From the NCBI GenBank assembly GCA_964016885.1, contig OZ024741.1, positions 248,434,001 through 248,498,000 on the forward strand: 64,000 bases of DNA, written 5' to 3'. This DNA is from Eledone cirrhosa. Taxonomy: Eukaryota. This document shows, in pieces, positions 1 to 64,000 of the stretch. A program made the translations under genes and the position numbers. Positions within the stretch are counted from its first letter, which is position 1; every line of letters starts with the position of its first letter. The notes beneath the pieces were generated by a model. The model did not search any database, was not told where the DNA came from, and saw nothing but the letters and a program-made list of their open reading frames with translations.

Positions 1-332
1 TATCTCATGTAGAATCAAATACTAATTCGGTTTTATAAGCCTTGTTCTGCGTGACTTACTATGTCACAGTCGTCCGCGTATAAATGATCACATACCAGAG
101 AGGTAAAGACCTTGGATTTGAAATTCATTCTTGTCAGCTTAAACACATTACCTGAAAAGAGGATTCGTATATAGATGCCATCTGTTGAAATTGTAAATGC
201 ATTGATAGCATAGCTGCTTCGAGATTACTTTGCTTAACTTAATTTTCAACCGGAAATGGATCGATATGGTTCCACCAAAATTAACCCGGTCCTTCATATT
301 CTTATGGAGAGCCTTGGTCATATCACAAACTT
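1..332 (-). pseudogene. Decayed RTE-clade LINE reverse transcriptase fragment
   Basis: Minus strand reads D-H-L-Y-A-D-D-C-D at ~62-90 and ALHKNMKDRVNFGG at ~270-315. A similar fragment lies on + at ~1830-1880. Confidence 0.6.
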
Positions 333-341
333 GCGTGTATG

Positions 342-502
<161 letters not shown>

Positions 503-546
503 GACGTAAAATAAGAGAATTATGAAAATTGACTTACTAAAATTTC

Positions 547-627
547 ACTCCAACTAATTAGTTTCTGTAAGGGAATAAATATGGTTACGTAACGTAATCA
601 TAGAGAATCCTTACGTCATCAGGGAGT
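547..627 (-). ncRNA. Type I hammerhead ribozyme
   Basis: Minus strand: ACUCC-CUGAUGA-(C)GUAAGG...CCUUAC(A)-GAAA-CUAAUUAG-UU-GGAGU. Stem I ACUCC/GGAGU, palindromic stem III, GUU triplet. Confidence 0.75.
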
Positions 628-1071
628 CTATTCTCAGCTAAGTTCCTAGGCAATGCGTGGACACAGGGAACTCATATAAAAATAATTCAGTGGATGGAAA
701 AAAGCGAGCGGGGACTAAATTCCAGGACATGGAAAACATTCACTGCCTACTTGGTCAGTGGCAAATTCAAAAGAATCAATCACGTGACACTGAGGTTAAT
801 CAGTGAGGAGTGGGATGGTAATAAGACAGGGGCCTGACCACTACCATGAACCATAGTAATTTCGGCAAATTTTTACTCAACAAATAATTTGGAGATAATT
901 ATAAAGAATTAGTATATCTACCAACATATGTATACAGATGCATACCTATGCTAGCAAATATATAGGTTTTGTCTTAGTAACTTTGCAGTTCAATGCAAGG
1001 GGATGCAGAACAATTATATGAAAGACGTAAAATAAGAGAATTATGAAAATTGACTTACTTACTAAAATTTA

Positions 1072-1152
1072 ACTCCAACTAATTAGTTTCTGTAAGGGAA
1101 TAAATATGGTTACGTAACGTAATCATAGAGAATCCTTACGTCATCAGGGAGT
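1072..1152 (-). ncRNA. Type I hammerhead ribozyme (second copy)
   Basis: Same motif as 547-627, offset by 525 nt. Confidence 0.75.
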
Positions 1153-1286
1153 CTATTCTCAGCTAAGTTCCTAGGCAATGCGTGGACACAGGGAACTCAT
1201 ATAAAAATAATTCAGTGGATGGAAAACCTATATATTTGCTAGCATAGGTATGCATCTGTATACATATGTTGGTAGATATACTAATT

Positions 1287-1374
<88 letters not shown>

Positions 1375-1544
1375 GGTAAACAGAAATAACAACACAATCG
1401 GTACAGTGTATGGAAGGAATATATTAGGTTAACGCTTGAAATAGCAGGAAGAGTGTCTTATCTTAACGTTTCAGACGCTAGTCCTTCACCAGAAGAAAGA
1501 ATGAGAAATAAGATAGATTGAAGGGACTGGCGGGGTGGAATTGG

Positions 1545-1592
<48 letters not shown>

Positions 1593-1709
1593 GAAAAGTA
1601 TAGAAATTATTATGAGCAAGGAGCACACAGTATTTCATAATATATAAGTGACTATAGCGTCAAAATGGGAAAATAGTTAACGTAAGATGTGGGAAAAATA
1701 ATTTAAACT

Positions 1710-1777
<68 letters not shown>

Positions 1778-2070
1778 TGATACATAGATAGATATATGCA
1801 TACATACACGTAATTTTGAGAATATGACCAAGGCTCTCCATAAGGATATGAAGGTCCGAGTTAATTTTGGTGGAACCATTGTTTCCGAAGAAGACGGTCT
1901 GATCGAACCTATATATGAAGCCTGATAGTGTACAGTTATATAACTGCTATAGATCCGTCAATATGTCAATATGATCACCCCCCACCCCCGAAACGATCGT
2001 AAAACAATGATATGAATAGGAAAAATAACTTGACTTTGTTGTTATTATTTTCATTGTTAAATTAATATCT

Positions 2071-2140
<70 letters not shown>

Positions 2141-2142
2141 GT

Positions 2143-2177
<35 letters not shown>

Positions 2178-2178
2178 T

Positions 2179-2213
<35 letters not shown>

Positions 2214-2402
2214 TGGGTGAGATACGTATGCGTGAGTGTGTGTGTGTGTGTGTGTGTGTGTCTGTGTGTACATGTATTTACTTTTTTACGACATGCTGAT
2301 GCAAAGCCATTACCATCAATCTAACCCTATCTGGTAAACTATTGCTACTTGAAAAACAAATACAACAATTAAAATAGCACACACATACATACACACACGC
2401 GC

Positions 2403-2507
<105 letters not shown>

Positions 2508-2589
2508 CACACACACACACACATATATATACACACACACACGCATACACTCACGCACACACACACCCGTATATACATGCATACATATA

Positions 2590-2658
<69 letters not shown>

Positions 2659-3046
2659 TATTGGTGTGTAAAGTTTATTATTAATATTACACACACACAT
2701 GCATATATAATATATATAAGCAACAACAACAGAACGGTCGCCCTCCCTAACCAACACGACTCCCATCTGCCATACAACGAAGTTCTAAGCTTACCTGGCA
2801 GACGTAAATGAGATGCTTTACAGAAGATGTTCACCTAATGATGTTGATAAATAACAACAACAATAGTAATAATAACAACAACAGCAACAGTAAACTTTGG
2901 CACGTTTCTTCCTGGCGCCAGAACAATATTCCTACAAAAAAAAATACTTGATAGCGGTCACATGACTGTTTGAATATCATTGTGTCTACGAAGACCTTTC
3001 TAAATGACACGATTCCTTGACATCATTATTGCAGATTTTATTTATT

Positions 3047-3180
3047 TACGAGCTGGCCCCGTGCCGTCAAAAATGACGACTAATGGTAATATCTATACAT
3101 AATATAAAAAAACATGTTTGTTTGTTTGGTTGGTTGGTTGGTTGGTTGTTTGTTTCCTTCGCACTCACTCACAAGTGATG
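3047..3180 (+). mobile_element. Possible non-autonomous Helitron/Helentron-type terminus
   Basis: ACGAGCTGGCCCCGTGCCGTCAAAAATGACG hairpin start followed by (GTTT/GGTT)n, as in HINE/DINE-like elements. Confidence 0.3.
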
Positions 3181-3239
3181 CAAACATACAAACACACAGC
3201 TGTGACGAATCTTAGAGAGCTGGACTTCTATAGTTTCTC

Positions 3240-3395
3240 ACCCTCTCTTCCTTCTTCAGTCATCACATAGATGTGTGTGTATTAGACACCCCTTCCTTCC
3301 TCAGTCGAATAATCACCCCTTCATTCCTCAGTTGACGTAATCACACCTTCCTTCCTCAGTCGATGTAATCACCCCTTCTTTCCTCAGTCATCTCT
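3240..3395. repeat. ~28-bp minisatellite (CCCCTTCCTTCCTCAGTCGAxxTAATCA), about 4-5 diverged units
   Basis: Repeated CTTCCTCAGTC core seen directly. Confidence 0.7.
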
Positions 3396-3540
3396 AGTAT
3401 GTGACGGACAAAGGCACAAGTTTACTGACAAAGTTGGGGCAAGAAAGCTATAGATTTTTATATGAAGATTTTGCAAATAAAGAACTTTTGGAGATGTTTG
3501 TTTTCATATAGTGCAGAGATAACGAAATGCTATTAATTAG

Positions 3541-3755
<215 letters not shown>

Positions 3756-3929
3756 TGTAGAAGTTGCTTATACGGTATGTTGTAAATTCTTGAGGATAAG
3801 TCACTCGAGCGATCCTAAAGCACTTCACGTCTGTAGCTTATCCCAGCTAAGAGTTGGTGATTAGGAGTGACGGGGTATTTATTTATCAAGAGTAGTTAAG
3901 ACGGGATTATTTCACCATAATTTGTTTTA

Positions 3930-3990
3930 TTGCATGATATATATTTCTGTAACATGGTTATGCATGTAATTTCATCAGATGTTTACGCAA
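3930..3990 (-). ncRNA. Degenerate type I hammerhead ribozyme
   Basis: Minus strand: CAU-CUGAUGA-AAUUACAUG..CAUGUUACA-GAAA-UAUAUA-UC-AUG. Core intact, stems short. Confidence 0.5.
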
Positions 3991-4078
3991 TCGTAGGTGT
4001 AGTTATGCAATCATTGGGAGATGCCAGTGGCCATTCTATTGCGATGCCAGCATACATACCTATGTATATATATATATT

Positions 4079-4140
<62 letters not shown>

Positions 4141-4692
4141 TGTGTCTGTGTGTGTGTCTGTGTGTGTGTCTGTGTGTGTGTCTGTGTCTGTGATTGTGTG
4201 TCTGTGTGTGTGTGTCTGTGTGTAGTAGGGCCGATTACGTTGTTAGAACTCAATGCGGCCTTGAAGGGATGGTTTCAACGAGATTGGGCGGTAAGTGCTA
4301 TAGTCTTTATAGTAGGCTCTCACCGCATAAGGTTCACTCGAAGATTCTACTCAAGCTACTGAGTCATTCTCATGTATGAGTGTGTGTGAATTGAACAATG
4401 AAAATAGAACAAAAGTCGATGATAGGTTCTTAATTACTTCATTATTTTACGGTCGTTTCAGAGGGTTGATTGATCATGGTAAATCGATATAATGACTAAG
4501 TAGTGACATAACCACTACCTGATAGTCAATATATCAATCCACCATGATCAATCAACCCTCTGAAACGATCGAAAATCAATGAACAAATAACATGTCATCG
4601 ACTTTTTTTAATTTTCATTGTTCAATAACACGCGCACACATACATATATACATACATACACTACATACACATATACACACACACATACCCGC

Positions 4693-4782
<90 letters not shown>

Positions 4783-4785
<3 letters not shown>

Positions 4786-5747
4786 ATACAATAACAGAGA
4801 TAGTTTAAAGCTAAACTCTGACTGGTAACCATCTCACTCAACAAACATTAGGTTATATTAAAATATAAACCCAATTTAAGTGGGCACTTATAAATCATCA
4901 GTGGAAGCCCGTTAAACATTGATATAAGAAAACAATTTCTTACCGCTGTCAAAAATCATGTCCGTAAAGTTGCTCTCTCTCACCTCGAATGACCGCCAAA
5001 TTTGAAATTCCAGCAGTTTTTGACTGAGGAAGTATCATAGCGACACGAAGCGGGAAGGGGAGACAACCCACGATCCACGAAATGAGGAAAAAAAAAATAA
5101 TATACACGCGGGTTAATTAGTTTTTTTGAAAACATTATCAATCCAACGTGTTTAAGAACTCAATTGAAAATAAAAAAATAAATATATGCTTGTATAAATT
5201 ACACACGCATATAGATATTTTCTTAGGCTAAATCAGAAGTTGTACCCGAATAAGAACCGCTTCTCATAACCGCAGTAAATGCAGAAAGTTATGCTATAAA
5301 GGGCAAATGGGAATATAATTCTCCGGCCGAATTATTAAGAGTAAAATATAAAACACACGCGGGTTAATTAGTTATTTCAAAACCAATATTAATTCCTCGT
5401 GTAAAGAACTCAATTAATAAAAGAAAATAAATACATATATGCATGTAATTATATACGTAGGCATATATATATATTTTCCTAGGCTAAAAAACAGAGAAGT
5501 TACAACCCAAAAAAGCCACAATATTTCACAACAGTAATAAATACGGAAAGTCAAATTCATAAGGTACCTGGAAATAAACACCTCTGGCCAATCAAGAGTA
5601 AATATTTAATACAATAACAGAGATAGTTTAAAGCTAAACTCTGACTGGTAACCATCTCACTCAACAAACATTAGGTTATATTAAAATATAAACCCAATTT
5701 AAGTGTTTGGGGTGCTAACAATATGTATAATGTGGAAAAACCAGTTG

Positions 5748-5752
<5 letters not shown>
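4783..5752 (-). mobile_element. (TA)n-flanked non-coding element with terminal direct repeats, same family as 53556-53905
   Basis: ATTTAATACAATAACAGAGATAG... repeated at 4783, 5605 and 53556. Internal ~255-bp duplication at 5095-5600. CUGAUGA half-hammerhead on the minus strand at ~4895. Confidence 0.6.
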
Positions 5753-5782
<30 letters not shown>

Positions 5783-6033
5783 GAAAAAGGTATGGCTGTT
5801 AGAAAACATTCTATACATACCACGTTATATAAGGAAAATGATTTTTAAAACGGGTTTGAAAAGAGCACCTGGTATTTATATAAAAGATATTTATGTACAA
5901 AAATTGATGTTAGCAAAGCCTGCTTTCTCCGTTTTGTATTATCAAAACATTTGTTAAGTTAAATTCACAATATTTTTTTTCATATTTTCTTTAATCATTG
6001 TCTAGTAAATTACAATGAGTTTGTTCTACTTAG

Positions 6034-6123
6034 GTATGTATGTATGTATGTATGTATGTATGTATGTATGTATGTATGTATGTATGTATGTATGTATGTA
6101 TGTATGTATGTATGTATGTATGT
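6034..6123. repeat. (TATG)n microsatellite
   Basis: Direct sequence. Confidence 0.95.
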
Positions 6124-6739
6124 GTAAGGTCACCAGTTGGTGCTACTGGTAACATGTATCCCAGTACAACCTGTCTCATGGTCGGGTCGTTGGTGACTAA
6201 ACTGGCAACTCCACCAAGGTTTCTTGGTGAGGAGGGTGACTTTGGACATCCTGCAGGACTAAAAACAAAACCTGTCAAAGGGCAAAGGAGCTCTTAAGAG
6301 TCAATGGCCATCCAAAATCACCGGGAGAGATGACCCCTTAGCCTTTGTCAAGGCAGAATTCTAGGAGAAGGAAAACTCTGATATAACACCTGCAACCCTG
6401 ATGGTATCCAATGATGTTGACTTGTTCTTCTTTTTGGTAAATATCATCTTGGTTAAGAGAGTAGGACTGGCTTTGTGCAGTGCCTTTGCTCACTATAAAA
6501 GCTTCACGGCACAGGCATTGCTTTATATCTGGAGATCTCTGATCTCTCTACACTTGTCGTCACATGGTACCATGGGCCCAGCACTATGTGTCAATAATTG
6601 TCACAAGTGTAGTGTTTGTACCAGAGTTTTCAAGTCGCTGGCTGGACTAAAAAGTCACACTCGTTCAGCGCATCGGTAGGGGATCTCCTACATGGATATA
6701 TAGTAGTGGCCGTACTCGAAAACAAGTTGGCAGCCACCA
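6124..6739 (+). mobile_element. ~610-bp RTE-derived non-autonomous retroelement (5' UTR joined to C-terminal C2H2 finger and 3' end), flanked by (TATG)n
   Basis: CTAGGAGAAGGAAAACTCTGA motif of RTE-type 5' UTRs; CSVCTRVFKSLAGLKSHTRSAH zinc finger then stop; ends GGCAGCCACC-(ATGT)n. Near-identical copies at 18797-19288 and 34355-34962. Confidence 0.75.
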
Positions 6740-6823
6740 TGTATGTATGTATGTATGTATGTATGTATGTATGTATGTATGTATGTATGTATGTATGTAT
6801 GTATGTATGTATGTATACATTTG

Positions 6824-7100
6824 TCAGGGCATTCTCCTAGGAGAAAGCAACTCAGGAAACTGGGATAACTCCGATATAAAACCTGCGGCTCAGTAGTTAC
6901 CGATGATGTTGATCTTTTCTTCTTTTCGGGTTATAGCTACTGTCGCTCAGAGAGTGGGATTGGCTCAGTGCACAGTCTTTCCTTACTTTAAAAAATATCT
7001 TCACACACAGGCATTGCACGATAGAATTAATTAATAATTATTAATAATAGTATATCGTTCAATGGCCATACTCGATAACGAGGGGGCAGCCATCATGTAT
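6824..7100 (+). mobile_element. Older, diverged relative of the RTE-derived element
   Basis: CTAGGAGAAAG..., GATGATGTTGATC, AGAGAGTGGGATTGG and a 3' end GGCCATACTCGA...GGCAGCCATCATGTATG match the 6124-6739 layout. Confidence 0.6.
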
Positions 7101-7342
7101 GCATGTATCTATCTATCTATCAAAATACTCTACTCCCTTAGCTGAATTATTCTGGCGTTTCAAAAGTGATAACATTGTATACATAGATCTCTATTGTCGT
7201 GAAATAATTTAGTTTGAAGATTATCTAAATTCACTGAACAAAACTAATAATTTCTTATAGCTATTATTTTTATGCTTTCATACTTGAACAGCATTTTAAA
7301 CGTGATTTTATTTACAACTTCACTCACATCTTACTATTTCTG

Positions 7343-7548
7343 GTCGGTTGGCAGTTTTGGTAGAGCATCGGACATCGTGCTTCGTGGCATAAAGTTACGA
7401 CCCTTTACGTTCTGAGTTCAAATCCCGCCGAGGTTAGCTTTGCTTTTCAATCTTACGGGGTCGATAAAATAAAGCCCCAGTTAGTACTGGGGTCGATTTA
7501 GTCGACTTTCCCCTCTCCCAAAATTGCTGGCCTTGTGCCTATAAGAAA
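7343..7548 (+). mobile_element. tRNA-derived SINE (octopus-type)
   Basis: B-box GAGTTCAAATCCC, core GCCGAGGTTAxCTTTGC...GGGGTCGATAAAAT, tail AATTGCTGGCCTTGTGCC. Several copies in the window. Confidence 0.75.
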
Positions 7549-7824
7549 CACTGTTTCTATCCAAATCTTAATGTTTATATATTTCCCACTGGCATATTCG
7601 CACATGTAAGGTATATTATTTTAACTAGCAGAAGAACCCCCCTTCGAGCGGTTTTCTGCTAGCATATGTAGTGTGAATATTGGTATTATACGCAAATATA
7701 TATGCATATAGATATTATATGCAAATTGACAATATCTTCTTCGCCCACTTATTTCTGAGAGGTTCGTAGGGGCAGAGTTTTTCTCAAACACTCCTTCCAG
7801 TGAGTCAGTCAGTAGCAAACATCT

Positions 7825-8345
7825 CTAACTGATCCAGCTGGATCCCAAAGCGTGACCAGCCAAGCTCATGGATGTTATCCAACTATCTTGCTCAGGGTCA
7901 ACCTCCGGGTCTTTTGCCGGTTGTTTTGCCTGTAAAATATGTCCAGCTATTCTTTCATGAAACATTCTAACCGCATGCCCATAGTATTGGAGCTGTGATC
8001 TCTCCATCCGGAGAAGTAGCGGCTCTACCAGGAGTGACTCTCTGGTCTCCGAGCTATGCACTTTATCGAGTAATGTTACTCCAAAGACCCTTCCGAAGAA
8101 CCCCATTTCGGCCGCTTGTATTTGAAATTATATTCTTTCGGTCATTACCCTCGGTTAGGGTTAGCAGGAATACCAGGAAGTCTATGAGTTTGGCTTTTAC
8201 ACTTACTTCTTTTGATTACTGAAGCTGGTGCATTACTGCATCAGCTTTTGCAATTCTTGCACTCAATTCAGCCTCCTGCCTTCAATCACTCATAAACACG
8301 GCCTTGAGATACTTGAACTTCTCTACCTGCTTCAGTGGAATTCCA
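7825..8345 (-). pseudogene. Decayed RTE (Expander/Rex3-like) ORF C-terminal remnant
   Basis: DKVHSSETRESLLVEPLLLRMERSQLQYYGHAVRM, plus upstream QVEKFKYL...ARIAKA; frameshifted. Confidence 0.7.
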
Positions 8346-8468
8346 TTCCCATGTATATAAATTTGAACGACTTCTGTCCATCCGTCCGTCACACAATGTG
8401 TGATACACACATATATATGTCTCTAACCTAAAAACGGTGACATACACACACGTCTCTAATTTAATAAC

Positions 8469-8650
8469 TGTTTCTACTTTTGGCACAAGGCCAGCAATTA
8501 TTCCAGTGCATTACTGGTACTTTATCTTATCGACCCCGTAAGGATGAAAGGCAAAGTTAACCTCGGCGGGATTTGAACTCAGATCATAAAGGGAGGTAAC
8601 TCTATGCTTCAAAGCATGGCGTCCGACCCTTACCGATACTGCCAATCCAC
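8469..8650 (-). mobile_element. tRNA-derived SINE with an 18-bp target-site duplication
   Basis: Same SINE family. CGTCTCTAATTTAATAAC at 8451-8468 and 8651-8668. Confidence 0.85.
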
Positions 8651-8899
8651 CGTCTCTAATTTAATAACGCCGATAAACTTACGCGCGCGCACATACACAA
8701 AATGTCCTATGTAAATAGTGTGAGTGTATGAGTGAGTTAGAGAGAGAGTGGGGGGAGAAACAGGCTAAACGAGAGGAAGTGTTACAGAGGGTGTGAGCAA
8801 GAGAAAAAGAGAATGAGAAAAAGACAGAGAGAAGAGAGAAAGAAACACAGTGAGAGAACAAGTTTCTGTAAAAGAAGTTGAAAAAGGAGATAGAGGGAT

Positions 8900-8941
<42 letters not shown>

Positions 8942-8995
8942 AAGAGAGAGAAAGAGAGAGAGAGAGAGAGATAGATAGATAGATAGAGAGAGAGA

Positions 8996-9038
<43 letters not shown>

Positions 9039-9120
9039 GCTGTGTGTTTGATACTGTATGTATGTTCTATTGGAGAAGTTGAAAGAGATCCGGCACAAAG
9101 AGAGGGGCATAGCGAGAGAA

Positions 9121-9168
<48 letters not shown>

Positions 9169-9298
9169 GGGGAAAGAGGTGCTTTATGTGTTAGTGTAGA
9201 AACATGTGTGTGTGATGTGTGTGGAAATAAGAGGGGAAGGAAAGCAATAACTATTAACATGTGTGCGAGTATGTATGTACATGCACGTGTGTGTGCGT

Positions 9299-9341
<43 letters not shown>

Positions 9342-9599
9342 GTGTTTCACAGAAAGTAAAAACTATCAACATGTGTGAGTGTGTGCGTGTGTGTACGTGC
9401 ACGCGCACGTGTGTGCCTTTGCATGCGTGTGTGTTTGCGTGCATGTGTTTGTGTATGTGCGTGTGTGCGTGCGTGCAGCGTTCCACAATCGCCATTTATT
9501 TTAATCACTCTTGTGAAGATATTCACGTAACTTTCACTCATTTTTTCATTTAATCCCCATTTTAATTTTCAAAAAGGTTTCCGAGAAAAATGTTCTCAC

Positions 9600-12485
9600 T
9601 CTCTACAAGAGGAGACGGGGTAGATGTAGATGATCAGTATTCTACAGTGAGGCAAAGATAAGTACAGGTAGCCAGAGAAAAGTCACTAGAACCTCTGCTC
9701 AACGACAGCAAAGATATGAAAACGACCGGAGGAGAGCTGCTGCACACAGGGCCAATGAGTCACAAGAGGTAAGGGAAAAACGGTTAGAACAATTACGTCA
9801 ACAAAATGCAATCCGCAGGAGCCAAGAGTAAAAAAAGGAAAGAGAAAAACGTTTAACGGATGCAAGATAAAGACAAGCTGCCATAGTTGCCAATAAGACA
9901 ATAGGTCAGCGAGAGATTAGACCAAGAAAAAACCATGATCAAACAGTTGCTGCAAGACTTCGCCAATCGTCAGATGAAAGACGTAAGCGTCTTGATCAAG
10001 ATAGGCTGAATACGTTTGACAAAAGAGTTGCACTTTTCAAGGGGATTTGGAAAAAATCAGCTTTTAACTATGATCCCAAACATGATTATTCTGCAGAGAA
10101 ATTGATTGATATTGGAGAAATGTCAAAAGAGTGCAGTTTTTGTAAAGGAAAGAAATGGGAAAGAGAAACCACCACTATGTGTTGTGGTGGAGGAACGGTT
10201 GTTTTACTGACGTTGGTACACCCTCAGACACTTTGAAGGCATTGCTTTTGGGAAACACACCAAGGAGCATACACTACTTGAAATTATAATTCTTCTTTCC
10301 AAATGACCTCCTTTGGTAGCAATATTATAAGAGAAGGGAACATGAAGCCAACTTTAAAGTTCATGGTCAATTATACCATCTTATTGGATCTTTCTGGCCA
10401 ATTGAAGGCAAAAATCCTCAGTTTTTACAGCTATATGTTGTAGCAAATTACAAGGAGCAGGCTTTGCAACGGCCATTTAACCTTCCAAATTTGAAAGAAA
10501 AGTTAATCTTTGATCTGGAAGATATGTTGCATGCAAACAATAGCTACATCAGAATCTTCAAGTATGCATTAGAATCTGCACCACTAAATACAAGATAGTT
10601 ATTGATGCAGACAAAAAGCCTGTTACTGAACACAGAGGCCGCTACAATGCTCCTGTTGCAAATGAAGTGGCAGCAATTATAACAGACGACGAGTTTGGGA
10701 AGAGAGATATTATTCAAGGAGGAGGAAATAAGATGCAGCAGATAAGTGCAACCCACCGATCATATGATGCACTCCTGTATCCATTAATCTCTGTATTTGG
10801 TCAAGATGGATATCACTTTGTTATATAAAACAAAACAGATCTTCAAACAAGTACTCCTGCACTGACAAAAACAGTAAGCTGCATAGAATTCTATGCTTAC
10901 CTTTTAATATTAAGAGAGCAAGACTTAAATATTATTCATCGTTCACGTAAGTTCTTCCAGCAATTTGCAATTACTTAAAATATTTTAACCAAGCACTGAT
11001 TGAAATTGAGGATCAAGTTTTGGCCATGGGAGGCAAACATTTGCAAGAGTCTGGCTCTGGACTGCCAAAAGCAAACCGTCAAATTAGTGATTTAACTTCA
11101 AGAGATATAGCAAGATAGACACATTATGACATCACAGAGCTGGCTGCATTTGTGAATGAACATGAACCTAAACTTCTTCCAGAACAGCGCTGTGTATATG
11201 ATAACATTTTTTCGTCAGTCAGAGAAAAAAGTGGAGGAATTTTCTTTCTTGATGCTCCTGGTGGCACAGGTAAAACATTTGTAAGAACATTGCTTCTTTC
11301 CAAGGTAAGGCAACAAAAAAGAATTGCAGTTGCTGTAGCATCGTCTCGCATTGCTGCCACAATTCTCCCAGGCGGACGGACAGCTCATTTTGCTTTTAAA
11401 TTACCGCTAAACCTGGTCACAAATGACAGTCCTGTTTATAACATAAGCAAAGGTTCAGGTTCAGCAGAAGTGTTTCGCCAATGCCATCTGATCATTATGG
11501 ATGAATGCACCATGTCACATAGAGGTGCAATGGAAGCTCTTGATAAGACCTTACAAGACATAAGAGGCAACAATAAATCTATGGGAAGTTACATTAGTTT
11601 TATCAGGAGACTTCAGACAGACTTTACCAGTCATTCCGAGAGGAATAAGAGCTAATGAAATAAAAGCATGCATTAAGTCTTCGCACCTATGGAATAAAGT
11701 ACAGAAATTCTCCTTCAATACTAACATGCGAGCTTTATTACACGGGGACCAATGTGCAAAACCGTTTTCAACCCGGCTCTTCCAATTATGAAATGGAAAA
11801 GAACCAACTGAGGGGAATGGTGATATAAATTTGGCTCATATTGCTATCATGGTGAATTCCCCAGCTGAATTGAAGAACATGGTATTTCCAGACTTAAGTA
11901 ATAATTATAATTCACATAAATGGTTGTGTGAATCGGCAATTCTTTCTTTAAAAAATGAGACAGTAGCAAGGATTAACCATGAATTAATGAATAAGATTCC
12001 AACAGACATTATGGAGTACAAATCAGTTGATTCAGTCCTTGATGAAAATCAAACTGTCCACTAGCCAACTGAGTTCCTTAATTCTCTTGAGCCACCTGGA
12101 ACTCCTCCTCATAAACTTCTTCTGAAGGCTGGAGTACCAATAATACTTCTACGAAATTGAGATCACCCTAAATTATGCAATGGGACAAGGTTGATTGTGA
12201 AGACATTATCACCTAATGTGATAGAAGCTACCATCATCACTGGATGTACTCCTGGGAAGGATGTTTTCTTTACAAGAAATCCAATCAAACCAACAGACAT
12301 GCTATTTGAGTTCAAACAAACACAATTCCCAGTGCGACTTCCTTCGCAATGTCTATTAATAAAGGTCAAGGTCAGACTTTGAAATCTACTGACTTGTACT
12401 TAATTGAGCTTGCTTTTCTCAAGGTCAACTTTATGTTGGCTGCTTCAGGGTGGGTAATTTACAAGACTAATTTGTCTATGCTCTA
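9600..12485 (+). mobile_element. Decayed Helitron (RepHel pseudogene: N-terminal Zn-finger region and PIF1-family helicase; HUH Rep core missing)
   Basis: IGEMSKECSFC...MCCGGG (~10110-10200), YNSSFQMTSFG, GRYNAPVANEVAA, HRSYDAL; helicase FFLDAPGGTGKTF, GGRTAH, IMDECTM, LCNGTRL, QFPVRL, INKGQGQT. Many stops and frameshifts. Confidence 0.9.
11152..11655 (+). pseudogene. Helitron PIF1-like helicase fragment (Walker A/B)
   Basis: DAPGGTGKT, GGRTAH and DECTM motifs in the ORF track. Confidence 0.85.
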
Positions 12486-12669
12486 AAACCAGAAAACTTC
12501 TGCCCCTTACGCTAGGCCCAAAGCCCAATCACCTCCCGCATTTCTGACACCACAGTTCTTGTCCGTTCTTTTTTTCTTTCTTTTTCTCTTTTTTCTGTAT
12601 ATTTCACTATTCTTCTTTTCTTTTGTTTCTTGTTATTTTTTATTTTTGCAGTCATTATCGTTGTCACTA

Positions 12670-12845
12670 TACTTTGCAGCATCGAGTTATGACCCTTTAC
12701 GTTCTGAGTTCAAATCCGCCGAGGTTAACTTTGCCTTTCATACTTGCAGGGTCGATAACATAAAGTACCAGTAATGTACTGGGGTCGATTTAATCGACTT
12801 TCCCCTCACCTTCAAATTGCTGGCCTTGTGCCAAATGTAGAAACA
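12670..12845 (+). mobile_element. tRNA-derived SINE, 5' truncated
   Basis: GAGTTCAAATCCGCCGAGGTTAACTTTGCC...TGCTGGCCTTGTGCCAAATGTAGAAAC then (ATT)n. Confidence 0.75.
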
Positions 12846-13048
12846 ATTATTATTATTGTTAGTGTGTGTTTTAGTTCAGTTAATCGGACAACTGGAATAC
12901 TAATCGTTGAAACTGACGGATATCTATTTATTTCCTGCATACACACAGACACTGACACAGACATGCACGCACACACACACACACACGTACGCACACACAC
13001 ACACACATATATATATATACATACATATATATATATATATACATACAT

Positions 13049-13100
13049 AAAGAGTCAGAACCCCGACGGCAGAGCTCTGCCGTCGGGGTTCTGACTCTTT
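13049..13100. repeat. Perfect 52-bp palindrome
   Basis: AAAGAGTCAGAACCCCGACGGCAGAG|CTCTGCCGTCGGGGTTCTGACTCTTT. Related sequence at 42655-42760 and 43290-43395. Confidence 0.9.
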
Positions 13101-13178
13101 TCCAATTACCCACTCTACTACCCAAAGTATCGAGTACTCTGTATGGTCCACCTGGTTCCTTACCACACTTCCTTCGTT

Positions 13179-13220
<42 letters not shown>

Positions 13221-14700
13221 GTGTTAAACGATATTCAATGATTATGTCAAAGAATGAGTTTTACAGTAGATTGAAAGCACTCTACGGAAAATAATTTTCC
13301 GGAGTTATTAATATTAAAATATAAATATTAATAAAATAAAATACATTTTTGATCTATTTTAAATTTTAAATTTTAGTTTAATACCCAATCCATAAATTTT
13401 TATGAAACTTATCTATAACTGTAAATTTTTAATGAGTTTTTGATCTCTTATTTATAGTATAATATAGTATATGCATATACTTCTTTTAAATATATTTACT
13501 GCACTTTAAAATATAAAATTTAGGACAGATTCAAACTTATATATAAATGTGAATTTTTGCTGCGCTTTTGATCTCTTATTTATAATATAATGTATTATAA
13601 TATGTATGTAGTTATATATTATATTTTATATATTCTTAAATATTCTTAAATATACCTACCACATTTCTATATATATGATTCAAATATAGTGAAAATATCC
13701 AAACTAAACATTATTATAGACTTTATTTTGAACTCTGAATTATCCATGCACTCATTATTGTTTCTCTTATATATATATCTGTGTATGTAACAAGTTGAAC
13801 TCTACTTTATAAAATTATAACTGTTATCATTTACCTAAAGTATACTACACTACTAATACTTAATATATATCTATATATATACCTCCCTATATCTAATAAT
13901 ATATTGATATCTTGGTTGAAGAATAATTAGTACATTTACACCCAATTATATATAGGTGTATATTTATCCTTAACATGCTTCAATCTATTATCTTATTTTA
14001 TTTTTATCTTCGTCGTTATTATTTACCTTAAACATACTGGCTTATTAATATATACCTATATACATAATAGTTATTTAAATATTTATAACGATAAGTACTT
14101 CAAAAGCTTTACATACCTAATATGTTGATATTTTTGTTAAAGTTTAAATTTAGGTAAATAATCAACAGTATAATATTTCATCTTTATGTGCCAGCTAAAT
14201 CCTTTAAATGTTACCCTCATAAAATTCAGACGTTTAGGAATGATAACACACTTATCGAATTTATAAAAATAATATATAAATAACCAGCAAATAATCCTGA
14301 AATCTGGAGTCTTCACCCTAATATTATAAATTAAATATTTTCAAATTTAACCGTTTAACTTTCGGAAAAAACTACTTCTACATATCCCCCCCCCCCCCCC
14401 CCACACTTTATCTTTCCCTCTTTATAAATCCTTTTCCAGTGGCTATCACTGGCTGTTATGATTCATGAAACGTTTTCATAGATATATCATACATTTTCAT
14501 AGAAGTATCATACATTTTAAAAACTTTTAGAACAGTTACAATAAGCAACGTTTTTTCTTACTCACACATTCTCTAATGAATTTATTACGTTTTCGCATTT
14601 TCTCATAATTAGGCTATATAAGTAAAATTTTCTCTCGGGTTAATCACTACCTTGATTAAATCTTAACCATTTAACATCTAAGGGTATGTCATGTATCATT

Positions 14701-14757
14701 ATATTTTGTCTGATGAGGACGTACTATTGTACATCCGAAATATGTATAATAAAATGT
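14701..14757 (+). ncRNA. Minimal type I hammerhead ribozyme
   Basis: AUUUUGU-CUGAUGA-GGACGUAC-UAUU-GUACAUCC-GAAA-UAUGUA-UA-AUAAAAU. Confidence 0.75.
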
Positions 14758-14796
14758 AATTGATCAAAAGAACATCTATTTTATTAATATTTATAG

Positions 14797-14839
<43 letters not shown>

Positions 14840-14971
14840 GGAGGTGAGTTTTATTGTAGTACAATAAAGCAATGCAGATATCGGATAAGAAGCACTCTAC
14901 AGTTTGTAGGACTGGAGTATACATAATATATAAGATCAAAAGATGGTTAAAACCTTCATATCATGTCTTCC

Positions 14972-15045
14972 TATTTTATCATCTGATGAAAACACAAATG
15001 TTATTGCATGATGATATTTGTTTTTGAAATGCGCATAATAAAATA
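14972..15045 (+). ncRNA. Type I hammerhead ribozyme inside a short inverted-repeat element
   Basis: UAUUUUAU(CAU)-CUGAUGA-AAAC...GUUUUU-GAAA-UGCGCA-UA-AUAAAAUA. Flanking inverted repeat ~14924-14953 / 15056-15085. Confidence 0.65.
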
Positions 15046-15075
15046 CATGGAACGCTTTTAACCATCTTTTGATCT

Positions 15076-15110
<35 letters not shown>

Positions 15111-15113
<3 letters not shown>

Positions 15114-16153
15114 ATTTACATATACATAAACTAGACAAAGTCATAGATATAGATATATATGTGTTTTTGGCGACCATTCACGATTTGGCTCAATGACGAA
15201 TTAATTAATTAAATAATCAACAATCAGAGCAATATACAATAAAGTATGTCCATAGAATTATTTGATAAAATATATACACCATCTCCTCTCCCAATCAGCA
15301 TAATCAACCACACTTAAACAAGGCGATAAGATTAAAAAGGCACCTATGAAGAAATAATAGATAAATAAACGACAGCTATCTATCCGCGATCAAACAGCTA
15401 TAGAATATTTACCCAGCATTTCTAATAGCACGTGGAAATCGATTAAATATCTCGTCAAACATACACAATTAGGTATAAAATCAAAGTTAGAAGAAAAATG
15501 TATATAAGCATACCAAAATTATGTTTCTACCCCCACGAGGTTTCATTCGCTATGACTTTGTCTAGTTTATGTATATGTAAATCTTTATATTTGATAATCT
15601 CCTATATAGTTGAGATGCAATTTAGGCAGTATTGGGCTGCGCTTTCTAGCAACCAGCCCACTCGCCGTAAGGCACCAATCACATTCTTTCTGACTTGACC
15701 ACTGCCACGTCATAGTTCTTAGCCATTTTGAATTCGTTTCTGGCGGGGATCATTTAAGAAAAATCTTCGTCAAGTGAGTTTGTTTCCTGCTGATTTCGAA
15801 ACTCGTGAATTTATCCTTGATCGGATATTTCCAAAAAGCGAATGAAATCTCGTGGGTAGAAACATAATTTTGGTATGCTTACACACATTTTTTCTTCTAA
15901 CTTTGATTTTATACCTAATTGTGTATGGTTGACGATATATTTAATCGATTTCCACGTGCTATTAGAAATGGTGGGTAAATATTCTATAGCTGTTGATCGC
16001 GGATAGATAGCTGTCGTTTATTTATCTATTATTTCTTCATAGGTGCCTTTTAATCTTATAGCCTGGTTTAATTGTTTTTTTGTGTGTTGATTATGCTGAT
16101 TGGGAGAGGAAATGATGTATATAATTTATCAAATAATTCTATGGACATACTTT

Positions 16154-16160
<7 letters not shown>
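15111..16160. mobile_element. (TA)n-flanked fold-back element with nested inverted repeats
   Basis: 15111-15146 is inverted at ~15550-15590; ~15235-15540 is inverted at ~15850-16160. Homologous element at 47117-48072. Confidence 0.65.
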
Positions 16161-16192
<32 letters not shown>

Positions 16193-16194
<2 letters not shown>

Positions 16195-16235
16195 TAGCAG
16201 AATGGCCCGGCGTTGCTCGGGATTTGCTCTAGTGT
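16193..16235 (+). mobile_element. Helitron/Helentron-like terminus
   Basis: ACTAGCAGAATGGCCCGGCGTTGCTCGGG hairpin directly after (TA)n. Similar start at ~7624. Confidence 0.4.
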
Positions 16236-16410
16236 TCTTATATATTTGATATATATTTATCCTTATCGACCCTCGTGAAATAAATACGTTTGTATATATT
16301 TTGTTATTGTGTATGCAAAAATATCTGTACAGGATATCTATCCAGGAAGCTCCAACCGTTAAGGTTGTCTTTATCCGGGTATGTCAATATTTATTTATAA
16401 AAGAAATCTG

Positions 16411-16475
16411 TATTTTATCTGATGAAAGCGCACCATAATTGCCTTGGTTGCCCTTGAAATATATATAATAAAATA
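16411..16475 (+). ncRNA. Minimal type I hammerhead ribozyme
   Basis: UAUUUUAU-CUGAUGA-AAGCGCACCA...UGGUUGCCCUU-GAAA-UAUAUA-UA-AUAAAAUA. Same family as 46847-47021. Confidence 0.7.
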
Positions 16476-16509
16476 AATATGGTTTTATAAATATAGTTTC
16501 CATTTATTA

Positions 16510-16551
<42 letters not shown>

Positions 16552-16557
16552 CATATC

Positions 16558-16627
<70 letters not shown>

Positions 16628-16810
16628 CATATCTATATGTATATATATATATTATATGTATATATATATGCAGACACCATATATATTCAGACACCAGACA
16701 ATATATATACATACACAGACGTACACACACATACATATGCAATATATCTATATCTCTCTCTCTATATATATACATATATATATATATGTGTATGTGTGTG
16801 TAAGAGAGGG

Positions 16811-16841
<31 letters not shown>

Positions 16842-16850
16842 GAGAGAACT

Positions 16851-16883
<33 letters not shown>

Positions 16884-17319
16884 AGAAGTAGGGAGAGAGT
16901 AATAACCCTGTGTTCTACCAAATGTTAACTCGCTCCTGACAACATGTCTGTTTTCTTATCTAAACGACGCCATTTAAACACGCCAGTATATCCTCATTAT
17001 TAGTATATATACAAACCCCGGTTTGAGTTTATTTATACATCGCTTTATCCGCTACCCTACCAACTGACCTTCAACCCCGCAACTAACCATCACCGTTACC
17101 ATCACCATCACCTTCGTATCACCGCTATATACATATAATTTTGCTTTATCTTGTTGTTATTGTTATGATTCTTATTAAGGTTTAGTGGTCATCATGGTGA
17201 TTGTGAAGACTACGTGGCTAGTGCTAATGATGATGATGATGATGATGTAAGTATGTTGGTGTATATATAGTACAGACAATGGATTGTTTTATGTTGACTT
17301 AGAAAGGTAATATAAATAA

Positions 17320-18154
<835 letters not shown>

Positions 18155-18249
18155 GTGTATGTATGTAAGTATGTATATCACAAAGAAATTGGGTCTAAAT
18201 ATATCAAACTAAAGAAGCAAAATCGAGACCTTCGGCAATAACACACAAT

Positions 18250-18385
<136 letters not shown>

Positions 18386-18386
18386 T

Positions 18387-18420
<34 letters not shown>

Positions 18421-18521
18421 TACGTTACCATTCAGATATAGTGATTCTGTTCACAATTTTGTTAATCAATGGAAACATTGTTACACAGAAATAGAAACCA
18501 CGTGTATCGTGAGAACAGGAT

Positions 18522-18796
18522 GCATACATACATAAATGCATACATACATACATACATACATATATACATACATACATACATACATACTTACATACATGCG
18601 TACATACATACATACATACATACATACATACATACATACATACATACATACATACATACGTACGTACGTACGTACATACATACATACATACGTACATACA
18701 TACATACATGCGTACATACATACATACATACATACATGCGTACATACATACATACATACATACATACATACATACATACATACATACATACATACA
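18522..18796. repeat. (CATA)n microsatellite with CATGCGTA/CGTA variants
   Basis: Direct sequence. Confidence 0.95.
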
Positions 18797-19288
18797 TGGT
18801 GGCTGCCAACTCGTTTTCGAGTACGGCCACTACTTTATATCCATGTAGGAGAACCCCTACCGATGCGCTGAACGAATGTGACTTTTTAGTCCAGCCAGCG
18901 ACTTGAAAACTCTGGTACAAAGACTACACTTGTGACCATTATTGACACATAATGCAGGGCCCATGGTACCATGTGATGACAAGTGCAGAGAGATCTCCAG
19001 ATATAAAGCAATGCCTGTGCTGTGAAGCTTTTATAGTGAGCAAAGGCACTGCACAAAGCCAGTCCCACTCTCTTAACCAAGATGATATTTACCAAAAAGA
19101 AGAACAAGTCAACATCATTGGATACCATCAGGGTTGCAGGTGTTATATCAGAGTTTTCCTTCTCCTAGAATTCTGCCTTGACAAAGGCTAAGGGGTCATC
19201 TCTCCCGGTGATTTTGGATGGCTATTGAGTCTTAAGAGCTCCCTTGCCCTTTGACAGGTTTTGTTTTTAGTCCTGCAGGATGTCCAAA
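18797..19288 (-). mobile_element. RTE-derived non-autonomous element, 5'-truncated copy
   Basis: Reverse complement of ~6241-6739; both ends abut (CATA)n. Confidence 0.8.
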
Positions 19289-19324
19289 CATACATACATA
19301 CATACATACATACATACGTACATA

Positions 19325-21868
19325 CAGTTTATCGCAGCTTCGGAGGCAAAAGCTCAATCCCTGTAAACGACACCCCTTCAAAAGAACAGGTTGAGAACTA
19401 CTGGAGATCTGTATGGGAAACGGATGACGGATTCAACAGACAAGCTAATTGGCTAAAACAACTGGAACAGGACTACTGCCAACATGTCCAGACAAAACAA
19501 TATGACATAGATGGGTCAATACTGGAAACAGCTCTACAGAAAATGTCGAATAGGAAATCGCCAGGCCCAGACCTCATTACAGGATACTGGTTGAAGAATT
19601 TCACTTTCTATCGGCAAGATCTCATACGGCTGTTTACAGAAACCATTAAGGGCACACAAGAACTGCCCAGATGGTTATCAACTGCCACTACTCTCCTCAT
19701 TCCCAAAAATAGCCAAACCACCCTTGCTAAAAATTACCGCCCAATTGCCTGCCAAAACATCATGTATAAATTATATACTGGGTGCCTTAACCTGTTCTTA
19801 CAGGATCACTGTGCTACCAACAACATCATAACAGCTGAGCAAGCTGGTGGAAAGAGGGAGGTGTGGGGTTGCATAGATCACCTACTAACTAACAAAATGA
19901 TTCAGGAAAAAACAACAAAGAATCGCAGAAACATGACTGTCGTGTGGCTGGACTATCAAAAAGCATTTGATAGTGTACCTCATGGGTGGATTATTAAGGC
20001 TTTACAGTTAGCTAAAGTCCCACAACCATTAGTAGCTGCTGTTGAACGCCTGACCAAGAACTGGTACACCAATTTGATCCTTAGAGGTGAGAAGGAGCAG
20101 GTTAAGACTGGTAGGATACATTACCAGAAGGGCATCTTTCAGGGTGATAGCTTGTCAGTACTACTCTTCGTTCTCTCACTGAATCCACTATCTTACCTAC
20201 TCAGGAAACAAGGTGGACAAAGAAGTGGGCCCAGAAGTATCTCCCATCTTTTCTTTGTTGATGACCTGAAGTTGTATGGGCCAAATATCAATGACATCAA
20301 GAAACAATTGGACCTCATTACACAATTTTCAACCGACATCAAAATGAAATTTGGTGAGTCCAAGTGTGCATATTTGGCAGTAAAACGTGGAAGAGCTGTG
20401 CCCTCCTCTAGAAATCTAGATATGAACGGCCTGACAATACAACCTCTGCAGTCAGGTGACAACTACAGATATCTTGGACAGGATGAGAATGTCAGATATG
20501 ATGGACCCATAAATAAGGAGAGAACCAGAACTGAATACCTCAGAAGAGTAAAAAAAATATGGTCATCAGAACTGTCAGCATACAACAAATACATTGCCCA
20601 CAATACCTATGCTGTGCCAATTCTAACGCCAACATTTGGCCTACTGAACTGGTCATTGCAAGAACTAAGTGAGATGGATGTTAGAACTCGCAAACTTCTC
20701 AGTGTTACTGGGAACTTTAACATCAATGGTGATGTGGATAGGCTATACTTCTCACGCAAGGAAGGTGGCCGGGGTCTAAAATCAATATTAACAACATATG
20801 AGACCCGGATAGTAACACTGAAGCAACACCTTCAACAGAGGAAAAAGGTTGGCGACCATCTTGCTCAGGTTTATGAGCATGAAAAAAGAAATATCATTAG
20901 AATAGCGACTGATCTGGAGGAGAGATATGGAATAAAGCCTGATATAAATCTCTCACCCAGAGAAATCGGAAGATCCTATTCAATGTTCAAACAAGAAAAA
21001 AAAATTGACCAATTTACAGAGAAAGTTGTGCATGGATACTTGAGGCGTAAAACACAGACCATAGAGGGGATAAACCACTCAAAAAGCCTGGCATGGAGTT
21101 CCGACAAGTTTATGACATCACACCTTGAGGGATATCTCTATGCAATACAGGAACAAGAACTCCCTACCAAATATCTGCTGCACAAAAGAGGAGGGCCAGC
21201 AGCTGACAATAAATGTAGGCTATGTAAAACAAAGATCGAGGATGTAAGCCACATTGTTGCCAGCTGCGAAAGAATGTCATCTCGCTACTACCTCCCCATG
21301 AGACACGATGGGATAGCTAGAACTATCTGGAACGCACTTCGGAAAACAAAATTAACAACAAACGAGGAAGAATATATTGAGACAGATGGCACTAAGGAAT
21401 ACTGGTGGAACCTGAAAATAAAAACTGCCACCAAATTAAAGCACAACCGGCCTGATATTGTAGTTTGGGACCACACATTGAAAACGTGTTCTGTTGTGGA
21501 GATCAGCTGCCCACTTGATGTAAACGTTGTCAGAAAAATACAGGAGAAGGAGGACATCTACGGACCATTGATGAGGAGCTTACAAATCCAGTATCCAAGA
21601 TACACCTTTAGCTTCATACCCATCATTATTGGTGCTACGGACTATATACCAACCCGCTTGGACCAAAGTATGACCGAACTTGGATTTGCGGACAAAAAGC
21701 GCAGCTCCCTAATTCATAGTCTACAAATGGCTGCGATAGCTGGCACCTTCAAAATATGCAAAACATTCTTGCGATTCAAGGCATGACAATTTCTTTTCTT
21801 TTACAACCTTGCCACCAGGAAGGTGGCCGGTCAAAAAAAATATACTCGAAATTAAGAGAAAGAGAAAA
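19325..21868 (+). mobile_element. R4/Dong-like non-LTR retrotransposon, 5'-truncated copy A
   Basis: RT motifs YRPIAC, DYQKAFDSVPH, GIFQGDSLS, FVDD, YLG; CxxC..H..C, RHD, PD..E..K endonuclease. Begins at (CATA)n-CAGTTT and ends AAGAGAAAA-(CATA)n. Confidence 0.9.
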
Positions 21869-21901
21869 CATACATACATACATACATACATACATACATA
21901 C

Positions 21902-24900
21902 AATGTGAGTGACAGACCATACAACACTAGAGTCAGTAAAGAACCCACTAAATTGGAATTGGAAGCGGTGAACGAAATAGCTGGCAGTTATCTGAAGGCT
22001 ATACGATCTAAAGGTGTAGAAACGACATTTGAAACGCTTAATGTTTTGTTATATGTTTCAGCTGTCACATTGCTATCATATAACACACATCTAAAACCAC
22101 GCAATCGAGATACAAGCAGAAAGCCTGAACCAGCGTGGATGCGAAATTTAAAAACCAAAATTTTGTCCCTTAGACGAAGTATCTCACACATCGCAGTCGT
22201 TATGAAATGCAACATAGAGAGCAACTTCACACGACACCAGGAAGACCTAAAGAAAAAGTTAGAGAGACGATTTGGAGATACAAAATTTAAAACTTTGAAC
22301 TCCAAATTACACCAGTTGAAACAGCAACTCACAGCTACAACAGAAAGACTAAAATATAAGTCAACAGCACATAAACAACAAGTGCTAAATAGAATGTTTG
22401 CCAGAGATCCTAAATAAGTTTATCGCAGCTTCGGTGGCAAAAGCTCAATCTCTGTAAATGACACCCCTTCAAAAGAACAGGTTGAGAGCTACTGGAGATC
22501 TGTATGGGAAACGGATGACGGATTCAACAGACAAGCTAATTGGCTAAAAGAACTGGAACAGGACTACTGTCAACATGTCCAGACAAAACAATATGACATA
22601 GATGGGTCAATACTGGAAACAGCTCTACAGAAAATGTCGGATAGGAAATCGCCAGGCCCAGACCTCATTACAGGATACTGGTTGAAGAATTTCACTTTCT
22701 ATCGGCAAGATCTCATACGGCTGTTTACAGAAACCATTAAGGGCACACAAGAACTGCCCAGATGGTTATCAACTGCCTCTACTCTCCTCATTCCCCAAAA
22801 TAGCCAAACCACCCTTGCTAAAAATTACCGCCCAATTGCCTGCCAAAACATCATGTATAAATTATATACTGGGTGCCTTAACCTGTTCTTACAGGATCAC
22901 TGTGCTACCAACAACATCATAACAGCTGAGCAAGCTGGTGGAAAGAGGGAGGTGTGGGGTTGCATAGATCACCTACTAACTAACAAAATGATTCAGGAAA
23001 AAACAACAAAGAATCGCAGAAACATGACTGTCGTGTGGCTGGACTATCAAAAAGCATTTGATAGTGTACCTCATGGGTGGATTGTTAAGGCTTTACAGTT
23101 AGCTAAAGTCCCACAACCATTGGTAGCTGCTGTTGAACGCCTGACCAAGAACTGGTACACCAGTTTGATCCTTAGAGGTGAGAAGGAGCAGGTTAAGACT
23201 GATAAGATACATTACCAGAAGGGCATCTTTCAGGGTGATAGCTTGTCAGTGCTACTCTTCGTTCTCTCACTGAATCCACTATCTTACCTACTCAGGAAAC
23301 AAGGTGGACAAAGAAGTGGGCCCAGAAGTATCTCCCATCTTTTCTTTGTTGATGACCTGAAGTTGTATGGGCCAAATATCAATGACATCAAGAAACAATT
23401 GGACCTCATTACACAATTTTCAACCGACATCAAAATGAAATTTGGTGAGTCCAAGTGTGCATATTTGGCAGTAAAACGTGGAAGAGCTGTGCCCTCCTCT
23501 AGAAATCTAGATATGAACGGCCTGACAATACAACCTCTGCAGTCAGGTGACAACTACAGATATCTTGGACAGGATGAGAATGTCAGATATGATGGACCCA
23601 TAAATAAGGAGAGAACCAGAACTGAATACCTCAGAAGAGTAAAAAAAATATGGTCATTAGAACTGTCAGCATACAACAAATACATTGCCCACAATACCTA
23701 TGCTGTGCCAATTCTAACGCCAACATTTGGCCTACTGAACTGGTCATTGCAAGAACTAAGTGAGATGGATGTTAGAACTCGCAAACTTCTCAGTGTTACT
23801 GGGAACTTTAACATCAATGGTGATGTGGATAGGCTATACTTCTCACGCAAGGAAGGTGGCCGGGGTCTAAAATCAATATTAACAACATATGAGACCCGGA
23901 TAGTAACACTGAAGCAACACCTTCAACAGAGGAAAAAGGTTGGCGACCATCTTGCTCAGGTTTATGAGCATGAAAAAAGAAATATCATTAGAATAGCGAC
24001 TGATCTGGAGGAGAGATATGGAATAAAGCCTGATATAAATCTCTCACCCAGAGAAATCGGAAGATCCTATTCAATGTTCAAACAAGAAAAAAAAATTGAC
24101 CAATTTACAGAGAAAGTTGTGCATGGATACTTGAGGCGTAAAACACAGACCATAGAGGGGATAAACCACTCAAAAAGCCTGGCATGGAGTTCCGACAAGT
24201 TTATGACATCACACCTTGAGGGATATCTCTATGCAATACAGGAACAAGAACTCCCTACCAAATATCTGCTGCACAAAAGAGGAGGGCCAGCAGCTGACAA
24301 TAAATGTAGGCTATGTAAAACAAAGATCGAGGATGTAAGCCACATTGTTGCCAGCTGCGAAAGAATGTCATCTCGCTACTACCTCCCCATGAGACACGAT
24401 GGGATAGCTAGAACTATCTGGAACGCACTTCGGAAAACAAAATTAACAACAAACGAGGAAGAATATATTGAGACAGATGGCACTAAGGAATACTGGTGGA
24501 ACCTGAAAATAAAAACTGCCACCAAATTAAAGCACAACCGGCCTGATATTGTAGTTTGGGACCACACATTGAAAACGTGTTCTGTTGTGGAGATCAGCTG
24601 CCCACTTGATGTAAACGTTGTCAGAAAAATACAGGAGAAGGAGGACATCTACGGACCATTGATGAGGAGCTTACAAATCCAGTATCCAAGATACACCTTT
24701 AGCTTCATACCCATCATTATTGGTGCTACGGACTATATACCAACCCGCTTGGACCAAAGTATGACCGAACTTGGATTTGCGGACAAAAAGCGCAGCTCCC
24801 TAATTCATAGTCTACAAATGGCTGCGATAGCTGGCACCTTCAAAATATGCAAAACATTCTTGCGATTCAAGGCATGACAATTTCTTTTCTTTTACAACCT

Positions 24901-24959
24901 TGCCACCAGGAAGGTGGCCGGTCAAAAAAAATATACTCGAAATTAAGAGAAAGAGAAAA
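21902..24959 (+). mobile_element. R4/Dong-like retrotransposon, 5'-truncated copy B (premature stop 22415-22417; residual ORF 22634-24877)
   Basis: Near-identical to the full-length copy from AATGTGAGTGAC onward; TCA>TAA nonsense change. Confidence 0.9.
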
Positions 24960-24992
24960 CATACATACATACATACATACATACATACATAC

Positions 24993-27900
24993 AATGTGAG
25001 TGACAGACCATACAACACTAGAGTCAGTAAAGAACCCACTAAATTGGAATTGGAAGCGGTGAACGAAATAGCTGGCAGTTATCTGAAGGCTATACGATCT
25101 AAAGGTGTAGAAACGACATTTGAAACGCTTAATGTTTTGTTATATGTTTCAGCTGTCACATTGCTATCATATAACACACATCTAAAACCACGCAATCGAG
25201 ATACAAGCAGAAAGCCTGAACCAGCGTGGATGCGAAATTTAAAAACCAAAATTTTGTCCCTTAGACGAAGTATCTCACACATCGCAGTCGTTATGAAATG
25301 CAACATAGAAAGCAACTTCACACGACACCAGGAAGACCTAAAGAAAAAGTTAGAGAGACGATTTGGAGATACAAAATTTAAAACTTTGAACTCCAAATTA
25401 CACCAGTTGAAACAGCAACTCACAGCTACAACAGAAAGACTAAAATATAAGTCAACAGCACATAAACAACAAGTGCTAAATAGAATGTTTGCCAGAGATC
25501 CTAAATAAGTTTATCGCAGCTTCGGTGGCAAAAGCTCAATCTCTGTAAATGACACCCCTTCAAAAGAACAGGTTGAGAGCTACTGGAGATCTGTATGGGA
25601 AACGGATGACGGATTCAACAGACAAGCTAATTGGCTAAAAGAACTGGAACAGGACTACTGTCAACATGTCCAGACAAAACAATATGACATAGATGGGTCA
25701 ATACTGGAACCAGCTCTACAGAAAATGTCGGATAGGAAATCGCCAGGCCCAGACCTCATTACAGGATACTGGTTGAAGAATTTCACTTTCTATCGGCAAG
25801 ATCTCATACGGCTGTTTACAGAAACCATTAAGGGCACACAAGAACTGCCCAGATGGTTATCAACTGCCTCTACTCTCCTCATTCCCCAAAATAGCCAAAC
25901 CACCCTTGCTAAAAATTACCGCCCAATTGCCTGCCAAAACATCATGTATAAATTATATACTGGGTGCCTTAACCTGTTCTTACAGGATCACTGTGCTACC
26001 AACAACATCATAACAGCTGAGCAAGCTGGTGGAAAGAGGGAGGTGTGGGGTTGCATAGATCACCTACTAACTAACAAAATGATTCAGGAAAAAACAACAA
26101 AGAATCGCAGAAACATGACTGTCGTGTGGCTGGACTATCAAAAAGCATTTGATAGTGTACCTCATGGGTGGATTGTTAAGGCTTTACAGTTAGCTAAAGT
26201 CCCACAACCATTGGTAGCTGCTGTTGAACGCCTGACCAAGAACTGGTACACCAGTTTGATCCTTAGAGGTGAGAAGGAGCAGGTTAAGACTGATAAGATA
26301 CATTACCAGAAGGGCATCTTTCAGGGTGATAGCTTGTCAGTGCTACTCTTCGTTCTCTCACTGAATCCACTATCTTACCTACTCAGGAAACAAGGTGGAC
26401 AAAGAAGTGGGCCCAGAAGTATCTCCCATCTTTTCTTTGTTGATGACCTGAAGTTGTATGGGCCAAATATCAATGACATCAAGAAACAATTGGACCTCAT
26501 TACACAATTTTCAACCGACATCAAAATGAAATTTGGTGAGTCCAAGTGTGCATATTTGGCAGTAAAACGTGGAAGAGCTGTGCCCTCCTCTAGAAATCTA
26601 GATATGAACGGCCTGACAATACAACCTCTGCAGTCAGGTGACAACTACAGATATCTTGGACAGGATGAGAATGTCAGATATGATGGACCCATAAATAAGG
26701 AGAGAACCAGAACTGAATACCTCAGAAGAGTAAAAAAAATATGGTCATTAGAACTGTCAGCATACAACAAATACATTGCCCACAATACCTATGCTGTGCC
26801 AATTCTAACGCCAACATTTGGCCTACTGAACTGGTCATTGCAAGAACTAAGTGAGATGGATGTTAGAACTCGCAAACTTCTCAGTGTTACTGGGAACTTT
26901 AACATCAATGGTGATGTGGATAGGCTATACTTCTCACGCAAGGAAGGTGGCCGGGGTCTAAAATCAATATTAACAACATATGAGACCCGGATAGTAACAC
27001 TGAAGCAACACCTTCAACAGAGGAAAAAGGTTGGCGACCATCTTGCTCAGGTTTATGAGCATGAAAAAAGAAATATCATTAGAATAGCGACTGATCTGGA
27101 GGAGAGATATGGAATAAAGCCTGATATAAATCTCTCACCCAGAGAAATCGGAAGATCCTATTCAATGTTCAAACAAGAAAAAAAAATTGACCAATTTACA
27201 GAGAAAGTTGTGCATGGATACTTGAGGCGTAAAACACAGACCATAGAGGGGATAAACCACTCAAAAAGCCTGGCATGGAGTTCCGACAAGTTTATGACAT
27301 CACACCTTGAGGGATATCTCTATGCAATACAGGAACAAGAACTCCCTACCAAATATCTGCTGCACAAAAGTGGAGGGCCAGCAGCTGACAATAAATGTAG
27401 GCTATGTAAAACAAAGATCGAGGATGTAAGCCACATTGTTGCCAGCTGCGAAAGAATGTCATCTCGCTACTACCTCCCCATGAGACACGATGGGATAGCT
27501 AGAACTATCTGGAACGCACTTCGGAAAACAAAATTAACAACAAACGAGGAAGAATATATTGAGACAGATGGCACTAAGGAATACTGGTGGAACCTGAAAA
27601 TAAAAACTGCCACCAAATTAAAGCACAACCGGCCTGATATTGTAGTTTGGGACCACACATTGAAAACGTGTTCTGTTGTGGAGATCAGCTGCCCACTTGA
27701 TGTAAACGTTGTCAGAAAAATACAGGAGAAGGAGGACATCTACGGACCATTGATGAGGAGCTTACAAATCCAGTATCCAAGATACACCTTTAGCTTCATA
27801 CCCATCATTATTGGTGCTACGGACTATATACCAACCCGCTTGGACCAAAGTATGACCGAACTTGGATTTGCGGACAAAAAGCGCAGCTCCCTAATTCATA

Positions 27901-28050
27901 GTCTACAAATGGCTGCGATAGCTGGCACCTTCAAAATATGCAAAACATTCTTGCGATTCAAGGCATGACAATTTCTTTTCTTTTACAACCTTGCCACCAG
28001 GAAGGTGGCCGGTCAAAAAAAATATACTCGAAATTAAGAGAAAGAGAAAA
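24993..28050 (+). mobile_element. R4/Dong-like retrotransposon, copy C (residual ORF 25725-27968)
   Basis: Same truncation point and stop as B; period 3091 bp. Confidence 0.9.
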
Positions 28051-28087
28051 CATACATACATACATACATACATACATACATACATAC

Positions 28088-31000
28088 AATGTGAGTGACA
28101 GACCATACAACACTAGAGTCAGTAAAGAACCCACTAAATTGGAATTGGAAGCGGTGAACGAAATAGCTGGCAGTTATCTGAAGGCTATACGATCTAAAGG
28201 TGTAGAAACGACATTTGAAACGCTTAATGTTTTGTTATATGTTTCAGCTGTCACATTGCTATCATATAACACACATCTAAAACCACGCAATCGAGATACA
28301 AGCAGAAAGCCTGAACCAGCGTGGATGCGAAATTTAAAAACCAAAATTTTGTCCCTTAGACGAAGTATCTCACACATCGCAGTCGTTATGAAATGCAACA
28401 TAGAGAGCAACTTCACACGACACCAGGAAGACCTAAAGAAAAAGTTAGAGAGACGATTTGGAGATACAAAATTTAAAACTTTGAACTCCAAATTACACCA
28501 GTTGAAACAGCAACTCACAGCTACAACAGAAAGACTAAAATATAAGTCAACAGCACATAAACAACAAGTGCTAAATAGAATGTTTGCCAGAGATCCTAAA
28601 TAAGTTTATCGCAGCTTCGGTGGCAAAAGCTCAATCTCTGTAAATGACACCCCTTCAAAAGAACAGGTTGAGAGCTACTGGAGATCTGTATGGGAAACGG
28701 ATGACGGATTCAACAGACAAGCTAATTGGCTAAAAGAACTGGAACAGGACTACTGTCAACATGTCCAGACAAAACAATATGACATAGATGGGTCAATACT
28801 GGAAACAGCTCTACAGAAAATGTCGGATAGGAAATCGCCAGGCCCAGACCTCATTACAGGATACTGGTTGAAGAATTTCACTTTCTATCGGCAAGATCTC
28901 ATACGGCTGTTTACAGAAACCATTAAGGGCACACAAGAACTGCCCAGATGGTTATCAACTGCCTCTACTCTCCTCATTCCCCAAAATAGCCAAACCACCC
29001 TTGCTAAAAATTACCGCCCAATTGCCTGCCAAAACATCATGTATAAATTATATACTGGGTGCCTTAACCTGTTCTTACAGGATCACTGTGCTACCAACAA
29101 CATCATAACAGCTGAGCAAGCTGGTGGAAAGAGGGAGGTGTGGGGTTGCATAGATCACCTACTAACTAACAAAATGATTCAGGAAAAAACAACAAAGAAT
29201 CGCAGAAACATGACTGTCGTGTGGCTGGACTATCAAAAAGCATTTGATAGTGTACCTCATGGGTGGATTGTTAAGGCTTTACAGTTAGCTAAAGTCCCAC
29301 AACCATTGGTAGCTGCTGTTGAACGCCTGACCAAGAACTGGTACACCAGTTTGATCCTTAGAGGTGAGAAGGAGCAGGTTAAGACTGATAAGATACATTA
29401 CCAGAAGGGCATCTTTCAGGGTGATAGCTTGTCAGTGCTACTCTTCGTTCTCTCACTGAATCCACTATCTTACCTACTCAGGAAACAAGGTGGACAAAGA
29501 AGTGGGCCCAGAAGTATCTCCCATCTTTTCTTTGTTGATGACCTGAAGTTGTATGGGCCAAATATCAATGACATCAAGAAACAATTGGACCTCATTACAC
29601 AATTTTCAACCGACATCAAAATGAAATTTGGTGAGTCCAAGTGTGCATATTTGGCAGTAAAACGTGGAAGAGCTGTGCCCTCCTCTAGAAATCTAGATAT
29701 GAACGGCCTGACAATACAACCTCTGCAGTCAGGTGACAACTACAGATATCTTGGACAGGATGAGAATGTCAGATATGATGGACCCATAAATAAGGAGAGA
29801 ACCAGAACTGAATACCTCAGAAGAGTAAAAAAAATATGGTCATCAGAACTGTCAGCATACAACAAATACATTGCCCACAATACCTATGCTGTGCCAATTC
29901 TAACGCCAACATTTGGCCTACTGAACTGGTCATTGCAAGAACTAAGTGAGATGGATGTTAGAACTCGCAAACTTCTCAGTGTTACTGGGAACTTTAACAT
30001 CAATGGTGATGTGGATAGGCTATACTTCTCACGCAAGGAAGGTGGCCGGGGTCTAAAATCAATATTAACAACATATGAGACCCGGATAGTAACACTGAAG
30101 CAACACCTTCAACAGAGGAAAAAGGTTGGCGACCATCTTGCTCAGGTTTATGAGCATGAAAAAAGAAATATCATTAGAATAGCGACTGATCTGGAGGAGA
30201 GATATGGAATAAAGCCTGATATAAATCTCTCACCCAGAGAAATCGGAAGATCCTATTCAATGTTCAAACAAGAAAAAAAAATTGACCAATTTACAGAGAA
30301 AGTTGTGCATGGATACTTGAGGCGTAAAACACAGACCATAGAGGGGATAAACCACTCAAAAAGCCTGGCATGGAGTTCCGACAAGTTTATGACATCACAC
30401 CTTGAGGGATATCTCTATGCAATACAGGAACAAGAACTCCCTACCAAATATCTGCTGCACAAAAGAGGAGGGCCAGCAGCTGACAATAAATGTAGGCTAT
30501 GTAAAACAAAGATCGAGGATGTAAGCCACATTGTTGCCAGCTGCGAAAGAATGTCATCTCGCTACTACCTCCCCATGAGACACGATGGGATAGCTAGAAC
30601 TATCTGGAACGCACTTCGGAAAACAAAATTAACAACAAACGAGGAAGAATATATTGAGACAGATGGCACTAAGGAATACTGGTGGAACCTGAAAATAAAA
30701 ACTGCCACCAAATTAAAGCACAACCGGCCTGATATTGTAGTTTGGGACCACACATTGAAAACGTGTTCTGTTGTGGAGATCAGCTGCCCACTTGATGTAA
30801 ACGTTGTCAGAAAAATACAGGAGAAGGAGGACATCTACGGACCATTGATGAGGAGCTTACAAATCCAGTATCCAAGATACACCTTTAGCTTCATACCCAT
30901 CATTATTGGTGCTACGGACTATATACCAACCCGCTTGGACCAAAGTATGACCGAACTTGGATTTGCGGACAAAAAGCGCAGCTCCCTAATTCATAGTCTA

Positions 31001-31145
31001 CAAATGGCTGCGATAGCTGGCACCTTCAAAATATGCAAAACATTCTTGCGATTCAAGGCATGACAATTTCTTTTCTTTTACAACCTTGCCACCAGGAAGG
31101 TGGCCGGTCAAAAAAAATATACTCGAAATTAAGAGAAAGAGAAAA
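28088..31145 (+). mobile_element. R4/Dong-like retrotransposon, copy D (residual ORF 28820-31063)
   Basis: Same truncation and stop; spacer one CATA unit longer (period 3095). Confidence 0.9.
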
Positions 31146-31178
31146 CATACATACATACATACATACATACATACATAC

Positions 31179-33850
31179 AATGTGAGTGACAGACCATACA
31201 ACACTAGAGTCAGTAAAGAACCCACTAAATTGGAATTGGAAGCGGTGAACGAAATAGCTGGCAGTTATCTGAAGGCTATACGATCTAAAGGTGTAGAAAC
31301 GACATTTGAAACGCTTAATGTTTTGTTATATGTTTCAGCTGTCACATTGCTATCATATAACACACATCTAAAACCACGCAATCGAGATACAAGCAGAAAG
31401 CCTGAACCAGCGTGGATGCGAAATTTAAAAACCAAAATTTTGTCCCTTAGACGAAGTATCTCACACATCGCAGTCGTTATGAAATGCAACATAGAGAGCA
31501 ACTTCACACGACACCAGGAAGACCTAAAGAAAAAGTTAGAGAGACGATTTGGAGATACAAAATTTAAAACTTTGAACTCCAAATTACACCAGTTGAAACA
31601 GCAACTCACAGCTACAACAGAAAGACTAAAATATAAGTCAACAGCACATAAACAACAAGTGCTAAATAGAATGTTTGCCAGAGATCCTAAATAAGTTTAT
31701 CGCAGCTTCGGTGGCAAAAGCTCAATCTCTGTAAATGACACCCCTTCAAAAGAACAGGTTGAGAGCTACTGGAGATCTGTATGGGAAACGGATGACGGAT
31801 TCAACAGACAAGCTAATTGGCTAAAAGAACTGGAACAGGACTACTGTCAACATGTCCAGACAAAACAATATGACATAGATGGGTCAATACTGGAAACAGC
31901 TCTACAGAAAATGTCGGATAGGAAATCGCCAGGCCCAGACCTCATTACAGGATACTGGTTGAAGAATTTCACTTTCTATCGGCAAGATCTCATACGGCTG
32001 TTTACAGAAACCATTAAGGGCACACAAGAACTGCCCAGATGGTTATCAACTGCCTCTACTCTCCTCATTCCCCAAAATAGCCAAACCACCCTTGCTAAAA
32101 ATTACCGCCCAATTGCCTGCCAAAACATCATGTATAAATTATATACTGGGTGCCTTAACCTGTTCTTACAGGATCACTGTGCTACCAACAACATCATAAC
32201 AGCTGAGCAAGCTGGTGGAAAGAGGGAGGTGTGGGGTTGCATAGATCACCTACTAACTAACAAAATGATTCAGGAAAAAACAACAAAGAATCGCAGAAAC
32301 ATGACTGTCGTGTGGCTGGACTATCAAAAAGCATTTGATAGTGTACCTCATGGGTGGATTGTTAAGGCTTTACAGTTAGCTAAAGTCCCACAACCATTGG
32401 TAGCTGCTGTTGAACGCCTGACCAAGAACTGGTACACCAGTTTGATCCTTAGAGGTGAGAAGGAGCAGGTTAAGACTGATAAGATACATTACCAGAAGGG
32501 CATCTTTCAGGGTGATAGCTTGTCAGTGCTACTCTTCGTTCTCTCACTGAATCCACTATCTTACCTACTCAGGAAACAAGGTGGACAAAGAAGTGGGCCC
32601 AGAAGTATCTCCCATCTTTTCTTTGTTGATGACCTGAAGTTGTATGGGCCAAATATCAATGACATCAAGAAACAATTGGACCTCATTACACAATTTTCAA
32701 CCGACATCAAAATGAAATTTGGTGAGTCCAAGTGTGCATATTTGGCAGTAAAACGTGGAAGAGCTGTGCCCTCCTCTAGAAATCTAGAGATGAACGGCCT
32801 GACAATACAACCTCTGCAGTCAGGTGACAACTACAGATATCTTGGACAGGATGAGAATGTCAGATATGATGAACCCATAAATAAGGAGAGAACCAGAACT
32901 GAATACCTCAGAAGAGTAAAGAAAATATGGTCATCAGAACTGTCAGCATACAACAAACACATTGCCCACAATACTTATGCTGTGCCAATTCTAACGCCAA
33001 CATTTGGCCTACTGAACTGGTCATTGCAAGAACTAAGTGAGATGGATGTTAGAACTCGCAAACTTCTCAGTGTTACTGGGAACTTTAACATCAATGGTGA
33101 TGTGGATAGGCTATACTTCTCACGCAAGGAAGGTGGCCGGGGTCTAAAATCAATATTAACAACATATGAGACCCGGATAGTAACACTGAAGCAACACCTT
33201 CAACAGAGGAAAAAGGTTGGCAACCATCTTGCCCAGGTTTATGACCATGAAAAAAGAAATATCATTAGAATAGCGACTGATCTGGAGGAGAGATATGGAA
33301 TAAAGCCTGATATAAATCTCTCACCCAGAGAAATCGGAAGATCCTATTCAATGTTCAAACAAGATAAAAAAATTGACCAATTTACAGAAAAAGTTGTGCA
33401 TGGATACTTGAGGCGTAAAACACAGACCATAGAGGGGATAAACCACTCAAAAAGCCTGGCATGGAATTCCGACACGTTTATGACATCACACATTGAGGGA
33501 TATCTCTATGCAATACAGGAACAAGAACTCCCTACCAAATATCTGCTGCACAAAAGTGGAGGGCCAGCAGCTGACAATAAATGTAGGCTATGTAAAACAA
33601 AGATCGAGGATGTAAGCCACATTGTTGCCAGCTGCGAAAGAATGTCATCTCGCTACTACCTCCCCATGAGACACGATGGGATAGCTAGAACCATCTGGAA
33701 CGCACTTCGGAAAACAAAATTAACAACAAACGAGGAAGAATATATTGAGACAGATGGCACTAAGGAATACTGGTGGAACCTGAAAATAAAAACTGCCACC
33801 AAATTAAAGCACAACCGGCCTGATATTTTTGTTTGGGACCACACATTGAA
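31179..33850 (+). mobile_element. R4/Dong-like retrotransposon, copy E, 5'- and 3'-truncated
   Basis: Same 5' end as B-D; more diverged 3' half; breaks after NRPDIFVWDHTL into (CATA)n. Confidence 0.9.
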
Positions 33851-34354
33851 CATGCGTACATACATACATACATGCGTACATACATACATACATGCGTACA
33901 TACATACATACATACATACATACATACATACATACATACATACATACATACATACATACATACATACATACATGCGTACATACATACATACATACATACA
34001 TATATACATACATACATGCATGCATACATACATACATACATACATACATACATACATACATACATACATGCGTACATACATGCATACATGCGTACATACA
34101 TACATACATACATACATGCGTACAAACATACATACATACATATATACATATACATACATATATACATACGTACATAAATACATGCGTACATACATACATA
34201 CATACATACATACATACATACATACATGCGTACATACATACATACATACATACATACATACATACATACATACATACATACATGCGTACATACATACATA
34301 CATACATACATACATACATACATACATACATACATACATACATGCGTACATACA
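33851..34354. repeat. (CATA)n microsatellite with CATGCGTA variants
   Basis: Direct sequence. Confidence 0.95.
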
Positions 34355-34962
34355 TGGTGGCTGCCAATTCGTTTTCGAGTACGGCCACTACTTTATATCC
34401 ATGTAGGAGAACTCCTACCGATGCGCTGAACGAGTGTGACTTTTTAGTCCAGCCAGCGACTTGAAAACTCTGGTACAAACACTACACTTGTGATATTGTT
34501 GACACATAGTGCTGGGCCCATATTACCATGTGACGACAAGTGCAGAGAGATCTCCAGATATAAAAAAATGCCTGTGCCGTGAAGCTTTTATAGTGAGCAA
34601 AGGCACTGCACAAAGCCAGTCCCACTCTCTTAACCAAGATGATATTTACCAAAAAGAAGAACAAGTCAACATCATTGGATACCATCAGAGTTGCAGGTGC
34701 TATATCAGAGTTTTCCTTCTCCTAGAATTCTGCCTTGACAAAGGCTAAGGGGTCATCTCTCCCGGTGATTTTGGATGGCCATTGACTCTTAAGAGCTCCT
34801 TTGCCCTTTAACAGGTTTTGTTTTTAGTCCTGCAGGATGTCCAAAGTCACCATCCTCACCAAGAAACCTTGGTGGGGTTGCCAGTTTAGTCGCCAACGAC
34901 CCGACCATGAGACAGGTTGTACTGGGATACATGTTACCAGTAGCACCAACTGGTGACCTGAC
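34355..34962 (-). mobile_element. RTE-derived non-autonomous element, full-length copy
   Basis: Reverse complement of 6124-6739 at high identity. Confidence 0.8.
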
Positions 34963-35270
34963 ATGTATGTATGTATGTATGTATGTATGTATGTATGTAT
35001 GTATGTATGTATGTATGTATGTATGTATGTATGTACGCATGTATGTATGTATGTATGTACGCATGTATGTATGTATGTATGTATATATGTATGTATGTAT
35101 ATATGTATGTATGTACGCATGTATATACATACATACATGCGTACATACATACATATATACATACATATATACATACATACATACATACATACATACATAC
35201 GTACATACATACATACATACATACATACATACATACATACATACATACATACATGCGTACATACATACAT
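34963..35270. repeat. Inverted microsatellite: (TATG)n followed by (CATA)n
   Basis: Orientation switches at ~35125. Confidence 0.9.
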
Positions 35271-38200
35271 CATACAATGGCGACCGTTGTGGTCAGTGTC
35301 CGATAATTGGACGTGTGTAATTACGGCTTACATGAAGGCAACATACCATATATTGGAAAAAGTTGAGCTACATTACGCGGTAAGATTACATACAATAATT
35401 CTACATAAGTGTTTGAACTTTAAGTGTGTTGTAAAACACCTATTTATATGAACGATACATACACTTATGATATATGAACGATACATACACTTTAACATAT
35501 AAATGCAACGTTGTTATATTACATTTATAAAGAAATATAAAAGTAACGTTTTCGATTCAGAAACAAAAATATAAGTGTTTGAACTGTGAATGTTGTGAAT
35601 ATGTTGTAGAACACCTATTTATATGAATGATACATAAACTTTAACATATAAATACAGCATTGTTATATTATATTACATTCGTAAAGGAATATACTAAGTA
35701 ACGGTTCTTTTTGTTCTCGATTCAAACGATTCAAGAACAACGTTTAAAACACAGTTGTAGAATTAAAAACTAACTGAAAAGAAATATTACCCAAGCTGTG
35801 AATAACTTTAAATTTGATTCTGACAGAACTTTGTCGTAACTTTTAAAGAAGATCATCGACTATTTAAAAAAAATAAATACAAAATATTAGTGAATAGACG
35901 AACTCATCATGGCAAAAAGTACAAGTCTCCTTCGACCAAATCGCAATTACAACCGTTGTATACAGTGGAGCTACGAGCTTAACAAAGAATTATATGAAGC
36001 ATACAAACAATCTGAACCCCAAAAGTTCGGTTTTATGCAAAGGCTAAAAACTTTATGGAACTCCAAACACCCAGAATTAGACTTTTCTCCAAAGCATCTA
36101 AATGAACAGGCAAAACGTATCATTAGATGTAAATTGATACATCTAACGGAATCGAGTGATACTACAAATACAGCCCTTGTAGACAACCACCCCACCTCCA
36201 CTGACAGACAAAGAGAATGGCCGGCTAAATCTAACAGTGAACAGCTCACCAACAATTTTGCTGAAATCCATCCCACTTCCACTGAAGAACAGCGAGAAAG
36301 GTCAGCTGACTCTAGTAGTAATTGTCACCACATCAACAACGAGGCTGCAATTCATGACTCTACTGAACAAACAGAGCACCAAAAACTTGTGGGCACCCTA
36401 CAAGTGATATGGAACGATATGTTTCAAGAGATACACAGCCTTAATGTGAGTGACAGACCATACAACACTAGAGTCAGTAAAGAACCCACTAAATTGGAAT
36501 TGGAAGCGGTGAACGAAATAGCTGGCAATTATCTGAAGGCTATACGATCTAAAGGTGTAGAAACGACATTTGAAACGCTCAATGTTTTGTTATATGTTTC
36601 AGCTGTCACATTGCTATCATATAACACACATCTAAAACCACGCAATCAAGATACAAACAGAAAGCCTGAACCAGCGTGGATGCGAAATTTAAAAACCAAA
36701 ATTTTGTCCCTGAGACGAAGTATCTCACACATCGCAGTCGTTATGAAATGCAACATAGAGAGAAACTTCACACGACACCAGGAAGACCTAAAGAAAAAGT
36801 TAGAGAGACGATTTGGAGATACCAAATTTAAAACTTTGAACTCCAAATTACACCAGTTGAAACAACAACTCACAGCTACAACAGAAAGACTAAAATATAA
36901 GTCAACAGCCCATAAACGACAAGTGCTAAATAGATTGTTTGCCAGAGATCCTAAATCAGTTTATCGCAGCTTCGGTGGCAAAAGCTCAATCCCTGTAAAC
37001 GACACCCCTTCAAAAGAACAGGTTGAGAACTACTGGAGATCTGTATGGGAAACGGATGACGGATTCAACAGACAAGCTAATTGGCTAAAACAACTGGAAC
37101 AGGACTACTGCCAACATGTCCAGACAAAACAATATGACATAGATGGGTCAATACTGGAAACAGCTCTACAGAAAATGTCGAATAGGAAATCGCCAGGCCC
37201 AGACCTCATTACAGGATACTGGTTGAAGAATTTCACTTTCTATCGGCAAGATCTCATACGGCTGTTTACAGAAACCATTAAGGGCACACAAGAACTGCCC
37301 AGATGGTTATCAACTGCCACTACTCTCCTCATTCCCAAAAATAGCCAAACCACCCTTGCTAAAAATTACCGCCCAATTGCCTGCCAAAACTTCATGTATA
37401 AATTATATACTGGGTGCCTTAACCTGTTCTTACAGGATCACTGTGCTACCAACAACATCATAACACCTGAGCAAGCTGGTGGAAAGAGGGAGGTGTGGGG
37501 TTGCATAGATCACCTACTAACTAACAAAATGATTCAGGAAAAAACAACAAAGAATCGCAGAAACATGACTGTCGTGTGGCTGGACTATCAAAAAGCATTT
37601 GATAGTGTACCTCATGGGTGGATTATTAAGGCTTTACAGTTAGCTAAAGTCCCACAACCATTAGTAGCTGCTGTTGAACGCCTGACCAAGAACTGGTACA
37701 CCAATTTGATCCTTAGAGGTGAGAAGGAGCAGGTTAAGACTGATAGGATACATTACCAGAAGGGCATCTTTCAGGGTGATAGCTTGTCAGTACTACTCTT
37801 CGTTCTCTCACTGAATCCACTATCTTACCTACTCAGGAAACAAGGTGGACAAAGAAGTGGGCCCAGAAGTATCTCCCATCTTTTCTTTGTTGATGACCTG
37901 AAGTTGTATGGGCCAAATATCAATGACATCAAGAAACAATTGGACCTCATTACACAATTTTCAACCGACATCAAAATGAAATTTGGTGAGTCCAAGTGTG
38001 CATATTTGGCAGTAAAACGTGGAAGAGCTGTGCCCTCCTCTAGAAATCTAGATATGAACGGCCTGACAATACAACCTCTGCAGTCAGGTGACAACTACAG
38101 ATATCTTGGACAGGATGAGAATGTCAGATATGATGGACCCATAAATAAGGAGAGAACCAGAACTGAATACCTCAGAAGAGTAAAAAAAATATGGTCATCA

Positions 38201-39499
38201 GAACTGTCAGCATACAACAAATACATTGCCCACAATACCTATGCTGTGCCAATTATAACGCCAACATTTGGCCTACTGAACTGGTCATTGCAAGAACTAA
38301 GTGAGATGGATGTTAGAACTCGTAAACTTCTCAGTGTTACTGGGAACTTTAACATCAATGGTGATGTGGATAGGCTATACTTCTCACGCAAGGAAGGTGG
38401 CCGGGGTCTAAAATCAATATTAACAACATATGAGACCCGGATAGTAACACTGAAGCAACACCTTCAACAGAGGAAAAAGGTTGGCGACCATCTTGCTCAG
38501 GTTTATGAGCATGAAAAAAGAAATATCATTAGAATAGCGACTGATCTGGAGGAGAGATATGGAATAAAGCCTGATATAAATCTCTCACCCAGAGAAATCG
38601 GAAGATCCTATTCAATGTTCAAACAAGAAAAAAAAATTGACCAATTTACAGAGAAAGTTGTGCATGGATACTTGAGGCGTAAAACACAGACCATAGAGGG
38701 GATAAACCACTCAAAAAGCCTGGCATGGAGTTCCGACAAGTTTATGACATCACACCTTGAGGGATATCTCTATGCAATACAGGAACAAGAACTCCCTACC
38801 AAATATCTGCTGCACAAAAGAGGAGGGCCAGCAGCTGACAATAAATGTAGGCTATGTAAAACAAAGATCGAGGATGTAAGCCACATTGTTGCCAGCTGCG
38901 AAAGAATGTCATCTCGCTACTACCTCCCCATGAGACACGATGGGATAGCTAGAACTATCTGGAACGCACTTCGGAAAACAAAATTAACAACAAACGAGGA
39001 AGAATATATTGAGACAGATGGCACTAAGGAATACTGGTGGAACCTGAAAATAAAAACTGCCACCAAATTAAAGCACAACCGGCCTGATATTGTAGTTTGG
39101 GACCACACATTGAAAACGTGTTCTGTTGTGGAGATCAGCTGCCCACTTGATGTAAACGTTGTCAGAAAAATACAGGAGAAGGAGGACATCTACGGACCAT
39201 TGATGAGGAGCTTACAAATCCAGTATCCAAGATACACCTTTAGCTTCATACCCATCATTATTGGTGCTACGGGTTATATACCAACCCGCTTGGACCAAAG
39301 TATGACCGAACTTGGATTTGCGGACAAAAAGCGCAGCTCCCTAATTCATAGTCTACAAATGGCTGCGATAGCTGGCACCTTCAAAATATGCAAAACATTC
39401 TTGCGATTCAAGGGATGACAATTTCTTTTCTTTTACAACCTTGCCACCAGGAAGGTGGCCGGTCAAAAAAATATACTCGAAATTAAGAGAAAGAGAAAA
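35271..39499 (+). mobile_element. Full-length R4/Dong-like non-LTR retrotransposon inserted in (CATA)n (copy F)
   Basis: ~640-bp 5' UTR, single intact ORF, 81-bp 3' UTR without poly(A), (CATA)n on both sides. Confidence 0.92.
35909..39418 (+). CDS. 1169-aa reverse transcriptase / CCHC / restriction-like endonuclease (RLE) polyprotein, R4-clade-like
   Basis: Uninterrupted ORF. N-terminal QWSYELNKELYEAY motif; KSPGPD, YRPIAC, DYQKAFDSV, GIFQGDSLS, FVDDLK; CRLC..HIVASC, RHD, NRPDIVV, VEISCP, KEDIY. Confidence 0.93.
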   Translation: MAKSTSLLRPNRNYNRCIQWSYELNKELYEAYKQSEPQKFGFMQRLKTLWNSKHPELDFSPKHLNEQAKRIIRCKLIHLTESSDTTNTALVDNHPTSTDRQREWPAKSNSEQLTNNFAEIHPTSTEEQRERSADSSSNCHHINNEAAIHDSTEQTEHQKLVGTLQVIWNDMFQEIHSLNVSDRPYNTRVSKEPTKLELEAVNEIAGNYLKAIRSKGVETTFETLNVLLYVSAVTLLSYNTHLKPRNQDTNRKPEPAWMRNLKTKILSLRRSISHIAVVMKCNIERNFTRHQEDLKKKLERRFGDTKFKTLNSKLHQLKQQLTATTERLKYKSTAHKRQVLNRLFARDPKSVYRSFGGKSSIPVNDTPSKEQVENYWRSVWETDDGFNRQANWLKQLEQDYCQHVQTKQYDIDGSILETALQKMSNRKSPGPDLITGYWLKNFTFYRQDLIRLFTETIKGTQELPRWLSTATTLLIPKNSQTTLAKNYRPIACQNFMYKLYTGCLNLFLQDHCATNNIITPEQAGGKREVWGCIDHLLTNKMIQEKTTKNRRNMTVVWLDYQKAFDSVPHGWIIKALQLAKVPQPLVAAVERLTKNWYTNLILRGEKEQVKTDRIHYQKGIFQGDSLSVLLFVLSLNPLSYLLRKQGGQRSGPRSISHLFFVDDLKLYGPNINDIKKQLDLITQFSTDIKMKFGESKCAYLAVKRGRAVPSSRNLDMNGLTIQPLQSGDNYRYLGQDENVRYDGPINKERTRTEYLRRVKKIWSSELSAYNKYIAHNTYAVPIITPTFGLLNWSLQELSEMDVRTRKLLSVTGNFNINGDVDRLYFSRKEGGRGLKSILTTYETRIVTLKQHLQQRKKVGDHLAQVYEHEKRNIIRIATDLEERYGIKPDINLSPREIGRSYSMFKQEKKIDQFTEKVVHGYLRRKTQTIEGINHSKSLAWSSDKFMTSHLEGYLYAIQEQELPTKYLLHKRGGPAADNKCRLCKTKIEDVSHIVASCERMSSRYYLPMRHDGIARTIWNALRKTKLTTNEEEYIETDGTKEYWWNLKIKTATKLKHNRPDIVVWDHTLKTCSVVEISCPLDVNVVRKIQEKEDIYGPLMRSLQIQYPRYTFSFIPIIIGATGYIPTRLDQSMTELGFADKKRSSLIHSLQMAAIAGTFKICKTFLRFKG

Positions 39500-39551
39500 C
39501 ACATACATGCGTACATACATACATACATGCGTACATACATACATACATGCG

Positions 39552-39585
<34 letters not shown>

Positions 39586-39600
39586 CATACGTACGTACAT
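39500..39600. repeat. (CATA)n 3' flank
   Basis: Direct sequence. Confidence 0.9.
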
Positions 39601-39800
39601 AATGTACATATGAGAGAGAGAGAGAGAGAGAATAGGTACTAACTGCGTGTGTGGAGGGTGTTTTAGATCTATGGGACTGTGTGTGGTTTTAAACGAATAT
39701 ATCAGATAAACTGGAATACGAATAGTGTTTATCTATGTAAATGCTATTAATACAGACAAAAGATAAATATTTACACATATGTGTTTTACACACACACACA

Positions 39801-39861
<61 letters not shown>

Positions 39862-40073
39862 GTGATGTTTTTTTTTTTTTTTGTTTTTTTTTCAAAATGA
39901 AAAATAAGCGAGGTGTCCTACACGAGTGAAAGTATAAAGAAAAATAGATGAAATCGAAAATGCAACTGGAGTCTTATTTTTTTTTAAATATATATATTTA
40001 TTTGGTTCCTTTACCGGTTTCGCAATTCTTCTGCTTTTCGAAAGTAGAGTTGAGATGGAGGGTCTGTGGTTTT

Positions 40074-40120
<47 letters not shown>

Positions 40121-40189
40121 CACATTTATATTTACATATTTACATATTTATATATATATATATACATACATACATACACACACACATGT

Positions 40190-40300
40190 CGTTCAGAGCA
40201 ACAAATTGGATCAACGTGAAATAAAGTGTCTTGCTCAAGGACACAACGCATCACTCAGTCCGAGAATTGAACTCACAACCTCCCGATTGCAAGCCCATAT
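40190..40300 (-). mobile_element. SINE fragment, second tRNA-derived family
   Basis: Minus strand GAGTTCAATTCTC B-box then GTGTCCTTGAGCAAGACACTTTATTTCACG. Confidence 0.55.
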
Positions 40301-40460
40301 ATATATATATATATATTTATATGGTTAAGATCTTTCCTGATAAACTTATATTTATTATACATCGGTTTAAAATAAAGAACTTAATTGTTTGAAAAGGCGC
40401 TAACGCTAAACTCTGAGTAAAGAACTCGGCTTTATATATTCAGTAATGTCTCCACACACA

Positions 40461-40591
<131 letters not shown>

Positions 40592-41597
40592 GTACACACG
40601 CCCACAATCATATATATATATATATATATTTCGGAATTGCACTTGTTTGATAAGTAACTTCATCTGAGTTCGTGTATTGAAGCTGAAACCATTACATCCT
40701 GGTGGAAACTGTTAGCTATTTATAAATACGGAACAACTGTTTTTATTTGCTTTCATTTATTTCTAAATCGTATTAATATACTATTAATTACGTAAAAATA
40801 ACTGATATACTGACGCACAGACCTTATAGTATTGTGTTAGTGAGCAGGGCACAGGAGTGTGGCGAAACTGTTTAACACTTTATATTATATAATACTATTT
40901 GTAAAAAAAAACAATGAAAGTGACTATATCAATCTATGCGTGCCTTTTAAATGGCTAATATGACTTTATCACCAAACAAAATGTATTGTTGATAAAACTA
41001 TAAATTGGTCAAACATGCAAGAAAGGAAAGCAGCATTGAAAAAGACTATATGTGCTATAAATGAGGGGAAGAACAAGGACTTTTGGACAAAGGAAGAAAG
41101 AAGGGGGGGTGGGGGGGTGACAGACTCTATACCGAGGTCAGAACGGTGTTTCGGCTGCGCCCCACGGGCAAAAGTGCAAAGGCATTTCCGTGAACAATGA
41201 CCAGCGACACCTGCTGCAACAGCCACCCCGTCTCCACTGTCGAAGCCTGCTGACTCCAGTTGTGATGCAGCGTCGAGGCTCCTTCATATTTTGTCCTTCA
41301 GAGCAGTATATCGGGGGAACCGGCCAGCGCTTTGGTGGCATGATAGTGGGTGCAGGCCGTGTATACCAGTATACCAGTATACTCTCATTAATGTGGTATG
41401 GTGTAGTTTGAAAAAGATTTGGCTGCTATTTCTATTAAATCAAACAAACATCTGCCACTTCATTTTTGTTGTTGTTGTTGTTCTTTACCAGTTTATTTTC
41501 TGATAAAAAAAAAGGCCCACATTTATAAACATTCACTGATTTACTACTGTTGAGAAGAAGGGGTGAAGTATTCTTTGCGACAGAAAAAGTTGACAGA

Positions 41598-41672
41598 AGT
41601 ACCTACGAGGAATCAAACCTCGCATCTCACGGATGGCGGGCGTGTGCGATAACCTCTGCGCTAAAGAGCTAA
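41598..41672 (-). mobile_element. tRNA-like SINE head or tRNA pseudogene
   Basis: Minus strand TAGCGCAGAGG A-box-like and GGTTTGATTCC B-box-like motifs; no clean cloverleaf. Confidence 0.4.
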
Positions 41673-42754
41673 TTCCGAACAATCATCATCGAAAGCGATG
41701 GAAGTCCATTTACTTGTATGTGTCGAACTATATTATATAATGTGTCCCCTTTTTAAAGCAGTGGGGAGTGAAATGGGGCTTATATTTGACTGCTATTTTT
41801 AATAGATCGTGTGGCCTCTCAGTGACTCCAGACTTGTCAAAACTCTCTGTCCGACGGGGAGATCTCCCACCCACTTTGGGGTGGGTGAGAGATGTCTTCT
41901 CTTATGAAATTGAGTATAGCTTTCATGATGTAAAATCTCTCCATTTTCCATCATTTCTCCCCGTTTTGGGGCCACTTTTTTTCATGGTACTCCCCCGTTT
42001 GGGTTTTTAGAGGTTGGCAGGTCTGGTGACTCTCACGTTGGCGCCAATATGTTGACTCATTCGAAATAGCTGTTAAGCAAATCTTGTCAAAGAGATTCAG
42101 ATGAAGAACATTACCTCGAATGAATTATATTATATTTCTCGGGAAATACCCCACGAGGAAAGAAAACTCAAATAGAATCAAAATATGTCTAACTTTCAAT
42201 CACGAATAGAATGAAAATAGACAAAACAACGATACATTTTTTAAATGTAAACTATATATTTTCATATCCGTAAGATTGTTGCCAAAACCATGAAATCTTC
42301 CTTCGTAAATATGTTCTGTCATTTGATTATACTCACGAGTATAAAAGAAAGTGCATTAGTAGTTTTTACTGGAGTTATCAAAACAAGCAGATATTAAGTT
42401 AGACAAATACACACCAACATACACAAAAAAAAGACGAAAAAAAAAAATAAAACTTCAATTTTGTTTGCTGTCCACATTCCTTTATCTCTTTCCCTCTCTC
42501 TTCTCTTTCTCTCTGTGTTTCTTTATGTGAGTGCATGTTTGGGTGTTTGCATATGTTGTGTATTTGTGTGTGTGCGTGTATATATATATATATATATATA
42601 TAATGGAGATCGTAAAGACCTGTTAGACCATTACTCGCCAGAGTTCTCGATACTTGGGGTAGTAGAGTGGGTAATATGAAAGATTCTGGACCCCAACGGC
42701 TGTTCGGGTTTAGCTGTTGAAACGGCTGGAGCTCAGCCGTCGGGGTCCCGAATC

Positions 42755-42801
<47 letters not shown>

Positions 42802-43458
42802 CCCCTATAATTTAATGACCTCAAGGAATCGATTCCGGGCATGCGCAAAGAGGTATGTGTCCAACATAGAGGATAGAATACCACCAGAGTGAAAACCATA
42901 TTGTCTACGAAAGGAATGGAGAATACATATCAATTAAAAGAATAAATTAAAATGTACAAACCATCCGTTTATAATCAACACCTGGTCATGTTGTATACCA
43001 TGTTTTACCACAAATAAAGTGTTGTTTCATACCGTTGACGGCTTATCAACAGGTGGACCAACAATATAATCCACACTTCTAAAAATATATCAGATAATTG
43101 GTATACGCACATGGTGGAAAGAGAAAACATGCACGCTATACAGCCCATGGTGGTGTGAATGGACCAAAAGACCGCTATTCTATCCCCTATAATTGAACAC
43201 ATACCCCTGTGTGTATTTTTCTATATTTATACTGTCTTATATGTATGTGTGTGTGTGTATATATATATATAACAAAGAAGGGATGGTAAGATACCAGGTG
43301 GACCATAACGTACTGGAGTACTCAATACTTAGGGTAGAGTGGATCTAGCTGTCGAAACGGCCGAAGCTCAGCTGTCGGGGTCCTGACTCTTTTCCTATAT
43401 ATATATATATAAAGGAAATGGTATATATTTTATCTAATAATTCTAAGGACATGATTTA

Positions 43459-43545
<87 letters not shown>

Positions 43546-43681
43546 CATATATATATACATAGTTTCTGGGGGGGGGGTGTTCAGGGTGTGTGTGTGTGTG
43601 TGTACATGTATTCATCTACTCGACTGAATCAACAGCAGGAGGTCAAAACATATGTAGGTATGTCGGAGGGACGGTTTAAAG

Positions 43682-45701
43682 CAGTGTTTCTCAACCTTTT
43701 TGACCCCCGGGCCCACTTATTTTACAAGCGTAAACTAGTGCTCAAAAACTATTCTGGACTATAACCCTCCACATGATATACTCGTATATACTAGTGCTTC
43801 TCAATCTTTTTGTTCTCCCGGCCCACTTTACTCCCTAGAAATTGCCAGGGTCAGTGCTCAAAGAGCATTCTGGAACACTTACCCCCATATGATCCCGACT
43901 GCATTTAAATTTCACGAGTGAAGAACACGAATTCTTGATAAAAAGTCAATAAAAAACAAGAAAAAATTTAATGGTCGTTTTAACAATGCTCAAATGCTCA
44001 GTGGCTGCACTGCTCCTGATGTCTTTCAACAAGACTATCAATTTGGACTTCAAAGGATTGGTTTAACTTGAGCCGCAAATCTCCCCGGTTGAGGGTTTGA
44101 AGAAGGTTTCTTTTTCTCAAAAAAATATCATTTAGCGTGGAAAAACCAGATTCAACAAGCCACGTTGTAGGAAAAGAGAGAATAAAAGGAAAGGCTTGAT
44201 CATAAAGGTTTGGAAATATTTTTTCGACATTAAGCCAGCCGAGAAGGCCCCCGCGCTCCATTTTTCCCATCAATAGCGCATTCTCTTTGAGTTCCAGCAA
44301 GTCGACTGCAAGATTAGGATCCAGAGTTTCGTCGCTAATAACATCAAAGTTTTGAATGTCCAACAGCCACTGCGGGCTCTTCATGTCCAGTATATCATGA
44401 AATCGTCGTTTGAAATCAGTTTGTAAATTTCTTATTTGGTCGACGCAGCTGATCAAAACGGCGTCAGAAGGTGTGGTTTTGGAGAGATTTGGAAAGCATG
44501 CGAATGCAGATGATTGGACTGAAGCTTAGAGATGACGGATCGAATTTTTTCCGTACAATACACTATTGTAGTCGCACGGCCTTGAAGGGACTTGTTTAAT
44601 GAACTAACGTGTGCAAAAATATCAGCCAGATAAAAAATGTTGGTCTTGGTATCGTTGTGGCTTAATTTTTCGACTAGGAGGCCTGCTCTTTCTCGTTGAA
44701 TTCGTCTGCATGCCTCAGTCGCCATTCGCTGTATGAATAGAAAAAGCGGATCCCATAATTTTACGAGACGATTTAGCGAATTTCCCTTGGAAAGCCAGCG
44801 AACCTCGGTATGCAAAAGAAGTGCACGATGGTCTTCATTTTCACACAGTTCTGAAAACAATGGTTCGTAGAGACCATTCGCTTTTACGAAGTTAATGCTT
44901 GAAATAGCAACTTGAAGTGCATGCTCCATGTCGCTACTTAGGCATTTGGCTGCAAGGTGTTGATGGTGAATGATGCAGTGTATGGATAAGACGTGCGGTG
45001 CAACTTTAAGTTTTGCAATGAATCTATTATGTACACCCGTCATAGCATTTGCACCGTCTGTGGCAATCTGAAGTAGATTAGAAAGTGGGATGTTTTTTCT
45101 TCAAAATATTCATACACTGATGCAAAAATGGATTCGCTTTTTGTGTCTTTCAATGATTTCATAAAAAGCATTTCTTCACGAATACACGTTCCCTCAATGA
45201 ACCGAACATAAGCAAGAAGAAATGCACAGTTATGAAGAGTCGTTTCATCAATTTTGAGAGAAAATTTGAGTACTCGAAGCTTCTCCACCAGCTGATTTTC
45301 AATATCTGCTGCCATTTCATCCTGTCTGCGTTTGATTGTGTCGTTGGAAAGTGGAATTTTCGATAAAATATTGGCGGATTCTTCTCCCAGCATTTCTTTT
45401 GCACACGCAAGCATGGCCGGTTTTACCTGGAGTTTGGCGATCGTGTGAGGTTTACACACCTTTGCGACCAGTTCACTTACGATATAACTCAATTTAAGTG
45501 CCTTTTTGTTAACATCGTTCTTTTTTCGCATGAACATCTGCATCGGAAGTTGTGACTTTCTTCTGCGTGTTTCCAACTTATTCTTAAAATAACTTCTTCC
45601 AACACTTCTTCCAACGGAGGCCCACTGAAATTTCTCCGGGCCCACTCAAAATTGTTCTGGGCCCACTGAGTGGGCTCTTGGCCCACTGCAGTGAACCACT
45701 G
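43682..45701 (-). mobile_element. hAT DNA transposon, Buster/Charlie group, frameshifted transposase
   Basis: TIRs CAGTGTTTC / GAACCACTG. 8-bp TSD GTTTAAAG at 43674-43681 and 45702-45709. Motifs KPHTIA, IPLSNDT, IDETT, HCIIH, LLHTEVRWLSKG, FPTTWLVESGFS. Confidence 0.92.
43998..45645 (-). pseudogene. hAT (ZBED5/SCAND3-like) transposase in three frameshifted pieces
   Basis: ORFs 45040-45645, 44453-45043 and 43998-44456. Confidence 0.88.
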
Positions 45702-46431
45702 GTTTAAAGAACGCTTCCTTAACCATCAGACGACCATTAGGCACTCTGATAAGCAAGCTACGTATGGTCACTCAAGAATGTAGTCGTGAATTTCTCCATT
45801 CAAGGGAAAGTACCAGTCAAATTCAGGCCGTACGGAAATGGAACAGTGTCCTGTAAGCTATGCATTGATGAAAGAGTGAATAACTTGTAGAGGTTACGTA
45901 ACAGTACTTGCCTTGACACGAGCCGATTTTTAATCGCTGCCTCTGTGCAGTAAAGTATCTATTACGTAACTGGAAAGACCCGAGATGACCATAAGTCTAA
46001 CCGGGAATGAACTAACTCAAACGAAAATTGTCTCCCCTTCAACAGCCTAATTTGAGTTGTCTCTCTTGTGACTAACTACCGTCATCTGCCACGCAGAATC
46101 CAGTCAGATCTTATATACTTCCGTTTTCACCGCAGCTATACACGAGTTGAAAATCCGTCCGGTGAAACGAGTGTCCTCGAGTATGGTTTGCTAATTTGTT
46201 GTGGAACTAACTCTATAGCGAAACGTCCTTTGGACTGAGTGCTCTACTTACTACAGATATAACCTCCCATTTTTTTACCACGCGCGCACACATACGCGCG
46301 CACACACACACACATACGTGTGTGTGTGTGTGAGAGAGAGAGAAAGAATATGTGGAGGATGGGGTATGTATAATGTATATATATATGTATATGCACATCT
46401 ATACACATATATGTATATATGTATAAATATA

Positions 46432-46484
<53 letters not shown>

Positions 46485-46631
46485 ATAATAATAAATTTGA
46501 AGACTAAAATCCAAAGAGGGCTCGATAAGGATAAATATATATCAAATATATATGAACCGTAGAGCAAATATTTATTAAAATAGCAGATTAAAGTTTAAGC
46601 AAAGATTCTTTGCTTAAACTTTAATCTGTTA

Positions 46632-46711
<80 letters not shown>

Positions 46712-46846
46712 CAAAAGGGATATTCAATTTGTTGGTAATTCAACAAATATAAATGTTTATGACTGATTCAGAGCACTCGACAGTTTTCTGGAGTATAATA
46801 ATCAATGATATTAAATAAATTGAAACTATATTTATAAAACCATATT

Positions 46847-46907
46847 TATTCTATTATATATATTTCAAGGGTACCAAAACATTGGTACGCTCTCATCAGA
46901 TAAAATA
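46847..46907 (-). ncRNA. Minimal type I hammerhead ribozyme
   Basis: Minus strand: UAUUUUAU-CUGAUGA-GAGCGUACCAA..UUGGUACCCUU-GAAA-UAUAUA-UA-AUAGAAUA. Confidence 0.72.
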
Positions 46908-46960
46908 CAAAGTTTGTTTTATAAATATTGGTTATGTCAATATTTATAAAACAAACTTTG

Positions 46961-47021
46961 TATTTTATCTGTTAAGGGCGTACCAAAGTTTTGGTACCCT
47001 TGAAATATATATAATAGAATA
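46961..47021 (+). ncRNA. Hammerhead copy with mutated core (CUGUUAA), probably inactive
   Basis: Same stems as the minus-strand copy; core changed. Confidence 0.5.
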
Positions 47022-47061
47022 AATATGGTTTTATAAATATAGTTTCCATTTATTTAATATC

Positions 47062-47116
<55 letters not shown>

Positions 47117-47120
<4 letters not shown>

Positions 47121-48068
47121 ATTTACATATACATAAAGTCACAGATATATATGTGGCAACCGGTCACGTTGTGGCTCAATGAAGAATTAATAAATTAAAT
47201 AATCAGAGCAATATATTATAAATCATGTCCTTAGAATTATTAGATAAAATATATACCATTTCCTCTCCCAATTAGCATAATTAACCATATAAAAAATCAA
47301 TTAGCCTTTATTCTTATAGTCTGGTCTAATTGATTTTTTATATGGTTAATTATGCTAATTGGGAGAGGAAATGGTATATATTTTATCTAATAATTCTAAG
47401 GACATGATTTATGATATATTGCTCTGATTATTTAATTTATTAATTCTTCATTGAGCCACAACGTGACCGGTTGCCACATATATGTCTGTGACTTTATGTA
47501 TATGTAAATCTTTATATTTAATAATCTCCCGTTGGATTGAGATGCAATTGGGCGATATTGGGCTGCGCTTTCTAGCAACCAGCCTACCCGCCGTAAGCAA
47601 CTAATCACATTCTTTCTAACTTGACCACTGCCACGTCACGATTCTTAACCATTTTTGAATCTATTTTTGGCGCGATCGCTTTGGAAAATTAACTGTCCAA
47701 CAGAGTTTGTCTCCTGATGTGTCTGTTACTCTAGGTTCATCCTTAACAGTAGGATATCTAAAAATACGGACGAAACCATGGTAGAGATGTAATTACGGTA
47801 TGTACACGTTTTTTCTAAGTTTAAATTTACACCTAATTGTGTATAGTTGACGGTATATTTAGTCAGTTTCTACATGCTGTTGAAATGTTGGGTAAATACT
47901 CTATTGGGGTCACCGCGAAGAGGTCGCTTTCGGTTATTTATCAAATATTTCTTCATAGGAGCCTTTATTCTTATAGCCTGGTCTAATTGATTTTTTATAT
48001 AGTTAATTATGCTAATTGGGATAGGAAATGGTATATATTTTATCTAATAATTCTAAGGACATGATTTA

Positions 48069-48072
<4 letters not shown>
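47117..48072. mobile_element. (TA)n-flanked fold-back element, same family as 15111-16160
   Basis: ~47117-47305 is inverted at ~47325-47515; terminal segment repeated at ~47960-48072. Confidence 0.65.
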
Positions 48073-48122
<50 letters not shown>

Positions 48123-48164
48123 TATACATACATACACATACATACATAATACTTACATATATAC

Positions 48165-48236
48165 ACGATGGCTGCAAACTCGATTTCGAGTAATGCCATC
48201 GCTTGATACTTAAGCATGAGCATCACGGACGTGGCT

Positions 48237-48240
<4 letters not shown>
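48165..48240 (-). mobile_element. 3'-end fragment of an RTE-type element next to (CATA)n
   Basis: Minus strand KSHVRDAHA* then GGCATTACTCGAAATCGAGTTTGCAGCCATC, similar to the 3' end of the 610-bp element. Confidence 0.5.
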
Positions 48241-48268
<28 letters not shown>

Positions 48269-48285
48269 CATACATGCATACATAG

Positions 48286-48316
<31 letters not shown>

Positions 48317-48672
48317 TACATACATATATATATGCAACCATACATGCATACACACACACATACATACATACATACACACATACACACATAATACATACAT
48401 ACATACATACATACATACATACATACATACATACATACATACATACACACACACATACAACCATACATACATACATACATACATACATACATACATACAT
48501 GCATGCATACACACACACATACATACATACATACATACATACATACATACATACATACATACACACACATTCAACCATACATACACACATACATACATAC
48601 ATACATACATACATACATACATACATACATACATACATACATACATACATACATACATACATACATACATAC
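48240..48672. repeat. Imperfect (CATA)n/(CA)n tract
   Basis: Direct sequence. Confidence 0.9.
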
Positions 48673-49487
48673 CCACATCTGATAACATGTTAATAAAACT
48701 AAAAAGAAGCTTATGTCAAGCAATGACGTTCTTTGGGAAACTTGCAATGTTTTAAGTGGTATGCTGTGGAGGTGTGTATTTACGTGTATATACATGACTG
48801 TAGGTTTGATGTTGTATATACACGTATGGGCAAGTATACATGTATGTATGCGTGTCTGCGTAAGGGGCGAGGTGGGGAGAGGAAAGGAAGTGGGGTTGTA
48901 AGCTTCGAAAGTGTGCCAAAATAGTTATGTCTGGTTTGGCACACTTGCAAAACACCCACGCAGTTGATTGCACAAGTACATGCATTTGTCTTTCCTCCTC
49001 CTCCTCTCCCACCCCCGCCCCTCTCTTCATTTTCATAAAGTTGAGGTACCCGGCGATGGCCGGGTATTTCATGAAAATTGTAATATATTTTTCCACCTAT
49101 TAAAGAATATTTGACGAATATAATGAACTTCTTATTTTCTCTTGAAACATGACACGCCACGAGTTACCGTAACACTCTCCTGAGTAATTGTTTCTACTTT
49201 TGGCACAAGGCCAGCAATTACCTCAGTTCGTGGGAGGGGGGGGGGGGGAGCTACAAAACAAATGTAATTTTAGTCATTTAGGGGGTAAAGGTAAGAGGAA
49301 AACGACCAGCTTCCGAGGAAGTTCGTCGCCTTAGAGACAGAAATATTCAAACATTAAATCAAATCAAGTTTTTTATAACTTGTGAAAAATAAAATAAAAT
49401 AAAATAAAATAAAATAAAATAAAATAAAGCTTACAAGAGCCGACACGTAGATATCCAATGTAAACAAGATCAATGATAATAATAATT

Positions 49488-49672
49488 ATTTCTACTTTTG
49501 TCACAAGACCAGCAATTACCTAGTACATTACTGGTACTTTATTGTATCGACCCCGTAAGGATGAAAGGCAAAGTTAACCTCGGCGGGATTTGAACTCAGA
49601 ACGTAAAGGGGCGTAACTCTATGCTGCAAAGCTTGGCGCCCGACCCTCTACCGATACTGCCAATCCACCACT
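49488..49672 (-). mobile_element. tRNA-derived SINE
   Basis: Same family as 8469-8650. Confidence 0.8.
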
Positions 49673-49989
49673 TTTTTTAATAAGAATTTTGCGACGAACT
49701 GTTTTTGTGAAGACATGTTTTATTCAGTTTGCTTTAGTCATAAGCACCCTTATCAGTATATCTATATTGATTAATGTTTAAGGTGACTTACAAATAAAAC
49801 ATCTACTTCCGACTTTAGATTAAATGGTTTCTTTTACTTTTAACCCATTTACTTCTCCCCCCCCCCTCTTCTCGGTCTTTTTTTTTTTTGAAATGTGTTT
49901 CTCTCTTTCTCTCAGTTTCTCTCTCACGTATTCTATTGTGCATCATACCGTTTCCCCTTTCTCTCTATTTCTCTCTCTCTCCCTCCCCC

Positions 49990-50369
<380 letters not shown>

Positions 50370-51700
50370 AACACGGAAACCCCTTCTACCTCTACATAGA
50401 AAAAAAAACTGGAAGAGATATCTGGATGATTTCTTCATCCTCTGGCATGAAAGTATAGAAAGGCTTTTTGAATTTAAAACACTTCTAAATGAACTCAACA
50501 CAAACAATCAATTTAGAATGGAATACACCCACGAACAACTTCCTTTCCTCGGCATCCTTATCAAGAAAACCAACAACAAAATAGAAACAGACATATACTA
50601 TAAACCCACAGACTCCAAACAGTATCTTCCATTCAACTCATGCCACCCTAGACATACCAAAATGAGCAGTCCTTACAACCTAGCCAAAAGGTTTTGTACA
50701 ATAGTATCTGATAAATACACATGCTACATACGACTAGAAGAATTAAAGAACACACTTATTAGCAGGAATTACCCACCATTCCTAATCAACAATGGATTCC
50801 AACGTGCCCTACAACTCAACATCCAGGAACTTAGACACCCCAAACCAAGGAACGAATCAAAACTGAAAACTCTACCATACATCTTCACACAACCCCCTTA
50901 ACAATGAGGCATTCGACACCATCCTCCAGAACATACTAAAAAGAGACCAAATCCTCCAAACGCACAAAATGCGGAAGACCCAACTGTGGTATATGTACCA
51001 ATCTAATAGAGAGATCGGAGTTCCACTTCAAACAAGGACAACACTTTACAGTTAAACACAATTTCACATGTGCATCAGAAAACCTGATCTATGTATTGAC
51101 CTGTTCAGGTTGTCGAGAGCACTACATAGGACAGACCAAAAACAGCCTCCGGCAACGTATGACCGTCCATAGATCCCAAATCAAGATACGGGAATACAGA
51201 AATATAGCACTGAGTGAACACATCGCGACCACAACCCAATTTTAGAATTTTTCACATCTAGAAATTTAAAGACAATGATTGCAACATCCAGCGCATTAGC
51301 AAGGAATCACAATTTATCGCCAAATACGAACCCCTTCTAAATGCTTCCACTTCGGACTAAACTAAAGCTGGCACACTCTAAAATTAACATCCTATACAAA
51401 TTAACCCTTTAGCAATGTATACTTCTCCAAGATTCCAGCAACCTCTGACAACTATATAATGCAGACCAAGGAACCACACAGAAACACCCAAATTAGCTAG
51501 CCCTGGAGGACTTCCACGAAAATAATCGGATAAATGGAAGCATTCAGGTGTCAAACTAAATGCTTTACATCCCCCTGAATCTGAAAGTTTCTGCTGAAGA
51601 GAGAATGGGCATTCCAATGGCTCTGAAACCCTTTTTGTGACAACATTTTCTCCATTCCCCTAAATCTGAAATTTCTGCTAGGGATGGAATTAGTATTTCA
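50370..51700 (+). mobile_element. Penelope-like element remnant (Neptune-like): RT C-terminus and GIY-YIG endonuclease
   Basis: WKRYLDDFFILW, LPFLG, YYKPTDSKQYL, SCHPRH; Cys linker KCGRPNCGIC; FTCASENLIYVLTCSGCREHYIGQTKNSLRQRM at ~51063-51160. Degenerate CUGAAGA..GAAAC at ~51594-51630. Confidence 0.85.
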
Positions 51701-52291
51701 ATAACTCTGAATCTTCTTTGTGGCAAAAAAACAAGGCCAAGATAGATATTTTTAGAAGCAATCAACCCCCGCCCCCCACGGTCAGCTCTAAGGTCACCCG
51801 GCCTTTCAAACCAATCTCAGCTGGAACTTGTATCCACTCCTCAAAGGGCTTCACACAGCAGCCTGCCAACACTCCTCTTTCCTCTTCTTTCCTCTTCTCC
51901 TCTCCCCTCCTCCCTCTCCCCTCTCCAACTACCTATCACAACCAAGCTATAAGCAAAGTAGGATGGACAGAGAAATGACTTCTCTGAATGAACATGCATG
52001 TGAAAATTAATTTTTCTTCCCTTTTTTATTTTCATTTTCTTCTTCGCCAAACGTAGAAACAATTATTATTATTATTATTACTATTTGTACAAATATGCAA
52101 CTTAACAATATACTGCATATTTGCAATTGACAATGCATTTAATGCTGAAACCGGTATTGTAAATAAATTAATGTTTTGATATCTCACTGAAAAAGATCTC
52201 TTCAACATTTTCTACTGAAAGAATCTTTTTCCTTTGTACTATTTGTTTTTGTTTTTATATATATCAACTCCTGTGTTACTTTGCTACATTC

Positions 52292-52381
<90 letters not shown>

Positions 52382-52399
52382 CCAAGCTCACGCAACTCA

Positions 52400-52600
52400 C
52401 GAGAAGGTCATTTAGATCAAGTGGTGTCTGTGCTTGCACATTTTTTTAAGTGGAGAAAGGCTTTGCACTGGACCAATCCCATTCTCTGAACAACGGTGAT
52501 AGGTATCCGAAAAGAACAGGTCAACATCATTAACTGCCATCGACTTGCAGGTTTTACATAAGAGTACCCCTTCTCCAAGAACTAGGGGTCTTTCCCTCCC
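52400..52600 (-). mobile_element. Diverged RTE-type 5' UTR fragment
   Basis: Reverse complement matches the GGAGAAGG..ACTCT..AAAACCTGCA..GATGTTGACCTG..AGAGAATGGGATTGG motifs. Confidence 0.5.
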
Positions 52601-52964
52601 AGTGGACTAACCGCCCGCTCGGGCACCAAACCGAGGATTTCCATGTTTATTATATACATACATGGTGATTGCTTCATCTTTACAGATGATTGCCGTCTCC
52701 CTATGCACCCCCATCAACCGTCTCCAACTCCATTCACGGTCTCTTAGGTGGCTTTTAATTCCAGATGCAGATTTGCACAGACTGCAGCAAATATGACAGA
52801 CAGAAGATGTGCCCTCTATTGGATTGATTGCGTCAGTTTATGGGATGTCATCCTTATGTACCCTCACAAGCCTTTTAAGACCAGAAATTGATTAGCAGAT
52901 TTTTTTTGCACACCACGCATGTTGTTTCGCCTAGTATTGGAGGGATAGTGCTGTAGTTGGCATT

Positions 52965-53218
52965 TTAATGTGATTTTAAATGAGTGATGTACCCAGATTT
53001 AGAGAGCAGTAGACGACCACACACTTGACAAATCCAGCTCCCTATGACCTTATTGGGGTTCAGACAGTGGCTTTTTCGAAGCTGGCGTTTAAGTTTTTTA
53101 TGATCAAGACGTCTCTCTTTAAACATTTTGCAGCCTTCCTTCACATACCCTTTCCATTCAACCTTCTTTAAAGCAAGCACTTCCAAGTTCTGAATTTCAA
53201 ACTGTAGATCCTTAAGAT
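52965..53218 (-). pseudogene. RTE LINE ORF C-terminus with C2H2 finger
   Basis: WKGYVKEGCKMF...WICQVCGRLLLSKSGYITHLKSH*. Confidence 0.7.
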
Positions 53219-53259
53219 ACATACATACATACACAGCACACAAACACACACGCACACAT

Positions 53260-53389
<130 letters not shown>

Positions 53390-53742
53390 GTGTGTATAAA
53401 TATAAATGCACATACACTCACCCAGATATAATAGAACACTGTTTCCTCATCCTTGTAATCAAGCCCTTCATTATTCAATGTTACATCATTTGCATTAATG
53501 TGTGTTTGTTCATTCGCGCACACACGCACACACATTCATAAATATATATATATATATTTAATACAATAACAGAGATAGCTTAAAGCTAAACTCTGACTGG
53601 TAACCATCTCACTCAACAAACATTAGGTTATATTTTAATATAAACCCAATTTAAGTGTTTGGGGTACTAACAATATGTATTATGTGGAAAAGCCAGTTGT
53701 ATTATTTTATGATATATAATTAAAGTTAAAATACATCTCTCT

Positions 53743-53867
53743 TTCCAAACAATTGTTTCATTATAAGTTTTCTACAAATTGGGAGAATATTTCCAGTTTA
53801 TGTAGAAGCCTAATATACATTCATGTAAGAATATATTTAGGTGGGCGCTTATAAATCATCAGTGGAA
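53743..53867 (-). ncRNA. Type I hammerhead ribozyme with extended stem II
   Basis: Minus strand: UUCCA-CUGAUGA-UUUAUAAG...CUUAUAAU-GAAA-CAAUUG-UU-UGGAA, inside a (TA)n-flanked element at 53556-53905. Confidence 0.65.
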
Positions 53868-53901
53868 GCCCATTAAACTTTGATATAAGAAAAAATTCTT
53901 A

Positions 53902-53944
<43 letters not shown>

Positions 53945-54161
53945 TTAAAACAATGAAATAAAAAATCAAGTCATTAGAGATATACTGCACTGCTTTACGA
54001 TCGTTTCTAGATGGTGATAATACATTGTGTCTATACTCAGTTATTGATCTATGTAAGTTTACAAACTGTCAGATAGAGAGAATATTTACTTACATGCATA
54101 TCACCAGCTGTTTTCAAAAGCAATCAAAAGAATAGACCCCACAACTTACAGTGGATACCTC

Positions 54162-54230
<69 letters not shown>

Positions 54231-54557
54231 ACAATATATTTATGTATACATATATATATATACATATATTATGTATACATATATATATATATGTATACAT
54301 ACATATATATGTATATGTGTATGTCTGTGTGTGCGCGCGTGCGTATATATATATATATATATATATGTATTCATTAGTTAAGCAAAACATGGCCACAAAA
54401 TCAAAATTCACATGGAAGACGTTAGTTAAAGAGTGTCAAGATAATTGCAGTTTAATGTAAGGAATAAAGATCAATAACGATCTAATAACCAATTGATCCA
54501 GAAACATTACATGGAGTAGCGAAACAATTGTAAACGGACATTATTATTCCTTACATT

Positions 54558-54728
54558 GGATTGGCAGTATCGGTAGAGGGTCGGACGCCATGCTTTCCAG
54601 CAAAGAGTTACGGCCCTTGCCATTCTCCCGCCGGGGTTAACTTTGCCTTTCATCCTTATGGGGTCGATAAACTATAGTACCAGTAATACATTGGATAATT
54701 GCTGGCCTTGTGCCAAAAGTAGAAACCA
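54558..54728 (+). mobile_element. tRNA-derived SINE with TSD
   Basis: Same family; TTATTATTCCTTACATT duplicated on both sides. Confidence 0.75.
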
Positions 54729-54990
54729 TTATTATTCCTTACATTAAACTACAATTACACTCTTTATTCCTTACATTAAACTGAAACTATGTTGACACTC
54801 TTTAACTAACGTCTTCCTTGTGAATTTTGTGGTCTTGTTTTGCTTAACTAATGAATATTTCTAGCTGCCTCCCACTGCATATTGCACATCGAGCACATGC
54901 CTTTACGCTTTTGGCTTCTAACACCTTCACCAATCTCTCTTCTCCTCTCCTATCTCCATCTTTCTCTTTAAGATTGGTTTACTCTCGAAC

Positions 54991-55032
<42 letters not shown>

Positions 55033-55167
55033 TATACATATATATATATATGTATACATATATTATGTATACATACATATATATGTATACATATATATGT
55101 ATATATATATATGTGTGTGTATGTCTGTGTGTATGCGCGCGCATATATATATATATATATATATATG

Positions 55168-55233
<66 letters not shown>

Positions 55234-55279
55234 GAATTAAGATTTTTGATGTTTTATTTAAATATCTATTAGACATACA

Positions 55280-56236
<957 letters not shown>

Positions 56237-56294
56237 CGTGTGTGTGGGGGCGAATTGATATATGGGGTTAGGGTATCGTATAATGATTTCGGTG

Positions 56295-56385
56295 TTATTG
56301 AAATGGGTTTAAATCTTGCCGAGGTCAACTTTGCCTTTTATCCATTCTTGTCAATAAATAGAGTACTAGTCCAGTACTAGGGTTG
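56295..56385 (+). mobile_element. Diverged SINE fragment
   Basis: GGGTTTAAATCTTGCCGAGGTCAACTTTGCCTTT...AGTACTAG. Confidence 0.55.
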
Positions 56386-56389
56386 TTGT

Positions 56390-56512
56390 TTCTTCTTCTT
56401 CTTCTTCTTCTTCTTCTTCTTCTTCTTCTTCTTCTTCTTCTTCTTCTTCTTCTTCTTCTTCTTCTTCTTCTTCTTCTTCTTCTTCTTCTTCTTCTTCTTC
56501 TTCTTCTTCTTC
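56390..56512. repeat. (CTT)n microsatellite, ~40 units
   Basis: Direct sequence. Confidence 0.97.
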
Positions 56513-56733
56513 AACCGTTCTAAATCTTTTATTCAAGTTTTAAATTTGATAAAAGTTTAGAAGTGACCCACCTAATACAAGAGTTCACTCGTAAATAATA
56601 CGGCACCCCTTTACGGGGTGTCGTATTCGTATTTGTGTAAAAATATTTTTTGAAAAAAAAAAATTTCAACATGGTTAACACAAGAAAGAGATAGAGCACT
56701 GTCAGACAACACAGAGAGGGAGACTTTATCAGC

Positions 56734-58570
56734 ATGTCAATAAGACAACGTTCCAGCGGAGGTAAATATAAACGAAAATATTACAAAGGAAAAGAAGATT
56801 GTTACAGATTTAAAATTAACAAATATTTCTAACACAAACAACACCAACAATAACACCAACAACAACACCAACACCAACACCAACAACAACACCATCAATA
56901 ACAACAGTAACAACAAAAATAACAGCGGTAAGGTCGAGAACGACAACAACAATGACAATAACAACAGCCACAACAACAATAATAGTAGGAACAGTATCAA
57001 CAAAAACAACAATAATAACAACAGCCACAATAACAGTAACAACAGCCACAATAACAGTAACAACAGCAACAACGAAAACAACGACAACAACACCAACAAC
57101 TGTACCAACGAAAACATCAACAATGACATCGATACATGTACCAGCGATCTCAGCACCACCAGTAAGACCAGTAGCGGCAGCAATAGTGGTGCTGCTGAAA
57201 AAGGGACCACTTCTTTTGCAGGTGTCGCCCGAAATATCGAGACAGTGTTAGTCACAGAGGCGAAGATGGCAGTCGCAAGGGTCATGGTGACAAGAAGCGC
57301 CAATTTTTTCAAGGACCAGCAGCTACAGACGGTAACTTACCGCACCGTAAGCAAAATCTCACATCGGGGGGAGAGAGCCACGGAGGCTCAAATCCAAAAG
57401 GCCTTGGGGTGCGTCTGGGCACGCAAAACCCACATCACCCGAGGCAGAAAGTACGCCACAGTAGACGTACTTTTCGCCACCCCCCAGGAAGAAAAGTGTC
57501 ACTCTTTGGAAACCCTAAAGAGTGAGGAGATAGTCTTGGTGCCCTCCTACTGCGGGCAGAAAATTGTGAGGGTCAAAGTGACCCAGGTCCCACCCGACGT
57601 GCCCATACCTTGGCTGGCCGCGTATGTCCTTGCTGGAATCGAGGACAGGACGACCATGCTGCAAGTAGAGAAAATAGGGAGAGAGAACTGGTCAGGTATA
57701 GGCATGCAAATGCTTATACAAACTGACCAGGAATGTATCGACGCTATCCCCGATATCATAGACATCGAGGAAGGACTCCAACTCCCTATAAGCGTAGAAG
57801 GAAGACAGCCAAAATGTTATCTCTATGAGTCGAAGGTTCACCTCAGGACCTTTTGCCCGCAGAAGACAGCGAAGAAGAAGACCCCTCTCCTTTCAATACC
57901 TAGTCCGCTGCTACCAAGAGCAGGGCAGGCAACAAACGCAGAAGCCCCTTCCACGGTGAGTAGGAGGGCAACGTCCGTGGCACCCGTACCAAGGCCACGG
58001 ACAACTAAAGCAGCAGCATCAGTGGCGGCAACACCAATAGCTTCATTTGAAGTAGCTACACCAGCAACAAAATTGCCGAAGAGGGCTCCACTACTACCAC
58101 CATCAGCCGTGGAGCACATACCCCTCCCAGACGCTACGGAATCCGACATGGAGTTTGAGGCGGGAGTGAAGTGGCAAACGGTCTGCCACAAAAAAAAAAA
58201 ACGAAAAAATCCCTTAGATTCACCCTCCAAAAGCGAAGGCACACAAAGAGGGGTAAAGGCAGCAAGGAAACTTGCAGCAACACAACCACCATCACCATCA
58301 CCACCACAAGCACCATTGATAACAACAACCACACCACCACCAGCATCACCCAAAACACCAACAACGCAAACAAAACAATACACACACACCAAACAGCAAC
58401 AAGAAGAAAACAGGAACAAAATCACCCCTCCCCCAAAAAAGTACACAGCCATAAACATGGCAAAAAAAGAACTCATACAATATATAAAACAGCACACAGA
58501 CATCACAGATAAAAAACTACTACACCCCACCAACACCAAGAACTCTCCCGACAAATATAAGCATCATTGA
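56734..58570 (+). pseudogene. Tx1-like ORF1 (Asn-rich N-terminus, degenerate zinc knuckle)
   Basis: Frame open from 56744 to 58570; ATG at 56734 is one base out of frame. VEGRQPKCYLYESKVHLRTFCP is CX2CX4HX4C with the second C changed to Y; WQTVCHKKKKRK basic motif. Confidence 0.65.
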
Positions 58571-58771
58571 AATCTCAATAGAACAGTACAAACCTTTAAA
58601 ACAAAAATTCTCCAACGCAGTTGGAGACTTCAGAGGGTCAGTTACCAAGAGGATATACACTGACATCCTCTTGGAAACACCCATGACCAGCGAAATGGAC
58701 GGTTCTACTGTCCCTTTACCACACGATCAAGGTAAGTGACCCTTTATCACTTGCCCCGTTTCTCATTCAAC

Positions 58772-60848
58772 ATGGCCGTACTCAGAATAGGCAGTATAAA
58801 TGCACGTGGCCTGGGGGTCATCTTGGAAGCAGGGTCACGTGCTAAACGACCTCAGGTCACTAAACATAGATGTGGTGGCCATCAGTGAGACCAGAATCTC
58901 CGAAGCACAAGCCTTCGCACCGATCTTCGGCGGCTACGATGTATACGCATCTCCCAGCCTTCCAGGGTCCGAGGGAGGGGTTGCCGTGCTTTTTCGGAGA
59001 TGCTTGGAACTCGCCATACGAGTCATCTTCCTAGACCCAGAAGGTAAGTCGGTGGTGTTGGACGTGACCGGCAGCGAAGGCAATGCTTTCAGGCTAGTAG
59101 CCGTCTACGCCTCAACAGGGGGAGGACGGCCAGATTTCTTCAGACGTTTAGAGACCTTTCTTGGAACGTCCCGCTCTTTAGTGTTAGTGGGCGACTGGAA
59201 CGGTATCTTGGATGCACGCTGGGATTGTGTGGGGCTAGTGGATAGGGGAGGAGGGTGCAAGATCCTCACCAACCTACTCAGACGTCTTGAACTGTCTGAC
59301 AGGTATCGACTGGATCACCCGAATGTGCCAATGTGGACATGGACAAACCGCATCGGGTCATCCACATCGTATCTCGATAGGGTATTCTGCAGAGAACTAG
59401 ATAATTTAAAATAGTCGACTACACGAACCACAAATTTGTGATCTGTGAGATCGACATAGACAGACTTCATAGACAAGGGCCCAGTTACAGGAAGCTGAAC
59501 GCGTCTTTCCCGGCGCTCAAAGCCTACAGAGACCGGATTAGCGTATTAGTTAAGCGTACGTTGACGGGAGCGGTCGTAAACAACAGGTGGTGGTTTACCC
59601 TGAAAAGGGCAATTAAAGTAGAGTCGATTAGGTTTAGCAAAGGACTAGTGATAGAGGAAAATAGAGAAGAGGGAGAGCTAGTCAGAAAGCTTGAAGAGGC
59701 GTTTAGGACAGGCATCGCAACCGACGTGCTTGCGGTGAGATTGGCACTCGACCAATTGTTCAACGCAAAACACGAAGACTGCGTTGTCAGAGCTAGAGCG
59801 CGTGCTCTGAAACACGAGGGAACAAAAGCCGTCCAATGGGCCCGGGTGGCAGAGGCGCGATGTGGCAACAAAGCCACAATTCGGTCTTTGTCTGACCAAA
59901 ACGGGTGCGTGTTGCTCGAACCCGAGCAGATATGTGAAGTTTTTCAGCAGCACTTTGCTCAACTGTTCGGGAGCAGCGGCAGCCCGGATCGGGGCATGGA
60001 CTTCAGTGCATACCTCAACGGACTGCCTCGGCTCTCGACGTCCGCAGCACAGTGTTGCGAAAAGCGAATAACAGCCGGTGAAATACGGCAAGCGATGGCT
60101 AACTGCACAAGGGGTAAATCGCCAGGTTTGGATGGTCTGCCCTACGAGCTTTATGCATTTATGCCAGACTTGTTCGGTGACCTCTTGGCAGACGTCTACT
60201 GCAACTGGCAGCAGAACGGGAGCATTCCCAGTTTTGTGAGCCGGGGAGCAGTGGCACTGCTGAGAAAAGACCCGAACAAGGGGGATGTTATCGATAATTT
60301 CAGGCCCATAACCCTGCTAAACGCAGAGTTCAAGATTTTGGCCAAGGTGTTAGAAACGAGGTTGGCGCTTGTCGTCAAGGGTCTGGTGGGAAAGGTGCAG
60401 ACATCCGCCATTCCGGACAGATCCATACACGACAACCTCCACCTCATGCGATACATCATAGAGAGGATGGTTAAGGAACCTGGCACGGGTGGGGCCCTGA
60501 TCAACTTGGATCAATCCAAAGCATTTGATAGGGTCGACCATCGGTACCTGGCGGCGGTCCTCGAGGCAGCCGGTTTCGAGCCCGTTTTCAGGGGTTGGAT
60601 CGCTGCGATGTACATCGACATCTGCTCAGTTGTGAGGGTGAACGGTCACCTGTCGCAGCCGTTCAGCATCATGCGCCAGGGTTGTTCCCTCTCGTCCCTC
60701 TTGTACGTATTGGCACTCGAGCCGTTACTGCACAAACTGGGGGCGATGAGAGGCGTCCTACGCGAACTAGGATGCGGGAAATCCGAGTCGGCTTATGCCG
60801 ACGACGTCACCGTGGTGGTGTCTAACACCAGACACGTCCAGATGCTCG
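58772..60848 (+). pseudogene. Tx1-like ORF2: APE endonuclease and reverse transcriptase, with a frameshift and a stop
   Basis: MAVLRIGSINARGL, VAISET, GGVAVL, VGDWN, YLDRVF; KSPGLDGLPYELY, NFRPITLLN, DQSKAFDRVDH, RQGCSLS, YADDVT. Confidence 0.88.
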
Positions 60849-61048
60849 NNNNNNNNNNNNNNNNNNNNNNNNNNNNNNNNNNNNNNNNNNNNNNNNNNNN
60901 NNNNNNNNNNNNNNNNNNNNNNNNNNNNNNNNNNNNNNNNNNNNNNNNNNNNNNNNNNNNNNNNNNNNNNNNNNNNNNNNNNNNNNNNNNNNNNNNNNNN
61001 NNNNNNNNNNNNNNNNNNNNNNNNNNNNNNNNNNNNNNNNNNNNNNNN
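60849..61048. other. Assembly gap (200 N)
   Basis: Run of N. Confidence 1.
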
Positions 61049-64000
61049 AGATAATATTTAAAAAAATCAGGCGGAGATAATTTGTAAAAAAAATCAGGCG
61101 GAAATAATTTGTAAAAAAAAATCAGGGGGAGATAATTTGTAAAAAAAAATCAGGGGGAGATAATTTGTAAAAAAAATCAAGGGGAGATAATTTCCAGCCG
61201 TCCAAGGGGAGATAATTTTCAGCCGTCCAAGGAGAGGTAAATTCTAGCCGTCCAAGGAGATATAATTTCCAGCCGTCCAAGGGGAGATAATTTCCAGCCG
61301 TCCAAGGGGAGATAATTTTTAAAAAAAAATCAGGCGGAGATAATTTGTAAACAAAAATCAGGGGGAGATAATTTTAAAAAAAAAATCAGGGGGAGATAAT
61401 TTGTAAAAAAAAATCAGGGGGAGATAATTTGTAAAAAAAAATCAGGGGGAGATAATTTGTAAAAATAATCAAGGGGAGATAATTTCCAGCCGTCCAAGGG
61501 GAGGTAATATCTAGCCATCCAAGGGGAGATAATTTCCAGCCGTCCAAGGGGAGATAATTTCCAGCCGTCCAAGGGGAGATAATATCCAGCCGTCCAAGGA
61601 GACATATTTTCCAGCCGTCCAAGGAGAGGTAATTTCTAGCCGTCCAAGGGGAGATAAGTTCCAGCCTCCAAGGGGAGATAATTTCCAGCCAGCCAAGGGG
61701 AGATAATTTGTAAAAAAATCAGGGGGGAGATAATTTGTAAAAAAAATCAGGGGGAGATAATTTGAAAAAAAAATCAGGGGGAGATAATTTGTAAAAAATA
61801 TCAAGGGGAGATAATTTCCAGCCCTCCAAGGGGCTATAATTTCCAGCCGTGCAAGGGGAGATAATTTCCAGCCGTCCAAGGGGAGATAATTTCCATCCTT
61901 CCAAGAGGAGATAATTTCCAGCCGTCCAAGGGGAGATAATTTCCCGCCAGCCAAGGGAAGATAATTTTTTAAAAAATCAGGCGGAGATTGTAAAAAAAAT
62001 CAGGGGGAGATAATTTGTAAAAAAATCAGGGGGAGATAATTTGTAAAAAAAAAATCAGGGGGAGATAATTTGTAAAAAAAAATCAGGGGGAGATAATTTG
62101 TAAAAAAAATCAGGGGGAGATAATTTGTAAAAAAAATCAGGGGTAGATAATTTGTAAAAAAAATCAGGGGGAGATAATTTGTAAAAAAAATCAGGGGGAG
62201 ATAATTTGTAAAAAAAATCAGGGGTAGATAATTTTCAGCCGTCCAAGGGGAGATAATTTCCATCCTTCCAAGGGGAGATAATTTCCAGCCGTCCAAGGGG
62301 AGATAATTTCCCGCCAGCCAAGGAGAGATAACATTTAAAAAAATCAGGCGGAGATAATTTGTAAAAAAATCAGGGGGAGATAATTTGTAAAAAAAATCAG
62401 GGGTAGATAATTTTCAGCCGTCCAAGGGGAGATAATTTCCATCCTTCCAAGGGGAGATAATTTCCAGCCGTCCAAGGGGAGATAATTTCCCGCCAGCCAA
62501 GGAGAGATAACATTTAAAAAAATCAGGGGGAGATAATTTGTAAAAAAAAATCAGGGGGAGATAATTCGTAAAAAAAATCAGGGGGAGATAATTTGTAAAA
62601 AAAAATCAGGGGTAGATAATTTGTAAAAAAAAATCAGGGGGAGATAATTTGTAAAAAAAAAATCAGGGGGAGATAATTTGTAAAAAAATCAAGGGGAGAT
62701 AATTTCCAGCCGTCCAAGGGGAGATAATTTTCAGCCGTCCAAGGAGAGGTAATTTCTAGCCGTCCAAGGGGAGATAATTTCCCGCCAGCCAAGGAGAGAT
62801 AACATTTAAAAAAATCAGGCGGAGATAATTTGTAAAAAAAATCAGGGGGAGATAATTTGTAAAAAAATCAGGGGGAGATAATTTGTAAAAAAAATCAGGG
62901 GTAGATAATTTCCAGCCGTCCAAGGGGAGATAATTTCCATCCTTCCAAGGGGAGATAATTTCCAGCCGTCCAAGGGGAGATAATTTCCCGCCAGCCAAGG
63001 AGAGATAATATTTAAAAAAATCAGGCGGAGATAATTTGTAAAAAAAATCAGGCGGAAATAATTTGTAAAAAAAAATCAGGGGGAGATAATTTGTAAAAAA
63101 AAATCAGGGGGAGATAATTTGTAAAAAAAAATCAGGGGGAGATAATTTGTAAAAAAAATCAAGGGGAGATAATTTCCAGCCGTCCAAGGGGAGATAATTT
63201 TCAGCCGTCCAAGGAGAGGTAAATTCTAGCCGTCCAAGGAGATATAATTTCCAGCCGTCCAAGGGGAGATAATTTCCAGCCGTCCAAGGGGAGATAATTT
63301 TTAAAAAAAAATCAGGCGGAGATAATTTGTAAACAAAAATCAGGGGGAGATAATTTTTAAAAAAAAATCAGGGGGAGATAATTTGTAAAAAAAAATCAGG
63401 GGGAGATAATTTGTAAAAAAAAATCAGGGGGAGATAATTTGTAAAAATAATCAAGGGGAGATAATTTCCAGCCGTCCAAGGGGAGGTAATATCTAGCCAT
63501 CCAAGGGGAGATAATTTCCAGCCGTCCAAGGGGAGATAATTTCCAGCCGTCCAAGGGGAGATAATATCCAGCCGTCCAAGGAGACATATTTTCCAGCCGT
63601 CCAAGGAGAGGTAATTTCTAGCCGTCCAAGGGGAGATAAGTTCCAGCCTCCAAGGGGAGATAATTTCCAGCCAGCCAAGGGGAGATAATTTGTAAAAAAA
63701 TCAGGGGGGAGATAATTTGTAAAAAAAATCAGGGGGAGATAATTTGAAAAAAAAATCAGGGGGAGATAATTTGTAAAAAATATCAAGGGGAGATAATTTC
63801 CAGCCCTCCAAGGGGCTATAATTTCCAGCCGTGCAAGGGGAGATAATTTCCAGCCGTCCAAGGGGAGATAATTTCCATCCTTCCAAGAGGAGATAATTTC
63901 CAGCCGTCCAAGGGGAGATAATTTCCCGCCAGCCAAGGGAAGATAATTTTTTAAAAAATCAGGCGGAGATTGTAAAAAAAATCAGGGGGAGATAATTTGT
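61049..64000. repeat. Satellite DNA of two related monomers (~25 bp and ~26-28 bp) with a ~1.95-1.98-kb higher-order repeat
   Basis: GGGGAGATAATTTCCAGCCGTCCAA and TCAGGGGGAGATAATTTGT(A)7-9. Identical ORFs at 61386/63368, 61511/63493 and 61719/63701. Confidence 0.95.

Follow-up and report, generated by a model that had tools for sequence, protein, structure and literature searches.

Closest described elements

The R4/Dong elements are described as encoding a reverse transcriptase (RT), a REL endonuclease and a diverged Myb domain, with no zinc fingers (PMC7998251), and (TAA)n has been reported as the Dong target for the majority of insects, molluscs and cnidarians (PMC7998251; PMC3812793). Dong of Bombyx mori, DongAg, DongBg and the ostracod Dong combine a single ORF that encodes RT plus a restriction-like endonuclease (RLE), no N-terminal zinc finger and a microsatellite target (PMC7998251), as does the family described here. 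In cephalopods, Dong-R4 elements have expanded in coleoids (PMC8967140, PMC10294476). Five recently active families, with 1129 insertions of ~4.2 kb each and 4.73 Mb, are given for Octopus vulgaris (PMC13282606, Table 1), and a Dong consensus with a full ORF for O. bimaculoides (PMC9115989). Recent activity of Dong-R4 in Octopus is thus already reported in these sources and is not new. The parts consulted of PMC13282606 and PMC9115989 state no target for these families, one of which may be a close relative of our family or the same family, as judged by description only; short motifs of our family were absent from 8 of the 12 supplementary files of PMC9115989. Outside this group, the Waldo elements (WaldoAg1, WaldoAg2 and WaldoFs1) have an ACAY microsatellite target that includes the CATA repeat (PMC3812793). 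However, Waldo has an APE-type endonuclease and belongs to the R1 clade according to a cited title, the target overlap with our family being convergent.

Organization of the locus

The window is a stretch of 64,000 nt of the Eledone cirrhosa genome, and it contains six copies (A to F) of a non-LTR element, here called family 1, with the following features:

6123-6741 (plus) and 18795-19288 (minus, truncated): further copies of the 610-nt element listed below
19289..19324, plus: (CATA)n, 5' flank of copy A
19325-21868, plus: copy A, independent 5'-truncated insertion
21902..31145, plus: copies B (21902-24959), C (24993-28050) and D (28088-31145), in units of 3091-3095 nt
31179-33850, plus: copy E, independent 5'-truncated insertion with its 3' end missing
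33857..34355, plus: (CATA)n array of 500 nt with CATGCGTA variants
34354..34963, minus: 610-nt non-autonomous element with the remnant of a C2H2 finger and with (TATG)n at its end
34963..35275, no strand: fold-back array in which (TATG)n is followed by (CATA)n with mirrored variants; its right arm forms the 5' flank of copy F
35276-39499, plus: copy F, full-length, 4.2 kb, with 5' end (A)ATGGCG (one base ambiguous)
39500..39601, plus: (CATA)n, 3' flank of copy F, with the CATGCGTA variant also present in its 5' flank

A sequence-only reading of this DNA had described six copies at (CATA)n in the same orientation. All six exist, arranged head to tail in one orientation next to (CATA)n, but only three are independent insertions. 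Copies B, C, D and E have one common 5' truncation point, and 1-4 of 3058 nt distinguish B, C and D from one another. In the SNP table, B-D are identical to E up to element position ~2518 and to A from ~2779 onward, so they are likely A/E recombinants produced by unequal crossing-over between two neighbouring insertions. This mosaicism (E-like 5' part, A-like 3' part) rules out six independent insertions, and the window as assembled therefore contains three (A, E and F). The 3' end of copy E is lost at 33850 and, as a consequence, its contact with CATA is not a native 3' junction. The 3' end of copy F enters CACATACATGCG, a variant array and not perfect CATA. The three 5' junctions proposed in that reading are joined to CATA as described, with microhomology of 1-2 nt at each.

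The 610-nt element is likely RTE-derived, judging from the description in PMC9115989, where microsatellite tails of RTE elements are known. It occupies the same arrays as family 1 in the opposite orientation and also uses (TA)n; in a rough motif count, one of its ends was near 42 of 91 family-1 copies.

Coding capacity and untranslated regions of copy F

All the features lie on the plus strand:

35276..35908: 5' UTR, 633 nt, with internal repeats
35909..39418: single ORF of 1169 aa (AlphaFold mean pLDDT 89, pTM 0.81)
35972..36130: N-terminal three-helix domain, aa 22-74 (confidently predicted helices; conserved W/Y/R pattern; no zinc-finger motif)
37331..38086: RT core, aa 475-726 (Pfam RVT_1, E 3.1e-25)
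38846..38899: CCHC zinc knuckle, C980/C983/H992/C997 (motif in alignment)
39083..39193: restriction-like endonuclease motifs P1059-D1060, E1075, K1091 and Y1095 (alignment; best structural matches are R2 proteins)
39419..39499: 3' UTR, 81 nt, with no poly(A)

The intact 1169-aa ORF announced for this copy, with RT, CCHC, RHD and PD..E..K motifs, was located in full, and R1009-H1010-D is also present. The order of RT, CCHC knuckle and PD-(D/E)xK-type endonuclease in one ORF fits a non-LTR retrotransposon of the RLE type, and the other hallmarks of this type (a fixed 3' end, variable 5' truncation and no terminal repeats) were observed as well. Neither the alignment nor the structure model contained a C2H2 or CCHC motif at the N-terminus. 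The N-terminal region gave a weak profile alignment to that of an R2 protein, no Pfam match to a Myb domain was obtained for the protein, and a fold search with the N-terminal domain, whose single-sequence model was poor (pLDDT 64), gave no clear match. This three-helix domain is a likely candidate for the diverged Myb/SANT-like domain of R4/Dong.

The predicted structure of the protein is closest to R2 proteins (Foldseek E 2.5e-35 to 1.9e-34), R2Bm and R2Tg being the best structural matches. However, R2 elements carry zinc fingers at the N-terminus and insert at one site in 28S rDNA, both traits being absent from family 1, and their sequence similarity to it is far lower (102 bits by phmmer); membership of R2 was consequently rejected. 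Among named proteins, the closest comes from Argonauta hians (64% identical). The alignment to a multi-copy protein of B. mori, which carries no Dong label, covers the full length (30% over 1190 aa, E 1e-160), and family 1 resembles insect proteins from the genera treated as Dong-like in PMC7998251 much more than it resembles R2. Insertion in rDNA or microsatellites is a trait of R4/Dong, and family 1 is found in CATA arrays; it is not a Dong in the narrow sense, since Dong targets (TAA)n and family 1 (CATA)n. The R4/Dong affinity suggested by the sequence-only reading finds support in architecture and similarity, in a comparison without labelled R4, NeSL or HERO rows.

The 3' UTR is predicted to fold into a hairpin, with the terminal purine run paired to the first pyrimidine run of the UTR (z -3.3; equal stability in 0 of 200 shuffles). 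An HDV-like ribozyme has been described at the 5' end of R4 and B. mori Dong (PMC3774820). In the 5' UTR of copy F there was no relevant Rfam match for a ribozyme, and a search with our own descriptor, which had no validated positive control, returned nothing convincing.

Size and age of the family

Genome-wide counts were obtained by exact-pattern searches of the 3.0-Gb assembly. A 33-mer of the 3' UTR occurs 2184 times and a 26-mer of the 5' end 315 times. The whole frame is kept in 26 of the 38 loci fetched through their 5' end, and the full-length loci share 98.9-99.95% identity with copy F, in a set chosen for similarity to F. Both figures agree with the young family that had been proposed, with this set favouring F-like copies. 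At the rate for O. bimaculoides quoted in PMC13282606, copies that are ~99.9% identical would be less than 1 million years old. No RNA data sets were listed among the sequencing runs holding the element, which is uninformative on expression.

Insertion target

Of 1649 exact 3' ends, 1458 were followed by ACATA and 191 were not, the background of this motif being 0.29% of positions in 200 kb taken from 20 arbitrary places. In a sample of 52 ends, the exceptions were mostly repeat variants. The description of intact 3' ends running straight into CATA with no poly(A) stands, with the corrections given above for copies E and F. For the 5' ends, loci were selected through an internal pattern or through the protein, blind to the flanks, and at least 8 nt of CATA had to adjoin the element. 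The sequence-only reading had proposed CATA as a target and not as a tail made by the element, and had named mostly non-CATA 5' flanks as the finding that would overturn this. The 5' flanks did not overturn it: CATA adjoined 28 of 34 truncated 5' ends, which represent 33 distinct truncation points (background 0.37%), and 28 of 30 full-length ones. The six truncated ends failing this strict test all had CATA within ~40 nt. In contrast, (TA)n adjoined none of the 34 truncated ends, though it adjoins 3.4% of random positions, and (CA)n was likewise found at none of them. In the 200-kb background, (CATA)3+ occupied 400 strand-bases, (TA)6+ 16,484 and (CA)6+ 1,954.

A larger, partly biased set started from 97 hits, of which 92 remained after deduplication and 91 were copies whose 3' ends were clean; in it, CATA adjoined 48 of 53 truncated ends, and the 5' side of one short copy (L068) has no CATA. 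In raw reads that share their species label with the element's best holder, one more truncation point was seen with CATA as its 5' flank. Contigs labelled as three other organisms, two of them low-depth and maybe from mixed samples, also have the 3' end running into CATA. The genome-wide counts exclude a chance association with CATA.

Related families and their flanks

A second, older family is present in the same genome, with ~45-55% protein identity to family 1 and copies ~90% alike; 4206 of its 4980 ends were followed by ACATA. Several of its truncated 5' ends, which were left uncounted, also lie at CATA. A distant relative in this genome (L160, 28% identity) is flanked by (TAA)n on both sides. 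Among 80 metagenomic loci, the closest relative with flanks is a short-read contig (L296) with an intact 1153-aa frame, 51.5% RT identity and (CTTA)n at both ends; the other close one (L299) shows no flank, and nine more distant loci have TAA-type repeats at both ends. A few metagenomic loci carry other 3' repeats, for example (CT)n (L307) or (ACA)n (L359).

In quick, unrooted tree searches without bootstrap, which included 17 of the 80 metagenomic loci and no labelled R4, Rex6, NeSL or HERO rows, the CATA and CTTA elements form a cluster (SH-aLRT 100%) together with Argonauta sequences and with unnamed ones. The TAA-flanked rows, including the copy from the same genome, and the Bombyx, Pediculus and Sitophilus proteins lie across a long branch from this group; on the long branch, which carries the CATA and CTTA elements, flanks are available for a minority of the rows. 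From three families and one short-read contig, we infer that targeting of a four-base repeat, C(A/T)TA, characterizes a deep branch within the clade, separate from the Dong branch with its TAA target. A four-base or CATA target for the R4/Dong clade was not found in the literature searched, and Repbase, Dfam and some key papers could contain one. What is new is the CATA target, itself well supported, for a known kind of element, together with the second CATA family, the CTTA-flanked relative and a branch that likely targets four-base repeats.

Junctions and choice of the target

We consider family 1 to be a recently amplified R4/Dong-type non-LTR retrotransposon inserted into (CATA)n in a fixed orientation, likely as the encoded protein binds an array that was already there, nicks its TATG strand at a constant phase and copies the element's RNA into cDNA at that site (rough probability 0.85). 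This reading starts from the architecture, the copy number, both flanks, the fixed 3' phase, the variable 5' truncation and the lack of a fixed target-site duplication, which were directly seen. By analogy with R2 biochemistry, the protein would bind the structured 3' UTR, and the Myb-like domain and the endonuclease would read the repeat. The nick in the TATG strand would free a 3'-OH priming cDNA synthesis at the A-ending 3' end of the RNA, and the cDNA end would join the upstream array by short microhomology, in any phase.

The phase at the 3' junction was constant in the sample of 52 ends, apart from the ambiguity of one A. Joins at the 5' end are seen in each of the four phases, and microhomology of at least 1 nt accompanies 33 of 42. 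No fixed target-site duplication emerged from the 91 copies, six of which had an informative duplication at the junction, of unequal lengths (null mean 0.8). Private repeat variants were common to both flanks of the same copy in 14 of the 91, compared with a mean of 3.1 and a maximum of 9 over 2000 permutations of the flank pairs. Such sharing within single copies makes it likely that the array predates the insertion as its target instead of being a tail. A search for family 1 inserted in the short CATA tract inside family 2, which would have revealed a known empty site, gave no matches, and the matches listed in the search of empty paralogous sites for 116 insertions were only other composite arrays. 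Since neither an empty allele nor an empty paralogue was found, the pre-insertion state is deduced.

The arrays at the 5' side are longer than those at the 3' side (median 73 and 38 nt, p 0.0015; 5' longer in 58 of the 91 copies), which is beyond a passive-target model by itself. Any one of a long binding tract upstream, a duplication of variable size or slipped synthesis would account for this asymmetry. The last leads to a doubtful but possible variant, in which the target is real and the enzyme also lengthens the 5' array by slipped, repeated copying when the cDNA is joined, so generating more target. Besides the asymmetry, two copies (L166 and L069) have a duplicated variant block 28 and 146 nt from the element with extra CATA-type repeat between, and among 74 arrays of the background just 4 are 69 nt or longer. 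However, long duplications of variable size (20-46 nt, in three copies) or a long upstream binding tract give the same asymmetry, and L166 and L069 both lie next to the RTE-like element at its 5' end, a possible source of the extra repeat.

It is rather unlikely that site and phase are set by the RNA, with a read-through tail copied from the CATA downstream of the donor pairing with the TATG strand once a nick of loose specificity has been made. Such guidance would suit the fixed 3' phase, the purity of the first two repeat units (ACATACATA in 34 of 52 3' ends), the lack of a poly(A) marking an end and the presence in such arrays of the unrelated element with a (TATG)n tail, likely RTE-derived. 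Nevertheless, locus-specific variants often appear within 4-8 nt in the 3' flank and recur in the 5' flank of the same copy. In addition, the flank type tracks the protein tree, as predicted by a specificity encoded in the protein, although inherited read-through would do the same.

Wide insertion without targeting, with CATA as a tail made by the element or with survival only in such arrays, is highly improbable in spite of the tails known in RTE elements (PMC9115989), because the elements meet CATA at 33 different points of 5' truncation, near-identical young copies are already flanked by it, private variants are common to both flanks and (TA)n, 40-fold more abundant, is unused; these data already contradict it.

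Going further than a pre-existing array read by the protein, it might be speculated that an undescribed deep branch of R4/Dong switched from TAA to C(A/T)TA, its members (CATA and CTTA) being one target base apart with a single Myb-like reader, and that array lengthening at the 5' junction builds targets for itself and for co-resident elements; we regard this whole scenario as improbable on present data.

Implications

The enzyme had been put forward as a candidate for site-specific gene insertion. It would be repeat-specific and not single-site, as the CATA repeat occurs 15 times per 200 kb of random genome. Being such a common dispersed repeat, with many loci and not one safe site, CATA gives it limited value as a single-site tool. 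One genome with intact or near-intact CATA- and TAA-targeting relatives, and a CTTA-flanked relative elsewhere, offers material in which domain swaps and substrate panels could locate the target specificity of the zinc-finger-free proteins of RLE retrotransposons. The results also explain the landing place of an abundant and recently active class of cephalopod LINEs. Finally, CATA arrays gather stacks of several element families, which has a bearing on octopod microsatellite markers and on genome assembly.

Dong-like relatives and their repeats

A second, older Dong-like family was identified in the same genome, with about 5000 exact 3' ends and the same CATA target as family 1, the R4/Dong-type retrotransposon of (CATA)n. 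Divergent copies associated with TAA were also found, and the alignment of the first of these spans nearly the whole protein. Among metagenomic contigs, an intact relative is flanked by (CTTA)n at each end, and the 3' repeats of the Dong-like relatives L307, L313, L319, L326 and L359 were (CT)n, (TTA)n, (ATT)n, (AT)n and (ACA)n.

L256-L294: loci of the second family, among them L286:2937-5753
L160, minus strand, 2990-6496 and 7146-9912: tandem pair of the divergent copies associated with TAA
L296:1-4871: metagenomic contig, intact 1153-aa relative

Other repeats of the window

The 610-nt non-autonomous, RTE-like element, which contains a C2H2 finger remnant, gave at least 999 candidates, and its flanks are (TATG)n or (TA)n, usually on both sides and also in 5' truncations. 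Between this element and copy F, the intact copy of family 1, lies a fold-back microsatellite, possibly a snap-back or template-switch product. At the right end of the window, the RT frame of a two-ORF LINE is interrupted by a 200-nt assembly gap (60849-61048), at which a tandem satellite begins.

6123-6741, 18795-19288 and 34354-34963: 610-nt element (further loci, L117-L145)
34963-35275: fold-back microsatellite, (TATG)n arm then (CATA)n arm, with mirrored variants
56744-61054: two-ORF LINE, 608-aa frame then RT frame
61049-64000: tandem satellite, unit of about 25-28 nt, higher-order structure

Short derivatives and sequencing reads

Two loci (L083 and L253) are derivatives of family 1 with an internal deletion and both element ends kept. 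Read depth of family 1 was in excess over the first 140 nt and, as a consequence, short non-autonomous forms may exist. Finally, near-identical element sequence (word share 0.29-0.72) was detected in sequencing runs X3, X5 and X7-X11, which carry several other organism labels; these may reflect close relatives, mixed samples or transfer.
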